Shown in pieces: positions 1-64,000 of a stretch of DNA of 64,000 bases. How positions within the stretch are numbered: the first letter of the stretch is position 1; each line of letters starts with the position of its first letter. Below the pieces are notes generated by a model, which saw nothing but the letters and a program-made list of their open reading frames with translations, had not been told where the DNA came from and ran no database searches. The position numbers were made by a program, and so were the translations under genes. The stretch lies in NCBI GenBank assembly GCA_964537315.1, contig CAZIAP010000002.1, forward strand, positions 107,237 through 171,236, written 5' to 3'. This DNA comes from an uncultured Gammaproteobacteria bacterium (GTDB lineage Bacteria; Patescibacteriota; Microgenomatia; Levybacterales; GWA1-39-11).

Positions 1-360
1 GTGTATTACGCGTGGTTTGCGGCATGCGGATTGATTTTGCTTGCAGCTGCAGTACTTGGAAACTATTTCTCAATAATCTTTCTTTTGTTATTTACCTTCA
101 ACTACCGGATTATTAAACTTGTTTTTGAAGGTCGAGTACAAGATCAGATTCCTACCTCAGTGCGAGCTACTGTGTCATCAGTAAATGGTTTTGCGATGGA
201 GACAAGTGCGATAACTATGTTTTTTCTATTTGGATTGATAGTGGGAGAAGGAGAATATCAAACAGGATTCTTCTTTGTAGCGTTCACTATGATTTTAATT
301 GGGTCGCTATATTTAGTACAACGTTTAGTTCGTACTAAAATAATTACATCAAGAGATTGA
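1..360 (+). CDS. Partial (5' truncated by window edge) C-terminal part of a polytopic membrane protein
   Basis: ORF is open from base 1 and stops at 360. The translation is dominated by hydrophobic helices (AWFAACGLILLAAAVLG, IIFLLLFTF, ITMFFLFGLIVG, FFFVAFTMILIGSLYLV). No family is recognisable. Confidence 0.4.
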   Translation: MYYAWFAACGLILLAAAVLGNYFSIIFLLLFTFNYRIIKLVFEGRVQDQIPTSVRATVSSVNGFAMETSAITMFFLFGLIVGEGEYQTGFFFVAFTMILIGSLYLVQRLVRTKIITSRD

Positions 361-398
361 CTGTGTATGATTGATAGCGTAAAATAAGTTCCACACCT

Positions 399-482
399 GG
401 AGAGTTGGCCGAGCGGTTTATGGCGCTAGTCTTGAAAACTAGTGGGAGCAATCCCTCACAGGTTCGAATCCTGTACTCTCCG
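399..482 (+). tRNA. tRNA-Ser (anticodon UGA)
   Basis: Cloverleaf read directly. Acceptor stem GGAGAGT/ACTCTCC, anticodon stem CTAGT/ACTAG with 7-nt loop CTTGAAA (anticodon TGA), long variable arm GGGAGCAATCCCTC (class II, Ser-type). T-arm ACAGG-TTCGAAT-CCTGT, discriminator G. CCA not fully encoded (GCCT). Confidence 0.8.
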
Positions 483-560
483 CCTCATTTTGATTTCTTT
501 GCTTTCTCTTACACTTTTATCTCCCCCCTCTTACTATAAGCCGCTATATTAATGCGAAAC

Positions 561-1640
561 ATGAAAATCGCGCAGATCGCACCTTTAAGCGAGCGGGTGC
601 CCCCTCCTAAGTACGGAGGCACAGAGAGAGTTGTTTACGAACTCACAGAAGGATTAGTAAAAAGAGGACACGACGTTACTTTGTTTGCAAGCGGTAACTC
701 CAAGACTTCTGCTCAATTATACTCCTTACTCCCTAAGTCAATTAGAGAACTTAACCTAAAAAATCCCTATGGACTAAATGAATGGAATATCCTTAATGTA
801 GGCGTAGCATATGCGCACCAGAGTGAATTTGATATTATTCACGATCATAATTACGTGATTAGTATGCCAACTGCTAATCTTTCACGAACTTCGGTTATCC
901 ATACTGTACACGGATGTTTTCATGAAGATAATATCCCGTTGTACTCCATTTTAAATCGGGTTAATCTGGTAACGATTTCCAAAAAACAAGAAGAAATGGG
1001 TAAAGGATTGAATATTATTGGCACGGTGTATAACGGTTTGTCGATGGACCATTATCCGTTTAGCCGAGAACATGATGGGTATCTGCTGGTGATTGCTCGT
1101 ATCTCAGAGGAAAAAGGAATTCACTACGCAATTGATGTGGCTGAGGCACTAGATCTTCCATTAATAATAGGTGGAAGGATTAGTACGAATGAGTATAAGT
1201 ATTTTACCGAGCAGATAAAACCTCGTCTTTCAGGAAAAATAAAGTGGGTAGGAGAAGTAAATGAAAAAGACAGAAATGTTCTTATGAGTAAGGCGATGTG
1301 TATGCTTCATCCGGTAACTTGGCCTGAGCCGTTTGGACTCACAATGATAGAGGCAATGGCGTGTGGTTGTCCTGTAGTTGCGTTAAACCAAGGATCTATA
1401 TCAGAAGTGATTGCTGACGGGAGAACAGGGTTTGTAGTAAATAGTGTGGAAGGAATGACATATGCAGTTAAACGTATACACGAGATAAGAAGGACAGCTT
1501 GTCGTGCTTATGCCTTAGATAAGTTTAACGCGCAGACTATGGTTGACTCATATGAAAGGATATATCAAAATATCCTTCTTTCTCCTTCTTCATTCAAATC
1601 TTCACGTTCCTCTACTTCATCAAAAGTTCGCAAAATGTAA
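561..1640 (+). CDS. GT4-family (GT-B fold) glycosyltransferase
   Basis: N-terminus MKIAQIAPLSERVPPPKYGGTERVV is typical of GT4 enzymes. The C-terminal E-x7-E region EPFGLTMIEAMACGCPVVA is the GT1/GT4 nucleotide-sugar binding signature. The likely true start is the ATG at 561; the ORF track opens at 552. Confidence 0.75.
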   Translation: MKIAQIAPLSERVPPPKYGGTERVVYELTEGLVKRGHDVTLFASGNSKTSAQLYSLLPKSIRELNLKNPYGLNEWNILNVGVAYAHQSEFDIIHDHNYVISMPTANLSRTSVIHTVHGCFHEDNIPLYSILNRVNLVTISKKQEEMGKGLNIIGTVYNGLSMDHYPFSREHDGYLLVIARISEEKGIHYAIDVAEALDLPLIIGGRISTNEYKYFTEQIKPRLSGKIKWVGEVNEKDRNVLMSKAMCMLHPVTWPEPFGLTMIEAMACGCPVVALNQGSISEVIADGRTGFVVNSVEGMTYAVKRIHEIRRTACRAYALDKFNAQTMVDSYERIYQNILLSPSSFKSSRSSTSSKVRKM

Positions 1641-1649
1641 TAAAAAAGA

Positions 1650-3002
1650 ATGCTCGCTTGCCTACTTTTAAAAAAAGTTGGTATAGTAGTTCTCATGCCT
1701 GAGAATTTATTAGAAAATCACATTGAGTTACTTCGTGGTCATTTGCGTGATCTATCGACAGAAATTGGTATAAATGCTTCTGGACGTGATGAAGTGTACG
1801 GTTGTCTTTTTGGTCGTGATAGCGCTCTGACAATTTTACAGATTTTACAGTCTGTAGACAGAGATTCCGTCTCGTCGGATCAAGATGCTCTTGAATTACT
1901 TAGTATCTGTGAGAAGACGCTACTTACCCTTGTTGATTTACAAGGGCAGACCATTAATTTGGAAAGCGGTGAAGAACCTGGCAAGTTTATACATGAGTAT
2001 CGTACTGAGAAATATGAAAGACTCCTTACCCTACCTAAACCCTGGTATGTATATCCTGATGGTGTTTTAAGAAACTATGACTCTGTTGATTCCACTCCAT
2101 TGGTATTATTAGCAATGTTTCGGTATTATCAAGTCACGAAAAATGATCAATTTTTGCTAAAAGTATTGCCTGCGGTAGAGAAAGGATTAAACTGGATAGT
2201 AACTTACGGTGATCGTGACAAAGATAAACTGTTGGAATATGAACTTCCAGTAACGCGAAAAAGCGGAGGTTTACAAGTTCAGTCATGGACAGATTCAATT
2301 GAGTCTATACTACAGACAGATGGTACTATGCCTCCTTATCCCATCGCTCCTGTGGAAGTACAAGGTTATGCTTGGCTTGCACTACAGACCTGGGGTCGTT
2401 GGTATTCTGAACAATCTTCGCCTGCGCATCATCAGTTCGGACAGCAACTGTTCGCTGACGCGTACCAGCTAAAAGAAAAATTTAATAAAACATTTTTAAT
2501 GGAAGATCAAATTGGACTTTTTCCAGTACAAGCGCTTGATGGGAATAAAAATAAAATAAAAACACTTACAGGAAACTCATTGCTATTGTTGTGGGCGACA
2601 GATATGGTTACAGGAGAATGTATTTTAGAGACAGAACACATTGAACCTTTAGTAAATCGCTCCTTTATGCCTGATTTGTTTGATCCAAGTGCCGGAATAA
2701 GAACTATGAGTATGCTTTCTCCTACCTATAATCCTGGAAGGGACTCATATCACAATGGAAGCTTTTGGCCGGTGCTAAACGGTTTGATATATGAAGGACT
2801 TAGAGTTCAAGGTTTTGATAAAATGGCCAAGTCGCTTAAAGATGCTTCGCTTAAGCCTTATCATTTTTTCCAGCTTCCTATAGAGTTATATGTAAAAGAA
2901 GATGACGGAACATACGCAGAGTTTTGCGGTTCTAACGGACAGAGAAGTTGTAAAGTTCAAGCCTGGTCTGCGGCCGCATTTCTTCACATGCTTACCTCAT
3001 AA
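1650..3002 (+). CDS. Amylo-alpha-1,6-glucosidase / glycogen-debranching-enzyme C-terminal-domain family (six-hairpin glycosidase) protein
   Basis: Motifs GCLFGRDSALTILQIL and YHNGSFWPVLNGL are characteristic of the GDE_C / GH63-like (alpha/alpha)6 glycosidase fold. Family assignment is from motif recall only. Confidence 0.55.
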   Translation: MLACLLLKKVGIVVLMPENLLENHIELLRGHLRDLSTEIGINASGRDEVYGCLFGRDSALTILQILQSVDRDSVSSDQDALELLSICEKTLLTLVDLQGQTINLESGEEPGKFIHEYRTEKYERLLTLPKPWYVYPDGVLRNYDSVDSTPLVLLAMFRYYQVTKNDQFLLKVLPAVEKGLNWIVTYGDRDKDKLLEYELPVTRKSGGLQVQSWTDSIESILQTDGTMPPYPIAPVEVQGYAWLALQTWGRWYSEQSSPAHHQFGQQLFADAYQLKEKFNKTFLMEDQIGLFPVQALDGNKNKIKTLTGNSLLLLWATDMVTGECILETEHIEPLVNRSFMPDLFDPSAGIRTMSMLSPTYNPGRDSYHNGSFWPVLNGLIYEGLRVQGFDKMAKSLKDASLKPYHFFQLPIELYVKEDDGTYAEFCGSNGQRSCKVQAWSAAAFLHMLTS

Positions 3003-3776
3003 AGACTCATCTGGGGTAATTAAATTATTCTCATACAAATGCATAATCTCTGCCATTGTCGAAGCGCCATCGTGGGTAAATTCGTTAATATTTATTATGG
3101 AACCTCGATCTAAGTAATTTTCGTATTTAGAGCTCTTTGTTACAGATATATCAGAAGGTTCGGGTTTTACACTAATCATAAATTTACTACTATCTAGATG
3201 TATTTTTCCCTCAATCGGCGTGTATAAAACAGGTTCAAGTTCATCTGAATAAAGTAATTCTTCTAGTTTAATATTCAATGAGCGATTAGAAGGTGAGTTG
3301 GTTTTGTTATATGCAATTGTTGCTCTTCCTTTATATGTTTTGAATACTTTTCTAATTAACTCGTCTCCATTGTTTAAAGGGATTGGTTTAATGTTTTCCT
3401 TTTCTAGATGTTTAACAGTATTTTGAGCTGCATTAGATAAAAGCTCAGACATAGTCACAACATCATTTTCTTGTGTGAGATCAAACTCCGGCATAAAAAT
3501 GAATGGCTGAGGCGTTAATAAATATTCTTTATCTTTTACTAAGATGGACTCGAAGTTATCTGGTCTAGTTAGATTATCATTGTTAACTCTCCATTTAATA
3601 AACTCAAGTCTGTTAAGTTCTCCCGAGTCGAACATTTCTACGTACGGATACCGTTGTCTGACATCAATTAGTTGTTTAATCTGATCAGGTTTTATGCCTT
3701 GAAGCTTTAAAGTCTCTTCTGTTTGATATTTGGGTTTAGGTAGTATTTTTCGAAGTTGAGGGACGCGTTCTATCAT
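2997..3776 (-). CDS. Hypothetical protein (no recognisable domain)
   Basis: Clean 259-aa ORF convergent with the upstream glycosidase gene. Charged and hydrophilic, with no motifs recognised. Confidence 0.45.
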   Translation of the reverse strand: MIERVPQLRKILPKPKYQTEETLKLQGIKPDQIKQLIDVRQRYPYVEMFDSGELNRLEFIKWRVNNDNLTRPDNFESILVKDKEYLLTPQPFIFMPEFDLTQENDVVTMSELLSNAAQNTVKHLEKENIKPIPLNNGDELIRKVFKTYKGRATIAYNKTNSPSNRSLNIKLEELLYSDELEPVLYTPIEGKIHLDSSKFMISVKPEPSDISVTKSSKYENYLDRGSIININEFTHDGASTMAEIMHLYENNLITPDESL

Positions 3777-3851
3777 TTTTTTAAAATTATAGCATGCTTA
3801 TAACCTATGGAACGAGTTTTTTTAATCAATAGGTTTTGCTACACTAGTTAT

Positions 3852-4724
3852 ATGTCACAAAATGGTGTAGTTACTGTTGTGAAAAAAAATGGCGAACGTG
3901 AACCGTTTTCAGAAGAAAAAGTCATAAGATCGATGAAAAGGATTGGTCTTGACGATAGGCTACAGGAACAGGTATTAGAAGATCTTAAACCTAAACTTCA
4001 CGAGGATATTGAGACTGTAGAGATATATTCTCACATAAAAGATTATCTTGATAAAAACGATAGAAAAGCGTCAATCCGATTTAACCTTAAACAAGCAATA
4101 TTTGACCTTGGTCCGACAGGTTTTCCGTTTGAGAGGTACATGCAGAGGATCTTTGAGGGTTTGGGATATCAGACAAAAGTTGGTGAGATAGTTCAAGGCG
4201 CGTGTGTGACGCATGAAATTGATCTACAGATTGAAAAAGAGGGTAAGAGAGAGATTATTGAAGCAAAATTTCATAATCAACAAGGGGTAAAAACAGATGT
4301 GCAAGTGTTGCTATATACATACGCCAGATTCTTGGATGTCAAGGAAGTAAGCCCCGTTGAGCGAGTTTGGATAGTAACAAACACTAAGCTTACCGTAGAT
4401 GCAAGTAAATATGCAAAGTGCAAAGGGGTTAATGTAATCGGTTGGAATTATCCTGAAACAAACAATTTGCAGGATTATGTAGAACAGCCTGAGATGTACC
4501 CAATTACTATTCTCAAAACTTTGTCAAAACAGGAAAAGGAAAGTTTGCTTGCTGGAAATATTATTCTTTGTAGGGACCTGCTAAATACTTCAGACCACGA
4601 ATTGCAGGATAAGTACTTTCTTGACAGGGATACCATCTTTAAGGCTAGAGAAGAGGCTCAGATGATTAGTGAAGAAAAGAATGCATCGGATACAAGCTCA
4701 AACGACTCTACTCCTGTTTCTTAG
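3852..4724 (+). CDS. ATP-cone domain fused to Mrr-like (PD-(D/E)xK) restriction-endonuclease-like domain
   Basis: N-terminus from the ATG at 3852, MSQNGVVTVVKKNGEREPFSEEKVIRSMKRIGL, matches the ATP-cone start (V.KR.G..E.F...KI). The downstream segment FERYMQRIFEGLGYQTKVGE...HEIDLQIEKEGKREIIEAKF resembles the Mrr_cat nuclease core (D...E.K). The ORF track starts 45 nt earlier, at 3807. Confidence 0.5.
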   Translation: MSQNGVVTVVKKNGEREPFSEEKVIRSMKRIGLDDRLQEQVLEDLKPKLHEDIETVEIYSHIKDYLDKNDRKASIRFNLKQAIFDLGPTGFPFERYMQRIFEGLGYQTKVGEIVQGACVTHEIDLQIEKEGKREIIEAKFHNQQGVKTDVQVLLYTYARFLDVKEVSPVERVWIVTNTKLTVDASKYAKCKGVNVIGWNYPETNNLQDYVEQPEMYPITILKTLSKQEKESLLAGNIILCRDLLNTSDHELQDKYFLDRDTIFKAREEAQMISEEKNASDTSSNDSTPVS

Positions 4725-5226
4725 TGAATAACCAAATAACGCTTGCGATACTTTCAAATGCAATCTGGTCATAGGGGATTTTGTTAAAAGCAAAAAATTT
4801 ATAATCTTCTACATCGTCATTCGCCTTTAGATTAGTATCAGATATTTCTCCGGTAAAGAAAGCATTTAAAGTAGGATAAGGCACTTCTTGATAGGTATAA
4901 TTGTCTGCTCCTGAGGAAAAATAGGTGAGGTTTTGAGCAGTAATATTAAGCTCTTCGGAAAGCTCTCTTTGTGTTCCCTCTTCAAGCGTTTCACCTACTT
5001 CAATAAAACCACCGGGAATATCCCAGAGACCTTTTTGAGGTTCAATTTTTCGTTTTACCAGCAGTAAGTGGTTTTGAGAGTTAGTAAGAAGCGCACCGAT
5101 ACATATTTTAGGATTAATGTAGAAGCGATGCTTCTGTCCACAAATAAGAACACTTTTTTCTTGAGTTTTAAATTGGTCACCACAAAGATTGCAGTATTTA
5201 ATAGTTGCTATATATTTACTACTCAT
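4708..5226 (-). CDS. NUDIX hydrolase with N-terminal C4 zinc ribbon (NudC-like architecture)
   Basis: NUDIX box GGFIEVGETLEEGTQRELSEELNI (GX5EX7REUXEEXGU). It is preceded by CNLCG...CGQKH, a Cys4 ribbon. Internal start at 5226 is preferred because it removes a 58-nt head-on overlap with the divergent methyltransferase. Confidence 0.7.
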   Translation of the reverse strand: MSSKYIATIKYCNLCGDQFKTQEKSVLICGQKHRFYINPKICIGALLTNSQNHLLLVKRKIEPQKGLWDIPGGFIEVGETLEEGTQRELSEELNITAQNLTYFSSGADNYTYQEVPYPTLNAFFTGEISDTNLKANDDVEDYKFFAFNKIPYDQIAFESIASVIWLFTKKQE

Positions 5227-5240
5227 AGTACAGTAATACA

Positions 5241-5798
5241 ATGATTGTTGTATATTTTTCACTTGGACTTGTTGTATTACTTCTGGTAATTTTATCATTT
5301 ATTTGGCCTCCTGACAGCCCTTGGTCGCCAAAATGGAGAACAAATCGTGATACTGCTCGTCGTGCTTTAAAGCTTGCGAATGTGACAAAAAAAGATACTG
5401 TATATGAACTTGGGTGTGGAGATGGAGAAGTAGTGTTAATTGCTGCAAAAGACTTTGGAGCACGGGCCACGGGTATTGAGATCGACCCGTTGCGTGCCCT
5501 TATCTCAATCGTTCGAGTAAGGTTAAATAGACTTTCTTCACAAGTTAATATAGTCAGCAATGACTTTAAGCAAATTAACTTAGCAGATGCCACAGTTATT
5601 TATATGTACTTGGTTCCGGCAGGAATGCAGAGATTAATTCCAAAGTTTAAAAAGGAGCTTGCAAATGGGGTGAGGATTATTAGCTATAGATACCAGCTAC
5701 CGTTAGAGAAAAATGAAAAAAACATTCGCTTTGTAAAAGAAGACAAAGAGAAAAAAATTTTTCTGTACAGATTTATTCAAAACAGCGGAAAAAATTAA
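5241..5798 (+). CDS. Class I SAM-dependent methyltransferase with N-terminal membrane anchor
   Basis: Motif I VYELGCGDGEVVLIAAKDFGARATGIEIDP (E/DxGxGxG plus an acidic residue ending beta2). The N-terminal segment FSLGLVVLLLVILSFIW is hydrophobic. Confidence 0.6.
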   Translation: MIVVYFSLGLVVLLLVILSFIWPPDSPWSPKWRTNRDTARRALKLANVTKKDTVYELGCGDGEVVLIAAKDFGARATGIEIDPLRALISIVRVRLNRLSSQVNIVSNDFKQINLADATVIYMYLVPAGMQRLIPKFKKELANGVRIISYRYQLPLEKNEKNIRFVKEDKEKKIFLYRFIQNSGKN

Positions 5799-7152
5799 GC
5801 CTATTTGCGACTCCTTCTGCATAAATCGGATGACTATATGCTAGAGTACAGCGCTCTTGTATAATCTCTCTTACGACTATTTCATCTAATACTGTATCTT
5901 CAATTTTGTACTGAGGGAAGGAAACTCCATGAACAACTACCAGTGCTTTTTTAGCGATCGCTTGGTTTGTCATTTCCTCTGCACTCAGTATTCCTTTCCT
6001 AAAAATATTGGCATTGGTGTCTATTGTATCGTTGAGTAACGGAGTATCTGAGAGAAAGGCAAGGGCTGGAGCAATATCGTTGCTTCCGTAAATATAATTA
6101 GCATGCTGAGATCGGACTTGCCGTACAAGTAATTCTTTCTGTTGTAAAGTCTGTAGTGATCGAAAGCTAGATATATATATCCAAAGATTAATTATGATGA
6201 TAACTCCAATAAGAGATGGTATTACCATTTTTTGTAGTGAGAGTTTTTTTTCTATAGCGGAAAAATATATGGGTAAGGAAACTACAAGAAAGGGAACAGT
6301 AAAGTTTAAATAAAGATAATAAATATCTTGGTATAAGATGATAAATATGAGTGAAAAAGCGGAAAACAGAGAGAATAATAAATACTTTCTAAATAGAAGC
6401 AGATTAGTAATTAACAAGGCAAAAAGTATTAGATCACGAAATATAAAAAACTGAAAAACCTCAAATTTACTTGTACCTGCACCCCTGGTAAGTGAATAAA
6501 GAAAAACATTATCAATCAATCCTTCTCGCGCAAAGATCAAAAAAGGACTGAGTATTAGTATAGATGCTGTAATACCTCCAACAATAAACTTGTATAAGTG
6601 CTTTTTTTGTTTAAGAAGCAAAAAGCAACCATAAGTGAGTGCAATAGGTAGAAAATAAGCTTTGGTGAGAATGGCAACTGCGGTAAAAATACCGGTTAAA
6701 AAGTATTTATTACGCTGGAAAAAAAAGTATGATAATACGGTGAATAATGAGGCAGAAAATACTCCTGATTGATGATCTGAAGTTGCAAGAACGATAAATG
6801 AGAAGAGATATATCACTTGACTGCTCAAAGCATACAATCTTCGTTTCCACTGTTTATAAACTACTGCATAGATAAAAACTGAGGTGAGTGCAATTTCAAG
6901 TACTGCCGAAAAATAATAAAAATTAAGATTATTGCTAGATACAAGCAAGTAGAGGGATGAAAGATAAGGGAATACAGGAAAGTTCGTAAAGAAGATATCA
7001 TTGTATAAGATTTGTCCTTCTAGAAGCTTATATGCAGTATAAAAATAAACATTAGTGTCAGATAGACGAAGTGTGGTGCTGGTAAGTTTTAAAATGATAA
7101 ACGGGAGTGGGATCAGAAGACTTATCCAATTATAACGAAGGAACTGACTCAT
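5773..7152 (-). CDS. Polytopic membrane protein, putative GT-C-fold glycosyltransferase
   Basis: At least 10 predicted TM helices plus a C-terminal soluble domain. It is co-directional with, and overlaps by 4 bp, the FemAB gene. No DE-loop motif is seen, so family assignment is weak. Confidence 0.4.
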   Translation of the reverse strand: MSQFLRYNWISLLIPLPFIILKLTSTTLRLSDTNVYFYTAYKLLEGQILYNDIFFTNFPVFPYLSSLYLLVSSNNLNFYYFSAVLEIALTSVFIYAVVYKQWKRRLYALSSQVIYLFSFIVLATSDHQSGVFSASLFTVLSYFFFQRNKYFLTGIFTAVAILTKAYFLPIALTYGCFLLLKQKKHLYKFIVGGITASILILSPFLIFAREGLIDNVFLYSLTRGAGTSKFEVFQFFIFRDLILFALLITNLLLFRKYLLFSLFSAFSLIFIILYQDIYYLYLNFTVPFLVVSLPIYFSAIEKKLSLQKMVIPSLIGVIIIINLWIYISSFRSLQTLQQKELLVRQVRSQHANYIYGSNDIAPALAFLSDTPLLNDTIDTNANIFRKGILSAEEMTNQAIAKKALVVVHGVSFPQYKIEDTVLDEIVVREIIQERCTLAYSHPIYAEGVANRLNFFRCFE

Positions 7153-8177
7153 GGTTGAAAATATTTTTTAAGTCGAAGTAGAGACCATCGGACAACATCT
7201 GCTCCTTGATAGATTTTATATAATGCAGGGTTCAGTACAAAATCATAGCTTCCCACATACTCTGTGAGTTTAGCTCCGTAGTTATGTTTAAATCGATGAA
7301 AACCATACCAGGGGTCTGATGGATTGGGGTCAGGTCCCAGTGCTCCCCACATGTCGAATTTTGCAAACCCGTATTTTTTTCCAAAACGGATTGCTTCCCA
7401 CATGATTAGATTTGAAGCCATTTTATCCCTATGCGTAGACGAAGATGCCCCATACGGATAATAGAGTGTGTCTTTAAAAGCAAAGAGAATCCATGCTGCA
7501 AGTGTTTCTTTATTATATTTTGCAGTTAACAAATGAGAACTTAAGGTGTCAGTACTTACTTTATGCGGAAGTGTTTCCCATTGAAGATTGTGATATCGAT
7601 GAGTGTGGGCATAGAACTTCTGACGATTTGTAGTCTCATCAGTAAGTGAGAGATAAGTCTTAAATGCCTCGTCTGTACTCTCTTCTGCTACTTCTACACC
7701 TTTGCGTTGCGCAACTCGAATATTATAACGGGTTTTGTGGTGCATAGCAGATAGCAAATCTTCTTCACTCTTTGATATATCAAGAATAAAAGTGTACTTG
7801 GTAAATAAAGGATGGTGGGAAGGACGAAGTCCTAGTTTTGAACTGAGAGTTGTAAACTTCGTGTCTTGTACTATGTTAGGTTCGAACTGGATAAAAATAC
7901 ATTTATTTTCTTTTCCGATCTGTTCAAGGGCTTTTAACATCTCTTTTGTTGGGGATTGTCCTTTTGGCAGATATCCAATGGTAAAAGGAGTTTTCGGTAC
8001 GGGGTGAAGCGTCAGCGTAAATGCTTGTGTCAGCTTGCCACTTTCTTCAATTCCTTGTCGTATGACTTTAACTCCTGTTTTTTCTCGAAACTCTCCCCAC
8101 TCATACGACTGAAGAGGATGAGTAACTAGCTTATTGTAATCTTCACGTTGTTTTTCAGTTATATTTAGTGTTTTCAT
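7149..8177 (-). CDS. FemAB-family aminoacyltransferase (peptidoglycan cross-bridge formation)
   Basis: N-terminus F(L)QSYEWGEFREKTGVKVIRQG matches the FemAB/FemX opening motif. Size is 342 aa. Sits in an envelope gene context. Confidence 0.55.
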   Translation of the reverse strand: MKTLNITEKQREDYNKLVTHPLQSYEWGEFREKTGVKVIRQGIEESGKLTQAFTLTLHPVPKTPFTIGYLPKGQSPTKEMLKALEQIGKENKCIFIQFEPNIVQDTKFTTLSSKLGLRPSHHPLFTKYTFILDISKSEEDLLSAMHHKTRYNIRVAQRKGVEVAEESTDEAFKTYLSLTDETTNRQKFYAHTHRYHNLQWETLPHKVSTDTLSSHLLTAKYNKETLAAWILFAFKDTLYYPYGASSSTHRDKMASNLIMWEAIRFGKKYGFAKFDMWGALGPDPNPSDPWYGFHRFKHNYGAKLTEYVGSYDFVLNPALYKIYQGADVVRWSLLRLKKYFQP

Positions 8178-10034
8178 TTAAAAAAAATCAGGATCATTGT
8201 TTAAGGTTTGTTTTAAATTTTTCTCTAAAACCTTCGTTGGAAGTTCCATAATGAATCTGGAAACGGTGGGTGTGATTCTTTGTCCAAAAAACAATCTTCT
8301 CTTTGCAAAAGTAAGAGTAAGTTTTGTTTTTGCTCGCGTTATTCCGACGTAACAAAGACGACGTTCTTCTTCCAGCTCTGACGTGTCATATAGTGCTTGA
8401 CTATGAGGAAAAATTCCCTCTTCCATACCGACAATAAATACCATTGCAAACTCAAGTCCTTTGGCTGCGTGCAAAGTCATCAAGGTAATTGCATTTGGTC
8501 TGATTGCACCTTTCATGGATTTATCAGACGCATATTCCTGCTCTACTAAAGCAACATTTTGCAAGAATTCGACTAAGTTTGGAAATTCCAGAGCCACAGA
8601 ACGAAGCTCTCTGATATTTTCCAGGCGAGCTTCATCTTCAGGATCGTGAGGATCGTACATTTCTAAGTACTGAGTTTTTCTTAACACCTCATCAAGAATC
8701 TCAATGGTCGACTTTGTTTCTCGGTATCCTCCTTCATCAAATTCTACAAGGTATTCCAAGAAATAAGATAATCTTTTTTTCCCAAGTTTAGTTATTCTAT
8801 TAAGCGCGACGGCATCTTTTTGTGTGCATAAGTAAGATAGATAAGAGAGCACATCTTTTATTTCTTTTCTCTCATAAAACCGTAATCCTCCTATAAGTAC
8901 ATACGGAATGCCGTGGTGAAGCAATACTTCCTCGATCGTACGTGATTGTGCATTCATACGATATAGAATAGCAACGTCTGCGTAAGTTAAGGATGGATGA
9001 TGATCCATCTCGTTGTGAATAAGTTTAATAATTTGTTCTACTTCCTGGTGCTCGTTTTCTGTCTGTACAATTTTCAGATCGTCTCCACTGGGATTTTCAG
9101 TCCATAGATTAAGAACGGGATGGGAGGTATTATTTGAAATCACACTATACGCAGCATCCAGTATGTTTTGAGTAGAACGATAGTTTTGTGATAACGGAAA
9201 TACTTTGCTTTTCGGAAAGTCTTGCTGAAATTTTTTAAGATTTCGAAAATCAGCACCACGAAAACTATAAATACTTTGAGAGAAATCTCCTACAATACAG
9301 ACATTATGGTACTTTCCAGAAAGCAGCAAGGTGAGCTCGTATTGAGCATGATTCGTATCTTGATACTCATCGATCAGAATATATCTGAATTGATTTTGAT
9401 ATTTTTCAAGTATCTCGGGCTGTGTTCTGAAAAGCCTGATTGTCTCAAGCATAAGGTCGTCAAAATCTAAGGCCTCTCTATCTTTCATTAGTTGTTGATA
9501 TATAGGATATATTTTTGCTACGTTTTCCTGAAATCTTCCCCTGGCAAACGAGGCATAAGTTGCCGGATCAATTAACTGATTTTTATTCTGAGAAATTGCT
9601 GATAATACTGAGCGGGGCTTTGCATCTTTTATGGTTAAGGAAAGCATATTCATGGCGTCTTTTACTGTTTGTATCTGGTCTGCAGTATCGTAAATCAGAT
9701 AGTTTCGGGTGATACCTATAGCTTCACCATCGACCCTTAAGATCCGGGCGCAGAGCGAATGAAAAGTACCAACTGTCGGAGGTGAAGCCTGCAATCCGGA
9801 GGCATGTAGAGCGTGTAGAATCCTTTCCTTCATCTCACCAGCTGCTTTATTTGTGAACGTAACCATAAGAATATTATGAGGTGCAATGCCTTTTTCTTGT
9901 ATAAGATATAGAACTTTATGAACTAGAACCCTGGTTTTTCCGCTTCCTGCACCTGCAAGTACAATGGTGGGTCCTTCAGTTGCTAGAACTGCTTCTTTTT
10001 GTTCATCGTTTAATTTATTGAGAATTGTATTCAT
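8178..10034 (-). CDS. uvrD: UvrD/PcrA-family ATP-dependent DNA helicase (compact, 618 aa)
   Basis: Walker A LAGAGSGKTRVLVHKV, motif II ILIDEYQDTN, motif IV YRSTQNIL and downstream helicase motifs VGITRAK. Confidence 0.85.
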   Translation of the reverse strand: MNTILNKLNDEQKEAVLATEGPTIVLAGAGSGKTRVLVHKVLYLIQEKGIAPHNILMVTFTNKAAGEMKERILHALHASGLQASPPTVGTFHSLCARILRVDGEAIGITRNYLIYDTADQIQTVKDAMNMLSLTIKDAKPRSVLSAISQNKNQLIDPATYASFARGRFQENVAKIYPIYQQLMKDREALDFDDLMLETIRLFRTQPEILEKYQNQFRYILIDEYQDTNHAQYELTLLLSGKYHNVCIVGDFSQSIYSFRGADFRNLKKFQQDFPKSKVFPLSQNYRSTQNILDAAYSVISNNTSHPVLNLWTENPSGDDLKIVQTENEHQEVEQIIKLIHNEMDHHPSLTYADVAILYRMNAQSRTIEEVLLHHGIPYVLIGGLRFYERKEIKDVLSYLSYLCTQKDAVALNRITKLGKKRLSYFLEYLVEFDEGGYRETKSTIEILDEVLRKTQYLEMYDPHDPEDEARLENIRELRSVALEFPNLVEFLQNVALVEQEYASDKSMKGAIRPNAITLMTLHAAKGLEFAMVFIVGMEEGIFPHSQALYDTSELEEERRLCYVGITRAKTKLTLTFAKRRLFFGQRITPTVSRFIMELPTKVLEKNLKQTLNNDPDFF

Positions 10035-10129
10035 AAGTTGTTATAATATTTCGAGGAGAGTATCACTTATTATATTGGTACACGCGCCTAGATACAACCG
10101 TTTAGAAGACAGAACACTTTCCCAAACCT

Positions 10130-10810
10130 ATGAAAAACCTAATTGCTGCGAATTGGAAATCTAATAAAAGCTTACAAGAAGTAAAAGATTTCTTCGAAAA
10201 TCTTTCGGATAGATCTGAACAGTTAAGTGTCTCTAATACGGAAGTTCTTATTTGTCCGTCATTTCCTTTTCTCGAGGTAAGTAGGCAGATCATTAATGAC
10301 AAGAAACTCTCTGTTTTACTAGGTGCGCAGAACATCTCACCTTTTTCTCAAGGTGCGTATACAGGAGAGGTTGCAGCGAGCCAAGTAAGTGAACTTTTGG
10401 ATTTTGTCATAATCGGACATTCAGAAAGGCGTAGGTATTTTAAAGAAGATGAGGAGTTAATATCCAAGAAAGTGCAACAGGCACAGGAAGCCGGTCTTCG
10501 TGTAATACTCTGCGTTCAGGATGAACAGAACATGGTTTATGAAGGGGTGGATACAGTAGCTTACGAACCCATTGAAGCAATTGGAACAGGGCGTCCTGAT
10601 GAACCTGATCATGTAGCACAAGTACTGAGCCACATACACAATCAATATCCTTCAGTAAGACTACTTTACGGAGGAAGCGTTGATAAAAATTCTATTCATA
10701 ATTATACTAACATTCCTCTCATAAACGGCTTTCTAGTAGGAGGGGCAAGTTTAGAAGCTGAATCATTTCTTCATCTAATTAAAGCATGCGACACAAAAAA
10801 CTCTCAATAG
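10130..10810 (+). CDS. tpiA: Triosephosphate isomerase
   Basis: AANWKSNKS (the substrate-binding N/K pair), IIGHSERR (catalytic His loop), and the AYEPIEAIGTG catalytic Glu loop. Confidence 0.85.
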   Translation: MKNLIAANWKSNKSLQEVKDFFENLSDRSEQLSVSNTEVLICPSFPFLEVSRQIINDKKLSVLLGAQNISPFSQGAYTGEVAASQVSELLDFVIIGHSERRRYFKEDEELISKKVQQAQEAGLRVILCVQDEQNMVYEGVDTVAYEPIEAIGTGRPDEPDHVAQVLSHIHNQYPSVRLLYGGSVDKNSIHNYTNIPLINGFLVGGASLEAESFLHLIKACDTKNSQ

Positions 10811-11913
10811 CGGCAATCATTTTAGTCATAATTTTACTGCTCGGATTTCAGTATCTACGCATTGCAATCCCATTCTTATATGAACTATTCATAAAAAAAG
10901 ATATTGAGCTTGTCCAAGAAAAAGAAGAGTCGTTAAATATTTTACTTCTGGGTATTGGGGGTGGTACTCATGAAGGGCCTGAGCTTACTGATACCATAAT
11001 CCTTGCTAATATAAATCCAACAAAGAATGAAGTTAGTATGTTCTCTCTTCCTCGGGACTTATGGGTTCCGGAGCTGAAAGACCGAATTAACTCCGCATAT
11101 GCGATTGGGCAAAGTAAAGATAAAAAAGGCATGATATTGGCAAAAGCAGTTGTAGAAAAAGTGACCGGTCATCATGTTGATTACGTCTTTGTAATTGATT
11201 TTGCAGGATTTGTAAAAGGTGTAGATCATCTTGGTGGTATAGAAGTTGATGTTAAAAGAGCTTTTGATGATTATGAGTATCCTATTTCTGGAAAAGAGAA
11301 TGATCTTTGCGGATTAACAGAAGAAGATCTGGAGCAATTAGTCTCTACAGCTGAGGCAGAGTTAGGTGTTGATATTTTTCCTTGTAGATATAAACACCTC
11401 TCTTTTAAAAAAGGATTACAAGAAATGGACGGTAAAACAGCTTTAGAGTTTGTACGTTCGCGACATGCTACGGGTAATGAAGGATCTGATTTTGCCAGAT
11501 CTATGAGACAACAAGAAGTAATCGCTGCACTTCGCAATAAAATGCTTTCTTTAGGAATTTTATTAAACCCTGTTAAAGTTTTTGGCCTGATTAATATCGT
11601 GCAGGAACACACAAACACAGATATTAAAAAAGAAGAATATGATGACTTTATTAAACTAGCACGAAAATTTGAGAATGCTCAAGTGAAGAGTCATATTATT
11701 ACAATGACTGATGAGGCTTCTGAAAAATATGGATTATTGATTAATCCTCCTATTTCACAGGAGTATGGGTATAAATGGGTTTTAATTCCTAGAAAAGGAA
11801 ACGGAGAGTTTTCAGAGATTAAGGAATATATTGACTGTGTTGAAAATGGTAATTTGTGTGAAATTACAGCAAATGGGATAATAGTTGCTTCCGAAATTGA
11901 GAAAAATAATTAG
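10786..11913 (+). CDS. LytR-CpsA-Psr (LCP) family cell-wall glycopolymer ligase
   Basis: N-terminal TM followed by LNILLLGIGGGTHEGPELTDTIILANINPTKNEVSMFSLPRDLWV, the LCP domain signature. Includes conserved Arg and Asp residues. Confidence 0.8.
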   Translation: MRHKKLSIAAIILVIILLLGFQYLRIAIPFLYELFIKKDIELVQEKEESLNILLLGIGGGTHEGPELTDTIILANINPTKNEVSMFSLPRDLWVPELKDRINSAYAIGQSKDKKGMILAKAVVEKVTGHHVDYVFVIDFAGFVKGVDHLGGIEVDVKRAFDDYEYPISGKENDLCGLTEEDLEQLVSTAEAELGVDIFPCRYKHLSFKKGLQEMDGKTALEFVRSRHATGNEGSDFARSMRQQEVIAALRNKMLSLGILLNPVKVFGLINIVQEHTNTDIKKEEYDDFIKLARKFENAQVKSHIITMTDEASEKYGLLINPPISQEYGYKWVLIPRKGNGEFSEIKEYIDCVENGNLCEITANGIIVASEIEKNN

Positions 11914-14042
11914 TTTCTACGTACTTTAATTATAGTTACTTCATCATTTTGATAAACAATATTTCCAAGTGCTCTAAATTTATCTATCTTAATTTCAGGG
12001 TAATGTTCCCGCTCAAGGTTGCCAATATATATATACTCTACGTCATATTTTTCGATTAGTTGTCTTGTTTCTGGAAAAGATGGTGATTCGTATAATAGCT
12101 TTACATCGCTAACACGAGGAGCTGGAACGTCATAACTTCCGCGCCACAACCATTCATGAACTGTCCATCCTAATACTGTAGGAAGACCAGTATTTGAAGA
12201 TATTCTTGCATGGTCTGTATAGGAATCTCCTTGTGATTCAAGTATAACCGGCTGACCGACTATGTTTTTATTAATCCATTGAATAGCTTGATAATCAGAG
12301 GGATAGCGATCTTTTAGGTAAGCTGTTCCATCAATGCCCCGATATTCAGTTAAATCATTGTAGTATGAATACACTGCAAAACGCGGGTAAATTAATACTA
12401 AAGTTACAAGCGCAAACGAGATGACTGTAAGGACAATTTTTTTACGTGGTAGTATAACAGTCGCAATCACTATGGCACTGACTAACGATAGCATGATAAA
12501 TGCCTGGTATGTAAGCTTAAACATGGTGTTTGCTCTGTAGTGATCCGGATAGATGTCTTTTACATAAACAAACTCGGGAATTATAATTAAAAAAGTTGAG
12601 ACTATAGCTAAAATTACAGAAAAGATATAAGGTATATGTACTCGCGCTGATACACGTCTCCATAAAAAGATAAAAAGAATTGTTACAAAAAAGTAGAAAA
12701 ATCCATATAGTACAAGCAACATCCACCACTCAGATCTCTGACAGTGATCTGGCTCGAATAGAAATGGTCCCAGCTTTCCAATATTAGTTAAAAACTCGGG
12801 TGAGCAAAGTACTCCAATATCTGAAGCAAAAGGCTTAAAGTTTATGCTAAATGGGAGAGTGAATAATGCAGCACTAGCAAGAACAGTCACAAAAGTTTTT
12901 GAACCTTCTAGCAAAAATTGTTGAAGAGGGAATGCTCTCCTCTTGTTTCCTTTCTTTTTATCTGGAAGATTTTTGCGAATAAGAATATATCCAATAACGG
13001 CGAAAGAAAGTAAAAAATATATGCCTGTATCCAGTACATTCGTCATATACATTACAGCTAGGATAAATCCTAGTAGAAGATTTCTTAGGAGTGTAAGTTT
13101 TTGTGTATATAAAAGCGTGTATAAAAATGCAATACAGAGAAGAACGATTGGTATATCGAGTACATGACCGTGAAGGTCTGAAACGACAAAAGAGTAAATT
13201 GGGAACTCATGAATAGTATTGGGAATAAAACGTGTAGCGTTTGGATACCAGTACCCATTTGTAAAAAGTGAGAGGGGTTGAAATGCAAGCTGCCAGAAAG
13301 GAACGGGGTCTTCAGGTGGAGTGTATGCTGTAAAAAACGCATATATAACATGCAAGTTGCCTGCAAGACTTACTAATACAGCTGATAATAGTCCTGTAAC
13401 TATACTTTTTCGTGTAGAAAACTTAAGGTGACTTGCAATAGTATGTCCAATAGAAAAACTTGTAGTCATGGCAAATGCAAATATTGCTGCAATCATCATA
13501 TTGTAAGTATAGTTCGATGGAACAAACGAAAGTTTAGTGAGTACTGCTGTTACCAGGTGTCCAAAATAATAATAGTTTATTGAAAACGGAGGGAACCACA
13601 TATCAAGTGGAGGAAAAAACTTGGTTCTAAGTATTGAGTTTACAAAACCGAAGTCCATGAATTTTTCTAGTCCATTAATGCTTGGTTCGTGCCCTCTTAC
13701 ATACGTCCATGCAGCAAGAGACAGTAAGAATAATATCTCTTCTATTATCCAGACAATTAAAGTATTGTGGGTGATTTTTAGCTTGTATTTCCTTATAACT
13801 ACGATATTTATTACTGCAAGAAGTACTATAATTGCGAGTAACGATGGTATTGTAAATGGAAGAAGCTGTATGGTTCCAAATACAAACATAAGATAAGAAA
13901 TTGTGATTGCTGCTATAATTTTTGAAAAGATGTACCCTTTATCTATAAAAGAAGAAAAGATGAGAGAAGAAATCGGAAGAGTTATTAAACCGATTAAAAA
14001 AAATATTCCGTACCACTGTAAGAAGGCTATAATATCTACCAT
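11910..14042 (-). CDS. DUF2298 / 'chlor_Arch_YYY' family large polytopic membrane protein (predicted GT-C-like glycosyltransferase)
   Basis: 710 aa with more than 15 TM helices. Contains the eponymous NYYYFGH motif and a C-terminal soluble domain. Assignment is recalled from TIGR03662. Confidence 0.5.
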   Translation of the reverse strand: MVDIIAFLQWYGIFFLIGLITLPISSLIFSSFIDKGYIFSKIIAAITISYLMFVFGTIQLLPFTIPSLLAIIVLLAVINIVVIRKYKLKITHNTLIVWIIEEILFLLSLAAWTYVRGHEPSINGLEKFMDFGFVNSILRTKFFPPLDMWFPPFSINYYYFGHLVTAVLTKLSFVPSNYTYNMMIAAIFAFAMTTSFSIGHTIASHLKFSTRKSIVTGLLSAVLVSLAGNLHVIYAFFTAYTPPEDPVPFWQLAFQPLSLFTNGYWYPNATRFIPNTIHEFPIYSFVVSDLHGHVLDIPIVLLCIAFLYTLLYTQKLTLLRNLLLGFILAVMYMTNVLDTGIYFLLSFAVIGYILIRKNLPDKKKGNKRRAFPLQQFLLEGSKTFVTVLASAALFTLPFSINFKPFASDIGVLCSPEFLTNIGKLGPFLFEPDHCQRSEWWMLLVLYGFFYFFVTILFIFLWRRVSARVHIPYIFSVILAIVSTFLIIIPEFVYVKDIYPDHYRANTMFKLTYQAFIMLSLVSAIVIATVILPRKKIVLTVISFALVTLVLIYPRFAVYSYYNDLTEYRGIDGTAYLKDRYPSDYQAIQWINKNIVGQPVILESQGDSYTDHARISSNTGLPTVLGWTVHEWLWRGSYDVPAPRVSDVKLLYESPSFPETRQLIEKYDVEYIYIGNLEREHYPEIKIDKFRALGNIVYQNDEVTIIKVRRN

Positions 14043-14620
14043 AGATTTTTAAGATCAGAAGCATTATTGATTTTTTTTATATTCTCAAATGGTACATACC
14101 GTTTTGAAACTTTGCTTGTATCGACCCAGAAAAATTTAATTTTAGGATTGTTTTTTGCAAGGTACATTAAAAGATCAAGATCATCATCAACGAAGTGTGT
14201 AATATTTAATTTTTTCATTAATCGATCCTTAAATAAGTGAGGTTGTTCATTTTGAAAATTAAAATGAATTTCTTGGAAATACTTTTCAAGATCATGTTTT
14301 TTTATCCAGTGTTTGGTACGTTTTTCCAAAAATCCAAATCTTCCTGAAACTAAAAATACTGGAATTTTCTTTTTTGACAGTTTTTTAACTACATCTAAGT
14401 TTTCGGTGATTGGATGTCTAAATAATGGAAAGTGAGATAAAATTCTTATCTTTTGCTCTATTTTTCCCGGAAATCGGTAAGTGAGAGTTTTACTACGTTT
14501 TTTATAAATCCAGTTAATAAACTGATCCGGAATTAGAGGAGGATAATGTACTAAAACTTTATCAAAATCAAACCCTATATGAACATCTGGTTGCTTTTGT
14601 TTTGTTTTTTTTGCTTTCAT
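14036..14620 (-). CDS. HAD-superfamily-like hydrolase (tentative)
   Basis: N-terminus VHIGFDFDKVLV fits HAD motif I (DxDx[TV]). The remainder is weakly informative. Confidence 0.35.
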   Translation of the reverse strand: MKAKKTKQKQPDVHIGFDFDKVLVHYPPLIPDQFINWIYKKRSKTLTYRFPGKIEQKIRILSHFPLFRHPITENLDVVKKLSKKKIPVFLVSGRFGFLEKRTKHWIKKHDLEKYFQEIHFNFQNEQPHLFKDRLMKKLNITHFVDDDLDLLMYLAKNNPKIKFFWVDTSKVSKRYVPFENIKKINNASDLKNLW

Positions 14621-15663
14621 ACAAAACGATTCAAGAGATCAAGTAGTTTAAAGTTCCAGATGGTCCTGTGTGTTGTACCCGTATTGCCGATAAACTCTTT
14701 ACGGTGTTTTTTATACCAGTCATAACTTTCGGTTAAAATTTCTTTGTTAGATTTTGTGGGTTTAAAAGATAGATACTTTTTCGCTTTATCAATCGATACA
14801 TATGAATCAACTGGAAGTGTTTTATAGTGCCATGCAACAATTGGAGAAAGATTCATCTTTTCGAGTACTGCTAGAATTGCTTGTGAAGCTTTAACCGGAA
14901 AGCCTACAATTTTTGATTTAGATTTTGCATGTTTTATGAGCGCTCCAAGATCTTCTGCCCATGTATCATATTTATCCGTTCCTACATTAAATATTTCTCC
15001 TGATTTTCTGGATAGAAGCGCTGCTTCAATCGCTTTACATAAGTCGTTTACTTCTAATAATTGATATAAGTTATGTCCTTTTCCAAGCATAAATACCGGT
15101 TTATTTTGATAAATTGCTTCAAACCATAATGTAAAAACACCTAATCTTTCAGGGCCTAAAAATGTTTTAGGACGAAGAACATTAACTTTTAAACCTTTTT
15201 TGTGATATTTCAAACAAAGATTTTCTCCAAATTGTTTGGATTCTCCATAATGTCCGATTGGAGCAATAGGATCTGTTTCTCTTTCCGGTAAATGTTTAGG
15301 AACACCATATAGAGCAGTGCTGGAAATAAATACAACGCGTTTAACTTTTGACTTAAGTGAAGCATCAAGTACATTTTTTGTGCCAGTGACATTAACATCC
15401 ATGATAGTTTTGCGATCATGCTGAATAGGAAGTGCTGCCGCTGCATGTACCACATATTGGGGTCGATATTTTTTGAAAATTTCTAAAAGCTTTTTTTTAT
15501 TACGTATATCAGCATGTTCTACTAATACTTTTTTTTGTAAATCTACTGCTGTTAATTCTGCAACGTCAAGAAGAACTACCTTATATTTATTTTTAACAAA
15601 ATGGCGTGCGAGGTAAACACCGAGAAATCCTGTGCCACCAGTAATTAAGACCGTCTTGTTCAT
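14617..15663 (-). CDS. NAD-dependent epimerase/dehydratase (extended SDR)
   Basis: VLITGGTGFLGVYLARHF Rossmann motif, catalytic YxxxK (YGESK), 348 aa. Confidence 0.8.
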   Translation of the reverse strand: MNKTVLITGGTGFLGVYLARHFVKNKYKVVLLDVAELTAVDLQKKVLVEHADIRNKKKLLEIFKKYRPQYVVHAAAALPIQHDRKTIMDVNVTGTKNVLDASLKSKVKRVVFISSTALYGVPKHLPERETDPIAPIGHYGESKQFGENLCLKYHKKGLKVNVLRPKTFLGPERLGVFTLWFEAIYQNKPVFMLGKGHNLYQLLEVNDLCKAIEAALLSRKSGEIFNVGTDKYDTWAEDLGALIKHAKSKSKIVGFPVKASQAILAVLEKMNLSPIVAWHYKTLPVDSYVSIDKAKKYLSFKPTKSNKEILTESYDWYKKHRKEFIGNTGTTHRTIWNFKLLDLLNRFV

Positions 15664-15704
15664 ACAAGCTATTGTACATATTTAATTCGAAAATAACAAT
15701 AATT

Positions 15705-17234
15705 TTATTGAGATATGGAAACAAAGATTGAGGTTTTAGTACACCCCACACAAGGAATACCAGAATGAAAATTTACAATGCTATGTGTAGCTTTTGGAAG
15801 TATTTCTTTTTCAATAAAATACAGAGTGCTTGATTTCTGTGTTGAATCTATAGGAATAATAAGTGTAGTGTTGGGTGTCTGAAGTACTTGGAGTAACTGG
15901 GACAAATTCAAATCAGACACTTTCGTTTTTTTATATGTTAATGAGTGGATCACGGGATGGGCAGAGTAAGTATGAGGAGTGGCAAGTAAATATACTTTAC
16001 CAGAAAGTGTAGACGCATACGCTCCAATACTTCCATTAGGTTCTATCCAGTTATAGTATGCGCGGTTATTAACAGAGTAATCGTAAAAATACAGTTTCAG
16101 GTTTAATAGTGCAATCGCACACACTACTACTACTTGAAAAATAAGTGCCTGCTTACTAGATTTCAAAAAACTTGTAAGGAATAGAGAAATTCCAATAAGT
16201 ACGAAAGGTATACAAAGAATAAGTCGGGTAGATAAAGGTGGAGACTCCGTGAATGAAACAAGAAATACAACTCCAAAAATGCAAAGTAATATAAAAAGTG
16301 TAATTTTATTTATAGTTCTTTTGATAATTCCAACAGTGCAATACACAATAAATAGTATAAAAACAGTCGATGAAAGAGGATCAAGCAACGGTGAGTTACC
16401 ATATTGATTACTGTTATCTTTCAAAGTAAAAAATCCAATAAAATTTTCTTTAAACTGCAGGAATAAAATTTTTATCATTGAGGTTGTTCCCCATTTATCA
16501 AAAAAAATTTGAGAATTAGAAAAAACTGTTACTTGTGCTTCACGTTCTAAAAAATTACTATTGGGTTGAATTATATAAATGACTAATGGAAAGCAAATAA
16601 TTGCAGCTCCTACAAAAAATGCTAAGTAGTGCTTCCATTTATCCTTGTTCCAGTAAAGCGTAAGAAAGAGAATTGTTATAGGAAGAATAATTTTTGCTCC
16701 GGTATAAGAGTAAAACGAAAGAGCTGCAAATGCTCCTGAAAAAATGGGGAAAATTAAGTTATCTTTATCCTTGATTTTATTTGCAATATACAATGAAGCA
16801 GTTATAAAAAACACTGCTTGAATATTAGGAAAATTTGTTCGGGAATATGCTAGGAGCACGTGAGAAGACCCCGCAAGAACCGCAGCAATGATACCTGTTC
16901 TTTGGTTAAAGAGATCTTTAACTAGAAGGTAAATAAATATAACAGAAAATGAGCCAAATATTACAGATTGCAACCTAATTATTCCTGGCTCTGTTCCAAA
17001 TAAATAAAGAAATATTGCTGTTAAAATATTTCCGATTACAGTAATGCTGTAGAAGGTTTCGAAAGGGTGCTGTGTTTGTTCAATTAACGAAATTGCAGCG
17101 GATGTCATTAATCCTTCATCGATATGTAGGGGTGCGGGATAACTATCAAGGAAAAGAGCTCGAGCTAGCGTAGAAAAAAATATTATTATAATGATTACGC
17201 TATTTCTCTTGAATTGTTTTTTTAAATTTTTCAC
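15705..17234 (-). CDS. GT-C-fold membrane glycosyltransferase (PMT/ArnT, GT39/GT83-like)
   Basis: N-terminal TM, then a DE motif in the first extracytoplasmic loop (PLHIDEGLMTSAA). About 11 TMs and a C-terminal soluble domain. Confidence 0.55.
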   Translation of the reverse strand: MKNLKKQFKRNSVIIIIIFFSTLARALFLDSYPAPLHIDEGLMTSAAISLIEQTQHPFETFYSITVIGNILTAIFLYLFGTEPGIIRLQSVIFGSFSVIFIYLLVKDLFNQRTGIIAAVLAGSSHVLLAYSRTNFPNIQAVFFITASLYIANKIKDKDNLIFPIFSGAFAALSFYSYTGAKIILPITILFLTLYWNKDKWKHYLAFFVGAAIICFPLVIYIIQPNSNFLEREAQVTVFSNSQIFFDKWGTTSMIKILFLQFKENFIGFFTLKDNSNQYGNSPLLDPLSSTVFILFIVYCTVGIIKRTINKITLFILLCIFGVVFLVSFTESPPLSTRLILCIPFVLIGISLFLTSFLKSSKQALIFQVVVVCAIALLNLKLYFYDYSVNNRAYYNWIEPNGSIGAYASTLSGKVYLLATPHTYSAHPVIHSLTYKKTKVSDLNLSQLLQVLQTPNTTLIIPIDSTQKSSTLYFIEKEILPKATHSIVNFHSGIPCVGCTKTSIFVSISQ

Positions 17235-18928
17235 TGTTTTTTAAATATTAAGACTTTTGGATGATCATAGACGGAAAATGACTCATCTGCAGATTGATCA
17301 TTAATTTGAATATTTGTCAAAGGAATTGTGGGATAGTTTGTAAACTCGGCAACCTTAGTAAACCCAAGTTCACCGGAGAAAAGGAGCTGATAGTAAGCCG
17401 CGGTTTGTTTATAGCATCGTCCTTCCGGTAATTCTTCACAGTTGGTTAGTTTTTGAAGAGGTATATAAAGACGATTTGAAGCGAGGACGATATAGTCAGT
17501 GTTTTGTAATTTTTCCTCCATGAGCAGCCATTTTTCCGGCGTGTCATGGTCATATAGCGGGTACTCAATATGTACGTATCTTTCTCCTCCGTATAGTGGT
17601 AAATGATCATCCCAGTGCTCTACTCCGAGGGTACTTCCGGAGGGAACATTTTTGTGTATCCATTCAGACGCATTAATGCGAGGATGAGTTTGTGTATAAA
17701 TCTTCATAAATGACATTGGCCAGATCAAAATGGCTAAGATAGTCAGGATTAATATGGGAATTTTTATGGATAGATAACGAAGTTTTTTTAGTACTTTTAT
17801 TCCCACAATGAGAATTGAAAGTGATGTAAATAACGCAAAGTAAGGATAAAGTGGAAGCATGTATCGCATCCAACCCACAGCAAATCCTCCGACAAGCGCA
17901 AAGTACGTGAGACAAAAAATCAACAAACTTACGAGAACAATTGATACAGGCTTGTTTTTTCTATTAATAACTAGCCTTACCGCAACACCCAAACCGCAAG
18001 CAGACAGTATGCTTTGTACTGGTCCTAAACCCCAAAAAAATATATTTTCTAGTTCGTAAATATAAGGGAGCTTTCCGACATACTGCAGAGTATATGGAAA
18101 AGTAAATGCACTTTTAGTCATTTCGGATTGTAACGTCGTATCACGAATAAAAGATTGAAAATCAATGAACACGTACGGCTGACAAATAAACGCTGTAATT
18201 ACTGTTACTACAGTTAAGACTACAAGTTGTAATCCTAAAGAGATAACATGCTGCAGAGTAAAAACTTTTTTTAGTTCTTTAATTTTCAGAGAAGAAGCCG
18301 AACCTAAAGATAACAAAATTAAAATCGGTAGAATGATTGGAAATGCACTTATTTTAGTAGATAGCGCAAGACCAAAACTAATGGCTGTAAACACTAGGTA
18401 CCTCATTTTTTTTGTAAGGTAAAATCTTACCCCAAAGTAAAAAGCAGCTGTCATAAAAAAAGTAAGTAGTATATCAACAGCATAAAAATGAGATGCCTGG
18501 ATAGGGAAGACACTTATTCCGTAAATGGCTGCGCTTAAAAATCCAACAGATTTAGAATGTATAAGTCTTCCAATTAGAAAAATAAAAATTAATGTACCTA
18601 TATCAGCAGTTGCTGATATAAATCTCCCAACTATCAGCTGGTTTGCAAAACTTGACCAATCCAAATCTATAGTTTTTGCAATTTCACCTAAAATCTTTAA
18701 AAGGTATAACGGTAAACTGCCATATGCAAAAAAATCGGGATTTAGGGGGCTGTCAGCAGAGAAAAACTGAGAAACTGATGTGGGAAAAGAAATATTACCT
18801 ACGAACATGACTATTGCTCGTTCATCAGGGTGAAGACTGAAACCTTGATCCCAATGAATAGAAAACGTACGAAGTATAAATGCGATTATGCAGATACCAA
18901 ATAACAGTAATATATGTTTGTTAGTCAT
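17231..18928 (-). CDS. GT-C-fold membrane glycosyltransferase, 'HPDER' paralog 1
   Basis: First loop GFSLHPDERAIVMF and polytopic. It is a paralog of the next gene. Internal start at 18928 is preferred because it reduces the overlap with the upstream gene to 8 nt. Confidence 0.55.
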   Translation of the reverse strand: MTNKHILLLFGICIIAFILRTFSIHWDQGFSLHPDERAIVMFVGNISFPTSVSQFFSADSPLNPDFFAYGSLPLYLLKILGEIAKTIDLDWSSFANQLIVGRFISATADIGTLIFIFLIGRLIHSKSVGFLSAAIYGISVFPIQASHFYAVDILLTFFMTAAFYFGVRFYLTKKMRYLVFTAISFGLALSTKISAFPIILPILILLSLGSASSLKIKELKKVFTLQHVISLGLQLVVLTVVTVITAFICQPYVFIDFQSFIRDTTLQSEMTKSAFTFPYTLQYVGKLPYIYELENIFFWGLGPVQSILSACGLGVAVRLVINRKNKPVSIVLVSLLIFCLTYFALVGGFAVGWMRYMLPLYPYFALFTSLSILIVGIKVLKKLRYLSIKIPILILTILAILIWPMSFMKIYTQTHPRINASEWIHKNVPSGSTLGVEHWDDHLPLYGGERYVHIEYPLYDHDTPEKWLLMEEKLQNTDYIVLASNRLYIPLQKLTNCEELPEGRCYKQTAAYYQLLFSGELGFTKVAEFTNYPTIPLTNIQINDQSADESFSVYDHPKVLIFKKQ

Positions 18929-20600
18929 GATTAATTCTATAAATAAACAAAGTTGGTCTGTCAAAAACATTTGCTGTATCCTCTACCCCATATACCGGAT
19001 CTCCGAGGTAAAGTAGTGTACACATCACATCACAGTCGGTTTTATAAATTAAGTTATATTGCTTGCTTGAGTTAAGAGATTCATATAATCGATTTCCTAA
19101 AGGGAAAGCTTGTGGGTTCTCTATACGGGATTTTATAATTCTCTGGCTTGGCAAGATTATAACGTCATTAGTAGATAACTTGGAGGGTAGATCGGCTAGA
19201 AGATTTGGATCGTGTTCAAGATCATAAAAGTTGAAGAGGGTGATATTAGAGAAGTGGTTGTTAAAAGGCAGTATTCCCAGATCGTATACTTCAGATAATA
19301 TATGTGTGTCGTCTGGAAACGTATTTTTTAAATGCTCTGCAGCTTCGATTCTTGTGTCAGGAGAATAGTAAACTGTTTTTATAAGTGCAGCAGACCAAAC
19401 TACGCTGCTGAAAATGCATAAGATACTTACGAAAGATATTGTTGCTCTAGTCTTTTTTTTAAAATTAACAGGTAGATTATTAAACAATAAAGATAGTGAT
19501 AGAGTCACTCCAAGATATATAAACGGAAGTGTAGGTACCATGTAGCGGGTCCATTTTACAAAAAAGACAAGCTGTGGGATAAGCAAAAACATAAAAAATA
19601 TAACAAAAAATAGATGAAGAACCTGCTTTTTTTGAAATACATGTATTATCAACAATATAAAGGCTGGCAAAGAAATGATTGCCATAATAGGATTTAGAAG
19701 AAACGGAAAGACATATAAGCTCTGATATAAACCTGGTACTGTATCGATGAATGAACCAGTATAAAAAACAGGGAGTGTCCCTAACGCAACAGATGATTCG
19801 TATTGCATGGAATTTCGGAAAGAGTTCCAGTCAAGAAAAGCAAATGGATTAGTAAGTACAAAAATTCCCATACTGATGATTGCAAGCAGCATGGTGTTAG
19901 CCGCTAATACTCCTATATACCTAGCTAACTTCTTAAACGAATAAGGTTTATATTTTTTCTTTAGAATGAATACAAGAGCCAGAATGGGTAGAGGAACAAG
20001 CGAAAGGGAAGAAATTTTAATAGAACAAAGTACTCCTAGTGTGACTCCTGCGTATATGAAGTTAGAGTAATTTTTTGTCTTGAGGTATCGAAGAAGAAAG
20101 TATAAAAGCAGCAAAGAAAAAAAAGTCAGATACAATTCAAAAGTACCGAAGTGTGCGTATTGGATAAGCCCTACACTGAAAGTTGCTAGAAAGACAGAGA
20201 ATAATGACCATTTAGGAGAGACAATAGTTCTTGCTGCAAGATATAGTATGATAATCGTTCCCACGGATAGAACTGCAGACAGTACTCTTCCAATAATTAT
20301 TGCTTGTTCAAATGTTACGGTGAATATGTCTCCAGAGTTAAATAACCCTGAAACGCCGTTGAAGATTACTCCTAGCGCATAAACTGTATAGATAGGAAGA
20401 CTGCCATAAGCGAAAAACTTTGGATTGAGCTGCTCTGGAAATTTAAGCTGACTAATTGCTGACGCAATATTTCTTTCGTCGGGATGAAAATAAAACGGTG
20501 CACCCCAGTTTAAATCATAAAATCGAAGTAAAGAAGCTATTATTAATAAAACGAGGAGGATAAGAATTTTGTTTTTAAAGTAAGTAGATAGTAGACTCAT
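18921..20600 (-). CDS. GT-C-fold membrane glycosyltransferase, 'HPDER' paralog 2
   Basis: First loop APFYFHPDERNIASAI. The overall architecture aligns with the 17231-18928 gene. Confidence 0.55.
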   Translation of the reverse strand: MSLLSTYFKNKILILLVLLIIASLLRFYDLNWGAPFYFHPDERNIASAISQLKFPEQLNPKFFAYGSLPIYTVYALGVIFNGVSGLFNSGDIFTVTFEQAIIIGRVLSAVLSVGTIIILYLAARTIVSPKWSLFSVFLATFSVGLIQYAHFGTFELYLTFFSLLLLYFLLRYLKTKNYSNFIYAGVTLGVLCSIKISSLSLVPLPILALVFILKKKYKPYSFKKLARYIGVLAANTMLLAIISMGIFVLTNPFAFLDWNSFRNSMQYESSVALGTLPVFYTGSFIDTVPGLYQSLYVFPFLLNPIMAIISLPAFILLIIHVFQKKQVLHLFFVIFFMFLLIPQLVFFVKWTRYMVPTLPFIYLGVTLSLSLLFNNLPVNFKKKTRATISFVSILCIFSSVVWSAALIKTVYYSPDTRIEAAEHLKNTFPDDTHILSEVYDLGILPFNNHFSNITLFNFYDLEHDPNLLADLPSKLSTNDVIILPSQRIIKSRIENPQAFPLGNRLYESLNSSKQYNLIYKTDCDVMCTLLYLGDPVYGVEDTANVFDRPTLFIYRINHD

Positions 20601-20629
20601 TCTTGTATTGTAAATGTTTATAAGTCAGA

Positions 20630-21919
20630 TCAAACTCCATCATTAATAATCCCTGCCACTTTTTCTCCTAGTTCTACAGCATAATTTGTGCCTCTATCCC
20701 AAGGATAAACTTGCTGCATGTTGGCGAGATAGACACCCTTAATAGGTGTTGTAAACTCAGGAATCATTTTAGAATAGTTTGCGGGTACTATTGGTTGTGC
20801 GAATGGTGCTCTGAAAACTTCATAATCTATCAAGTCTTTTTTATAATCGGGTTTAATTTTGCTAAGTAATGGGTGATATATTTCAAGAAGTTTTTCTTTT
20901 GGCGCAGAAAATTTCGGATCATCAACTGACATATAGTTGCCTATATACACCAGATGTTCGTTGTTATAATTTTTATTGTCCATAAAGTTTGTATGTTCAA
21001 CAATTACCATAACGTTTGAGTCTGTAGTGCATATACTTAGCCAATATGTACTATCCGTGAGAAACTGTTTTTTTAAACGTAAAACCATATTTGTCGCTCC
21101 CATCCCTTTCAGTTTAGCCAGTGATTCTATGTATGAGCTAGGTAATGTCGGAGAAAGTTTTATAAATTGAGGAGTAGGAAGCGTTACCAATATTTTATCG
21201 AATGACTCAGTATGTTTTTTGCCTGCATGAACATATTCCAAAGTAGGAAGACCGTCCTTAGAAGAAATTTCTGTAATTTCACTCTGATAATGTACTGTTC
21301 CTTTCGATTGAACAATAAGTTCGGATAAGTGCTGTGCAAACTTAAGAAATCCTCCTTCAGGATAAGCGAGGGATGTAGTTCTTTTTTTAATGCGTGCCCA
21401 AAACCAGACAAGTGAAATTTCATCAACAAATTTACCTAGTTTGTTGATAAGCTGAGGTCTCCATATAAGTCGATATGGTTTTTTTCCTATGAGAAGAGGT
21501 AGTGCCTTTGTAGTTTTTATTCCTTCTAGTAATTTCCAAAAAGGATTAAGACGAAACAAAACTGCAAATACTGCTGCCATTCTAAATCTTTCTAGAGGTG
21601 ATAGCAAAGGAAACGTTAAAAGCTTTGTTGGAGAATCCAGCTGGTAGTTCTTATTTTTAATATAAACAGATGTTTTTGGACGTTTAGTAAGTACTGGAAA
21701 ATTTGTTCTCTCTGCAAGCGAAAGTATTGAGTTGTCGTTGGTAAACCAGTGGTGGTAATGTTGTTCTAAAGTCCAGTTCCATTTAGCTTCTTTATAACCC
21801 AATGCAAGCCCTCCTGGTTGTTTGTCTTTTTCAACCAGTACAACAGTGTGCCCCATTTTTTGTAATTCAAGTGCTGCAGCAAGACCAGTAAATCCTGCAC
21901 CGACAATTCCGATTCTCAT
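20630..21919 (-). CDS. Rossmann-type FAD-dependent oxidoreductase (amine-oxidase / UDP-galactopyranose-mutase-like)
   Basis: MRIGIVGAGFTGLAAALELQKMGHTVVLVEKDKQPGGLA is the dinucleotide-binding GxGxxG...E...GG motif. HYHHWFTND loosely resembles the UGM HIFHTND motif. Confidence 0.65.
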   Translation of the reverse strand: MRIGIVGAGFTGLAAALELQKMGHTVVLVEKDKQPGGLALGYKEAKWNWTLEQHYHHWFTNDNSILSLAERTNFPVLTKRPKTSVYIKNKNYQLDSPTKLLTFPLLSPLERFRMAAVFAVLFRLNPFWKLLEGIKTTKALPLLIGKKPYRLIWRPQLINKLGKFVDEISLVWFWARIKKRTTSLAYPEGGFLKFAQHLSELIVQSKGTVHYQSEITEISSKDGLPTLEYVHAGKKHTESFDKILVTLPTPQFIKLSPTLPSSYIESLAKLKGMGATNMVLRLKKQFLTDSTYWLSICTTDSNVMVIVEHTNFMDNKNYNNEHLVYIGNYMSVDDPKFSAPKEKLLEIYHPLLSKIKPDYKKDLIDYEVFRAPFAQPIVPANYSKMIPEFTTPIKGVYLANMQQVYPWDRGTNYAVELGEKVAGIINDGV

Positions 21920-21922
21920 AAT

Positions 21923-23293
21923 TTATCCTAGGACAAAAAGCAGTGTAGTGCCTGCAATGATTAATATAACAGATGAAAATGTAATTAACAGAGTTGAAAC
22001 GCTTCCGGGAGGAGTTGGAGTGATTGTTATAACTGGGGGGACTGTAGGAGGTGGAGTATTTGTCACAGTAGGAATATTGGTTGGTGTTACCGTTGGGCTT
22101 GGTGGAATAGTTACGGTTATTGTAGGTGTTGTTGGAGTGGTTGGAGTTGGTGTGTTCTGCGGAGGTGTTGTAGTTGGGGTTAGTGTACCTGAAGGTGTTG
22201 CACTCTCACTTACTTGTGATCCAGCAGGGAAAATTGAAAATGTGCGAGTAATAGATCGGGTGACACCGAAGCTATCTTTTGCGTGCACTGTAAGAGTGTT
22301 TACCCCCTGAGGCAAATTTGTGTCGGGTCTATACTGCCATCTACCTGTTGAGTCAGCTGAGGTTTCTGCAATTATGTCAGAGGGTTGTAGGTCAAGGTTT
22401 ACTAGTGCATTTGGTACGGACGTTCCTCTAATAGTTAGACGTTCATCGATAGTACTCTGTCCCTCTGTGGGTGAAGTTATGGAAAGCGTAGACTGTATAG
22501 TGCTTGGAGTGGGTATAGAAAGAAGAGTATCACTGTCATCGTTTGATGAAGTAATTTGCAAGGATTGAGAGAAGTCATAATTTTGCGATAAGGTAAGTGG
22601 AGGAATAGCAAAGATGTTTTCATATAGTACAAATGCTTGGGAAGATAAGTCAGCACTGTATGACTTTAAAGTAAACTTGGAGTTGTTAGCAAGGGTAGGA
22701 TTACTTGTTAGTGTTTTTGATCTAAGAAAAGACAAGTTAAAAGAATACTCTCCAGCGCTATTTGTTAGAGTACTTAGTGGATGTGTCTCTTCACTTTCCA
22801 AAATTACTAATGAGTCAGATGCGGGTGTACCATCTGAAAGAATTATTTTTCCATGAGCGTATTGCGGAGCAAGAGGATCATCTTCAAAGGGGGGGGCTGT
22901 TGATATTGAATAAGTGTTTTCTGATTCTGGATATGTTTTACCATCAACTAAAATTACGTAATCGTACTCTGTTGAAGGACTGAGATTAGGAATGGATATG
23001 CGGTGAGTTGTTCTTTCATCTTGTGTTGGGTTCTGAAAAAAAACTGAAGGTGGTAAGTTCGGTCCTGTAATTCTAACTCCCGCTATTGCAGGTGATGAGG
23101 TCGTAAAAACCACTGTAAATGTTGTTGCTGAAATATCAGTTACTTGTATGTTTTGAGGTTCGGTTTCTTTGGAAGCTTGTCCTACTGTCTGTGTCCCTTG
23201 TAATAGAAAGTATCTGGTCAGCCAAATACTTCCTGCAATAAGTAACAGGGCAAATAAAGTTGGAATTCTAACGTCCCATATTGGTTTTTTCAT
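21923..23293 (-). CDS. Cell-surface protein: signal anchor, Fn3/Ig-like domains, Thr/Pro-rich stalk, C-terminal TM
   Basis: N-terminal TM, beta-sandwich-like segments (ISATTFTVVFTTSSP...EYDYVILV), a long TPTTPT linker encoded by codon repeats, and a terminal hydrophobic helix LLITFSSVILIIAGTTLLFVLG. Confidence 0.55.
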   Translation of the reverse strand: MKKPIWDVRIPTLFALLLIAGSIWLTRYFLLQGTQTVGQASKETEPQNIQVTDISATTFTVVFTTSSPAIAGVRITGPNLPPSVFFQNPTQDERTTHRISIPNLSPSTEYDYVILVDGKTYPESENTYSISTAPPFEDDPLAPQYAHGKIILSDGTPASDSLVILESEETHPLSTLTNSAGEYSFNLSFLRSKTLTSNPTLANNSKFTLKSYSADLSSQAFVLYENIFAIPPLTLSQNYDFSQSLQITSSNDDSDTLLSIPTPSTIQSTLSITSPTEGQSTIDERLTIRGTSVPNALVNLDLQPSDIIAETSADSTGRWQYRPDTNLPQGVNTLTVHAKDSFGVTRSITRTFSIFPAGSQVSESATPSGTLTPTTTPPQNTPTPTTPTTPTITVTIPPSPTVTPTNIPTVTNTPPPTVPPVITITPTPPGSVSTLLITFSSVILIIAGTTLLFVLG

Positions 23294-23296
23294 ACA

Positions 23297-23701
23297 CTAC
23301 AAAGAGTTTTCTGAGTCAGGAATTTCTGTTGGACTCGGTAGGTTAGGTGTCTCTTCCGGTAATTCTTCTAGCTGTGTTTCTTCTTCTAAAGAAGTTTCAG
23401 GGTTGGTTTGTGTAATAGGGTTAAGATCTGCGCTTGAAGTCCCATCTTCTGTACTTTCAGGAAGCGGAAGATATTCTGCAGTCAAAGAAAGATCAACTGG
23501 AACATCTACTCTACTTTCTAGCTGATTAAGAGTTTCTCTATCAAATGTAGGTTCAATTGGTATTGAGTGTACATTTGTGTCTTCAGGGATAGTTGAGGTA
23601 GTTACGTTAAAATAAATAACTGCTGCTATCCAGGTAACTACTACAACAGACGTAAGTACAGCAAAATAAAATAAATTCTTTACAAGATTATTGTTTGGCA
23701 T
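23297..23701 (-). CDS. Small bitopic membrane protein with acidic Pro/Glu/Thr-rich ectodomain
   Basis: Single TM (FYFAVLTSVVVVTWIAAVIYF). The C-terminal region is rich in E/T/P. Overlaps neighbouring genes on both sides. Confidence 0.4.
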   Translation of the reverse strand: MPNNNLVKNLFYFAVLTSVVVVTWIAAVIYFNVTTSTIPEDTNVHSIPIEPTFDRETLNQLESRVDVPVDLSLTAEYLPLPESTEDGTSSADLNPITQTNPETSLEEETQLEELPEETPNLPSPTEIPDSENSL

Positions 23702-24311
23702 AGAAAAATACCCTCCCCGTAATTGAGACTTCAGATCTACTTTCGTCAGCTCTCCCCGAAGTGATGGAGTCTATGCTGACGATTCTGTCAAAATTGATAA
23801 TATCTGAGATAAATGAATTGATACTTTCTGAATTACCTGCAAGTTTCATACTTATGGTGTACGAGTAAAGCGGAGGGTCTTTTTTAGCGCCTGGGAATAG
23901 TTCGACTGCGCCTGTATCAATTCCTGTAATGAATAAAGCATGGTTTTGTGCTAAAGTTTCTACTTTTCTTACGACTACCGGAATCTGCGCAGTAGCAGGA
24001 ATTGCTTCTTCTACCAAAGCGATCTGTGGTCCTAGTTGCGAGTATAAATTTGTGAGAACTTGTAAATTCTCAAGCTTTACCTTCAAGTTTTCATATACCA
24101 GTTGGTTATCTGCATACTGTTTCTTAAGAGTAGAGATAGTTGAGAGAGTTGGAAGTATGGCAAAAATACCGAAAAAAGACACTGTAAACAGGGTAAGAGT
24201 TATGTATATATATCCTACAAACTTTTCTTTTTCTTGAAGTTTTGATAACTCAGGATACTTCAATATATATACTTTATATAATTCTTTAAAGTTTAATTCT
24301 GGTTTTTTCAT
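23688..24311 (-). CDS. PilO-like bitopic membrane protein (type IV pilus alignment-complex-like)
   Basis: Short cytoplasmic N-terminus, one TM, then a coiled-coil (KKQYADNQLVYENLKVKLENLQ) and a C-terminal alpha/beta domain. Architecture matches PilO. Confidence 0.4.
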   Translation of the reverse strand: MKKPELNFKELYKVYILKYPELSKLQEKEKFVGYIYITLTLFTVSFFGIFAILPTLSTISTLKKQYADNQLVYENLKVKLENLQVLTNLYSQLGPQIALVEEAIPATAQIPVVVRKVETLAQNHALFITGIDTGAVELFPGAKKDPPLYSYTISMKLAGNSESINSFISDIINFDRIVSIDSITSGRADESRSEVSITGRVFFYAKQ

Positions 24312-24961
24312 AGTACTTCCTCAGTAGACTGCTGCTGACTTGTTTCGGTTTCTTCAGGAAGGTTTACAAGTGTGATTTGTAGTTTGAATAATACACCTGT
24401 ATCAGTACTTGTAATCTCATCAATACTTATACTTGTTATGTAAGGATGCGATTTTAGTTCATCAACAAAATTATTTATTGGAAAGATAGATGAAGATACT
24501 CCATTAAGTGAGATTATATTTTTATTTACGTTTAAGTTGTTTGTAGAAAAAACTCCTGTGTTGGCAGTATTCAAAATTTTATTCATTACTTCCACTTTAG
24601 CGTCAGTATCTTGCTTGATAGTCTTAATAGTAGCAAGCTTGTTCTGTATGGATCTAAATTCTTTTTCGCTGGCTTCTTGGTTTTTTATATATAGAACTTG
24701 TCTATCTATTTGATCATTAATATCTGCGATCTGTCTGTCTATTACGAATCTATAAAAAAGAGCAGAAAGCGCAACTAATTCGGTGAGAATTATTATGACT
24801 CTTCCAGCTTGAATTGCCCATTTATAAAAAACTGTACTTGTTGATTGTTTTGGTTTTCCTGAAAGGTTAATCGAAATTTGTTTTTTTTCACCTTTATCCT
24901 TATTACCTTGCGGTATTGAGTTGAGAGAGGCATTGTTTTGTACTCCTGAAGATGCAGGCAT
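24308..24961 (-). CDS. PilN-like bitopic membrane protein
   Basis: N-terminal cytoplasmic segment with an INL motif (ISINLSGKP, compare the PilN INLLP motif). Single TM, a periplasmic coiled-coil, and a C-terminal domain. Confidence 0.45.
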   Translation of the reverse strand: MPASSGVQNNASLNSIPQGNKDKGEKKQISINLSGKPKQSTSTVFYKWAIQAGRVIIILTELVALSALFYRFVIDRQIADINDQIDRQVLYIKNQEASEKEFRSIQNKLATIKTIKQDTDAKVEVMNKILNTANTGVFSTNNLNVNKNIISLNGVSSSIFPINNFVDELKSHPYITSISIDEITSTDTGVLFKLQITLVNLPEETETSQQQSTEEVL

Positions 24962-25025
24962 AGTACTTATCAGTGTAGAGTATTTTTGAGCAGTTTGTCA
25001 AAGGTAAATGAGGGAGAAAAAACGG

Positions 25026-25304
25026 TTATTTTCCAGCCGTAGATGCTTTTGGTTTAGTAGTTTTTGCAGGTTTAATCAATTTCGCAATTTGAGACTTCAT
25101 CCGTGCAGCTTTGTTAGGGTGTAATAGGTTCTTTTTTGCAGCCTTGTCTACAACAGAATAAGCTTCCTGAAGAACTTTCAGGTCAGAAGAGCTTTTTTTA
25201 ACTTTTCGCATGGTATCACGAAGCGTCTTGCGAAACTCGTCGTTTTTGGTCTCTCGCATGCGATCTTTTCTTAATTTTTTTATAGCTGATTTAATAACTG
25301 GCAT
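25026..25304 (-). CDS. rpsT: 30S ribosomal protein S20
   Basis: MPVIKSAIKKLRKDRMRETKNDEFRKTL, canonical bS20; 92 aa, basic. Confidence 0.85.
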   Translation of the reverse strand: MPVIKSAIKKLRKDRMRETKNDEFRKTLRDTMRKVKKSSSDLKVLQEAYSVVDKAAKKNLLHPNKAARMKSQIAKLIKPAKTTKPKASTAGK

Positions 25305-25398
25305 AGGCGTATTCTACCATGATATACTTAGGAACACAAGAAAGGGGGTTTTTTGTGGCAAAAAACCGATATATTTTGTCATATTAAGATAGATATTT

Positions 25399-27045
25399 AT
25401 GGTAAAAGATCTTTTTTTAAGAGGTATAGATGCAATTACCTCGAAGCAAACTAGTATATTTTCTGCAGCCTTTTTTATCGTTTTAACCTCGGCAGTAGGA
25501 CAGTTCTTAGGGTATTTCAAGTATCGTTTGTTAGCAATGATTTATGGTCCTTCACCAGATCTTGGGGTTTACCTTGCGTCATTTAAAGTACCAGATTTTA
25601 TTTTTCAAGTATTTATTGCAAGTGCGCTAACTTCTGCATTTATTCCAATATTCACAGATTATTTAGATAAGGACGACAGAAAAAAAACAAATGAGTTTAT
25701 TTCTTCGCTTATGACCATCGGAGTAGGTTTTTACTTAGTGTTAGCAACAATGATTGCTATATTTGCCTATCCTATCTCTCAAAAAGTTGCGCCTGGATTT
25801 AGTCCTCGCGAATTAGAGTTAATGGTGAACCTCACAAGAATCATCCTGTTTTGTCAAGTTTTTTTTATTTTAGGGACGATGGCTACTGGAATGCTTCAGT
25901 CTCTACAGCATTTTCTTCTTGCTGGCATGGCGTCTGCTCTTTACAATGTGGGAATTATTATCGGCTTGATAATTTTTGCTTCAAAATACGGAATATATGG
26001 AGCTGTGATTGGAGTTTTTATAGGAGCATTTTTATTCTTTATCGTACAGGTACCGCTACTTATCCGTTCCGGTTATAGATTTATACCTAGGCTGATTGTA
26101 AGTAAAGGCGCAATTAGAGTTTTTCGTTTGATGGGACCACGTGCACTAACTGCATTGGTAGTACAGATGGTTTCACTGTCAAACCTATTCTTTATCTCGT
26201 TAATCTCTGCTCGTAGCATGGTGTTTTTTGAGTTCGCTAGTACCCTGATGTTAGTACCCGTTTTACTCTTCGGTCAATCAATAGCACAGGCAAGTTTTCC
26301 GTCTCTAGCAAAAAAATCTAAAAATCCAAAAGAGTTTCTGGATATCTTAGTTCCTTCATTTAACCAGATTCTTTTCTTCACTTTACCTATTAGCGCGCTA
26401 CTTATAATTTTGAGAATTCCAATTATTCGTTTGGCATTTGGAGTAGATAGGTTTGATTGGGAAGCAACAGTGCTCACTGGTATGACACTGGCTGCATTTG
26501 CCTTATCTATTGCTGCTCAGTCCCTCATTTATCTCTTAAGTCGAGCATTTTTTGCTATGAAAGACACAAAAACACCTTTTATAATTACGTCAATTTCTGT
26601 AGGAGTTAATATTGTACTTTCATACATTTTTATAGTTGTTCTACAGCGGGACGTACACTATTTAGCGCTCGCTTTTTCTATATCAAATATACTGGCTGCG
26701 GTGATTATGACTATAAATATGAACATACACATTGTTCTACCTAAATTTTCAATGAGTGTAAGCGTGGTTAAAACGCTTATTGCAACACTTATCATGGGCT
26801 TCTCTCTATATATTCCTATAAAGCTTCTTGATCAGCTTGTATTCGATACTACAAGGACTATTAATTTGATTATGCTAACAGGAATCTCATCATTTTTTGG
26901 GCTGCTTTCATTTCTCTTCTTTACTTGGCTACTTGAAATACGTGAGGCTTACTATATACTTGCAGTTGTGAAACGTTTTAGCAGCAGGACACCAATTTTG
27001 AGAAATATAAAGGAGATTATCGATGGACCAAAAATTAATACGTAA
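25399..27045 (+). CDS. murJ: Lipid II flippase MurJ (MviN)
   Basis: 14-TM MOP-superfamily profile. The N-terminal region (FKVPDFIFQVFIASALTSAFIPIF) and overall length fit MurJ. Confidence 0.8.
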   Translation: MVKDLFLRGIDAITSKQTSIFSAAFFIVLTSAVGQFLGYFKYRLLAMIYGPSPDLGVYLASFKVPDFIFQVFIASALTSAFIPIFTDYLDKDDRKKTNEFISSLMTIGVGFYLVLATMIAIFAYPISQKVAPGFSPRELELMVNLTRIILFCQVFFILGTMATGMLQSLQHFLLAGMASALYNVGIIIGLIIFASKYGIYGAVIGVFIGAFLFFIVQVPLLIRSGYRFIPRLIVSKGAIRVFRLMGPRALTALVVQMVSLSNLFFISLISARSMVFFEFASTLMLVPVLLFGQSIAQASFPSLAKKSKNPKEFLDILVPSFNQILFFTLPISALLIILRIPIIRLAFGVDRFDWEATVLTGMTLAAFALSIAAQSLIYLLSRAFFAMKDTKTPFIITSISVGVNIVLSYIFIVVLQRDVHYLALAFSISNILAAVIMTINMNIHIVLPKFSMSVSVVKTLIATLIMGFSLYIPIKLLDQLVFDTTRTINLIMLTGISSFFGLLSFLFFTWLLEIREAYYILAVVKRFSSRTPILRNIKEIIDGPKINT

Positions 27046-28783
27046 CTTTGCCATTATTGCACATGTCGATCATGGAAAATCTACACTTGCAGATCGTTTG
27101 CTCGAAATTACAGGAACTATACCTCGTGAGCAGCTACAAGAGCAGTTTTTAGATTCTAATCCTATCTCTCGTGAGCGAGGAATTACTATCAAACTTGCGC
27201 CAGTGAGAATGGAATATGAAATTTCAGATTCAGTCTACCAACTCAATTTGATAGACACTCCTGGACACGTGGACTTTTCTTATGAAGTCGTAAGGACAAT
27301 GAATGCATGCGAGGGAGCAATTCTACTTGTAGATGCGACTAAAGGTATACAAGCACAGACAATAGCAAACTTTAATTTTGCCAAAAGACTCAACTTAGTC
27401 ATAATTCCTGTGATCAATAAAATAGATCTTCCATCAGCAAATACAGAAAAAATTTTACAAGATATGCAAAGCTTAGGTTTCGAAGAAAGTGATGTATTAA
27501 AAATATCTGCTAAAACGGGGCAAGGAGTTGAAGAATTGTTAAATAAAGTTGTGGAAGTTGTTCCTCCTCCATCAGGAGAAAAGGAAACTAATACTCAGGC
27601 TCTAATTTTTGATTCTGTATACGACGAACATAAAGGTATTGTAATTTATGTTCGTCTGATGAACGGCTCTATTAAAAAAGGAGATGAAATTACTTTTCTT
27701 TCAGACAAGTCTTCTGCAATTGTGCTTGATGTGGGATATATGAAGCCGACCTATGTTTCTACAGAATCACTTGATAATGGAGAAGTGGGATATGTGGTTA
27801 CAAATATAAAAGATATTACACAAGCAAAGGTGGGAGACACAATTACTTTACGCGGACAAAATCCTCCTATGTTGCCAGGTTATAAACCATTAAAGCCTTT
27901 TGTTTTTTTGAGCATTTATCCCTCTACAAATGCTGAGTTTCAAAACCTGAGAAAAGCACTTCACACACTCAAACTTACCGATGCCTCATTAGTCTTTACA
28001 TCTGAGCATTCATCAATTTTTGGGCCAGGATTTAGATGTGGTTTTCTTGGCTTGCTTCATGCACAGATTATCACAGAGCGGCTTGAGCGTGAATTTGGTT
28101 TAGATGTGTTTACTGCACCGCCAAGTATTGAATATCTTGTGGATGGGGAGAAAATATCAAATCCAAAAGACTTTGATATCTCCAAGAAAGATATTCAAGA
28201 GCCTTATATGTTAGCCGAAATTTATACTCCTCAAGAGTACCTAGGAGCAGTTTTGGAGCTTATTTATGCACGACGGGGTGAGCAGCAGGATATTGCTTAT
28301 TACTCTTCTCAGGTTAGGGTTACTTTTGTAATGCCATTGTCAAATGTTATCTATGATTTCTTCGATAAGGTAAAGTCTGTTTCTTCAGGCTTTGCCTCAT
28401 TCGATTATGAGTTTCTGGAGTACAGACCTTCTGATCTAGTAAAGGTTGATATTTCTGTCAATGAACAAGTAATCCCTGAGCTATCATTTATTGTACATAG
28501 AACAGAGAGCGACTATTTTTCCCGTAGAATAGTTGAACTGCTTGCAAAAGAGATTCCAAAACATCAGTTTGTTATTGCAGTTCGTGCAAATATCGGATCA
28601 AGAGTAATTGCGAGCGAGAAAATCTCGGCGCTTTCAAAAAATGTTACTGCCAAGCTATATGGTGGAGATGTAACTAGAAAAAATAAACTACTTGATAAAC
28701 AAAAAGAAGGAAAGAAGAAAATGAAAACAATTGGTCGTGTAAGTGTTCCTAAGGAAGCTTTCCTCTCGGTCTTAAAAGTTTAA
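27023..28783 (+). CDS. lepA: Elongation factor 4 (LepA)
   Basis: IRNFAIIAHVDHGKSTLADRLL G1 motif, DTPGHVDF G3, NKIDL G4, and the LepA-specific C-terminal domain. Confidence 0.9.
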   Translation: MDQKLIRNFAIIAHVDHGKSTLADRLLEITGTIPREQLQEQFLDSNPISRERGITIKLAPVRMEYEISDSVYQLNLIDTPGHVDFSYEVVRTMNACEGAILLVDATKGIQAQTIANFNFAKRLNLVIIPVINKIDLPSANTEKILQDMQSLGFEESDVLKISAKTGQGVEELLNKVVEVVPPPSGEKETNTQALIFDSVYDEHKGIVIYVRLMNGSIKKGDEITFLSDKSSAIVLDVGYMKPTYVSTESLDNGEVGYVVTNIKDITQAKVGDTITLRGQNPPMLPGYKPLKPFVFLSIYPSTNAEFQNLRKALHTLKLTDASLVFTSEHSSIFGPGFRCGFLGLLHAQIITERLEREFGLDVFTAPPSIEYLVDGEKISNPKDFDISKKDIQEPYMLAEIYTPQEYLGAVLELIYARRGEQQDIAYYSSQVRVTFVMPLSNVIYDFFDKVKSVSSGFASFDYEFLEYRPSDLVKVDISVNEQVIPELSFIVHRTESDYFSRRIVELLAKEIPKHQFVIAVRANIGSRVIASEKISALSKNVTAKLYGGDVTRKNKLLDKQKEGKKKMKTIGRVSVPKEAFLSVLKV

Positions 28784-28787
28784 CTCG

Positions 28788-29909
28788 TTACAGTAAGAAT
28801 AAAAGTAATCCTCCGATTACAGTTATAACAACTGCCCCTCCTACTCCCAGCATAGTACCTATTGACCCTGGAGGTGCAATAGTGGGAATAGGGGCTTCAG
28901 TAGGAGCAATAGGTGTTTGTGCAGATGGAGTTGAATTGCCTGTATTCGCACTTACTATTACTGTCTGCGTACAAGCTGTACTGGAATCACCGTCATTATC
29001 AGTGAAAACAACCGATAAATTATAAGTGTTAGCAGTTGTATATGTATGACTTTGTTGAATGTTGGCAGACGGTGAACCTAAGCCTTCTGTAACATCAATA
29101 ACCTGTCCATCCCCAAAGTTAAATGTAGCTTTTACTACTTGTCCGTCAGTATCATTGCCTTGAGCGGTGAGTTGAGTTATAAGAGGTGCTGCTCCACTAG
29201 CAGGTATTATCTGAAGGCTTGAACAGACAGGTAACTTATTAGGAGATTTGGTTGGAGTAGGGTTTGAAGTAGGCGAAGCTGGTGGAGAAGCTGAGATTGT
29301 AGGACGACTTGTAGGTGTAGGGCTCGTTGTTCCTCCTGCAAGTATTGTTATAGAAGTTGGCGCTGCATTTACGAGCACATTTTCACCTGGACCATCATTA
29401 GTAGATATTGATAGAACTTGAGTAGATCCTGGGAAATCAAAAGAAATCTCCGTTGGAGTATCTGTTACCTCTAAAGCTTCGAGTTCGATAGTAGCAACTT
29501 TAAATGGTTGAGTAATGTCACCAGAAGGATCATAACCTGTATCTATAATCTTATTTATTCCGAACTCTACACTGGCAGTATTTTCAGTAATATCTGGCCC
29601 TGATAAAGTCGTAGATATATTCTGTGGATCAGGAGTAATCTGAGTTATTATAATTTTACTCGGATCAAACTGTAGTGAAAATTTAATAAAGGATGGGATA
29701 TTTTGACCGGGATCGAGCATTACGTCTACAGTAAACGACTCTCCTACAGCAACAGAGGGCTTTGAGGATACTAATGTAAGGTTGCTCGAAGGTGCTGCAC
29801 TACTTCTTAGGTCTTGTTGTTGCTTCACAAAATAAAGAGTTAAAGGTATAGTTACTAAAAGAAGCGCCAAAACTCCTATCAAAAAAAACTGTTTACTGGT
29901 GAATTTCAT
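28788..29909 (-). CDS. Surface protein with cohesin-like domain, PKD domain, Pro/Thr/Ser linker and C-terminal TM
   Basis: N-terminal signal anchor carrying the shared IPLTLYFVKQQQDLRSSAA motif. Cohesin-like beta-sandwich (VAVGESFTVDVMLDP...LQFDPSKIII). PKD-like FNFGDG...HTY. C-terminal helix GAVVITVIGGLLLFLL. Confidence 0.5.
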   Translation of the reverse strand: MKFTSKQFFLIGVLALLLVTIPLTLYFVKQQQDLRSSAAPSSNLTLVSSKPSVAVGESFTVDVMLDPGQNIPSFIKFSLQFDPSKIIITQITPDPQNISTTLSGPDITENTASVEFGINKIIDTGYDPSGDITQPFKVATIELEALEVTDTPTEISFDFPGSTQVLSISTNDGPGENVLVNAAPTSITILAGGTTSPTPTSRPTISASPPASPTSNPTPTKSPNKLPVCSSLQIIPASGAAPLITQLTAQGNDTDGQVVKATFNFGDGQVIDVTEGLGSPSANIQQSHTYTTANTYNLSVVFTDNDGDSSTACTQTVIVSANTGNSTPSAQTPIAPTEAPIPTIAPPGSIGTMLGVGGAVVITVIGGLLLFLL

Positions 29910-30006
29910 ACAAAAGTCTTGCTGATATTAGCGTAGTGGAAATGATAAGTGAAGTCAATAATGTAAGAAATCAGTAAAATGTCCTTGGTTTGAGACTGTA
30001 AAGGTC

Positions 30007-30036
30007 TTGACAATACAACGTTTTCTATTGTATATT
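30007..30036 (+). promoter_or_regulatory. Sigma70-like promoter of groES (TTGACA-N18-TATATT) with a weak CIRCE-like half-site downstream
   Basis: TTGACA at 30007-30012 and TATATT at 30031-36. TTAGCAGTC (30035-43) is 8/9 to the CIRCE left arm, but the right arm AAATGACAA is a poor match. Confidence 0.4.
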
Positions 30037-30070
30037 AGCAGTCATATAGATTAAATGACAAAAAAGAGTT

Positions 30071-30376
30071 ATGGCAAAATCTACAAAAACAATGACCCCA
30101 CTTTTCGGAAATGTTTTAATCAAACCACTAGAAGCAGAAGAAAAAACTGCAGGTGGTATATATTTACCTGACACAGCAAAAGAGAAGCCTCAGGTCGGTG
30201 AAGTTATGGCAGTTGGAAAAGGATCATGGGATGAGGATGGAGAAAAAAGGATTCCTATGGAAGTATCCGTTGGTCAAAAGGTTATGTATAAAAAATGGGG
30301 TGGAAATGAGGTAAAAGTAGGTAATGAAGAGTGGACAATCGTAGATCAGAAAGATATATTGGCAATAGTAAGTTAG
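30071..30376 (+). CDS. groES: Co-chaperonin GroES
   Basis: 101 aa. Shows the GroES mobile-loop and roof-hairpin pattern (KPLEAEEKTAGGIYLPDTAKEKPQVGEVMAVG). Confidence 0.9.
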   Translation: MAKSTKTMTPLFGNVLIKPLEAEEKTAGGIYLPDTAKEKPQVGEVMAVGKGSWDEDGEKRIPMEVSVGQKVMYKKWGGNEVKVGNEEWTIVDQKDILAIVS

Positions 30377-30391
30377 AAATATAGAAATAAA

Positions 30392-30414
30392 ATGATAAGT
30401 CTTTTACTTATCAT
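30392..30414 (+). other. Perfect 9-bp stem / 5-nt loop hairpin between groES and groEL, followed by T-rich tract
   Basis: ATGATAAGT-CTTTT-ACTTATCAT read directly, followed by TATTTACTTTAATTTTTAT. Confidence 0.4.
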
Positions 30415-30435
30415 TATTTACTTTAATTTTTATAG

Positions 30436-32094
<1,659 letters not shown>

Positions 32095-32256
32095 AATAAT
32101 CCACCTTCACAAACCAACTCTCCTAGCTTTTAATTTTCACTTGTTTCACTTTATATGTGCAGAACCATTATAATGGTAGACCACACTTGAAGTAGAATTA
32201 AATATTTTCTTATAATGACTTTTTGTTTACTTCAATATTCGTAGTACAATACATCT

Positions 32257-33051
32257 ATGGTTGATAGTCATTGTCATTTAAATTTTCATAAGTTTGCAGA
32301 CGACGTAGATGAGGTTGTACAACGTGCAACTGAGTCAGGAGTAAGCAAGATCGTAAATGTCGGAACTCAAATCAGCTCCAGTAGGGAGGCAATAATGCTT
32401 GCTGAGAAATTTGATTCATGCTTTGCAGTAGTAGGAATTCATCCTCATCATGCAGATAAAGTTGATAACGATTGGGTTAAAGATTTAGAAAGCCTTATAT
32501 CAAACGAAAAAGTAATCGCAGTTGGAGAGTGCGGACTTGATTACTTTTCTTATCAATCCAACGGTATAGTTGACCCGAAAGTTCAAAAAAAGGTATTTGA
32601 GACGCAGATTGAAATTGCATATAGATCAAAACTCCCGCTTGTGATTCATAACCGACACGCGGGAAAAGAGATCATTGAGATTCTCTCGTACTATAAATCT
32701 TCATTGTTAAATCTCCCAGGGATGTTTCACTGTATGTCAGGTGATCTCGATCTATTGCATCAGGTGTTAGATCTAGGATTTTATGTAGGTTTTGACGGTA
32801 ATATAACTTATCCAAAATTAGCTCCTGGCGAGACGGTGCATTTACAAGATTTGGTACGTGCCGCCCCTTTGGATAAAATCTTAATTGAAACGGATAGTCC
32901 ATATCTAACTCCCATTCCACATCGAGGTAAAAGAAATGAGCCAAAAAATGCTATAATAATTGGTGAATTTATTGCTAGTTTAAAAGGAGTCTCATTAGAA
33001 GAAGTTGATTTCGTTACTACGAAGAATTTTTCAACAGTGTTTTCCATATAA
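32257..33051 (+). CDS. tatD: TatD-family metal-dependent hydrolase/DNase
   Basis: MVDSHCHLNF, GEcGLDY, HNRHA, and GFYVGFDGNITY; the TatD signature. Confidence 0.85.
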   Translation: MVDSHCHLNFHKFADDVDEVVQRATESGVSKIVNVGTQISSSREAIMLAEKFDSCFAVVGIHPHHADKVDNDWVKDLESLISNEKVIAVGECGLDYFSYQSNGIVDPKVQKKVFETQIEIAYRSKLPLVIHNRHAGKEIIEILSYYKSSLLNLPGMFHCMSGDLDLLHQVLDLGFYVGFDGNITYPKLAPGETVHLQDLVRAAPLDKILIETDSPYLTPIPHRGKRNEPKNAIIIGEFIASLKGVSLEEVDFVTTKNFSTVFSI

Positions 33052-33059
33052 ATTTAATT

Positions 33060-34559
33060 ATGCACGCTTTTTTTGATCGCATTTTCTATACATATCCCGT
33101 AAAAACTAGGAGAAGTCTTGAAATTCTTCCTCCATTAGTATCACTTACTTTAATCAGTATGCCTGTTTGGGGAGCGTTGCTCTTTCCAGTACAGCTTGCA
33201 TACTTTATTATTTTTTTTGATATTTACTTTTTGTGGAAGTCGATCTATTTAGTAGTTACAGCATTTATTTCAGCACGAAAGATTAAAAAAACTGAAGAGG
33301 TGAACTGGGTGAAAAAGGCTGAGAAGCTTGAACACTTTAAAGATACCCACCACGTCATAATTATTCCTAGTTATACAGAGAGCGCTTCAAAACTTTCCCG
33401 AACCATTGAAACACTTAAAAATCAAACTTTTCCCCGAGAGCGTATCCATGTTTATTTAGCTCTCGAAAAAAGGGAAGAAAATGTTGAAGAAAAAGCTGAG
33501 AACTTAGTGGCACTATTCAAAGGTTCATTTGGTACATTTTCATACACGCTACATCCTGATGTAGAAGGAGAGGTAAAGGGAAAATCTTCTAACCAGGCAT
33601 ATGCGGTGAAGTATGCATACAAAGATTTGATAGAAAAAAGAGGTTTAGATATTAATTATATGACTGTGTCTTCTGTAGATGCAGATGCTATATTTGATCC
33701 TCAGTACTATGCAAATCTTGCTTATCACTTTCTTGTCTCCTCGAATCCACACCTTCATATATGGCAATCAGCAACAGTATTTTATAACAACTTCTGGGAA
33801 ATCCCAGCTTTTACGCGCGTTATGACCTTTTTTAGTGGTCTGTGGCGTACGGCTTTATTGGTTCAAGGACTCCGTCTTCTGCCTCACTCTACCTATTCAT
33901 TATCACTCAAACTTTTGCATGACATTGGGTATTGGGACACAGATGTAATCCCGGAAGATTATAGAATCTTCTTTAAAGCGTTTTATAAAACGAAGGGACA
34001 AGTATCAGTCGAACCGATATTTCTAAAAACTTCTTTGGATGCTGCTCAGTCACATACTTATCGCGCAAGTCTTATGAATAAATATAATCAAGAACGAAGA
34101 TGGGCTTGGGGTGTGTCTGATGATGCATTATACCTAAAGTGGTGGTTTACAGTTCCTGGAGTCCCGTTTATAAAAAAAACATACCTGATGTATTATGTAT
34201 TGCTTGACCACATACTTTGGCCAGTTGCTTGGTTCCTGATTACTGTCTCTGCAAACTTAGTCGTGCTAATTAATCCAATATTTTCGCGTACTAGCTTAGG
34301 GTATTATCTCCCACAGTTATCAGGATTTATAATTACTCTTACACTTGTGTCACTTATTGCAATGATGTACATCGATTACACAATACATAGGTACAAACAT
34401 TATAAAAAGCCCTCTTTATGGAGAAGACTTTTATTTCCTTTAGAGTTTATTGTAATGCCTGTTGCAGGATTTTTTCTGTCTGCACTACCTGCACTAATTT
34501 CTCATTTGCAACTATTCTTTGGTAAGCGATTGGAATATAAAGTAACAGAAAAAGTGTAA
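33060..34559 (+). CDS. Processive membrane GT2 glycosyltransferase (cellulose/chitin/hyaluronan-synthase-like)
   Basis: Two N-terminal and about four C-terminal TMs flank a cytoplasmic GT-A domain. Contains DAD (SSVDADAIFD) and the processive-synthase QxxRW motif (QERRWAWG). Confidence 0.65.
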   Translation: MHAFFDRIFYTYPVKTRRSLEILPPLVSLTLISMPVWGALLFPVQLAYFIIFFDIYFLWKSIYLVVTAFISARKIKKTEEVNWVKKAEKLEHFKDTHHVIIIPSYTESASKLSRTIETLKNQTFPRERIHVYLALEKREENVEEKAENLVALFKGSFGTFSYTLHPDVEGEVKGKSSNQAYAVKYAYKDLIEKRGLDINYMTVSSVDADAIFDPQYYANLAYHFLVSSNPHLHIWQSATVFYNNFWEIPAFTRVMTFFSGLWRTALLVQGLRLLPHSTYSLSLKLLHDIGYWDTDVIPEDYRIFFKAFYKTKGQVSVEPIFLKTSLDAAQSHTYRASLMNKYNQERRWAWGVSDDALYLKWWFTVPGVPFIKKTYLMYYVLLDHILWPVAWFLITVSANLVVLINPIFSRTSLGYYLPQLSGFIITLTLVSLIAMMYIDYTIHRYKHYKKPSLWRRLLFPLEFIVMPVAGFFLSALPALISHLQLFFGKRLEYKVTEKV

Positions 34560-36017
34560 ATGATGAAAAACCTTCTAGGATCGTGGAAACCATATCCTCA
34601 TTTTTTTATATTAAGTGCAGTATTGCTATTTACGTTTCTTAGAATGCCTTCATTAATAGAGCCGTACTGGTACGGAGACGAAGGAATATACGCAGTTATA
34701 GGACAATCATTGCGTGATGGAGCTGTTCTATATAAAGATATTTGGGATAATAAGCCACCGGTACTATATCTTCTTTATGCAGCTGTAAATGGAGAACTCT
34801 TATGGATTAAAGGAATGTCTTTAATTTTTGGGGCAGCTACCGTATTTGCAATCTTTAAACTTGCTGAAAAACTCTTAAAAGATAAACGTGCGGTTATTGT
34901 ATCTGTAACTGTGTTCACTTTTCTTTTTGGTTTGCCCATATTAGAGGGAAATATCGCAAATGCAGAAAATTTTATGTTGCTTCCTTTAAGCGTAGCATTT
35001 TATTTTATTTTGCGTAACGGATCTGTAACTACGTATATTGCAGCAGGTTTATTAATCTCTCTTGCAGCGATGATAAAAATAGTGGCGGTATTTGATCTTG
35101 CTGCAATATTGTTTATCATGGCTCTGATGCAGATAAAAGACAAGCGAGCTATTAAATCTGGCTTAATCAGTTTTATCAACAATAAAAAAACTTTGGGTTT
35201 TATTTTAGGTGTACTATTTATCCCTTTACTAGTATTTATATATTATTTAAACATACAGGCCGTACAGTATTTACTTTCATCAGTCTTCACAAATAACGTA
35301 GGTTACGTGGGGGTAAATAATTATTTTCTTTTTCCATTAGGATTAATTTTATTAAAAATTATAATATTGGTTGCTGCTCTAACGACAATTTTTATATTTC
35401 GCAAAGCACTCTCTAGAGAAGAAATTGTAATATACTCCTGGCTAGCATTTGGATTATTTAGTGTTTTTTTTTCAGATAGACCGTATATTCATTACCTCTT
35501 AATGGGTTTACTGCCTTTTTCATTACTAGTTGGATATCTTATCAAACGCCCTAGAACTGTCTCAGTCTTAGTGATTGCCGTAATTATTGTGCTCTCTCAA
35601 GCATATTTTTCTGTCTATAAAAAAAATATCAAGTATTATATAAATTTTGCCGAGTATGTATTCGCAGATAAATCATTTCGAGAATATACAGCCTTCTTTG
35701 ATAGAAATTCTGTAATTGATTATGATATTGCAGGAATAATGAGAACAATCATGGATAAGCAGGACTCAGTATATTACTGGAGTGACAGTGCTCAACTTTA
35801 CTTGCTTACCGGAGTTCGTCCTTTTACTAAGTATATTGTGGCGTATCATAATCTGGGCTATGAGGAGGCACTAGCTCAAACATCAAGAGAAATTCAAGAG
35901 AAAAGGCCTAAATATATTGTATCAACCAAAAATATGCCAATTTACTTTAATCTTTTAGATGAATATGAATTAAAATATACTATAGAATCAGCACGAATTT
36001 ATGAAAAACGCCTTTAA
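34560..36017 (+). CDS. GT-C-fold membrane glycosyltransferase (ArnT/PMT-like)
   Basis: First-loop DE motif (EPYWYGDEGIYAV) and about 11 TMs. The start abuts the GT2 stop (TAA-ATG). Confidence 0.55.
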   Translation: MMKNLLGSWKPYPHFFILSAVLLFTFLRMPSLIEPYWYGDEGIYAVIGQSLRDGAVLYKDIWDNKPPVLYLLYAAVNGELLWIKGMSLIFGAATVFAIFKLAEKLLKDKRAVIVSVTVFTFLFGLPILEGNIANAENFMLLPLSVAFYFILRNGSVTTYIAAGLLISLAAMIKIVAVFDLAAILFIMALMQIKDKRAIKSGLISFINNKKTLGFILGVLFIPLLVFIYYLNIQAVQYLLSSVFTNNVGYVGVNNYFLFPLGLILLKIIILVAALTTIFIFRKALSREEIVIYSWLAFGLFSVFFSDRPYIHYLLMGLLPFSLLVGYLIKRPRTVSVLVIAVIIVLSQAYFSVYKKNIKYYINFAEYVFADKSFREYTAFFDRNSVIDYDIAGIMRTIMDKQDSVYYWSDSAQLYLLTGVRPFTKYIVAYHNLGYEEALAQTSREIQEKRPKYIVSTKNMPIYFNLLDEYELKYTIESARIYEKRL

Positions 36018-36354
36018 TACCTTACTTTCTGATAATATTATAAAAGTATCATCCGGAGCTTCATTTTTGCTTCTCTTGATTGCCACATTGCTAATAGCAT
36101 TTTTTTATCAAAAGCTTCCTCCTTATATTCCTTTCTTTAATAGTTTACCGTGGGGAACAGAGAGGTTGTTTTCATCTGTAATTGTGGTTTTTCTTCCATT
36201 AATTTTCCTTTTGGTTTTAATTATCAATAATGCACTTAGCGCGTACGTATATGAAAAACATGCTTTGATTGCCAGAATGATTTCATTTAATGGTTTACTT
36301 GTGATTCTTTTGGGATTTCTTGCCTACTTACAAATTGTACTGTTAGTATTATGA
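36001..36354 (+). CDS. Small 3-TM membrane protein
   Basis: 117 aa and hydrophobic. Sits between the GT-C gene and the GT4 phosphotransferase gene. Confidence 0.35.
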   Translation: MKNAFNTLLSDNIIKVSSGASFLLLLIATLLIAFFYQKLPPYIPFFNSLPWGTERLFSSVIVVFLPLIFLLVLIINNALSAYVYEKHALIARMISFNGLLVILLGFLAYLQIVLLVL

Positions 36355-36357
36355 CCT

Positions 36358-37416
36358 ATGCTTAACACGCTAATAATATCGCTCGTTACCAGTTTTGTGA
36401 TTATGATTATTCTGACCCCTTTGGCTATAAAGGTGATAAAGAGACTAAAATTGATTGACGACCCTACCACACACAAGCATCCAGCAATTATTCACTCTCG
36501 TCCGATTCCCAGGGGAGGAGGACTGCCTATTTATATCTCATTAGTAAGTAGTATGATAATTTTTCTTCCTTTAACACCAATTTTTATTGGAGTAATAGCA
36601 GCAGGGTTACTGGTAGTTGGAGTAGGATTGCTTGACGATAGGTATGATATCTCACCATATGTTCGTTTTTTTATGAACATTGTTTCGGCAGTGTTAGTTG
36701 TTTGGTCTGGTGTAACAATTCCTTTTATTACACATCCATTAGGAGGAATATTGAGGTTTGATGATTTTAGTGTTACTTTAGGTACATTCTCAGTTGTGTT
36801 ACCATTGGCACATATTCTTGCAGTAGTTTGGATTATTTGGGTTATGAACATGCTGAACTGGAGTAAAGGAGTAGACGGACAAATGCCGGGTATTGCAGCA
36901 ATATCCGCAATTATTATTGGTATCGCAGCTCTTAGGTTTGGAATAATTGATGAGTCAAGTAGCAATACAGCGATATTTTCATTTATTATCGCTGGAACGG
37001 CGCTTGGATTTTTGGTATATAATTTTTATCCAGCACGAATATTTCCAGGATATAGCGCAACTATTTTAGGTTTTGCAATAGGTGTGGCTTCTATACTTTC
37101 TAGTGTAAAGCTTGCGACGGCGCTACTTGTTATGGGAATACCTGCTGCTGATGCATTATTTACAATTGCCAGAAGACTAGCGGCTAAAAAGTCTCCATTC
37201 TGGCATGACAAAGGACACTTGCATCATTTATTGCTTAACCTTGGCATGAGTCAGCGTACCATCGCGTTGTTTTATTGGGGTATGTCCTTTATTTTAGGTC
37301 TTGCTGCACTTACACTTTCGAGTAAAGGAAAAATATTTGCTATAATACTGGTGGTAGTATTGGTAATTGGGTTTATCTTGACATTACGTTTTTTGACGAA
37401 TAAAGAGCGAAAATGA
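36358..37416 (+). CDS. Polyprenyl-phosphate sugar-1-phosphate transferase (MraY/WecA family, GT4 'glycosyl transferase family 4')
   Basis: 10-TM profile, LLDDRYDISP, NMLNWSKGVDGQMPGIAAI (the NxxNxxDGxDGL equivalent), and a HLHHLL His-rich C-terminal motif. Cannot distinguish MraY from WecA on sequence alone. Confidence 0.75.
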   Translation: MLNTLIISLVTSFVIMIILTPLAIKVIKRLKLIDDPTTHKHPAIIHSRPIPRGGGLPIYISLVSSMIIFLPLTPIFIGVIAAGLLVVGVGLLDDRYDISPYVRFFMNIVSAVLVVWSGVTIPFITHPLGGILRFDDFSVTLGTFSVVLPLAHILAVVWIIWVMNMLNWSKGVDGQMPGIAAISAIIIGIAALRFGIIDESSSNTAIFSFIIAGTALGFLVYNFYPARIFPGYSATILGFAIGVASILSSVKLATALLVMGIPAADALFTIARRLAAKKSPFWHDKGHLHHLLLNLGMSQRTIALFYWGMSFILGLAALTLSSKGKIFAIILVVVLVIGFILTLRFLTNKERK

Positions 37417-38357
37417 AGCACTCTCACATTTTTTATCTTCTCAAGCTACTCCGTCCACGCCAGTGGATTAAGAACCTTGCCTTGTTTGCGGGAGTTACTT
37501 TCAGCGGTCAACTTTTTGAATCTGAAGCGCTAGTGAGGGTAGGGATCGCGTTTATTGCGTTTTGTTTTCTTTCATCGGCTACTTATATCCTCAATGATGT
37601 GCTTGATATAAAAAAGGACAGGTTGCATCCTTTCAAAAGAAACAGACCTCTTGCAAGTGGTAAAGTAAGCCCTATTGAAGCAGTAATAATTTTCGTGGTA
37701 CTGCTTTCTTCTTCTTTAACACTTGCTTATCAGCTCGAAGGGATGTTTATTGTACTTGCAGTAGTTTATCTTGCTTTGCAGGTCTCCTACTCAGTGTTAT
37801 TTAAAGGTGTAGTAATTTTTGATATTTTCTTTATTGCTTCCGGTTATATTTTACGTGTGCTAGCAGGAGGAGAAATTGTAAATTATCATATTTCAGTGTG
37901 GTTATTACTTACTACTGTCTCACTTTCACTCTTTTTAGCTGTTGGTAAACGTAGGTCTGAGTTAACCTTACTTAAAAACGTAAAAGCAAGCAAAATTCAG
38001 GAGATTCGTCGGAGTCTTTCACATTATTCAGAAAATCTACTTGATGCGTATACTGCCATATTTGCTACTACGGCCGTTATGTTTTATACGATGTTTACGT
38101 TTTTAGAACATCCACGTGGAATTCGTATTAATATAGAACTCTTCCTACCAGAGTTTTTGCCTTATTACTTACAAAGAAAATGGTTGATGATCACAATTTT
38201 GCCGGTAATTTACGGAATCATGCGTTATATGCAGGACATTTATGAAAAAAGTGAGGGTGAAAGTCCTGACCGTGTACTATTGGCTGATAAGGCACTACTG
38301 GCGTCAGTAATTTCATGGGTAATTTTAGTAATCGTAATTATTTACTTTATTGGGTGA
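37413..38357 (+). CDS. UbiA-family prenyl-phosphate phosphoribosyltransferase (decaprenyl-phosphate 5-phosphoribosyltransferase-like)
   Basis: NDVLDIKKDRLHPFKRNRPLASGKVSP matches the DPPR-synthase (Rv3806c-type) motif ND..D...DR.HP.KR.RP.A.G.V.P. Eight TMs. Confidence 0.7.
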   Translation: MKHSHIFYLLKLLRPRQWIKNLALFAGVTFSGQLFESEALVRVGIAFIAFCFLSSATYILNDVLDIKKDRLHPFKRNRPLASGKVSPIEAVIIFVVLLSSSLTLAYQLEGMFIVLAVVYLALQVSYSVLFKGVVIFDIFFIASGYILRVLAGGEIVNYHISVWLLLTTVSLSLFLAVGKRRSELTLLKNVKASKIQEIRRSLSHYSENLLDAYTAIFATTAVMFYTMFTFLEHPRGIRINIELFLPEFLPYYLQRKWLMITILPVIYGIMRYMQDIYEKSEGESPDRVLLADKALLASVISWVILVIVIIYFIG

Positions 38358-39216
38358 CTTCTTTAACATATCTTCCGCTTACCCATCCTGATTTTCCATC
38401 CGGTAAAGTAATTTTGTACCATCCGCTCTGTTCGTCTGTATAAGGAAATATCTCTCCTGGCTCTACTGTCGTAACTTCAGCAGTTGCAGTAGATGGACCT
38501 GTCCGTACTCGCAAAAATCCTACTCCAGTATTCTCAATCTCAACTCGTGGAGTAGTATCCTCAGGTTCTGTTTCACTTGGAGTTGGTGTGGGAGTAGGAC
38601 TTACTTTTTCCAGATTACTAGATGTGTTTTCTGCTGACTCTGTTCCTAAGTAGGCGGAGATGATTAGCTTGTACTGCGGAACAGTACGAACTCTAATTGT
38701 TTTTTTAGCAAATCCTTCTTTTTGAATCTCTACTTCATGTTCGGAGGGGGAAATAGATTCTAAATGAAATGGACTTGTTCCTCTCGGAGTACTGTTGACT
38801 GCGACCATTGCAGAGTCTGGGATTGTTCCAACAAATAACTGCGGTTCTTGCGATGAAGTTTTCTCAAGAGTCAGAACGTATGCGCTGGCAAGAGACCCTG
38901 GAAGAAAGGTACGTTCCACTGCAGTAAGTACACCGGGTTCAACTTTGACTTTTACGACAAAGGGGGTAAACTGTGTATCGTTTGGAACTATTTTTACTGT
39001 ATATTCCCCTTGTACAATGGTATTGTTTTGCTCACATTTACATAAAGGGGTCTCGCCAAGCAACTTATCATCAAGATATACCTGACTTGCAATGTTTGCG
39101 GTAACCTGCAATGCTCCCTGACCGGAAGGGCGGAGTGTTTGAATTACCTGTGTGAGTAAGAATAGTCCGACAAGAATTAAAATCACCGCCAGAACTAACA
39201 GAAGATTACGTCTCAT
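38347..39216 (-). CDS. Secreted/anchored protein with PEGA-like domain and C-terminal bacterial SH3 (SH3b) domain
   Basis: N-terminal TM. Segment VTANIASQVYLDDKLLGETP (PEGA-like). C-terminal SGWYKITLPDGKSGWVSGRYV matches the SH3_3 pattern. Confidence 0.5.
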   Translation of the reverse strand: MRRNLLLVLAVILILVGLFLLTQVIQTLRPSGQGALQVTANIASQVYLDDKLLGETPLCKCEQNNTIVQGEYTVKIVPNDTQFTPFVVKVKVEPGVLTAVERTFLPGSLASAYVLTLEKTSSQEPQLFVGTIPDSAMVAVNSTPRGTSPFHLESISPSEHEVEIQKEGFAKKTIRVRTVPQYKLIISAYLGTESAENTSSNLEKVSPTPTPTPSETEPEDTTPRVEIENTGVGFLRVRTGPSTATAEVTTVEPGEIFPYTDEQSGWYKITLPDGKSGWVSGRYVKEVTQ

Positions 39217-39273
39217 GCGTATTCACTATCATACCAAACTTTTCTATTACGGCTCAAGGAAAATTTTTACTAA

Positions 39274-40707
39274 TTACGGTTTGCTGTTACCAGCTAAACG
39301 AGGAAACAGACCTGGCTGTGAAGAAACTAATGGTGCAGAATATTGGTCAAGGATATTTTCCGCTGTACTTGGCATAAATGGTTGTAGATCAAAAGCAATT
39401 TGAGCGATACTTTCAATATATGGATCCAATACCTTGGATAGCTCATCTTCTTCAAGTTTCCATGGAGCATCATTGTTAATTTGTTTATCTGTTTCAGATA
39501 TTCGTTTCCAAATATCAGCTAAAGCCTTGTCAAACGAGTATTTATTTAGGTTATCTGTTACATCTTGGGAAAATTTTGTTACTTTAATGCCTCTTTTATT
39601 CACTTTTTCACATAAACGAGCAACTCGCGCGGTTAAGTTTCCAAGGCCGTTAGCTAGGTCAGCAGTATAAACTTCTCGCAGTCTTCTTTCTGAAAAATCT
39701 CCGTCTGATGCAGACGGAATTTCTCGTAAAAAATAATATCTCAGTGCATCAACACCATATCCGTCGATCATTTCTATTGGATCAATAACATTTCCCAATG
39801 TCTTACTCATTTTTTTACCGTCCACTGTAAAGTAACCGTGTACAAATATTTCTTTAGGAGACTTTAATCCTGCGGATTTCAGAAAAGCTGGCCAATAAAC
39901 AGCATGGAAGCGAGTTATACCTTTGCCTATTATATGAAGGTCAGCTGGCCACCATTTGTTATAGTTATCATCGTCATATGCAAATCCTATTCCACTTTGG
40001 TAAATGTTGAGTGCATCGAACCACACATACATCCTCTGCGTATCATCTCCTGGAACTGGCACTCCCCAGTTTTTTGCTCTTTCGTTTGAGCGAGAAATAC
40101 TGATATCTTGCAGACCATTTCTAACAAAAGAGAGCATCTCATTTTTACGTGATGTAGGAGTTATTTTAAGTGTATCAGACTTAATTAACTCTTCAATATA
40201 TGATTGATATTTAGACAGCCTGAAAAAGTAATTTTCTTCTGTAACTTCTTCCAGAGCTTTTCCGGGATGCTCAAAACACTCGCCTTTCTCATCTAGTTCT
40301 GACGGCTCGTAAAATTGCTCACACCCAACGCAGTATAAGCCAGAGTACGATTTTTTATATATATCTCCATTGTTATCACAGAGTTCCCATAACTTTTGCG
40401 AAGACTTGTGGTGTTGGGGGTTACTGCCTTTTTGGAACACATCAAATCTTACGTCAAGGGACTTTGCTAATTTTTGAAAAAGTTCACTATTTTCGTCAAT
40501 GAATGTTTGAACATCTTTGCCTACATTTTCTGCTGCCTGTACATTTTTTATCGCGTTTTCATCAGAGCCGGATAGTAAGGTTACTTCGTCTCCAAGCAAT
40601 TTTCTGTAACGTCTTATTACATCTGCTTGAACAAACTCTAGAGCATGTCCTACATGTGGTTTTGCGTTTACATAAGGGATTGCAGTTGTAAGATAATACT
40701 TGCTCAT
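39274..40707 (-). CDS. metG: Methionyl-tRNA synthetase (short form)
   Basis: MSKYYLTTAIPYVNAKPHVGH (HIGH motif) and KMSKTLGN. Start at the internal ATG giving MSKYYL. Confidence 0.9.
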   Translation of the reverse strand: MSKYYLTTAIPYVNAKPHVGHALEFVQADVIRRYRKLLGDEVTLLSGSDENAIKNVQAAENVGKDVQTFIDENSELFQKLAKSLDVRFDVFQKGSNPQHHKSSQKLWELCDNNGDIYKKSYSGLYCVGCEQFYEPSELDEKGECFEHPGKALEEVTEENYFFRLSKYQSYIEELIKSDTLKITPTSRKNEMLSFVRNGLQDISISRSNERAKNWGVPVPGDDTQRMYVWFDALNIYQSGIGFAYDDDNYNKWWPADLHIIGKGITRFHAVYWPAFLKSAGLKSPKEIFVHGYFTVDGKKMSKTLGNVIDPIEMIDGYGVDALRYYFLREIPSASDGDFSERRLREVYTADLANGLGNLTARVARLCEKVNKRGIKVTKFSQDVTDNLNKYSFDKALADIWKRISETDKQINNDAPWKLEEDELSKVLDPYIESIAQIAFDLQPFMPSTAENILDQYSAPLVSSQPGLFPRLAGNSKP

Positions 40708-40762
40708 AGATGTGTTGTATTGTATCAAAAAAAAAGACACATTTCTTTAGTTTGAGGCTAGC

Positions 40763-41143
40763 TTAAGCTGGAGGGTTATTTTTTTGATGAGAGACTTCCT
40801 GAAATTTTTTAGGAGGTTTTCGAAAATAAACTATACTGAGAAGTACAATCAGTAGTAATATCACTACATAAGATCCTTCCGTATATCCAAGCATACGCAG
40901 TAGCAAAGTTGCAACTACAAAAAGCGCAAAGAAAACTCCTTTAATACTATTAAAAAAAATGTAAGTAAATACAAGATACGCGTACAAAAAAATCAATAAA
41001 AAGAATAAAATAATCGGATCAATCATAAAAGTATATAACTCAATTTTTTGATGAGGATCAATAAAATAAACAAGTTCAAATAGTGCAATGCTGAAAATTG
41101 CAATCGCGATAATAAAATGCAGCAGGCGTTTTCTAGAATGCAT
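40763..41143 (-). CDS. Small 4-TM membrane protein
   Basis: 126 aa and hydrophobic; no family recognised. Confidence 0.3.
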   Translation of the reverse strand: MHSRKRLLHFIIAIAIFSIALFELVYFIDPHQKIELYTFMIDPIILFFLLIFLYAYLVFTYIFFNSIKGVFFALFVVATLLLRMLGYTEGSYVVILLLIVLLSIVYFRKPPKKFQEVSHQKNNPPA

Positions 41144-41464
41144 GTTTATAGTATAGAGTATTAAGTATTAATTATTAACGAGTTATTTATTAATGGGTTA
41201 AAAGGTTAAAAAGTTATTGATGAAAGGCTCAATAATTTGAGTAAACCTAAATCTTAAAATCTAAAAATGGTAAGTACTTTTAGAGATAAAAATTTAAATA
41301 GAAAATCGAAAATTGAAAATACATTTTAAAACTACGAACCATAAACTATTAACTAACCCGCTTTTGGGGGATAATCATCCGTGAACTAATAACTATAAAC
41401 TGATATTCTGTTGACTTTATATTTTTGCTTCTGTTACTCTTAAACTAGCGAGATTTATATTTAT

Positions 41465-43408
41465 ATGATGGATGGATTTAATCATCTAGTTTCTTCTTTT
41501 TTCTCATCTTCCAAAAACATGGCTGGAATGATTGTGATTTTAATAATTGCAATCGCAGTTCCTGTCACGTTAGGTCTTATCAAACAGAATCAGGATAATC
41601 GGCAGGAGGCTGCTACTACTTACAGGCCTGGAACAGCAGCAGAAATTGCGCAGTGTAAACAAGGGTGTAACGGCTTATCAAGCTGGAGCAAGAATGGATG
41701 TTTAACTAGTTGTGAAGGATTACAAGTACCAGTTAGCGATGGTTCTGGTTCATCAAGTACAAAAAAAGAGAATGGTGAGCGGTGTAATACAAATACTGAT
41801 TGTAAAAGTTCTCAGTGTACTACAGCTACTTACTGTGGAACAACAGCTAAATATTGTGTAGCAACCACATATTATCCCAATCGGAACGTAGCTTGTCCAG
41901 CTGGATCTGGAGGGTCATCAGATGCGTCATCTTGTACAGGCTCAACTAACAGGGGATACAATTGTGCTTGTACGTCCAATTCTCAGTGTTCTTCTGGTAG
42001 CTGTGGATATGTAGACTCACAATATAGTCAGTTGATAGGTAAAAAATGTCTTACCGGAACTAGTACTGCTCCTACATCTGCTCCCGCAGGTGGAGCTTCT
42101 GGTAACTTCTCATGTTCAATAAGCGCCAGACAGGCTACAATTATTACAAGTGGTGTGACTTCAGTTAATAACATTAGGGGGCAAGTTAATCCTTCAAATA
42201 ATACCGGAGGAAAATATAACAGAATACGATGGATATTAACACGTGGATCAACAACTGTGGTAGACGAACACTCGATTGGTAACACAAATAATCCAACAGA
42301 AAAGTATTTTAAGAGTCTTTCTGCAGGCACATATACTCTAAATGCAAGGTTTTATCCATTAGATGGCTCTGCAGCGTCTGTTTCTTGTGGTAGTAGTACT
42401 GTAACAATTTCATCTACAGGCAGTTTTGCTTGTACTATGAATGCGGGAGTAGAGTTGGGAAATGAAGTGTGGATGAAAGTAGATAAGCCTACAGGGGACA
42501 CAACGGGTTACGATAGAATCGTTTGGAGAATAGGAAATTCACTTGAAAAGCATACCAACGGTAATACAAACAATTTTACGATATCATCGTTTACAGGTGT
42601 TCCTTCTGGTACTCATAGGGCTTATGCTAATTTTTATTCTTCAAATGGAACAAAACCTTCTGAGTACTGTGGCGAGAAATGGGTGACTGTCGCTGCTGCA
42701 CCAACTAGTACTCCAACAAACACGCCTACGAAGACTCCAACAAATACGCCAACTGTAACAGTATCAGCTCCAGTGGGGGGGAATAATTCTACAGTGACAA
42801 GCACACCAACGAATACTCCTACTGCGACTAGCACTCCTACCAGAACCCCTACTACACCTGTAAATCCTACTGCGACTAGGACTCCTACTGCAACTCCAAC
42901 TACAAACCCTCAGCAAATGACATTGAAGTTGTCTGCCACTCTTCCGGGAATCGGGAGTGGAACTGGGAATAATGCCAATCCTAAACGTACTACACGAACG
43001 GGGTCAGTAGAGATCTATAATACTCAAAACGTCAAAGTAAAAGAAGGAGAGACAAGCTTTACATATCAAGGTGGCGTATACAGTGGAACTATTGAGATGA
43101 CTAACGCTCCTGCAGGTACATATTATGTAAAGATGAAATTTGATAACACGATCTTCCAGCAGTTGCCTGGTGTATATAACCTAACATTGGGAGCAAACAC
43201 GCTTCCTACTGTAGCGCTTGCTCCAGGTGATCTAAATCAGGACAATAACCTGAATATGCAGGACTACTCTATTTTTGTCAGCTGCTATGGCGAAAAAGAA
43301 TGCGAAGCTTCATCAAAGCAAATGTCTGACTTTAATGATGATGGGATAATTGATGGAATAGATTACAATATTTTGATCAGGTCATTTGCGATCAGATCAG
43401 GAGATTAA
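41465..43408 (+). CDS. Large secreted Cys-rich protein with tandem beta-sandwich repeats, Thr/Pro linker, Cna-B/CarboxypepD_reg-like domain and dockerin-like C-terminus
   Basis: Signal anchor with the shared VPVTLGLIKQNQDNRQEAA motif. Cys-rich module (about 28 Cys). Two roughly 100-aa internal repeats (NRIRWILTRG... and DRIVWRIGNS...). TPTNTPT linker. C-terminal duplicated D-x-N-x-D-G-x-I-D segments (DLNQDNNLNMQDYSIF, DFNDDGIIDGIDYNILIRSF). Confidence 0.55.
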   Translation: MMDGFNHLVSSFFSSSKNMAGMIVILIIAIAVPVTLGLIKQNQDNRQEAATTYRPGTAAEIAQCKQGCNGLSSWSKNGCLTSCEGLQVPVSDGSGSSSTKKENGERCNTNTDCKSSQCTTATYCGTTAKYCVATTYYPNRNVACPAGSGGSSDASSCTGSTNRGYNCACTSNSQCSSGSCGYVDSQYSQLIGKKCLTGTSTAPTSAPAGGASGNFSCSISARQATIITSGVTSVNNIRGQVNPSNNTGGKYNRIRWILTRGSTTVVDEHSIGNTNNPTEKYFKSLSAGTYTLNARFYPLDGSAASVSCGSSTVTISSTGSFACTMNAGVELGNEVWMKVDKPTGDTTGYDRIVWRIGNSLEKHTNGNTNNFTISSFTGVPSGTHRAYANFYSSNGTKPSEYCGEKWVTVAAAPTSTPTNTPTKTPTNTPTVTVSAPVGGNNSTVTSTPTNTPTATSTPTRTPTTPVNPTATRTPTATPTTNPQQMTLKLSATLPGIGSGTGNNANPKRTTRTGSVEIYNTQNVKVKEGETSFTYQGGVYSGTIEMTNAPAGTYYVKMKFDNTIFQQLPGVYNLTLGANTLPTVALAPGDLNQDNNLNMQDYSIFVSCYGEKECEASSKQMSDFNDDGIIDGIDYNILIRSFAIRSGD

Positions 43409-43454
43409 AGTAAAATACTGGATACAGAATACGGAATACAGTATACTAAAAACT

Positions 43455-44051
43455 ATGCCTAAGCGAACAGTTATATTGATCTTAGTTTTAACTATCTTAA
43501 CAGGAGTTTTGGTGTTTTTAGCGCTTAAGAATGAGCAGAGAACAGCACCTCAACAAGCTGGTGAAGGAGAAAGGATAACCGAAGATACAGCGCTGCCCGA
43601 GAAAACAGCAACTCTAACATTTGATCCTCAAATAATGGAAGCTATACCTTCAACCGCGTCAGCAAACACTGTTGATGTAGTACTCAATGCCAATGAGCAT
43701 ACTATTGATAGTGTTCAGCTCGAGATAGTTTATGACCCTGCTGATCTTTCTAATGTAACAGTGAGTGCACCGGAGAATAACATATTCGGTGGTCCAGGTA
43801 GCTATACTGTCATACCAATGCCTTCAGATCCTGCACTTGGTAGAGTTTCATTTGCAATGGGTATCAGTACTCAAGCTCAAGCAGTACAAGGTGCTGGTCC
43901 TGTAGCACGAATTTCATTCACGGTGAACCCATCAACTACAAAAGATGTTACTCAAATCCAGATCATGGATCGATCTATGATAGTTGAGACAAATAGTCAT
44001 GAAAGTGTTCTTGCGCCGGTTGATCCACTTACTATTAACATTATTCGGTAA
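43455..44051 (+). CDS. Secreted cohesin-like domain protein
   Basis: Signal anchor. The beta-sandwich segment ATLTFDP...VDVVLNANEHTIDSVQLEIVYDPADLSNVTV is cohesin-like. Start chosen at the ATG at 43455 (MPKRTV...). Confidence 0.45.
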   Translation: MPKRTVILILVLTILTGVLVFLALKNEQRTAPQQAGEGERITEDTALPEKTATLTFDPQIMEAIPSTASANTVDVVLNANEHTIDSVQLEIVYDPADLSNVTVSAPENNIFGGPGSYTVIPMPSDPALGRVSFAMGISTQAQAVQGAGPVARISFTVNPSTTKDVTQIQIMDRSMIVETNSHESVLAPVDPLTINIIR

Positions 44052-44057
44052 CGCTGC

Positions 44058-44855
44058 ATGAAAAATTTAGTTTCAAAATTCCCTCAGTATTTTTCTTCTC
44101 ATACAAGAGTCATCCCATTACTCGGAGTTCTTACATTACTTCTTGCACTTCCTTTAACTCTAAACCTAATTAAGAACAATCAAGATAATAGGCAGCAAGC
44201 TGCATCCTTAAATGATCAACTTTCTATACAGCAAAACAACCCGAATCCTGGTGTCCAAAGTTTAACATGTGAGTCAGTTAACGGAAGGTGTGTGACCGAA
44301 TCTGAGTGGGCAAGTACGCAGGCAATTTTTGCAGCTGCTTCTGTAGATGGTACATATGCTTGTCCTCAAAAAGGCGGACAGAACCAGGTTTGTATTGTAC
44401 AAGAACGAGCAAATGTATCTAATCAGACATGTGACGTATCTGCCGGATTCACTTGTGATTATCGAGGACACGATGAATGTGAGGCTACCCTCGGGGTTGG
44501 TAATTGTGAACATGAAGCGAATGCTAGATGTCATAATGGAAATCTGTGTATGAAAATTTCCAGTTCTTCAAACTCAAACTTTCCGCCTTTAGGTAGTCCA
44601 TGTCCTGACGGATCATCCAACTTCTCTTGTGGATATGGATCTCCAAATACACAGTGTCCAGTATGTAGCCCTACTTCCTCTTGTAGCACTGGAAACTATA
44701 CCATACAAGCCTGTTCAGGAGCTGGGTCGTGTACAAATGATCCTGACTGCGCAGGAAATCCTCCAAGTTGTCCTGCAGGACAGACTGGTCAGGTAGTTTG
44801 CCAAAAAGCTGCCGGGCAAACACAAGGTGCTTGTGTTACTGTTAACTGTCGATAA
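44058..44855 (+). CDS. Small secreted, extremely Cys-rich protein
   Basis: Signal anchor with the LPLTLNLIKNNQDNRQQAA motif. More than 30 Cys in roughly 210 mature residues (about 15%). No TM after the anchor. Confidence 0.5.
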   Translation: MKNLVSKFPQYFSSHTRVIPLLGVLTLLLALPLTLNLIKNNQDNRQQAASLNDQLSIQQNNPNPGVQSLTCESVNGRCVTESEWASTQAIFAAASVDGTYACPQKGGQNQVCIVQERANVSNQTCDVSAGFTCDYRGHDECEATLGVGNCEHEANARCHNGNLCMKISSSSNSNFPPLGSPCPDGSSNFSCGYGSPNTQCPVCSPTSSCSTGNYTIQACSGAGSCTNDPDCAGNPPSCPAGQTGQVVCQKAAGQTQGACVTVNCR

Positions 44856-44888
44856 ATTCATTAAGATAAGAGAGTGCATATCAAACTA

Positions 44889-44925
44889 TTGACAATATTT
44901 AGCACTCATGCTATCATTTTGCTAA
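44889..44925 (+). promoter_or_regulatory. hrcA promoter (TTGACA-N17-TATCAT) overlapping a CIRCE-like inverted repeat
   Basis: TTGACA 44889-94 and TATCAT 44912-17. TTAGCACTC (44899-907, exact CIRCE left arm)-N9-TTTTGCTAA (44917-25, 6/9 to GAGTGCTAA). An additional GAGTGC...GCACTC palindrome lies upstream. Confidence 0.55.
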
Positions 44926-44965
44926 TAGAGATTTAGTTAGTAATTTTAAGTTTTTAATCTGAAAT

Positions 44966-45688
44966 ATGTACGATCTTACACCTCGCCAGATAGAGATATT
45001 GAAAAATATTGTACGTGAGTACATAGACTCTGCTGAGGCAGTGGGCAGCGAAACTTTAGAAAAAAAATATGATCTCGGAGTTTCACCTGCAACTATCAGA
45101 AATGAAATGGCAGATATGGTAAAACTCGGATATCTTGCTAAGCCGCACTCTTCTTCAGGTCGTATTCCTACAAGTAAAGCCTTAAAACTATACGTAAACG
45201 AATTGATGAAAGAGAGAGAGCTCTCGGTTGCAGACGAAGTTGAAGCCAAAGAAAAGGTGTGGGACGTAAGAGATGCAGAGTCACAATTTTTCCGTCAACT
45301 GACACGCAGTCTCTCCCAAAAGACAGGTACATTAGCTGTTGCGGCAACCCAGGAGGGAGACATGTACTTTGCGGGTTATTCTAATATCTTAGATATGCCT
45401 GAGTTCTATGACATTGATATTACAAAAAATTTACTTGCAATTTTAGATGATGTGTCATATTTCGATATGATACTCAAACATATCGAAAATGATTATGCAG
45501 TTATACTTGGTGAAGATTTTGGTTTAGAACCATTAAGACCATACGGATTTGTGTTTTCTAAATATAGCACGAAGAAAAATAGAGAAGGTTCTATAGGTGT
45601 AATCGGTCCTGCCAGGCTACATTATGAATTAGTAGTCCCATGTGTTAGATACTACGGAAGCCTAGTTGGTGAAATTGCAGATTGGTAA
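44966..45688 (+). CDS. hrcA: Heat-inducible transcription repressor HrcA (short, 240 aa)
   Basis: N-terminal wHTH LTPRQIEILKNIVREYIDSAEAVGSETL. Position is immediately upstream of grpE-dnaK. Confidence 0.7.
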   Translation: MYDLTPRQIEILKNIVREYIDSAEAVGSETLEKKYDLGVSPATIRNEMADMVKLGYLAKPHSSSGRIPTSKALKLYVNELMKERELSVADEVEAKEKVWDVRDAESQFFRQLTRSLSQKTGTLAVAATQEGDMYFAGYSNILDMPEFYDIDITKNLLAILDDVSYFDMILKHIENDYAVILGEDFGLEPLRPYGFVFSKYSTKKNREGSIGVIGPARLHYELVVPCVRYYGSLVGEIADW

Positions 45689-45702
45689 GTTTAAAAATTG
45701 AT

Positions 45703-45790
45703 CTAATTTCTAATTAACTAATTAATCTAAATTTTTGGAAATTGGATAAATTAGGACTTTTTTAGAAATTAGAATAATTAGAGCAATTAG
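45703..45790 (+). repeat. CTAATT x3 / AATTAG x4 direct- and inverted-repeat array in the hrcA-grpE intergenic region
   Basis: CTAATT at 45703, 45710 and 45718. AATTAG at 45749, 45767, 45776 and 45785. A near-identical CTAATTTCTAATT..CTAATTAA core recurs after dnaK at 48302-48335. Confidence 0.6.
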
Positions 45791-45795
45791 AAATT

Positions 45796-46260
45796 ATGCA
45801 AGATAAGAAAGTAAAGAAAAAGGACGATACGGTTCTCAAAATAGATGAACTAGAGCAAAAAATTAGTGAATTAGATGACCAATATAAAAGAGCTATTGCA
45901 GATTATCGAAATCTTGAAAAAAGAGTTGCTGAAGATAGACTTGAGTTCATTAAATTTGCAAATAAAGAATTATTGGACAGATTGCTTCCTGCATTTGACA
46001 CTTTGTTTTTGGCAGAGAAGTATGTTCAAGATGATGGTCTGAAGCTTACGATTAAGTCACTCTCTGACGCTTTGGAGCAAGTAGGCGTTAAAAGAGTGGA
46101 TACGACAGGAAACAAATTCGATCCACAAACAATGGAGTGTGTAGAGACAGTTGAAGGTGAAGAAGGTAAAGTAACAGAAGAAGTGAGACCAGGATTTATG
46201 TTAGCTGATAAAACACTTCGTCCTGCATTAGTAAAAGTGGGAAAGGAGAAAAAAGAATAA
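45796..46260 (+). CDS. grpE: Nucleotide exchange factor GrpE
   Basis: RAIADYRNLEKRVAEDR coiled-coil region and the GrpE C-terminal beta domain. 154 aa. Confidence 0.85.
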   Translation: MQDKKVKKKDDTVLKIDELEQKISELDDQYKRAIADYRNLEKRVAEDRLEFIKFANKELLDRLLPAFDTLFLAEKYVQDDGLKLTIKSLSDALEQVGVKRVDTTGNKFDPQTMECVETVEGEEGKVTEEVRPGFMLADKTLRPALVKVGKEKKE

Positions 46261-46342
46261 GGTAGGATGTATAAAGTATTAAGTTTTCTAAAGATTTAGT
46301 ATATACTTAATACCTGATACATAGTACTTGAAATAAAAAAAT

Positions 46343-48286
46343 ATGGCAAAAATTATAGGTATTGATTTAGGTACAACAAACTCAGCAGTTGCTGTCATGG
46401 AAGGTGGCAGCCCTAAAGTGATCTTTTCATCAGAAGGACGAAACGTTACTCCGTCAGTTGTAGACCCAGTCGAAAGAGTTGTTGGCGACGTGGCAAAGCG
46501 TCAGATGGCTTTAAAGCCAAAACGAATCATCTACTCGATTAAACGATTAATGGGTCACCGTTTTAAAGATGACGCAATACAGGAAGAAATAAAACGACTT
46601 CCCTACACTATAAAAGAAGGTCGCGATGGCATGGCCGTCGTTGAAGTAGAAGGAAAAACATACACTCCTCAAGAAATATCTGCACAAATTTTACAGAAGC
46701 TTAAAAAAGATGCTGAGAGTTATTTGGGTGATACTGTTACTCAGGCAGTTATTACCGTACCAGCATACTTTGATGATGCTCAGCGTCAGGCAACTAAGCA
46801 GGCGGGAGAGATTGCAGGGCTTGAAGTACTGCGGGTGGTTAACGAGCCAACTGCAGCTGCACTCGCGTACGGATTGGATAAAAAGCACGCGCACACTATT
46901 GCAGTCTACGATTTAGGAGGAGGAACATTTGATATCTCATTGCTTGAACTAGGTGAAGGAGTATATGAAGTGAAAGCTACAAATGGTGATACACACCTTG
47001 GAGGAGATGATTTCGATAAAGCAATTATTGACTGGTTAGCAGAGGAGTTTAAGAAAGAAAATGGCGTTGATCTGCGTCAAGATCCTCAGGCGCTACAACG
47101 CTTGAAAGAATCTGCTGAAAAAGCAAAGATCGAGTTATCTACTTCCATGGAAACTGAGATTAATCAGCCATTTATTACCATGGGTCAAAATGGTCCTCTT
47201 CACTTAACAGTAAAACTTACCAGAAGCAAACTTGAACAGTTAATCGACGGACTTGTACAGAAAACATTTAAACCAGTTGAAGATGCTCTAAAAGACGCAG
47301 GTTTGACTGCAGATAAAATTGATGAGGTTATATTGGTCGGAGGTATGACTCGTATGCCAAAAATCGTCGATGCCGTAACTAAATTTTTTGGAAAGGAACC
47401 AAACAAAAGTGTTAATCCAGATGAAGTAGTATCCATTGGAGCAGCTGTACAAGCAGGAGTTCTTGGAGGAGATGTAAAAGACGTTTTACTTCTGGATGTT
47501 ACACCGCTGACACTGGGAATCGAGACATTAGGAAGTGTGGCAACTCCACTTATACCACGTAATACGACTATTCCTACCAAAAAATCACAAGTCTTTTCAA
47601 CCGCAGCAGATAATCAGACACAGGTTGAGATACACGTAGTGCAAGGAGAGCGACCGATGGCAAGTGATAATAAATCGCTAGGTAAATTTGTCCTCGATGG
47701 AATTCCTCCAGCTCCAAGAGGAGTGCCACAGATTGAGGTTTCGTTTGATCTTGATGCCTCTGGTATTTTGTCGGTTACCGCCAAAGATAAAGCCAGCGGA
47801 AAAGAGCAGAGTATTAAAATCACGGGTTCAACAGGACTGACAGATGATGAAATTCAAAAAATGACTCAGGAAGCAGAAAAGAATGCGGAAGAAGATCAAA
47901 AGAAAAAAGAGTTAATAGAAGCAAAAAATCATGCAGAGAATCTAGCTTTTACAGCTGAAAAATCACTTAAAGACGCAGGAGATAAAGTGGCTGAAGATCT
48001 CAAAAAAGAGATAACGGATAAAGTCGCTGCAGTTCGTGAAGCAATTAAAGGTGATAATAAAGAAGAGATTGATAGCAAGACTAATGAGCTTTCAGAAAGC
48101 ATGCAGAAAATCGGCCAAGAGATGTATGGATCGGCAGGCTCACCACAGGATGGTTCTGACAGCTCATCGCAAGACTCTCGTGACTCTGCTCATGACGGAA
48201 CAGCTGAAAACTCAGATGATCAAAAGAAAGACTCCTCAGATAATCCAGACGAGCCTGTTGAAGGTGAAGTCGTAGATGAGAAGTAA
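46343..48286 (+). CDS. dnaK: Chaperone DnaK (Hsp70)
   Basis: [29 protein letters not shown], and an acidic C-terminal tail. Confidence 0.95.
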
Positions 48287-48301
48287 TTCTCATAAAAATT
48301 A

Positions 48302-48335
48302 CTAATTTCTAATTGATCTAATTAACCAAAATTAG
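48302..48335 (+). repeat. Second copy of the CTAATT-array element, downstream of dnaK
   Basis: CTAATT at 48302, 48309 and 48318, plus AATTAG at 48330. The core aligns with 45703-45723 with few mismatches. Confidence 0.55.
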
Positions 48336-48447
48336 TCTCAATATTAAAATCCCTAATCAATAAGAAGTTAGACTCTAGATATCTGAAGTGATTAATTTTA
48401 ATTTCTCCCGTTTGTATTGATTTTCTTCTTTATGCTACTATTAATAT

Positions 48448-48738
48448 ATGCCGTGTGAAGCAAATGAGGTTTATACTGACTTTGGGTGTGTTCCTAATGA
48501 TCCAATCGGATTTGTAGAAAGATTTTACGGAATAGGACTTTCGGTTATAGGAATGGTGGCTGTACTATTCCTTATAATTGGTGGGTATCATATTCTGACT
48601 TCTCAAGGGAGTCCTGAAAAGCTGCAAAAAGGTCGTGAATATATCTTGTATTCTATTTTAGGGTTACTGCTTGGAGTATTTGGGTTCGTTTTCGTACAGA
48701 TAATAACCGGTGTATTACATATTCCCGGATTTAGCTAA
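48448..48738 (+). CDS. Small 2-TM protein (VirB2/TrbC-pilin-like topology; alternatively holin-like)
   Basis: 96 aa. Polar N-terminus with two Cys (CEANEVYTDFGC), two hydrophobic helices separated by TSQGSPEKLQKGRE, and a short tail. Confidence 0.35.
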   Translation: MPCEANEVYTDFGCVPNDPIGFVERFYGIGLSVIGMVAVLFLIIGGYHILTSQGSPEKLQKGREYILYSILGLLLGVFGFVFVQIITGVLHIPGFS

Positions 48739-48744
48739 AGACTT

Positions 48745-51162
48745 ATGAAAAAATTTCTGCCCAAATTTGTACTTATCACATTTTTCTCTATTGCCTTTCT
48801 CCTTGTAGGTACTCTGACTAGCGTTAGTGCTCAGACATTAGACTCTCCGAATGATGTTAATAACGGTAACTGGGTTGAGGATCCAGAGGTGACATTTGTC
48901 GGAAAGGCAGCAAACAGAGCAAACGATTTTTTAAACTGGACATTGCAAAATTATAACTGGCTATGTGTAGAAAAAGCCGGTGATGCCTGTGTAAATACAT
49001 ATGACAATAATCCCTTAGTTGAGTTTTGGGAAATGGTGCGTAATATCATATATGCTTTACTTCTCTTATTTGTTTTGGGAACTGCGGGTGTAATTATAGT
49101 TACGCGAGGTCAAAACATCACTATTATGCGTTTTGTGCCTAGATTTATCGTAATTATTTTACTTGTTACATTTTCATTTGCGTTAGTTCAGTTCTTATAT
49201 GTTGTAGTTGATATTGTCCAAGGATTTTTCCTTCGACCTGATGGACCAGAAGGACCGCTAATTTCATCAGCTGATCTGCTTTATATAGCTTTTCCTTATG
49301 AATTTACTGGCTTTAGGGCACTAGGATCTGATAATGACGAATCCGCATTTATCTCATTGTTGCTTGTAAAACTAACCGCAATTACTTATTATGTGATGAC
49401 AGGTGTGTTATTAGTGCGAAAAATCATCCTCTGGTTTTTCCTTATCGTGTCACCTATATTTCCTCTGCTTATCTTTTACCGCCCTGTTCGCAATACCGCA
49501 AAGATTTGGGTTGGAGAGTTCTTCCGTTGGTTGTTGTACGCGCCTCTCTTTGCACTTTTTCTACACGGTTTGGTGGTTATGTGGAGAGATAAAATTCCAC
49601 TCGCATTTGATTTTAACTCACAGGGTAGTGTTGCAGGCACAGACGTACTCTATCCTACAGCAGTAAACATTTTAATCGGTGGACCAGGTCAACAGATAGG
49701 GATCAATAACTCAGTTAATCTTCCTGATACTTTCGCACTATACGTAGTTGCTTTAATCATGCTTTGGGTGGTTATCTTGCTACCATTTTTACTACTTCGA
49801 ATTTTCTTAGATTACTTTAATTCCATCTCATTTAGCGGATTTATGTCTAAGCAGGTCAACAAAAACTTTGCTTTCTTAAACCCACGTGGTCCATCGGGTG
49901 GTCCAACTCCTCCGCCTCCTCCGGGTAAGGTGTTTCCAACCGGCATGGCGCGTCAGTTGCCATTTTTGAATAAAGCCGCAAAAACAATTGAAGTTGGTAG
50001 GCCGGTCAGTACCAGTAGTACGAGAGATATTAGATCATCCGTGCAGTCTAATGTTAGCCAACCTGTAGCAGTAAGAGAGGTTAACGAAGTTCTCAAGTCT
50101 GTCAATATAAGTGTTCCTAAGATGCAGGACGTTGTGAAGTATGAGAGAGCGTTATTAAGTAATAATATTACTGAACGTCAAACAGTCACACAGTTCCGTG
50201 AGACATTAGAAAAAATTGCAAATCCAGCACAGGTTACTTCAGTTACAGAGCGTCAGCAGTTTAGCCAGATACACGAGAAGCTAACTACCCAGCAGGAGAG
50301 AGGAAACCCGTTGGCAACATCAATTCTTAAGGCTGCTGGAAAAACAACTGTAAGTAGTACAATTGATATTAATCAGCAGCTTCGAATGTTGCTCCAGCAG
50401 CTAGCGAGCCCATCTACTGTAAACCCACGTGTACGTCAAAAGATGAGTACACTTAAAACACAGCTTACAGGTGCTCAACATAGTGGAAATAATTTAGCAA
50501 CAACTGTGCTGACTACTGCTGAGAAAATCAGTAAAAAAGAGCTAACTAAAGAGCAGGAAGATGCAGCGATTGAGGAGATCAAGACAAAGATCCAGGAGCA
50601 AAAACAGACAAGCGATCCAGTTACTCAGTCTGTTGTATCTACGATGCAACAAGCACAGGCTGTAACAGAAACTCAATCATTACCTGTTATAAATAGAGTC
50701 CAGCAAGTAAGCATTGAAGATTATGAGGAGGTACGAAAGATGTGGGTAGAGAATTATGAGACATTAGAACCTCCTAAGACGCTTGAAGGCAAGCAACTGG
50801 AGAGAGAGGAATGGGTTAGAAGTGACGTGCAGAAGATTAATGAAGCAGTCACTCTGCTTTCATCTGTTGAGCCGCAAAAAGTTAATGAAGGTATGGAGAT
50901 GGTCGGAAGTATTTTGCCGTTCCTACTCATGGGAGGTTTCTCTAAATCTGAGGTTGTTGCCTACTTGAAAGCGAAGCTTGCAGCTGCCAAGTCTATACTG
51001 GAAGCAGCCGAAAAGCAGAAAGACGATGAAGATTCGATGATATATCGCGAGACCAAGAAAGAAGAGGCAAAAGAAATGAGCATAAAACATGCTATAGAGC
51101 TTCCGAGTGAAAAAGAATCGCCTAAAAATTCGGAAGACGACGAGACTAAGACTCAACCGTGA
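48745..51162 (+). CDS. Large polytopic membrane protein with Sec signal peptide, ~6 TMs, poly-Pro hinge and ~400-aa coiled/Q-rich cytoplasmic tail (VirB6/TrbL-like architecture)
   Basis: Signal peptide ...TSVSA|QT. The TM block spans roughly aa 95-330. GGPTPPPPPGK follows. A long hydrophilic C-terminus carries degenerate internal repeats. Confidence 0.4.
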   Translation: MKKFLPKFVLITFFSIAFLLVGTLTSVSAQTLDSPNDVNNGNWVEDPEVTFVGKAANRANDFLNWTLQNYNWLCVEKAGDACVNTYDNNPLVEFWEMVRNIIYALLLLFVLGTAGVIIVTRGQNITIMRFVPRFIVIILLVTFSFALVQFLYVVVDIVQGFFLRPDGPEGPLISSADLLYIAFPYEFTGFRALGSDNDESAFISLLLVKLTAITYYVMTGVLLVRKIILWFFLIVSPIFPLLIFYRPVRNTAKIWVGEFFRWLLYAPLFALFLHGLVVMWRDKIPLAFDFNSQGSVAGTDVLYPTAVNILIGGPGQQIGINNSVNLPDTFALYVVALIMLWVVILLPFLLLRIFLDYFNSISFSGFMSKQVNKNFAFLNPRGPSGGPTPPPPPGKVFPTGMARQLPFLNKAAKTIEVGRPVSTSSTRDIRSSVQSNVSQPVAVREVNEVLKSVNISVPKMQDVVKYERALLSNNITERQTVTQFRETLEKIANPAQVTSVTERQQFSQIHEKLTTQQERGNPLATSILKAAGKTTVSSTIDINQQLRMLLQQLASPSTVNPRVRQKMSTLKTQLTGAQHSGNNLATTVLTTAEKISKKELTKEQEDAAIEEIKTKIQEQKQTSDPVTQSVVSTMQQAQAVTETQSLPVINRVQQVSIEDYEEVRKMWVENYETLEPPKTLEGKQLEREEWVRSDVQKINEAVTLLSSVEPQKVNEGMEMVGSILPFLLMGGFSKSEVVAYLKAKLAAAKSILEAAEKQKDDEDSMIYRETKKEEAKEMSIKHAIELPSEKESPKNSEDDETKTQP

Positions 51163-51223
51163 CGAAGTTTAGTTGTGAGAGAGGTCAGAGTGTGTCTATA
51201 ATAAACAAGTTATTAGTTATCTT

Positions 51224-54200
51224 ATGTTTGGAAATCTATTTAATCAGAAAAAAGATGGAACGGAAGAACAGGTTCCTCCTACACCTGTGCAGGTGCCACA
51301 GCAGGGAGTAAATCCTGTTGTTGACCCTTCTCAGCCGCAGATGACACAACAACCTCCACAAGTAGTGCAGACAGGTAGCGTAGAACAGACGACTACAGGT
51401 ATGGGAATTCAGGCAGGCCTGCCCGCAATGCAAAGCAACGCGTTTCAGGCGGGACCTGTTGTGTTTAGTCAGACTGACACAGTAACAAATACTCAAAATG
51501 TACCAATTCAACCTCAGCAACCGGGGCAAAATCCACAAGCCGTGTCTCAGCCAACTATGCCAGATCAAACAGTACCAGGTCAGCCTATTGCTCCTGATAA
51601 TCCAGGGATGGGAGCAGAGAAAATGCAAAACGTATCGGCTCTTTCTCGTTTGGATGCCAGAGCAACGCAGGTATTACACCATGCGCAAGAAGAAACCAGG
51701 AGGATTCAGCAAGCACTTATAGAACCTGACCAGATACTTTATGGCTTGATCTATGACAGTGGGGTATACAAGCTCCTTGAACAGTTCTCAATTGATGCAT
51801 CAAAAATTGCAAAAGATATACAAGGAAAATCCCAACAGGGTACATTTACAGGACAGCCAACTCTAAGCCCGCAGTCTCAAGAAATTTTTGATACTGCTTT
51901 TAATTCGGTAAAAGCGCGACAGGCAAGTTTTATAACTCCTGAGGATATTCTACTAGCCCTTTTCAATGCAGCAGCAATGGCTGAGTTTTTCAGAACTCAG
52001 GGAGTTGATAAAGGAAAAGTAGAAGAAAAGCTTGCAAAAAACACTAGTTTTGTGGGAGATGGAAAGAGATCAGTTCTGGATAAATACAGTATAGATCTTA
52101 CACAAAATGCAAGAGACGGCCTATTAGATCCAGTTACTGGACGTGACGTTGAGATAGAAAGACTTGTACACATTTTGCTTCGTAGAACAAAAAATAATCC
52201 GATAATTATAGGTGAAGCAGGTGTAGGAAAAACAGCTATAGTCGAAGCTATTGCACAAAAAATTGTAGATGGACAGATTCCTGAAGATCTAAAAAACAAA
52301 AAAATTATTCAGCTAGACCTTGCTTCGATGATTGCAGGTGCTGCTCGTAGAGGTGAGTTTGAAGAGCGCCTACGTAGTATTATTCAGGAGGTGCAAGCTT
52401 CTGGACAGATAATTTTATTCATCGATGAAATACATACTCTAGTTGGAGCAGGCGATTCGGGAGGCGCGCTGGATGCATCAAATATTATTAAACCATATCT
52501 TTCTCGTGGGCAGCTTCAGCTAATTGGTACAACCACAACTGCTGAGTTCAGGAAGTATTTTGAAAAAGACAAAGCATTTGAAAGAAGATTCCAACCGATT
52601 ATGGTTCAAGAACCGGACGAAGAGGTTGCGGTAGAGATGTTAAATGTTATCAAACCTAAATATGAAAAGTATCACAACGTTGTGATGACGCCTGAGTCTA
52701 TCGAAGCTGCTGTTGTGCTATCTAAAAAATATATCGGAGAAAGATTTCTACCCGATAAAGGTGTGGATTTGCTTGATGAAGCAGCTGCAGAGGTAAAGCT
52801 TGCTAAAGCAGAAGGGAAACGGCAGGATAATAATATTGTTAAAACTGATATAGAAAAAGTAGTTTCAAGTTGGACGGGGATTCCGATCACACGACTTACA
52901 GAAGACGAAAGTGAAAAGTTGCTGCACTTAGAAGATCATATTCATAAACGCCTCATTGATCAGGAGGAAGCTGTTGCAGCGGTCTCAGAGGCAGTACGTA
53001 GAGGGCGAATCGGTCTCGCTTCAGCAAACAGGCCGATTGCTTCATTTATATTTTTGGGTCCTACAGGTGTCGGTAAAACGGAGCTTGCCAAAACCCTTGC
53101 TGAGATTTTGTTTGGCAGGGATGACGCAACTATCCGACTTGATATGTCTGAGTATATGGAAAAGCATGAGGTTGCAAAACTTATCGGTGCTCCTCCGGGA
53201 TATGTAGGTTATGAAGAAGGCGGACAATTAACAGAAGCTGTAAGATCAAAACCATACTCAATTGTGCTCCTTGATGAGGTTGAGAAGGCACATCCTGATG
53301 TGTTTAATATTCTACTGCAAATTTTGGAAGATGGAAGACTCACCGATAATAAAGGTAATACAATTTCATTTAAAAATACTATTATTATTGCCACTTCAAA
53401 TCTTGGAAGCCACATAATCCAAAAGTTTTTACTTGAACGGGCAAAAAATTCTGGAAAATCTACCGAGAATATCGAAAGTTCTACAACTGAGAAGAATCCA
53501 GATGAATCCAAAGGTAAAGAAAATACTGAAAAACAGGCTAACTTAGAAAATGACGAGAAGAATAATGATGTCTCAACAGAGGGTGCACAATCTGGTAAGG
53601 ATACAACTGGATCAAAGTCATATTCAGAACAACGAGTAAATCTACAGCTTGGAGGAAATACTGATAAGAAAACCGATGGTGAGTTCGAAGAGCTGACAAA
53701 ATTACTGCAAGAAGAGCTGCATAAATTCTTCCGTCCTGAATTGTTGAATAGATTTGATGATCTTGTAGTATTCAAGCCGCTTGCACAGCGTGATATGATG
53801 CAGATTGCAAAGCTCGGTATCGGTAAAACTCAAAAACTCTTAAAAGAGCAAGGATTTGACATCCAAATTACGGATCTAGCACTGGATCAGCTGGCAAAAG
53901 AAGGGTACGATCCTGTATATGGTGCTCGACCTTTGAGAAGATTAATTCAAAACTCAATTGAAAACGCAATCGCTATTGCATTAATTAGTAAACAGTTTGT
54001 TGCTGGTGACACCATTATTATTGATTACGACACTACACAGCAAAAGTTTGCTTTCTCAAAGGGAGCTTCTCAAAACCAGTCAGGACAGCCACAGGGAGAG
54101 GGTTCTCAACCACCTACTGGGCCAGGTCAGCCTGTCAATACCCAAGGTACAACAAATCAACAAACTGGATTACCCCAGAACTCTCCTCAAGCTCAGATAC

Positions 54201-54463
54201 CAAATCAGAACACAGGTCAGGTAGTTAATCAAAATCCTGCAACACAGCAACCTGTTCAGCCAACTGCTCCACAAGAAGTGTACTATGGTGTTCCTCCTCA
54301 GAATCAGCAAGTAAATTCTCAGCCAGTTCAACCAAATCAACCTATTGGACAAGAAAATGGAACAGGTATAGTGCAGCCACCGCAAACACCTCCACAGTAT
54401 CCGCAGACTAACGGTGCGGGTCCGGCAGGAAATGGCGCAACCATGAATACGTCTGTATCCTAG
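51224..54463 (+). CDS. ClpC/ClpA-like double-ring AAA+ ATPase with Q/P-rich N- and C-terminal extensions and a low-complexity insert in D2
   Basis: Clp_N-like repeat. D1 Walker A IIIGEAGVGKTAIVEAIA, Walker B ILFIDEIHTLVGAG. D2 Walker A FIFLGPTGVGKTELAKTLAE, Walker B IVLLDEVEKAHPDV. The short inter-ring linker means no ClpB-type M-domain. A roughly 100-aa K/E/S/T-rich insert at 53433-53735 replaces the usual ClpP-binding IG[FL] loop. Confidence 0.8.
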   Translation: MFGNLFNQKKDGTEEQVPPTPVQVPQQGVNPVVDPSQPQMTQQPPQVVQTGSVEQTTTGMGIQAGLPAMQSNAFQAGPVVFSQTDTVTNTQNVPIQPQQPGQNPQAVSQPTMPDQTVPGQPIAPDNPGMGAEKMQNVSALSRLDARATQVLHHAQEETRRIQQALIEPDQILYGLIYDSGVYKLLEQFSIDASKIAKDIQGKSQQGTFTGQPTLSPQSQEIFDTAFNSVKARQASFITPEDILLALFNAAAMAEFFRTQGVDKGKVEEKLAKNTSFVGDGKRSVLDKYSIDLTQNARDGLLDPVTGRDVEIERLVHILLRRTKNNPIIIGEAGVGKTAIVEAIAQKIVDGQIPEDLKNKKIIQLDLASMIAGAARRGEFEERLRSIIQEVQASGQIILFIDEIHTLVGAGDSGGALDASNIIKPYLSRGQLQLIGTTTTAEFRKYFEKDKAFERRFQPIMVQEPDEEVAVEMLNVIKPKYEKYHNVVMTPESIEAAVVLSKKYIGERFLPDKGVDLLDEAAAEVKLAKAEGKRQDNNIVKTDIEKVVSSWTGIPITRLTEDESEKLLHLEDHIHKRLIDQEEAVAAVSEAVRRGRIGLASANRPIASFIFLGPTGVGKTELAKTLAEILFGRDDATIRLDMSEYMEKHEVAKLIGAPPGYVGYEEGGQLTEAVRSKPYSIVLLDEVEKAHPDVFNILLQILEDGRLTDNKGNTISFKNTIIIATSNLGSHIIQKFLLERAKNSGKSTENIESSTTEKNPDESKGKENTEKQANLENDEKNNDVSTEGAQSGKDTTGSKSYSEQRVNLQLGGNTDKKTDGEFEELTKLLQEELHKFFRPELLNRFDDLVVFKPLAQRDMMQIAKLGIGKTQKLLKEQGFDIQITDLALDQLAKEGYDPVYGARPLRRLIQNSIENAIAIALISKQFVAGDTIIIDYDTTQQKFAFSKGASQNQSGQPQGEGSQPPTGPGQPVNTQGTTNQQTGLPQNSPQAQIPNQNTGQVVNQNPATQQPVQPTAPQEVYYGVPPQNQQVNSQPVQPNQPIGQENGTGIVQPPQTPPQYPQTNGAGPAGNGATMNTSVS

Positions 54464-54464
54464 T

Positions 54465-56408
54465 ATGGAAAATCCGCAGTCTTCAAGTTTTACATCACTG
54501 TTTCAATCTCGTAGGTTTCTAATTGCAGCAGGATTTATTTTACTTCTTGTGCTTGTTGGAGTAGGAATATTTTTTATCTTAAGCAGCAAGCCTCCACTCG
54601 AGCCTATTCCTGAAGGCTCTGTGTACACTCCCGACGAAGTAACTGTACAGTTTGCGCAAGGTTATACACCTGCTCCGCAGGGAGAGAATGAAAATTGGGA
54701 TAGGTTGTATGCAAAGCTCCAAGAACTGGGCGTTCAGTCATACTCTAAAGTGTTCGATTCAAATGATCCTGATTTATCAAGATATTATAAGCTTAAGCTT
54801 TCTTCTGATGCTGAAGTTGCCACAATCCGTGAAGAGTTATATAAGCTTGATGAAATAAAAGCTTCTGAACCTGAGTATATCCTCAGTACTCAGTTGAGTG
54901 CTAATGATGCAGAATATTCTGGTATGTGGGGACTGAAAAAAATTGATATTGAAAAAGCTTGGGATGTAACCAGAGGCTCAAACTCTGTGAAAGTCGCAGT
55001 GGTAGATACGGGAATTGACTATAATCACCCTGATTTCGCAGGGAGATCAATTATTAAGGGTAAGGACGTATCAACTTGCGACAGCACATACCAAGAGCTT
55101 CTTGCTTCAAACGGTCAATGTACGAAACCTAAACAACCTGATAATGACCCATTAGATAGTAATAACGGACACGGCACTCACGTTGCGGGAACAATAGGCG
55201 CTGCGACTAATAATGGAATAGGAGTCTCTGGAGTAAATTGGAACGTAACACTAATTGCCGTAAAAACGATGGGAGAAGGTGGCGCAGGGGGTATGTCTGA
55301 AATTGCAAATGGATTGGTAGATGCAGTGGATAGAGGAGCTGATGTGGTAAATATGAGTCTTGGTGGAGAGGGAACATGTACATCTCAGATGCAACAAGCG
55401 ATAAATTATGCCAGAAATAAAGGAGCTGCTATAGTAGTCGCTGCCGGAAACGGTGACAGAAATGGTAATCCTATTGATGCCTCTCGGGTTACTCCAGCGA
55501 GCTGTACAGGTGTAATTGTGGTTGGAGCAACGGGACCAAATGATGAACGCTCAAGTTATTCAAACTACGGAACACGGGTAGATCTAGCGGCGCCTGGAGG
55601 AAATGAACCAAGAGGAACATCATCATGCACAAAATCTAATTGCATAACTTCAACATGGCCAGGAAGACAGTACAGATCGGTTCAAGGTACATCTATGGCA
55701 GCGCCTCACGTAGCAGGTGTCGCAGCTCTTCTGCTGGCACAAAATGGCAGCCTAACACCGGATGACATTAAAAGATGTCTTATTAACAGTGGAAACCCAA
55801 TAAGTACAGACAGACCAATTGGTGGAAAAAGACTTAATGCATATAGTGCGCTTAACGGCTGTATAGCAAGTGCGAATCAGCCGACGACTCCTCCTGCAAA
55901 TCCGCCTACTGCTACTCCAACAGATACGCAAGCGCAAACACCAGCCATTGAACCATCAGAGTATTATCTAAAAGGTTTTACATACTCGGATGCTAATAAT
56001 AATCTTACCTTTGATTCAGGAGAGACCATGGTTGCGGGAGTCATATTGAAGTTGACTGATGAATCAAACGTAAACACTAATATTCCTACTGGAGCAGATG
56101 GTAAGTTCGAATTTAGAAATTTAAAACCTGGTTCTTATCTATTAACCGCAACAGTTGGTACTCGAGATGTGATGGAGTATAGAATAGGACTTGATTTAAA
56201 TATGAGCAGCCAAAACATACCAATTCCGATTCCCTCAGTAGAACCGTCTGATCCCGATAATCCTTCACAAGGGGAGAATAGGGTAATTATAACAGGCTCA
56301 CCTACTCCAACTCCTCGTCCGTTACATACATGTGTAGAGAAGACTACTCAGCAACGTGTTAATAACCGTGTCTTGCAGCTTAAGTACCTCGACTGCACTC
56401 CTATATAA
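54465..56408 (+). CDS. Membrane-anchored subtilisin-like serine protease (S8) with C-terminal Cna-B/CarboxypepD_reg-like domain
   Basis: N-terminal TM. Catalytic triad motifs VAVVDTGIDYNHPDF (Asp), HGTHVAGTIGA (His) and GTSMAAPHVAGVAALL (Ser). The C-terminal segment DGKFEFRNLKPGSYLLTA is a prealbumin-like fold. Confidence 0.85.
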   Translation: MENPQSSSFTSLFQSRRFLIAAGFILLLVLVGVGIFFILSSKPPLEPIPEGSVYTPDEVTVQFAQGYTPAPQGENENWDRLYAKLQELGVQSYSKVFDSNDPDLSRYYKLKLSSDAEVATIREELYKLDEIKASEPEYILSTQLSANDAEYSGMWGLKKIDIEKAWDVTRGSNSVKVAVVDTGIDYNHPDFAGRSIIKGKDVSTCDSTYQELLASNGQCTKPKQPDNDPLDSNNGHGTHVAGTIGAATNNGIGVSGVNWNVTLIAVKTMGEGGAGGMSEIANGLVDAVDRGADVVNMSLGGEGTCTSQMQQAINYARNKGAAIVVAAGNGDRNGNPIDASRVTPASCTGVIVVGATGPNDERSSYSNYGTRVDLAAPGGNEPRGTSSCTKSNCITSTWPGRQYRSVQGTSMAAPHVAGVAALLLAQNGSLTPDDIKRCLINSGNPISTDRPIGGKRLNAYSALNGCIASANQPTTPPANPPTATPTDTQAQTPAIEPSEYYLKGFTYSDANNNLTFDSGETMVAGVILKLTDESNVNTNIPTGADGKFEFRNLKPGSYLLTATVGTRDVMEYRIGLDLNMSSQNIPIPIPSVEPSDPDNPSQGENRVIITGSPTPTPRPLHTCVEKTTQQRVNNRVLQLKYLDCTPI

Positions 56409-56472
56409 ATTTCACCACTGGAAACCTACTTGTCTAGCAATCTGACCTCCCATTTGATAAAATGACTAGCGT

Positions 56473-57345
56473 ATGGCATCACGTGATTATTATGAAATAC
56501 TAGGTGTTTCAAAAAATGCAACTGCTGAAGAGCTGAAGCGCGCGTATCGTAAACTAGCTCTTGAATATCACCCTGACAGAAATAAAACTAAAGAAGCAGA
56601 AGCGAAATTCAAAGAGTTGAACGCAGCTTACGAAGTGTTGAAAGATCCTGAAAAACGCCGAGTTTATGATCAGGTTGGTCCGTCAGCTTTTGAAAATGGT
56701 GGTGGAGCAGGAGGACCATTTGGAAATGCTGCAGGAGGACAGTACGGGCCGTTTACATATACATATAGTACTTCAGGAGGAGAAAATCCTTTTGAGGGGT
56801 TCGGAGGCTTTTCAGATCCGTTTGACATTTTTGAACAGTTCTTTGGAGGAGGATCCCCTTTTGGTAGAAGAAAGCCTGCTTATTCCTTGCGTATAGATTT
56901 TATGGAGTCGGTCAAGGGAGCTGAGAAAAAAGTTACAATTGAAGGAAAGTCAAAAACAATTAAAATCCCGGCCGGAGTGCAAACAGGGTCGCGCATAAGA
57001 TTTGACGAGTTTGATATTGTTTTAGAAGTAGAATCCCACCCTAAATTTCACAGAGAGGGATACGATATCGTAACAGTAGAGAGTATTTCTATGACAATGG
57101 CCGCTTTGGGAGGAACCATTGAGGTTGAAACAGTGGAGGGTAAAGTAAAGCTTAAAGTACCCGCAGGTACTCAACCAAACGCAATTATCAGAATCAAAGG
57201 AAAGGGAGTGCCACATATTAAAGGAAATGGCAAAGGTGATCATTTCGTGAAAGTAAACGTAGAGATTCCAAAAAAGGTAAGTGGAAAACAAAAAGAACTT
57301 CTTGAGCAACTTGATAGTGAACTGAAAAAGAAAAAATGGTTCTAA
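56473..57345 (+). CDS. dnaJ: DnaJ-like co-chaperone lacking the Zn-finger domain (type II/CbpA-like)
   Basis: J-domain [33 protein letters not shown], a G/F-rich region and C-terminal substrate-binding domains. There are no CxxCxGxG repeats. Confidence 0.8.
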
Positions 57346-57405
57346 AATCAGAATAAGGAAGCCCTCACACTTTATACATTCTACATAATACTTTATACTA
57401 GTTGT

Positions 57406-57732
57406 ATGCCTGCCCTGCTGTACCCTATTTTTCTATTGAAATTTTGGTATATCGATGCGACAAAGTTTTTTTTGCACGTTTACCGTGAACTATTTGTTTA
57501 TTGTTTGTCTCTTTTTTCTCTACCATTACTCATTCGTTCATTCTTCAGACCGGTTAAAAACGAGTACAGAAAGGACTTAGTATTGTTTTCTATTTTTTTC
57601 GGTATGGGGGTAAAATCTGTACTTATCAGTATATCTATCGCAATTATGCTGTTTCTATTACTTGTAGGCGTAATATTACTTATTAGTTTTTGGGCATTTC
57701 CTTACTTTGTCTATCAGCTATTAAGCTTATGA
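57406..57732 (+). CDS. Small 3-TM membrane protein
   Basis: 108 aa and hydrophobic. It overlaps the start of the following AAA+ gene, so its reality is uncertain. Confidence 0.3.
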   Translation: MPALLYPIFLLKFWYIDATKFFLHVYRELFVYCLSLFSLPLLIRSFFRPVKNEYRKDLVLFSIFFGMGVKSVLISISIAIMLFLLLVGVILLISFWAFPYFVYQLLSL

Positions 57733-60122
57733 ACGATTATAAAAACCTGTTTACATATTATTCTTTTTTTAATACTGGCTGGGTGGTATTGGTAAGATAT
57801 GTCATTTTTTTCGCGTGTTTACTGCTTCTTTTTCTATTTATCCAGGATCTAGATAAGTCTAAAATGATCTTAGCAGGATTCATGCTTTTTTTAGCAAATG
57901 AGCTATTTATACATCTGAAAATAAATAAAGTTCGTCCTCAAAAGACAGTTTCACAGGTTGCAGTCGATACGCTTGAGTTAGCAGTTTTTTTCCGTCCGCT
58001 TTTATTTCTTAGACATTCTAAGAATGGAATAGATCTTGCTCGTAAGCTGGTAAGACATCCCGCAAATACATATTTACTAGGAAAAATTACTGGTTCACTG
58101 GCGATACCAGAAGCAGATGTAGAAATAACAGCAATACTTCAAAAAGCTTATGTATTAGTTAATAGTGTAAAAGGACAGTATATCTCTCAACTCGATTTAT
58201 TTGCTGCTTATATTCTGCTCGCGGAAAACTCTGTGCACATGCTTGAGAATGCGGATATGAACGAACAGGACTTTATAAACATATACTACTGGGCACGTAA
58301 TTCCTATAAGGTTGATGAAAATAATAAGCCATTTAAGATGTCATTTTATGGAGATGGTTCTTTTGATTTTTTTGTTTACGGTTGGAGTACAGAGTTAAAA
58401 AAATATGCAAGAAGTGTTAATTCAAGTGTGCTTTCTCGCAAGCATATTCCTCGTGTTATCGGGCGAGGTGCAGAATACGAACAATTGATTGTTGCACTAA
58501 GTAAACCGCAAGCTCGCAATATACTGCTTATCGGTGAACCCGGTACCGGAAAAACTTCACTTGTCGAGTTTTTCTCGTACAATTCTCATCTTGGTAAAGT
58601 CCCTGCTCAACTATCTAATATGCAAGTATATGAAATATTCATTGATAGGTTACTAGCTGGAGTATCTGATAGAGGAGAGCTTGAACATCGTTTAGTTACA
58701 CTGATCGATGAAGCGGGTCATGCCGGAAACATCATATTATTTATACAGAACATTGAAAATATTTTTGGTGCGGGAGGATTTGATTTTGATATCTCAGGAG
58801 TACTATATGATTACCTTAAAAACGGAATGTTAACTGTTATCGGTACAACAACAAACTCCGCTTATAATACTCACATTGCAAATCGTGAAGCTACAGCTGC
58901 GCTTTTTACAGCAATCGATCTTCCTGAGCCGGATGAGGATACTACACTTTACATGTTATTTGAAAAAGTAGGAGATATAGAGCGTCAGTACGGTGTTGAT
59001 ATTACCTACTCTGCAGTAAAAACACTAACCACTTTATCAGGAAGTTATCTGACAGATAGAGCTTTGCCTGGAAAGGCGATTACTGTTTTAGAAGATATAG
59101 CTACCTCCCAGCAGATAAAAGGAAAACATCCTATTATTACAAAAGAAGTTGTGGAAGCGCATCTATCTGCGAAGACTCGCATTATTATTGGTAATCCAAC
59201 TAAAGAAGAAAAAGAACTACTGCTTAATCTTGAGGATAAACTGCACGAACGTATTGTAAGTCAGGATAGAGCAGTACAGGTAGTGGCAAATGCCATGCGT
59301 CGAGTTAGAAGTGGACTTAAATCAGGACATAGGCCAATAGCTGTTTTTCTATTTCTTGGACAGACTGGCGTGGGAAAAACGGAGACAGCAAAAGCTTTGG
59401 CAGAGGTTTATTTTGGAAGCGATGAGTCTATGATCAGGCTAGATATGAGTGAGTTTCAGAATCAGGATTCAATAGGAAAGTTACTAGGGGAGCAGGTTGG
59501 TCAAGAATACGCGGAAAATGCATTTACTGAGCAAGTTGCTAAAAATCCTTTTTCTCTCATCCTTTTAGATGAGTTTGAAAAAGCCCACCCGCAAATTTTA
59601 AATTTATTTCTTCAGGTTTTTGAGGATGGTAGGCTAACGGATAATAAAGGCAGAACTGTATCATTTCAAAACTCCATTATCATAGCTACATCCAACGCTG
59701 GTAGTGAGTATATACGTCAACAAGCTGGTCAGATTACCGACATTGATGTATTTACAAAACAGTTAATGGATATGCTGATGCGATCAGGACAGTTTAAGCC
59801 GGAGTTGCTTAACCGCTTTGATGAAACAGTTGTGTTTACTCCGCTTACCAAAGAAAATTTGCTCTCAGTTGCCAGCTTACTGCTTCAGAAAGCACTTGCT
59901 CCTCTGCAGGACAAGCAGATTAGCATAACATTTGATCAGGCTATTTTGAACAAAATCGTTTCAGAAAGCTATGATGAATATTTTGGAGCGCGGAACATTC
60001 GAAGATATATTACATCAACGGTTTCGGGATATATATCAGACCTCGTATTAAAAGATCAGCTTAAAAAAGGTTCACAGGCGGTACTTACAGTTGATTCATC
60101 GAATCAAATAACGATAAGATAG
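57690..60122 (+). CDS. Membrane-anchored Clp/Hsp100-like double AAA+ ATPase with degenerate D1 Walker B
   Basis: The N-terminal 90 aa form 2-3 TM helices in place of a Clp_N domain. D1 Walker A LIGEPGTGKTSLVEF. D1 Walker B reads ILFIQNIENIFGAG, i.e. QN where DE is expected (Q353/N354, nt 58746-58751). D2 Walker A FLFLGQTGVGKTETAKALAE and Walker B LILLDEFEKAHPQI are canonical. No IG[FL] loop. Confidence 0.75.
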   Translation: MGISLLCLSAIKLMNDYKNLFTYYSFFNTGWVVLVRYVIFFACLLLLFLFIQDLDKSKMILAGFMLFLANELFIHLKINKVRPQKTVSQVAVDTLELAVFFRPLLFLRHSKNGIDLARKLVRHPANTYLLGKITGSLAIPEADVEITAILQKAYVLVNSVKGQYISQLDLFAAYILLAENSVHMLENADMNEQDFINIYYWARNSYKVDENNKPFKMSFYGDGSFDFFVYGWSTELKKYARSVNSSVLSRKHIPRVIGRGAEYEQLIVALSKPQARNILLIGEPGTGKTSLVEFFSYNSHLGKVPAQLSNMQVYEIFIDRLLAGVSDRGELEHRLVTLIDEAGHAGNIILFIQNIENIFGAGGFDFDISGVLYDYLKNGMLTVIGTTTNSAYNTHIANREATAALFTAIDLPEPDEDTTLYMLFEKVGDIERQYGVDITYSAVKTLTTLSGSYLTDRALPGKAITVLEDIATSQQIKGKHPIITKEVVEAHLSAKTRIIIGNPTKEEKELLLNLEDKLHERIVSQDRAVQVVANAMRRVRSGLKSGHRPIAVFLFLGQTGVGKTETAKALAEVYFGSDESMIRLDMSEFQNQDSIGKLLGEQVGQEYAENAFTEQVAKNPFSLILLDEFEKAHPQILNLFLQVFEDGRLTDNKGRTVSFQNSIIIATSNAGSEYIRQQAGQITDIDVFTKQLMDMLMRSGQFKPELLNRFDETVVFTPLTKENLLSVASLLLQKALAPLQDKQISITFDQAILNKIVSESYDEYFGARNIRRYITSTVSGYISDLVLKDQLKKGSQAVLTVDSSNQITIR

Positions 60123-60128
60123 TATGAT

Positions 60129-61136
60129 ATGAAATTTGCATGCTTTGAAATTGATTCAGAAGAAAAGAAGTTTTTATCAAAGTTTTTAAAAGGACAAGAG
60201 CTTGTATACTTTGATCACCCACTTCGAGAAAGTAATTTAGACTCGATTGCTGATGTACAAGGGCTCATAATTTTTATTTACTCAAAGATTGATGAAGCAG
60301 TACTTGAAAAATTACCACAGTTAAAATTTATTACTACCATGTCTACAGGCTTCGATCATATTGATCTTGAAGCATGTGAAAGACGTAATATTGTTGTATC
60401 AAATGTCCCAACCTACGGAGAAGTGTCTGTGGCAGAGCATACATTCGCTTTAATCTTGGCTGTTTCAAGGCGAATTACTGAGTCATACAGTAGGGTAAAG
60501 AGTGGATACTTTTCTCCGGATGGTCTTACTGGATTTGACTTAAACGGAAAAACGCTCGGTGTAATTGGAGTGGGAACAATAGGGTCCCATGTAATTAAAA
60601 TTGCCAAAGGGTTTGGAATGAATGTGATTGCGTACAAACGATCACCTGATCCTGAACTTGAGAAAAAGCTTGATTTTAGGATTAAGGATTTAGAAACGGT
60701 ATTGCAGGAATCAGACATAATCAGTTTAAATCTTCCGTATAATCAGGAGACTCATCACCTTATTGATGATGAGAAATTTTATATGATGAAGAAAGGCGCT
60801 GTTATTATTAACACTGCACGTGGTGCTATTATTGATACCAAAGCAATGCTTGCAGCTCTTGAGCGTGGAGATCTGGGAGGAGCTGGTCTTGATGTTTGCG
60901 AAGGAGAACCTGTGTTAAATGAAGAGAGACAGCTACTGTCAAAACAGTTTAACAGTGAGGAGATGATGTACGTTATGAATGAACATATGCTACTATATTA
61001 TCCTAATGTTGTGATTACTCCTCATAATGCTTTCAATAGCCAAGAGTCGCTAAAAATTATTCTTAATACGACTGTGGAAAATGTTAACGCATTTAATAAT
61101 AACCAACCAAAGAATGTGGTTGGTGCGAAAAATTAA
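60129..61136 (+). CDS. D-isomer-specific 2-hydroxyacid dehydrogenase (D-lactate/phosphoglycerate dehydrogenase family)
   Basis: NAD-binding GVIGVGTIGSHVIKIAKGFGMNVIAY. Catalytic Arg/Glu/His pattern (NTARGAIID...E...HNAF). Confidence 0.8.
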   Translation: MKFACFEIDSEEKKFLSKFLKGQELVYFDHPLRESNLDSIADVQGLIIFIYSKIDEAVLEKLPQLKFITTMSTGFDHIDLEACERRNIVVSNVPTYGEVSVAEHTFALILAVSRRITESYSRVKSGYFSPDGLTGFDLNGKTLGVIGVGTIGSHVIKIAKGFGMNVIAYKRSPDPELEKKLDFRIKDLETVLQESDIISLNLPYNQETHHLIDDEKFYMMKKGAVIINTARGAIIDTKAMLAALERGDLGGAGLDVCEGEPVLNEERQLLSKQFNSEEMMYVMNEHMLLYYPNVVITPHNAFNSQESLKIILNTTVENVNAFNNNQPKNVVGAKN

Positions 61137-61167
61137 ATTGAACCCGTTAATTCGTTAATAAATAGTA

Positions 61168-61737
61168 TTATTGTAGTTCCGCAAATACAAGTAGCCTTCT
61201 CAGATCAGTTCCAACTGGTGTGCAAGTTTGTAGAATCAAGTCCGCGTTGGGTTTTTTCAGATATTGTACTTCACTTGGCCAGACCTCTTTAATTTCAATT
61301 ACTTTATAAGTATATTTTTTATCTCCGTTTGTGATGGTGATTTCATCTTTAATCTGGAGCTGGTGAAGTTTAAAAAAAGCAGTGTTGTATTGTGTAATAT
61401 TCCAAGGATAATCTGATGAGTGAGCAAAAAGGTAAGTTCCTTTTTGACCCGGAAGAGCAGTACCTTTAGCGTGTGCTATGCCGTGCCTCAATGAATCTTT
61501 GTATTCTGACTCATTCCAAGGATCAACATTTTTAACGATGGGCGCAGCAGCTTTAATCTTAGGAATTTCAATCCAATAAGATTCCGAATCTTGAGCTACA
61601 GCGACATTTTGCAACGGTGTAGGTGGAGTAAAAAAATATATACGAATAATAGGAGTGTATATGTAAAGCAGTAAAATAACTGCAGATATCATAAGTGCTG
61701 TTCCTAGTTTTTGGTGAAATTTTTTTGGTTGTATCAT
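61168..61737 (-). CDS. Sortase-family transpeptidase
   Basis: N-terminal TM. Active-site TLxTC-type motif LILQTCTP with Arg downstream (DLRRLL), and upstream His (LFAHSSD). 189 aa. Confidence 0.65.
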   Translation of the reverse strand: MIQPKKFHQKLGTALMISAVILLLYIYTPIIRIYFFTPPTPLQNVAVAQDSESYWIEIPKIKAAAPIVKNVDPWNESEYKDSLRHGIAHAKGTALPGQKGTYLFAHSSDYPWNITQYNTAFFKLHQLQIKDEITITNGDKKYTYKVIEIKEVWPSEVQYLKKPNADLILQTCTPVGTDLRRLLVFAELQ

Positions 61738-61788
61738 GTGGATATTATTGCGAACGAGGAAACTGGAGTCAAGGAAAAGAGACTCGGA

Positions 61789-62934
61789 CTATCGTGCTAA
61801 TCCCGGTGCACAGCCGGAACGGAATCGCAGATACCATCCTGCAAAGAACATTATTAAGCTTGCGATAGTTGCCCATAGTAAGAAGAGGCTTCCTGTAACT
61901 GGCAGTACTTCACCGATAGCTGCTCCAAGAATGTCACCATTTGGTGCTCCGTTACCACCGATATGACCATTACCATTACTAACTTGGGTGGGAGGGGTGG
62001 TTGGTTTTTCATGTTTCTCTGGTTTTTCGGGTTTAGGTTTTTCAGGACAGTCACAATCAGCTTTTAAATGGTTAATATTTATATCTTTATTAACAACTGT
62101 GGCAACGGACTTAATGTCACCTGTGTGAATTTTTATATCTCCTTCATTATCGTTTGCGACATTGCCTCCAGTATTTAAGTTGTGTTTAATATCATTGAAT
62201 ATGTTTGCAAGATTGGTGCTGTTAAAAGTTTTAGATTCATCTACCTTAAATAGTAGTTTATTAAATGATCCGTACCCATTACCAAAAATTTTTAATATCA
62301 TCTCATTTGATGATTTGCATGAGCCGTCACAGTTAACTCCGTTTAAATTGATGAATGAGTTGTTGATTCTCTTATTCTCAATATTAGTTTCAGCAGTTAT
62401 ATGTCCGGATCTAATTGATACATCACCTTTGTTCCAGTTTGCTGAGTTGTTTCCTGTGTTAGCGTTTACAATCACATTATTAGATATGAATGCGTAGTTA
62501 TCTTGATTAAATGTTGTATTGTTAGAGGCGTCAGCAGTGATAGAATTATTAGATTTGCTGCTATTTCCACTGATTTGTGCTGTACCGCCTGTTAAGCCTC
62601 CGCTAGGAATATGCGCAATGTTTTGGTTAATGCCACTATTTGTGATGTTTGTCTCTGTTTTTATGTCTCCGGTTGAGATATTGGTATCCCCTGAGTTGTC
62701 AGTAGCAGTATTATCTCCGGTATTAGTATTTACCTCGACATTGTTTTCAATATTTGCAGTATTGTTTTGTTGAAAATTAGAAGTAGATTCAGAGGTGATA
62801 TTAATAGAGTTATTAGATCCTTGATCATTGTCCGTGATAGAAAAATTAGAATCGTCAGCATATACCGGAATTACAGATCCAAATACTGATACAAGTACTA
62901 TTCCGAATGTTATAAAGGTTTTTGTGTTGTACAT
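61789..62934 (-). CDS. LPXTG-anchored surface protein built from Asn/Thr/Gly-rich ~33-aa repeats
   Basis: Signal peptide. Repeats of the form N-x-N-T-G-x-N-x-A-x-x-N-x-G-D-x-x-I-x-T-G-D-I. PEKPKPEKPEKHEKP stalk. C-terminal LPVTG (61885-61899), then a hydrophobic helix and a basic tail RFRSG. Confidence 0.7.
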   Translation of the reverse strand: MYNTKTFITFGIVLVSVFGSVIPVYADDSNFSITDNDQGSNNSINITSESTSNFQQNNTANIENNVEVNTNTGDNTATDNSGDTNISTGDIKTETNITNSGINQNIAHIPSGGLTGGTAQISGNSSKSNNSITADASNNTTFNQDNYAFISNNVIVNANTGNNSANWNKGDVSIRSGHITAETNIENKRINNSFINLNGVNCDGSCKSSNEMILKIFGNGYGSFNKLLFKVDESKTFNSTNLANIFNDIKHNLNTGGNVANDNEGDIKIHTGDIKSVATVVNKDININHLKADCDCPEKPKPEKPEKHEKPTTPPTQVSNGNGHIGGNGAPNGDILGAAIGEVLPVTGSLFLLWATIASLIMFFAGWYLRFRSGCAPGLAR

Positions 62935-63016
62935 AGTATATAAATATAAAAATTAAGTTACAGACTAGATAATATTCCGTATGAATACTGTATGAAGGCA
63001 AGACAATATTCTTAAT

Positions 63017-64000
63017 TTATATTTGGACAGGACGCCTTATTAATCTTTTTGTAACTTTAGTTGCAATTAATAGTATTGGCAGAATAACTAATAACCAGGC
63101 TAGGTTAATTGTTAGTTTTTGCGTGTCCGCTACTATATCCTGGACTGATGATGATCCTTTTACAGCACCAGCAACTCTTGTTTGTATATCAGATACTCCT
63201 TCCCGTAGGTTGTTACCTGCTGAGTAAGAAAGCCTAGTATTGCCGTTGGTATTAGTAGTAGATGCAGCAAGCGAAGTTGTAGTTGTAGAGGCATCAGATT
63301 CTTGAGTACCTTGACTTTGTTCATTAACATTCTTTTCGCTACTACCATGCTGCTGTCCTCCTCCTAGATTCGTAATCGAATTATTATTGTTTTCGGAATT
63401 TGTAGCAGTAGTATTTTGTACATTTTCTTTCTTCTGTCCAGGGGTTATAAAGTCTCCCATCCAGCTACCGAAAACATTAACAAATGTAACAACAAGCTTT
63501 CCGTCTCCTATGATATTGTTATTTACGAAGTTTATGAGATTTACTATTACGTTTGCGTCACCTGTTGTAATGCTGGTGTTACCCCTGTTATCATTTGCCT
63601 GATTCCCTCCTGTATTCGCACTGAGGTTAAGTGTGTTATTTATTTGTGCATTGTTTGTTTGTTCAGTTGTACTATTGTTAGATTGCGATACTGAAGACGT
63701 GTTAGTTGAGTCTTCTCCATTATTACTATTCCTTGCGACAATGTCTCCATTTTCATTCACTACAAACTCAGTTCCGCTTGAGCCAGCCATATTACTTCCT
63801 TCCGGTGCTCCAAGAATTCTTCCAATCCAGTTGCCTGCTTCATTAACAATGACTAGCCACCAAGTTTCACCTGAGTCGATATTAGAGTTTGCGATATTCA
63901 GCACATTGACATCCACATTGGCGTCTCCTGTAGTAATTGAGGAGTTACCACGATTGTCACTGGTTGTGTTATTACCAGTTGTAGCATCGATTACAATATC
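63017..64000 (-). CDS. Second repeat-family surface protein, 5' end beyond window; C-terminal TM + basic tail but no LPXTG
   Basis: Same N/T/G repeat unit (TTGNNTTSDNRGNSSITTGDANV). The frame is open to the window edge: the ORF-track 'M' at 63916 is an internal GTG. The C-terminus reads ...LAWLLVILPILLIATKVTKRLIRRPVQI. Confidence 0.55.
   Translation of the reverse strand, partial: DIVIDATTGNNTTSDNRGNSSITTGDANVDVNVLNIANSNIDSGETWWLVIVNEAGNWIGRILGAPEGSNMAGSSGTEFVVNENGDIVARNSNNGEDSTNTSSVSQSNNSTTEQTNNAQINNTLNLSANTGGNQANDNRGNTSITTGDANVIVNLINFVNNNIIGDGKLVVTFVNVFGSWMGDFITPGQKKENVQNTTATNSENNNNSITNLGGGQQHGSSEKNVNEQSQGTQESDASTTTTSLAASTTNTNGNTRLSYSAGNNLREGVSDIQTRVAGAVKGSSSVQDIVADTQKLTINLAWLLVILPILLIATKVTKRLIRRPVQI

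Follow-up and report, generated by a model that had tools for sequence, protein, structure and literature searches.

In conjugative type IV secretion systems (T4SS), the motor is the VirB4 ATPase, which is also their signature protein. Other secretion systems rely on Hsp100 ATPases: ClpV recycles the sheath of type VI secretion systems (T6SS), and HSP101 of the Plasmodium PTEX translocon unfolds the cargo that it passes to EXP2, the membrane pore. For the two membrane proteins at the centre of the locus described here, a pilin-like protein (pil) and a VirB6-like protein (B6), the closest known counterparts are the VirB2 pilin and VirB6/TrwI of conjugative T4SS, as in the R388 stalk (PDB 7O3V/8RT9), and DotA of the Legionella Dot/Icm system. 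A survey centred on virB4 by Quinonero-Coronel et al. (2025; PMC12102498) provides a catalogue of the T4SS of Patescibacteria. In Microgenomatia, virB4 was found near dnaA and VirB6 was described as 'scarce', for which the authors suspect extreme divergence; the text of that paper makes no mention of Clp, DnaK, AAA, or chaperones.

We analyzed a stretch of DNA of 64,000 nucleotides (the window) in which pil and B6 are accompanied by an atypical Hsp100 (ClpL). The cluster belongs to the same phylum as the T4SS of the catalogue and uses the same VirB2-like pilin Pfam family, but those T4SS lie near dnaA with virB4, whereas the present cluster lies beside dnaK without virB4, and the constant neighbour of B6 is an Hsp100. 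We tentatively interpret the array as chaperone genes joined to an Hsp100-driven, VirB4-less machine for envelope export or pilin handling, a function which is predicted from sequence and which we consider quite possible, if short of probable. As the other part of this best explanation, the array is vertically inherited and specific to Levybacteria-type Microgenomatia (Patescibacteria/CPR).

Gene order around dnaK and its history

In the window, hrcA (240 aa, 44966-45688; Pfam HrcA, E 1e-18), grpE (154 aa, 45796-46260; Pfam GrpE, E 5e-32), and dnaK (647 aa, 46343-48286; Pfam HSP70, E 4e-257) stand in a row behind a CIRCE-like operator, as in a canonical heat-shock operon. The class-B-like dnaJ (290 aa, 56473-57345; J domain and DnaJ_C), which in the canonical operon comes directly after dnaK, is here 8186 bases away. 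Four co-directional genes lie between them: pil, a VirB2/TrbC-like 'T4SS pilin' miniprotein (96 aa, 48448-48738); B6, a polytopic membrane protein (805 aa, 48745-51162); ClpL (1079 aa, 51224-54463; Clp_N, two AAA modules, and D2-small); and a membrane-anchored, extracytoplasmic S8 subtilase (54465-56408; Pfam domains and TM scan). Downstream of dnaJ are m108, a small membrane protein (108 aa, 57406-57732; TM scan and family conservation), and then mClp, a membrane-anchored Hsp100 paralogue (810 aa, 57690-60122; Clp-like ATPase domains and TM scan). All of these genes are ORFs on the plus strand. The initial annotation had reported the split operon, with the same dnaK end and dnaJ start, the domain-level identities of the four intervening genes, and a second membrane-anchored Clp-like ATPase 3' of dnaJ, and we reproduced each of these calls. 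The range of 48448-54463 that it gave for the four genes spans only three of them, because the protease lies outside it.

A strong sigma-70-type promoter with an overlapping CIRCE-like HrcA operator (44889-44925, plus strand), recognized from sequence motifs, is located 5' of hrcA. The promoter reads TTGACA-17-TATCAT with a TG, and the inverted repeat TTAGCACTC-N9-TTTTGCTAA (44899-44925) overlaps its -10 element. No other CIRCE-like site occurs in the 64 kb window; about 50 related loci carry this element 5' of hrcA, and none has it inside the cluster. Strong promoters precede hrcA in 47 of 57 loci, and at the internal junctions they occur in 0/11 (dnaK-pil), 1/24 (dnaJ-pil), 0/13 (protease-dnaJ), 0/11 (ClpL-m108), and 0/9 (dnaJ-m108) cases. 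Neither a terminator-like site nor a stable hairpin was found 3' of dnaK, and weak internal promoter-like sites are present in the window, e.g. at 51173-51202. Median gaps across loci are 4 bp for pil-B6, 50 bp for B6-ClpL, 19 bp for ClpL-protease, and 0 bp for m108-mClp. The single CIRCE/promoter and the short junctions devoid of strong promoters or terminators suggest that hrcA to mClp constitute one long heat-shock operon under apparent HrcA/CIRCE control, whose genes are predicted to be co-transcribed, and they are compatible with the co-regulation proposed earlier.

The comparison of gene order that the initial annotation had called for was made across 80 related species-representative genomes, in which the genes remain linked to dnaK and dnaJ. 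The block pil-B6-ClpL hardly varies among them: the pil gene lies directly 5' of B6 in 74 of 76 loci, ClpL lies 3' of B6 in 61 of 64 (at most 161 bp away in 54 of those 61), and dnaK is less than 10 kb 5' of the module in 55 of 61, the usual place of the module being just after hrcA-grpE-dnaK. The split arrangement recurs in 26 species-representative genomes, which form one clade with the window. More distant relatives have the order dnaK-dnaJ-pil-B6-ClpL, and in 37 of them dnaJ was found directly next to dnaK. The DnaK tree separates split from unsplit loci, with reciprocal monophyly of the two groups, and the split clade is nested among unsplit loci in the ClpL tree. This comparison of sequences shows that the ancestral order was dnaK-dnaJ-pil-B6-ClpL-(protease)-m108-mClp, and that a single swap of two adjacent blocks, dnaJ and pil-B6-ClpL-protease, gave the split operon, which has been retained since in the window's clade. 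The view of a four-gene insertion into an intact operon has to be abandoned, as the module was already 3' of dnaJ ancestrally and it is dnaJ that was moved.

The module is found away from the dnaK operon in L043, L054, L082, and L083, with pil-B6-ClpL still together, and probably also in L008, where 3.5 kb upstream are covered and the three genes are again together. The relocated set is larger in L054 and L083, where pil-B6-ClpL is also followed by the protease, m108, and mClp. The relocated loci occupy at least two separate places in the ClpL tree. Two loci (L056 and L076) have B6 without ClpL, and in seven loci an additional gene separates B6 from ClpL.

Features of the encoded proteins

The pil protein scores 29.3 bits against PF18895 (T4SS_pilin), above the Pfam gathering cut-off of 26.6 bits, and 31.6 bits against NF045849 (Mycoplasma ICE pilin-like), under the cut-off of 40. 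It consists of an acidic N-tail in which two Cys are conserved, a pair of TM helices, a basic loop, and a conserved C-terminal IPGFS; the PF18895 match and the two TM helices, in a VirB2-like topology, characterize it as a VirB2-like pilin of T4SS. B6 starts with a signal peptide, a small exo-domain, and six TM helices (TM scan), followed by a cytoplasmic tail of about 430 aa, which contains helical repeats of about 45 aa and a conserved C-terminal four-helix bundle. Its match to the TrbL/VirB6 Pfam family is weak (E 2e-3), and the VirB6-like identity initially assigned to this 805-aa protein is now supported by its fold, so that B6 is classed as a VirB6-type polytopic inner-membrane protein. 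The aligned TrwI chain (261 residues) does not span the tail of B6 or its four-helix bundle. The B6 family is small and separate (566 clusters), and no match to B6 was found in 72,556 plasmids and 50,697 phages.

ClpL shares with ClpB, ClpC, and ClpA an N-domain and two AAA+ rings, and is set apart from them by an MFGNLF peptide on a Q/P-rich tether, a Q/P-rich C-terminal tail, and an arginine in the D1 pore loop. Its N-terminus comprises the conserved peptide MFGNLFNQKK and the Q/P-rich linker, then Clp_N, and the N-terminal M[FL]GN[LI]F peptide on its disordered tether is invariant. D1-small passes directly into the D2 linker, which leaves ClpC residues ~425-465 without a counterpart; the M-domain, which is long in ClpB and short in ClpC and ClpI, is thus missing in ClpL. 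The M-domain of ClpB is the docking site of DnaK, and its absence from ClpL implies that neither ClpB-type DnaK docking nor MecA-type control takes place. The ClpP-docking loop [LIV]G[FL] in D2 is absent from the window ClpL and from all 62 aligned homologues, as it is from ClpB and from ClpIb of Actinomycetota (PMC10149685). At this position the sequence either resembles ClpB or contains a low-complexity insert, which is about 75 aa long in the lineage of the window. The Walker motifs are near-invariant (GEAGVGKT and ILFIDE in D1, GPTGVGKT and VLLDE in D2), as is the D2 pore loop, GYVGY, in which the tyrosine is kept, whereas the D1 pore loop is AARRG instead of KYRG, the tyrosine being replaced by arginine. 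With Walker A and B in both rings and the D2 pore tyrosine, ClpL has the motifs of a functional Hsp100 unfoldase.

The best PDB matches of ClpL are ClpC (E 5e-209) and ClpB, and HSP101 is also among the sequence matches, but ClpL falls below every NCBIfam equivalog cut-off, with 876 bits against ClpB (TIGR03346, cut-off 1232), 707 bits against ClpA (TIGR02639, cut-off 993), and 670 bits against ClpV (TIGR03345, cut-off 885). Besides these scores, the identification of ClpL as ClpB was rejected for want of the long coiled-coil M-domain in D1, that as ClpC/ClpA for want of the short M-domain and the ClpP-docking loop, and that as ClpV/TssH because a Pfam search of the window found no T6SS families. 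The label 'ClpC-like' first given to this 1079-aa ATPase is therefore a misnomer.

The start codon of the S8 protease is 1 nt past the ClpL stop in the window. The protein has one N-terminal TM helix, an SdrD_B-like beta-sandwich, and a D/H/S triad that is intact in sequence. Its best NCBIfam match is the T7SS mycosin (TIGR03921, 169 bits, cut-off 279); an assignment as MycP was rejected because of this score and for want of any Ecc family in the window. In relatives, the slot is occupied by an S8, M4/M28, or M64-like protease or is empty, which does not agree with the protease being a fixed member of the module, as had been assumed. DnaJ contains a J domain with HPD, a G/F region, and DnaJ_C, has neither the zinc finger nor the CxxCxGxG motifs of class A, and scores 246 against the DnaJ_bact equivalog (cut-off 377). 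The m108 protein, an obligate partner of mClp, carries a conserved FxPxKNEYRKGLVGFS motif. Its stop codon shares the ATGA at 57729-57732 with the likely true start of mClp, the ATG at 57729, and in L057 the two are apparently fused (an 872-aa mClp match and no separate m108 match). mClp has two N-terminal TM helices and neither an M-domain nor a ClpP loop. Its D1 Walker B has degenerated: the window protein reads ILFIQNIE, with QN, where the family consensus has PD. Its D2 ATPase motifs are intact, and the consensus of the family no longer shows the pore-loop aromatics, so that mClp does not have the full motif set of a functional Hsp100 unfoldase.

A putative envelope machine and its alternatives

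No VirB4 or VirD4 was found by Pfam among the window ORFs (all those of at least 140 aa, plus pil and m108) or among ten flanking ORFs in four atypical loci (L056, L076, L082, and L083), and relaxase and VirB1/VirB3/VirB8 families were not found in the window. In the machine that we propose, B6, a candidate channel or platform protein, would be the platform in the membrane, as TrwI is in R388, and ClpL would replace the missing VirB4 as cytoplasmic motor, tethered to the B6 tail via its N-terminal peptide and/or its N-domain. Threading driven by D2 could serve to extract the pilin-like subunit or to assemble it, and/or to move surface proteins, in unfolded form, through B6. DnaK, DnaJ, and GrpE would hold the clients unfolded and then pass them on, the protease would process the emerging products outside, and m108-mClp, with a presumably dead D1 ring, might act as a regulatory or anchoring ring. 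The movement of pil-B6-ClpL as a unit, together even in loci outside the dnaK operon, speaks in favour of such a machine, in which we infer a physical contact between B6 and ClpL. The tight linkage across genomes, the single CIRCE-overlapped promoter, the specialised features of ClpL, and the lack of another motor among the ORFs searched count for it as well. On the other side, the C-terminal domain of B6 shows no resemblance to known Clp adaptors, B6 occurs without ClpL in two loci, and the D1 pore loop without tyrosine could weaken threading.

A serious rival, although a somewhat unlikely one, is that these genes are neighbours by descent that share no machine. ClpL (with mClp) would be a ClpB-equivalent disaggregase, sitting by dnaK and dnaJ because it is part of the heat-shock regulon, and pil and B6 would be parts of a remote VirB4-type T4SS near oriC, which stay where they are because gene order in these small genomes is generally frozen. 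Linkage of Hsp100 genes to the dnaK regulon is indeed common in bacteria. The flanking housekeeping genes are syntenic too, and metG, hsp20, and glycosyltransferases likewise hold their position across these small genomes, so that adjacency on its own carries less weight than it would elsewhere. More distant B6 homologues outside the lineage (a set including Gottesmanbacteria, Roizmanbacteria, and Microgenomates group labels) have no adjacent Clp or dnaK, which indicates that B6 needs no adjacent ClpL, and the loci lacking ClpL or having an intervening gene point in the same direction. Since virB4 is reported near dnaA and VirB6 as scarce in Microgenomatia (PMC12102498), a remote VirB6 is expected, and B6 could be the missing VirB6 of that system. 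Nevertheless, pil-B6-ClpL was carried together in at least two independent relocations from dnaK, the block remained intact after the dnaJ block swap, and the gaps are very tight, including the 4 bp of pil-B6, the 50 bp of B6-ClpL, and the 1 nt between ClpL and the S8 protease in the window. Moreover, the M-domain required by a ClpB that cooperates with DnaK is missing from ClpL, and the conserved tethered N-terminal peptide of ClpL suggests a dedicated docking partner.

Quality control of membrane proteins is, in our estimate, an unlikely explanation. ClpL and the membrane-anchored mClp would then act under heat stress as dislocases for envelope proteins that have misfolded or become jammed, the pilin or B6 itself among them, and would draw these out of the membrane in an extraction resembling that by FtsH, Msp1, or Cdc48, with DnaK/DnaJ refolding the products and the outer protease clearing exposed remnants. 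The array behind a single CIRCE promoter would fit this explanation, as would the two Hsp100 paralogues, one of them TM-anchored with an obligate small membrane partner, the lack of a ClpP loop, implying no proteolysis by ClpP, and the many surface proteins encoded nearby. However, mClp would be a poor pulling motor, having lost its D1 Walker B and, in the family consensus, its pore-loop aromatics; the invariant VirB2-like/VirB6-like pair is left unexplained; and FtsH, the usual membrane quality-control protease, is encoded on at least one related contig (L091). Finally, a remnant of a conjugative or mobile element that landed within the dnaK operon, suggested by the T4SS ancestry of the pilin-like and VirB6-like genes and the weak match of pil to the Mycoplasma ICE family, is effectively refuted by the lack of an integrase, relaxase, VirB4, or VirD4 in the window and of a flanking tRNA gene, by a G+C content matching the rest of the window, by the absence of B6 from the searched plasmids and phages, and by vertical inheritance at one chromosomal position throughout a deep clade.

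Comparison with known secretion systems

In composition, the array resembles type VII (ESX) systems, which include the EccA AAA+ ATPase, the EccD polytopic channel, and the MycP S8 protease, but the EccB, EccC, EccD, and EccE Pfam families were not detected in the window. MycP is anchored C-terminally, unlike the S8 protease of the window, which is anchored N-terminally and whose slot is replaceable. For the machine proposed here, ClpV/TssH and HSP101 of PTEX (PDB 6E10/6E11) set a precedent, each being a ClpB-like Hsp100 that is reserved for a secretion apparatus. The T6SS and PTEX partner genes are absent here, and the membrane partner would be the VirB6-like protein, a coupling deduced solely from gene order.

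That the dnaK operon runs into a conserved membrane module in a clade of ultra-small Levybacteria hints at an undescribed chaperone-driven envelope machine. It is conceivable, if doubtful, that pil-B6-ClpL (with the protease and m108-mClp) is an unrecognised VirB4-less machine, in which an Hsp100 would be stacked on or tethered to a VirB6-type platform and wired into the HrcA/DnaK circuit. If so, it would serve to export surface proteins in the unfolded state or to build a VirB2-like fibre, and would represent a new class of bacterial system for secretion or pilus assembly in Microgenomatia, with PTEX of Plasmodium as its closest mechanistic counterpart.

The split array and its regulation signals

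Ten co-directional open reading frames, separated by short gaps, run along the + strand of the window from 44966 to 60122. The first three, hrcA (44966-45688), grpE (45796-46260), and dnaK (46343-48286), match the Pfam families HrcA, GrpE, and HSP70, respectively. They are followed by pil (48448-48738), a 96-aa VirB2/TrbC-like miniprotein matching T4SS_pilin (PF18895, 29.3 bits against a cut-off of 26.6), and, after 6 nt, by B6 (48745-51162), an 805-aa VirB6-like membrane protein whose TrbL/VirB6 match is weak (E 2e-3). Next comes ClpL (51224-54463), an atypical 1079-aa Hsp100 with Clp_N, two AAA modules, and D2-small, its stop codon 1 nt from the start of an S8 subtilase (Peptidase_S8 plus an SdrD_B-like domain). 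The array ends with dnaJ (56473-57345), which has a J domain and DnaJ_C without a zinc finger, m108 (57406-57732), a 108-aa membrane protein with no family match, and mClp (57690-60122), an 810-aa Hsp100-like protein.

The dnaK operon is among the most conserved bacterial operons, and the separation of dnaK from dnaJ reported in the initial annotation is genuine, 8186 bases lying between them; the sole correction needed is that the range quoted ends before the protease (54465-56408). The annotated topologies were upheld by a hydropathy scan: pil has two transmembrane (TM) helices, B6 has six behind its signal peptide, the protease carries a single anchor at its N-terminus, m108 shows two hydrophobic segments, and mClp has two helices near its N-terminus.

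A CIRCE-like inverted repeat, TTAGCACTC-N9-TTTTGCTAA (44899-44925), the sole copy in the 64 kb, overlaps the -10 element of the region's best sigma-70-type promoter (TTGACA-17-TGcTATCAT, 44889-44917), 67 bases 5' of the hrcA start codon. Neither the cluster itself nor the region 5' of groEL in the window yielded a further CIRCE site, and the intergenic gaps of the array contain no terminator-like site. A terminator or structured RNA in the 161-base spacer between dnaK and pil was rejected, as this spacer shows no unusual structure (fold z-score -1.4), no Rfam match, and no tRNA. Among related loci, a strong promoter match is present 5' of hrcA in 47 of 57, and at the internal junctions in 0/11 (dnaK>pil), 1/24 (dnaJ>pil), 0/13 (protease>dnaJ), 0/11 (ClpL>m108), and 0/9 (dnaJ>m108) cases. 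CIRCE occurs 5' of hrcA in about 50 loci and never inside the array; some loci have a second copy 2.4-4.7 kb farther upstream, adjoining hsp20 in L013. This pattern resembles what would be expected of one long operon under HrcA control.

The rest of the window encodes GroEL, TatD, MetRS, many glycosyltransferases, MurJ, and LepA, as well as PilN/PilO, a cohesin/dockerin pair, a sortase, and several surface proteins. The PilO-/PilN-like type IV pilus assembly genes (23688-24961, -) indicate that this genome encodes a T4P system as well, separate from the VirB2-like pil. PMT_2-family glycosyltransferases, three in tandem and a fourth nearby (15705-20600 and 5773-7152, both -), with DUF2298 and an epimerase as neighbours, suggest a capacity for heavy surface glycosylation. 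Just 5' of hrcA (41465-44051, +), a 647-aa dockerin surface protein and, immediately after it, a membrane-anchored cohesin-domain protein form a cellulosome-style pair in a CPR genome. Three predicted surface proteins, with a PKD domain (28788-29909, -), with a dockerin (41465-43408, +), and Cys-rich (265 aa, 44058-44855, +), all have an N-terminal TM helix and, after it, P[LV]TL.L[IV]K[QN][QN]QD.R..AA, a motif that may serve as a signal or in processing specifically in this lineage; the nearby protease or export module may have these proteins as clients.

Conservation and history of the array

We compared the neighbourhoods of six homologues and 80 species-representative genomes with our own ORF and BLASTP pipeline. 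Pil lies directly 5' of B6 in 74 of 76 loci, ClpL is 3' of B6 in 61 of 64 (at most 161 bp away in 54 of these), and dnaK is found within 10 kb upstream in 55 of 61. Of the 36 loci whose sequence extends 9.5 kb or more beyond B6, 24 have mClp and 19 an S8-like protease there; elsewhere the protease slot is filled by an M4/M28 or M64-like peptidase, or is empty. Median gaps over all loci are 4 bp (pil-B6), 50 bp (B6-ClpL), 19 bp (ClpL-protease), and 0 bp (m108-mClp).

Two gene orders are observed. The split order of the window, hrcA-grpE-dnaK-(0-2.7 kb)-pil-B6-ClpL-(protease)-dnaJ-m108-mClp, occurs in 26 loci, and the unsplit order, hrcA-grpE-dnaK-dnaJ-pil-B6-ClpL-(protease)-m108-mClp, in 37. 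HrcA is 63-92% identical to that of the window in split loci and 53-58% in unsplit ones; the two groups are reciprocally monophyletic in a neighbour-joining tree of DnaK, and the ClpL tree places the split clade inside the unsplit loci. The simplest history suggested by these sequences is that the adjacent blocks [dnaJ] and [pil-B6-ClpL-protease] changed places once, in the ancestor of the window's clade, which explains the split without an insertion of foreign genes. As a rearrangement, the split is ordinary and datable; the array joining the dnaK operon to pil-B6-ClpL(-protease-m108-mClp) is conserved and vertically inherited.

In the unsplit relatives L007, L039, L040, L042, L049, L053, L059, L072, L074, L077, and L086, a divergent gene directly 5' of hrcA (4122-5285, -, in L007) encodes a large protein of 240-470 aa with T4SS_pilin as its C-terminal domain, so that a second pilin-family gene flanks the heat-shock operon there; this position is empty of it in the window. 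Many related MAG records (L009, L011-L016, and others) are titled 'uncultured Gammaproteobacteria bacterium' despite Levybacteria/Patescibacteria gene content and nearest named relatives, and these titles look like placeholder or erroneous labels.

Some loci depart from the common arrangement. ClpL begins 1.4-1.7 kb after B6 in seven loci (L016, L018, L024, L057, L068, L084, and L069, the last counted by gap size alone), and in the six inspected the gap encodes a conserved but unassigned membrane-anchored extracytoplasmic protein of about 450-540 aa (12267-13658 in L016), ending ...NHPFTCSQ. B6 occurs without ClpL in two loci, followed by two S8 proteases in L056 and within pil-pil-B6-PEGA/SH3 in L076. 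For distant B6 homologues, a set including Gottesmanbacteria, Roizmanbacteria, and Microgenomates group labels, contexts differ and no Clp/dnaK linkage was found, which limits the generality of our claim. In L089, a small cohesin-like protein gene lies 3' of such a homologue, and about 1.9 kb without credible ORFs 3' of both (13763-15677) may be an RNA gene. Correlating percent identity to the window between genes was dropped as a proxy for co-evolution, since the low-complexity tails that dominate ClpL make it too crude.

Features of B6, ClpL, and mClp

Strong full-length homologues of B6 number in the hundreds, and those few with named sources are mostly labelled Levybacteria or Patescibacteria. 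Searching 1.84 billion representatives with a profile gave just 566 B6 clusters (329 at E<=1e-30); judged on sequence, B6 forms a compact, separate family and is not the fringe of the general VirB6 family. It has a VirB6 fold. The cytoplasmic tail includes helical repeats of about 45 aa (IANP...ER..F..IREKL...GN.LAT.IL) and terminates in a strongly conserved C-terminal domain (ILPFLLIGGFS...AYLKAK) that, modelled alone, gives a generic four-helix bundle (pLDDT 81) with no informative match. Homologues range from about 700 to 2790 aa (e.g. P0121-P0132, L066, L080, L083), the repeat tail and C-terminal bundle being duplicated repeatedly in the long forms (up to 10 matched stretches). ClpL varies from 804 to 1513 aa through Q/P-rich tails, not in step with B6.

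The nearest solved relatives of ClpL are ClpC and ClpB. In the alignment the M-domain is missing, ClpC residues ~425-465 being unmatched, and no [LIV]G[FL] ClpP-docking motif is present in the window ClpL or 62 aligned homologues; in the window lineage, a low-complexity insert of about 75 aa occupies the ClpP-loop site. The D1 pore loop (residues ~372-382) reads AARRGEFEERL instead of the canonical KYRGEFEERL, replacing the tyrosine by arginine, which is unusual among class I Hsp100s, and AARRG is near-invariant across the 62 homologues. Its Walker motifs are intact, as is the D2 pore loop (GYVGY). Nearly all members begin with M[FL]GN[LI]F.QKK, after which comes a disordered linker rich in Q and P. 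ClpL reaches none of the NCBIfam equivalog cut-offs (score/cut-off: ClpB 876/1232, ClpA 707/993, ClpV 670/885), and assignment to ClpB, ClpC, ClpA, or ClpV was rejected on these cut-offs, the M-domain, and the ClpP loop. The criteria of PMC10149685 for Hsp100 classes, M-domain length and LGF loop, exclude ClpB, ClpC, and ClpI alike. By its sequence features, ClpL is a new Hsp100 architecture, predicted to dock neither ClpP nor, via an M-domain, DnaK/MecA.

mClp, a ClpL paralogue (41% identical), has two TM helices and a D1 Walker B that is degenerate and dead, has lost the pore-loop aromatics in the family consensus, and looks like a membrane-anchored pseudo-unfoldase. It is always preceded by m108; in L057, where an 872-aa mClp match occurs without a separate m108 match, the two appear fused. 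In the window, the m108 stop overlaps a conserved-position mClp ATG as ATGA (57729-57732), by which the two genes are predicted to be translationally coupled; because of this overlap, the listed TTG start of mClp at 57690 is probably wrong. The S8 protease has an intact catalytic triad, and its top NCBIfam match is the T7SS mycosin, far under the cut-off.

Possible roles and known systems

CPR/Patescibacteria are regarded as obligate epibionts that rely on their surface machinery for host attachment and feeding, and to our knowledge very little of this machinery is understood. A survey of Patescibacteria T4SS, built around virB4, found VirB6 to be scarce in Microgenomatia and makes no mention of Clp, DnaK, or chaperones (PMC12102498). 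Our literature search for Patescibacteria/Levybacteria with Clp, DnaK, and VirB6 found no description of the association. The cluster gives Microgenomatia, where VirB6 had been considered nearly missing, a pilin and a protein confidently assigned a VirB6 fold, and ties both via a near-invariant block to an unprecedented Hsp100 and the dnaK operon. The finding is real and of more interest than a simple operon split, the notable point being that a VirB2/VirB6-like pair is near-invariantly coupled to this Hsp100 in an apparent single heat-shock operon.

We tentatively favour ClpL as the cytoplasmic motor of a VirB6-like platform, replacing VirB4. ClpL would be tethered to the B6 tail through its N-terminal peptide or N-domain, and would extract or assemble pilin and/or thread unfolded surface proteins outward, with DnaK/DnaJ/GrpE feeding it and the outer protease serving as processor. 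That this would amount to a genuinely new Hsp100-driven envelope translocon seems unlikely.

The genes might also be neighbours by descent only, ClpL being the lineage's disaggregase and pil/B6 serving a remote VirB4, which we regard as possible if somewhat doubtful. Conserved adjacency is weaker evidence than usual here, since metG, hsp20, and the glycosyltransferases flanking the array are also syntenic in related genomes. Pil-B6-ClpL is still contiguous away from dnaK in L043, L054, L082, and L083, and probably in L008 (3.5 kb of upstream sequence only), with protease, m108, and mClp accompanying it in L054 and L083; because the relocated loci fall into two or more distinct regions of the ClpL tree, the three genes moved jointly more than once. 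A membrane-protein dislocase or quality-control module is improbable. A mobile-element remnant is effectively excluded, as the window has no integrase, relaxase, VirB4, or VirD4, G+C content is unremarkable, B6 has no plasmid or phage match, and inheritance is vertical.

If the coupling of ClpL to the platform is functional, it would represent the first bacterial Clp/Hsp100 motor for a T4SS-derived membrane platform, link stress chaperones directly to surface-protein export, and define a new Hsp100 subclass without M-domain, ClpP loop, and D1 pore tyrosine and with a tethered N-terminal docking peptide. If not, the array still offers a clean, datable rearrangement of a highly conserved operon, and the split order a useful synteny marker for a Levybacteria clade. 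ClpV in the T6SS provides a precedent for the Hsp100-driven secretion role proposed for ClpL, and HSP101-EXP2 in PTEX, the Plasmodium export translocon, a closer one. The type VII secretion (ESX) loci show a similar mix of genes, with an AAA+ ATPase, a polytopic protein, and a mycosin.

Follow-up and report, generated by a model that had tools for sequence, protein, structure and literature searches.

In the textbook view, Hsp100/Clp proteins are soluble machines that thread their substrate, gripping it with tyrosine pore loops, and hydrolyze ATP in both rings. Within the window, as we call the whole 64,000-nucleotide stretch of DNA analyzed here, one gene encodes a Clp-like ATPase with a hydrophobic N-terminus and a glutamine-asparagine pair (QN) in the Walker B motif of its first AAA+ module (D1). 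Does this gene represent a Clp lineage that works at the membrane, and which parts of the Hsp100 mechanism does it keep? The sequence and its relatives place the gene in a small, conserved family of double-AAA+ proteins derived from Clp/Hsp100, found in Levybacteria and probably membrane-anchored. The features discussed below are the following, with residues numbered on the 797-aa protein.

57406-57732, + strand: 108-aa polytopic membrane protein, the partner gene, with the motif LFSLPL..R.FF.P.KNEYR
57690-57728, + strand: 13 extra codons of a TTG start, within the 3' end of the upstream ORF and probably untranslated in this frame
57729-60122, + strand: most likely coding sequence of the Clp-like ATPase, 797 aa, stop codon included
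57777-57842, + strand: hydrophobic helix 1, residues 17-38, GWVVLVRYVIFFACLLLLFLFI (AF2 helix 17-36)
57858-57917, + strand: hydrophobic helix 2, residues 44-63, SKMILAGFMLFLANELFIHL, from hydropathy (AF2 helix 41-65)
57963-58304, + strand: putative diverged Clp_N-like 8-helix domain, residues 79-192
58350-58385, + strand: family-specific aromatic/glycine motif between the N domain and D1, residues 208-219, GDGSFDFFVYGW
58533-58556, + strand: D1 Walker A, GEPGTGKT, residues 269-276 (Lys in 68/74 relatives)
58662-58673, + strand: D1 pore-loop position, VSDR against xKYR in canonical Clp proteins, the tyrosine gone
58734-58760, + strand: degenerate D1 Walker B, ILFIQNIEN, with Q340 and N341 (58746-58751) replacing D and E
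58821-58823, + strand: N365 at the D1 arginine-finger position (ARGEL to KNGML)
59358-59381, + strand: D2 Walker A, GQTGVGKT, residues 544-551 (K550 in 74/74 relatives)
59490-59525, + strand: region of the D2 pore loop, EQVGQEYAENAF replacing PPGYVGYEEGGQ, variable across the family
59556-59585, + strand: D2 Walker B, LILLDEFEKA (D614, E615), kept family-wide
59694-59696, + strand: D2 sensor 1, N656, kept family-wide
59814-59816, + strand: D2 arginine finger, R696, kept family-wide
59991-59993, + strand: D2 sensor 2, R755, kept family-wide
60129-61136, + strand: D-isomer 2-hydroxyacid dehydrogenase (Pfam 2-Hacid_dh and 2-Hacid_dh_C), 6 nt downstream

The coding sequence and its family

The frame is open and uninterrupted on the + strand from 57690 to 60122, where a first-pass annotation had placed it. 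That annotation read 810 aa from the TTG at 57690, a start that we dropped as lying 39 nt too far upstream. The ATG at 57729 overlaps the stop codon of the upstream 108-aa ORF as ATGA, a 797-aa database protein (P0001) is 100% identical to the window's Clp-like ATPase, and orthologous ORFs open exactly at the equivalent ATG in all four loci inspected (L001, L002, L004 and L005). For these reasons the first 13 residues of the longer reading are very probably not part of the protein, and the pair originally numbered Q353/N354 becomes Q340/N341.

The description of the protein as a double-ring Hsp100/Clp-type AAA+ ATPase with an N-terminal membrane anchor is supported, the double ring by domains, profile and predicted fold. 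Pfam finds AAA, AAA_lid_9, AAA_2 and ClpB_D2-small (E 1e-17, 2.5e-8, 7e-50 and 1.8e-15), a profile search matches the structures of ClpC, ClpB and ClpA with E between 1e-136 and 1e-173, and superposition of the D1-D2 part of the AF2 model on ClpC, ClpC1 and ClpB protomers gives TM 0.85-0.88 at 3.4-4 Å. The model thus suggests that the whole ClpC-like protomer fold is retained, ring-forming elements included; a hexameric state and nucleotide binding by D1 are assumptions drawn from homology. The Walker A motifs of D1 and D2 lie 275 residues apart, a spacing that we take to be ClpA-like. A coiled-coil M domain is absent: ClpA aligns in a single stretch, the ClpB model in two separate ones. Opposite RNKYVGFNVQ of ClpC the alignment shows a short segment, and the ClpP-docking motif (IGF/IGL/VGF) occurs there in no family member. 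Scores fall well below the cut-offs of the equivalog models for ClpB (TIGR03346, 458 vs 1232), ClpA (TIGR02639, 425 vs 993) and ClpV/TssH (TIGR03345, 385 vs 885), and neither the window nor the 36 related loci examined contain T6SS genes. Pfam detects no peptidase domain; the double Clp-type module is unlike FtsH, which combines a single AAA module with an M41 zinc peptidase, both behind two TM helices. Anti-phage defense AAA+ proteins (PADLOC DolB and PDC-M37B) were set aside as an identification, the profile match being partial (110-281 of 375) and confined to D2. In the same PADLOC analysis the small partner was unmatched and defense neighbors were absent.

Column counts were made on 74 full-length relatives with 39-79% identity. 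In a set made of 120 database hits and the neighboring ClpC-like protein, 87 proteins combine a hydrophobic N-terminus, a D1 without DE and the lack of GYVG, and 20 canonical proteins show none of the three traits. Canonical ClpC-type proteins share only 32-35% identity with the query, over about 70% of its length. Gene order was compared at 37 loci, the window included; these were drawn from a linker-to-D1 alignment with a pattern that contains IQNIEN, so the set is biased towards QN members. All loci that bear a phylum-level name are Levybacteria (class Microgenomatia, candidate phyla radiation, CPR). A search with the N-terminal 307 aa of a distant relative, P0094, returned two hits only. 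The searchable literature yielded no relevant description of a membrane-anchored Hsp100, nor of Clp in CPR, Patescibacteria or Levybacteria, and a 2026 preprint on a CPR pilus system mentions neither Clp nor AAA; a membrane-bound Clp family with an altered D1 is likewise absent from that literature, in line with the earlier impression that it is undescribed.

A membrane hairpin and two unequal AAA+ modules

At the N-terminus, 2-3 transmembrane helices had been proposed. The hydrophobic character stands, and the number is two (about residues 17-38 and 44-63), not three. Hydrophobicity peaks at 2.85 in helix 1 (Kyte-Doolittle, 19-mer), and on the same scale a strongly hydrophobic N-terminal segment is present in 73/74 relatives. 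Each helix carries a conserved charge, R23 in helix 1 (70/74) and the invariant E58 in helix 2. The basic stretch KINKVRPQK directly after helix 2 would fit a cytoplasmic AAA+ body under the positive-inside rule. Hydropathy, AF2 helices and positive-inside reasoning agree with one another, and we regard the hairpin as a putative membrane anchor.

The hairpin had also been thought to replace the Clp_N domain, a view that the model does not favor, since an 8-helix domain with a weak likeness to Clp_N follows it (residues 79-192, pLDDT 91). Nearly all of the top 50 Foldseek matches of this domain in the PDB are Clp N domains, at weak values (E 0.1-1, TM 0.4-0.5); a comparison with canonical Clp_N by hhalign returns P = 1e-3 for the second repeat, and the HMMER alignment to the ClpA model begins at ClpA residue 78. 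Pfam Clp_N matches neither the Clp-like ATPase nor, even at E <= 10, the N domains of 32 relatives, and the N-domain alignment of the family offers no conserved stretch usable as a search pattern. In the linker motif that follows, G208, G210 and G218 are invariant or nearly so and W219 is invariant.

D1 retains an intact P-loop, as first noted, and reads ILFIQN at the Walker B, confirming Q and N at the acidic positions. Across the 74 relatives the first of these positions holds Q in 52, P in 19 and E, R and S in one each, and the second N in 67, D in three, E in two and T and Y in one each. Orthologs with DE had been named as the observation that would speak against the QN reading; they number 0/74, and DE occurs in none of P0001-P0083, so this objection falls away. 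Conservation extends to E343 and N344, and the motif around the pair, IQNIENIFG, hardly varies in the family. Because of this family-wide conservation, QN is to be read from the alignment as a family trait, neither chance nor a sequencing error, and we ruled out a strain-specific origin on the same grounds. Other elements of D1 have changed as well. An aromatic residue at the pore-loop position remains in 1/74 relatives, the ERRF motif is gone, and the six commonest residues of the arginine-finger column (N 32, S 24, D 6, G 3, T 2 and K 2, together 69/74) do not include Arg.

That D1 is not a normal hydrolytic module is therefore still the indicated reading, as it has lost the acidic pair of Walker B, the arginine finger and the tyrosine of the pore loop. 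The proposed equivalence to an engineered E->Q trap does not follow from these columns: the Mg-coordinating Asp is replaced too (by Q in 52 relatives, by P in 19), along with the arginine finger and ERRF. Since Asp, arginine finger and pore-loop tyrosine are lost together, the features of D1 suit a pseudo-ATPase or structural ring and not a trap. Mean pairwise identity is 50% in the D1 large domain vs 64% in D2, and because D1 is held at this level it appears to be under purifying selection, which would make the dead D1 a selected trait.

D2 had been called canonical, which fits its catalytic residues and not its pore loop. Walker A, Walker B, sensor 1, arginine finger and sensor 2 are each kept in 72-74 of the 74 relatives; GYVG is missing. 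The loop varies from 2 to 12 residues across the family and is nearly deleted in some members, and a Tyr at a shifted GxxY position is found in 33/74 relatives, the window's protein and its closer relatives included, and absent in 41/74.

Gene neighborhood and the small membrane partner

In the window, one strand carries a CIRCE-like site and a promoter-like site followed by hrcA, grpE, dnaK, a TrbL-like gene, a ClpC-like gene and an S8 peptidase gene, and then dnaJ, the small ORF, the Clp-like ATPase and the 2-hydroxyacid dehydrogenase. The ClpC-like gene lies 3.3 kb upstream of the Clp-like ATPase, and the two had been suggested to be partners. Adjacency to ClpC is found in 16/37 loci, namely the window and 15 others. 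In the remaining 21 the module lies away from chaperone genes and is transcribed divergently from a type IV pilus operon, which means that a heat-shock setting is not general to the family. The constant partner is instead the 108-aa ORF, directly upstream on the same strand in 37/37 loci.

The 4-nt overlap between partner and ATPase genes recurs in the window and in three of the four orthologous loci inspected in detail, and the two are probably translationally coupled. Some 140 homologs of the partner, about 108-111 aa long, were collected, none of which matches Pfam or NCBIfam. Divergent homologs also lie upstream of the distant membrane-anchored Clp relatives P0094, P0107 and P0087, which places the partner in a wider, more divergent membrane-anchored clade as well. 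A Glu in its last helix is at least 90% conserved; the window's own partner has Gly there. The N-terminus of P0096 was considered as a fused partner (a Rosetta stone), a reading that we do not claim since its support is weak: a resemblance by eye, with a local E of 5e-5 in the hydrophobic part only. Compared with a divergent partner, the same N-terminus gives E 0.06-0.09.

The 2-hydroxyacid dehydrogenase gene follows directly in 31/37 loci and is probably in the same operon. It is a metabolic gene that gives no clue to the function of the ATPase, and its position implies no functional link.

Proposed mechanism, alternatives and known counterparts

Sequence and gene order together are the basis on which we propose a function. 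The reading that we favor, and hold to be probable, is a ClpP-independent, D2-driven, membrane-tethered remodeling ATPase that works with the small partner. The hairpin would place both of its ends in the cytoplasm and hold the D1 face of the hexamer against the membrane. D1 would most likely serve as a structural or assembly ring, possibly stabilized by nucleotide, leaving D2, with every catalytic residue kept, as the only motor. As the protein has no ClpP-docking loop and no M domain, which in ClpB is the element that couples to DnaK, it would act without ClpP and without the DnaK coupling of ClpB. In the two-gene module, the small polytopic protein may be adaptor, regulator or client, and ATP hydrolysis in D2 would serve to remodel, hold or extract proteins on the cytoplasmic side of the membrane. 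Given the lack of conservation in the D2 pore loop, processive threading is the part of this scheme that we hold least certain. A membrane protein extractor, one of the roles first suggested, is for that reason not safe to infer in its classical threading form: an aromatic residue remains in 1/74 D1 loops, the D2 loop shrinks to as few as two residues and its Tyr is kept in under half of the relatives, so that neither ring retains a pore-loop tyrosine family-wide.

The same loops are what lends an appreciable chance, short of probable, to a switch that does not thread at all. In such a Torsin-like scheme the D2 cycle would move the N domain and hairpin, and thereby gate, assemble or disassemble the partner or its complex. 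Torsin offers a precedent, an ATPase that lacks aromatic pore-loop residues and depends on the membrane proteins LAP1/LULL1. Here too the membrane partner is obligate (37/37 loci), and charges within the hydrophobic helices, R23 and E58 in the ATPase and the conserved Glu in the partner, suggest intramembrane contacts. The Gly of the window's own partner does not fit such contacts, however, and the GxxY tyrosine of the window's protein and its closer relatives, the ClpC-like protomer fold, the ring-forming elements and the D2 arginine finger are all retained. Taken to its fullest form, the idea would make these modules widespread, unrecognized two-component membrane machines of the CPR, in which the partner is paired with a hairpin-anchored Hsp100 derivative that has a pseudo-ATPase D1 and no gripping tyrosines in its rings, and in which a non-threading conformational switch powered by D2 controls a membrane complex, a bacterial counterpart of Torsin/LAP1 evolved independently from ClpC; we regard this as speculative and unlikely as a whole.

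A role as substrate-holding subunit or partner of the ClpC-like ATPase, through mixed hexamers or client hand-over, is improbable. Other AAA+ systems, Pex1/Pex6 among them, do form mixed rings in which some subunits are catalytically dead, neither protein here has an M domain or a clear ClpP loop, and in the window and 15 other loci the two genes share a strand and a chaperone cluster. Yet the small membrane ORF is always there and the ClpC neighbor is missing from most loci, in L018 and L031 the two do not even share a strand with the ClpC block lying on the other one, a D1 without an arginine finger could not activate the adjacent ClpC D1 site, and the sequence has moved far from canonical ClpC-type proteins (32-35% identity over about 70% of the query). 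That the gene is an artefact or in decay, with QN a sequencing error or strain-specific change or the hydrophobic stretch a product of a mis-called start, has a negligible chance. The TTG start was indeed misplaced, but the hairpin persists with the corrected one (73/74 relatives), the ORF is intact, QN or PN predominates in relatives down to 39% identity within a nearly invariant IQNIENIFG, and a D1 held at 50% identity would be under purifying selection.

Under the favored reading, a membrane-tethered remodeling ATPase driven by D2, the label "ATP-dependent Clp protease ATP-binding subunit" that these proteins bear in databases is probably wrong in implying ClpP coupling. The module suggests a membrane-bound protein-remodeling machine of a kind not yet studied: a natural, conserved Hsp100 lineage tethered to the membrane, with one ring silenced, drifted pore loops and a dedicated small partner. 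As a natural experiment, the family would show how much of the Hsp100 mechanism can be given up, and it would point to a membrane-proteostasis or membrane-remodeling activity in CPR bacteria, a group with a scarcely explored cell biology.

Among known systems the nearest relatives are ClpC and ClpA, which share the two AAA+ modules, AAA_lid_9 and D2-small; ClpC protomers are the best match (E 1e-173, TM 0.85-0.88), and like ClpA the Clp-like ATPase lacks a long M domain. Its N domain may be a diverged Clp_N. It differs from both in its hairpin, in a D1 without Walker B pair, arginine finger or KYR, in a D2 without GYVG, and in having neither an IGF/VGF docking loop nor a UVR or half M domain. 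With ClpB/Hsp104 it shares the missing docking loop, the predicted independence from ClpP, a very similar D2 and, in this genome, nearby dnaK, dnaJ and grpE; unlike them it has no coiled-coil M domain and no conserved pore tyrosines, and combines an apparently inactive D1 with a putative membrane anchor. FtsH, Msp1/ATAD1 and membrane-bound LonB keep an AAA+ ring beneath the membrane by means of an N-terminal transmembrane anchor, which makes them the obvious analogy for membrane-protein quality control. These are single-ring enzymes of other AAA+ clades; they retain aromatic residues in the pore loops, and two of them, FtsH and LonB, have a protease domain. The Clp-like ATPase, by contrast, belongs to the Hsp100 clade and has two rings, and it lacks both a protease and any conserved aromatic residue in the pore loops.

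The division into one silent and one motor ring is familiar from NSF, Pex1/Pex6 and p97-type proteins, soluble classic AAA proteins in which the silent ring serves assembly or stability; none of these is known to be of Hsp100 origin. The plant proteins SMAX1/SMXL/D53 likewise re-use the Hsp100 scaffold with degenerate nucleotide-binding modules, as nuclear co-repressors that are not membrane-bound, and PF23569 (NBD_SMAX1) has no match in the Clp-like ATPase. Torsin resembles the present family in its ClpB-D2-like AAA+ module, its association with the membrane, the lack of an aromatic pore loop and its membrane-protein partners. It is eukaryotic, single-module and ER-lumenal, and receives its arginine finger from a cofactor, whereas the Clp-like ATPase has an invariant arginine finger in D2 itself, alongside a seemingly dead D1.

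Gene start and architecture of TM-Clp

The open reading frame that holds the putative membrane-anchored Clp-like ATPase (TM-Clp) lies on the plus strand, opens with TTG 57690, stops at 60122 and could encode 810 aa, and the first-pass annotation took this TTG as the start. We prefer ATG 57729, which is most probably the true start and gives a product of 797 aa, because it overlaps, as ATGA, the TGA codon that ends a 108-aa frame lying upstream, because the identical database protein (P0001) is also 797 aa long and because, at the four orthologous loci read in detail, the frame opens exactly at the equivalent ATG and has no upstream in-frame start. Residues are given here in the 797-aa numbering; the pair at nt 58746-58751 formerly called Q353/N354 keeps its nucleotide coordinates and, after a shift of 13, becomes Q340/N341.

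57406-57732, plus strand: 108-aa membrane protein (small partner)
57729-60122, plus strand: TM-Clp, 797 aa, with AAA+ modules D1 and D2

TM-Clp is clearly a derivative of the known Clp/Hsp100 superfamily. Pfam recognized AAA (D1), AAA_lid_9, AAA_2 (D2) and ClpB_D2-small in the protein, and did not match Clp_N. The NCBIfam models for ClpB, ClpA, ClpK, ClpV and ClpG all matched strongly but far under their curated cut-offs (ClpB 458 versus 1232; ClpA 425 versus 993), with ClpA aligning in one stretch and ClpB in two. When compared with structures, a profile of 74 full-length relatives (39-79% identity) retrieved ClpC, ClpB and ClpA with E-values of 1e-136 to 1e-173, and its ClpA alignment begins at ClpA residue 78, the second Clp_N repeat. 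The two Walker A motifs lie 275 residues apart, a ClpA-like spacing much shorter than that of ClpB, and TM-Clp therefore has no M domain; the ClpP loop and the GYVG motif are missing as well. An AlphaFold2 model based on the 74-sequence alignment (mean pLDDT 84) places helices at residues 3-14, 17-36 and 41-65, followed by an eight-helix domain (79-192) and the two AAA+ modules. Its D1-D2 body superposes on protomers from hexamer structures of ClpC, ClpC1 and ClpB with TM-scores of 0.85-0.88 at 3.4-4 Å, and TM-Clp would likewise form a hexamer.

A degenerate D1 ring and an intact D2 site

Residues at D1 sites among the 74 relatives of TM-Clp
Walker B position 1 (canonical Asp): Q in 52, P in 19, E, R and S in 1 each
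Walker B position 2 (canonical Glu): N in 67, D in 3, E in 2, T and Y in 1 each
Arginine finger site (ARGEL; KNGML in TM-Clp): N in 32, S in 24, D in 6, G in 3, T and K in 2 each
KYR pore loop: aromatic in 1
Walker A lysine: retained in 68
Sensor-1 Thr/Ser: retained in 73

The reading of D1 Walker B as QN in place of DE was borne out, as none of the 74 relatives carries DE there. The surrounding IQNIENIFG is nearly invariant, and the predicted inactivation of D1 is a conserved trait of the family. The six commonest residues at the arginine finger site, which cover 69 of the 74 relatives, do not include Arg, and the ERRF motif is lost. Mean pairwise identity is 50% in the D1 large subdomain versus 64% in D2. 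Conservation of a module that lacks both the Walker B acids and the arginine finger argues for a pseudo-ATPase D1 ring that is under selection, yet is predicted to be unable to hydrolyse ATP by the canonical mechanism. The comparison with an engineered E->Q trap did not hold: the changes go further, taking in the Asp that coordinates Mg, in whose place Pro is frequent, and the Arg that acts in trans, which has been lost. For these reasons an ATP-locked D1 is possible, not implied. Classic AAA proteins often carry an Asp at the i+3 position (DExD), where the family has a conserved E343; this residue is probably not a surrogate catalytic base.

D2 is the predicted motor of TM-Clp, and its catalytic site is intact, with K550, D614, E615, N656 (sensor 1), R696 (Arg finger) and R755 (sensor 2) retained in 72-74 of the 74 relatives. 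The earlier description of D2 as canonical thus stands for the catalytic residues and fails for the pore loop, where GYVG is missing: the segment reads EQVGQEYAENAF in TM-Clp, aligned with PPGYVGYEEGGQ, and varies from 2 to 12 residues across the family. In 33 relatives, TM-Clp included, the loop has a Tyr in a displaced GxxY, and 30 have no aromatic residue in the loop at all. Alignment with ClpC shows that the family lacks the loop, VGF in ClpC, that docks on ClpP.

A probable membrane hairpin, a putative diverged Clp_N domain and an obligate neighbour

The strongly hydrophobic N-terminus of the first-pass annotation was confirmed, with two helices rather than "2-3". The first, GWVVLVRYVIFFACLLLLFLFI (residues 17-38), reaches a Kyte-Doolittle 19-mer mean of 2.85; the second, SKMILAGFMLFLANELFIHL (residues 44-63), is more amphipathic, follows after a five-residue loop and is directly succeeded by the basic stretch KINKVRPQK. 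The possible third helix is the out-of-frame tail of the upstream 108-aa frame. At least one strongly hydrophobic 19-mer lies within the first 65 residues in 73/74 relatives, and elsewhere in almost none. Charges within the helices are conserved (R23 in 70/74, E58 in 74/74). We infer with good support a membrane hairpin with both ends inside, given the positive-inside rule and the need of the ATPase for the cytoplasm.

The same annotation had the membrane segment replacing Clp_N. We instead read residues 79-192 as a strongly diverged Clp_N domain that has probably been kept. Region 66-215 modelled alone folds into eight helices (pLDDT 91, pTM 0.85), and its 50 best Foldseek matches in the PDB are almost only Clp/Hsp100 N domains (ClpC, ClpC1, ClpC2, ClpD, ClpA, ClpB, ClpV, Hsp104, HSP101), all weak (E 0.1-1, TM 0.4-0.5). 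With hhalign, the family N-terminal region aligned to repeat 2 of canonical Clp_N (P = 1e-3); Pfam Clp_N matched 0 of 32 family members. Searching the N-terminal 215 aa against 1.84 billion representatives returned only 54 proteins, all of about 780-830 aa or fragments, which makes this N-terminal module a rare one that goes with the TM-Clp architecture.

The small partner has no match in Pfam, NCBIfam or PADLOC. Its roughly 140 homologues (104-118 aa) are annotated only as hypothetical proteins from Levybacteria or Roizmanbacteria and share the motifs LP..LKFWY and LFSLPL..T.F.P.KNEYR.GL..FS; a Glu in the last hydrophobic stretch, present in at least 90% of them, is Gly in the window copy. 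By tblastn, the small gene lies directly upstream of TM-Clp on the same strand at all 37 loci (the window and 36 related ones), so the pairing is obligate, and a 2-hydroxyacid dehydrogenase follows directly downstream at 31. Farther upstream, 16 loci including the window carry a block of TrbL-like, ClpC-like, S8 peptidase and DnaJ genes. The other 21 (among them L001, L004, L005 and L009), the majority of the Levybacteria loci, carry a divergent type IV pilus operon with PilB-like T2SSE, PilC-like T2SSF and N_methyl pilins; between this operon and the small-ORF/TM-Clp/dehydrogenase unit there are frequently genes for a response regulator and an Hpt protein. The ClpC-like neighbour had been suggested as a partner; because its block occurs at only 16 of 37 loci, the conserved partner of TM-Clp is the small membrane protein.

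A wider clade takes in 12 remoter matches of 789-945 aa (P0084-P0090, P0092, P0094, P0096, P0100 and P0107), which also have N-terminal hydrophobic helices and a degenerate D1 and lack GYVG. Their D1 Walker B pairs are PD, PN, AE, ND, DD or DQ, with DE only in P0084, and several retain a recognizable Pfam Clp_N. The end of helix 2 looks alike by eye (LFLADRLLH versus LFLANELFIH in TM-Clp). For three of the remote relatives, the gene just upstream encodes a homologue of the small partner, at loci L041 and L042 (family HMM, E = 1e-9 and 6e-8) and L044 (3e-14 against the L041 protein). Among the 120 matches plus the ClpC-like neighbour, 87 combine a hydrophobic N-terminus, a non-DE D1 and no GYVG, and 20 canonical proteins have none of these traits. 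A CxxC...CxxC zinc ribbon precedes the hydrophobic helices in five remote relatives (P0085-P0089; L044 6001-8838); it is reminiscent of ClpX or DnaJ zinc modules. P0096 (796 aa; L043 1906-4296), which has no small ORF upstream of its gene, begins with FFAWHY...LLKNLFAPYRR... and a hydrophobic stretch resembling the small partner; it may be a gene fusion, though the likeness is statistically weak.

Genomic setting and possible function

11910-14042: DUF2298 membrane protein
15705-20600, minus strand: three tandem PMT_2-type (dolichyl-phosphate-mannose-like) glycosyltransferase paralogues
30442-32094: GroEL
41465-44051, plus strand: adjacent, overlapping genes for a dockerin protein (647 aa) and a cohesin protein (221 aa), unusual for a CPR genome
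44889-44925, plus strand: CIRCE-like element TTAGCACTC-N9-TTTTGCTAA, 3 mismatches, just upstream of hrcA; inverted repeat at 44899-44925
48745-51162, plus strand: 805-aa membrane protein, weak TrbL/VirB6 match
51224-54463, plus strand: ClpC-like ATPase, 1079 aa, between dnaK and dnaJ
54465-56408, plus strand: S8 subtilase, closest in NCBIfam to the T7SS mycosin model, under cut-off
61168-61737, minus strand: sortase
61789-62934, minus strand: Asn-rich repeat protein, C-terminal LPVTG sorting signal; no Pfam match
63017-63916, minus strand: second Asn/Thr-rich membrane-anchored protein; no Pfam match

The CIRCE-like element, of a quality reached in 3 of 100 shuffles, overlaps the strongest sigma-70-like promoter site of the region (TTGACA-17-TATCAT). 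It is followed by hrcA, grpE, dnaK, TrbL-like, ClpC-like, S8 peptidase, dnaJ, the small ORF, TM-Clp and the dehydrogenase, all on the plus strand at short spacing and without a convincing terminator. The hrcA/dnaK/dnaJ setting fits a proteostasis role of TM-Clp in this genome and is not universal for the family. The TrbL-like and S8 genes are inserted in the hrcA-grpE-dnaK...dnaJ cluster, and the 16 loci with the TrbL-ClpC-S8-DnaJ block are from Levybacteria. The ClpC-like neighbour is unusual in its own right, with long Q/P-rich low-complexity extensions at both termini, a low-complexity D2 insert of about 90 aa at the ClpP-loop site and ARR in place of KYR in its D1 pore loop; it lacks an M domain and retains GYVGY and the two Walker B motifs unaltered. 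Many GTDB representative contigs with the family, from TPA assemblies, bear the title 'uncultured Gammaproteobacteria bacterium'; these titles look like placeholder mislabels, because the contigs match Levybacteria in gene content and synteny.

Relatives of TM-Clp are labelled 'ATP-dependent Clp protease ATP-binding subunit' in databases, and the literature searched, itself limited, held no description of a membrane-anchored Hsp100 or of this family, in agreement with the earlier suggestion of novelty. TM-Clp would act on membrane-proximal clients together with the small partner. Substrate threading is the step of this model that we trust least, and a serious alternative is that TM-Clp works on the small partner as a switch driven by ATP, without threading, in the manner of Torsin. 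As for D1, we favour an assembly ring, a role that it would share with NSF D2 and with Pex1/Pex6 D1.
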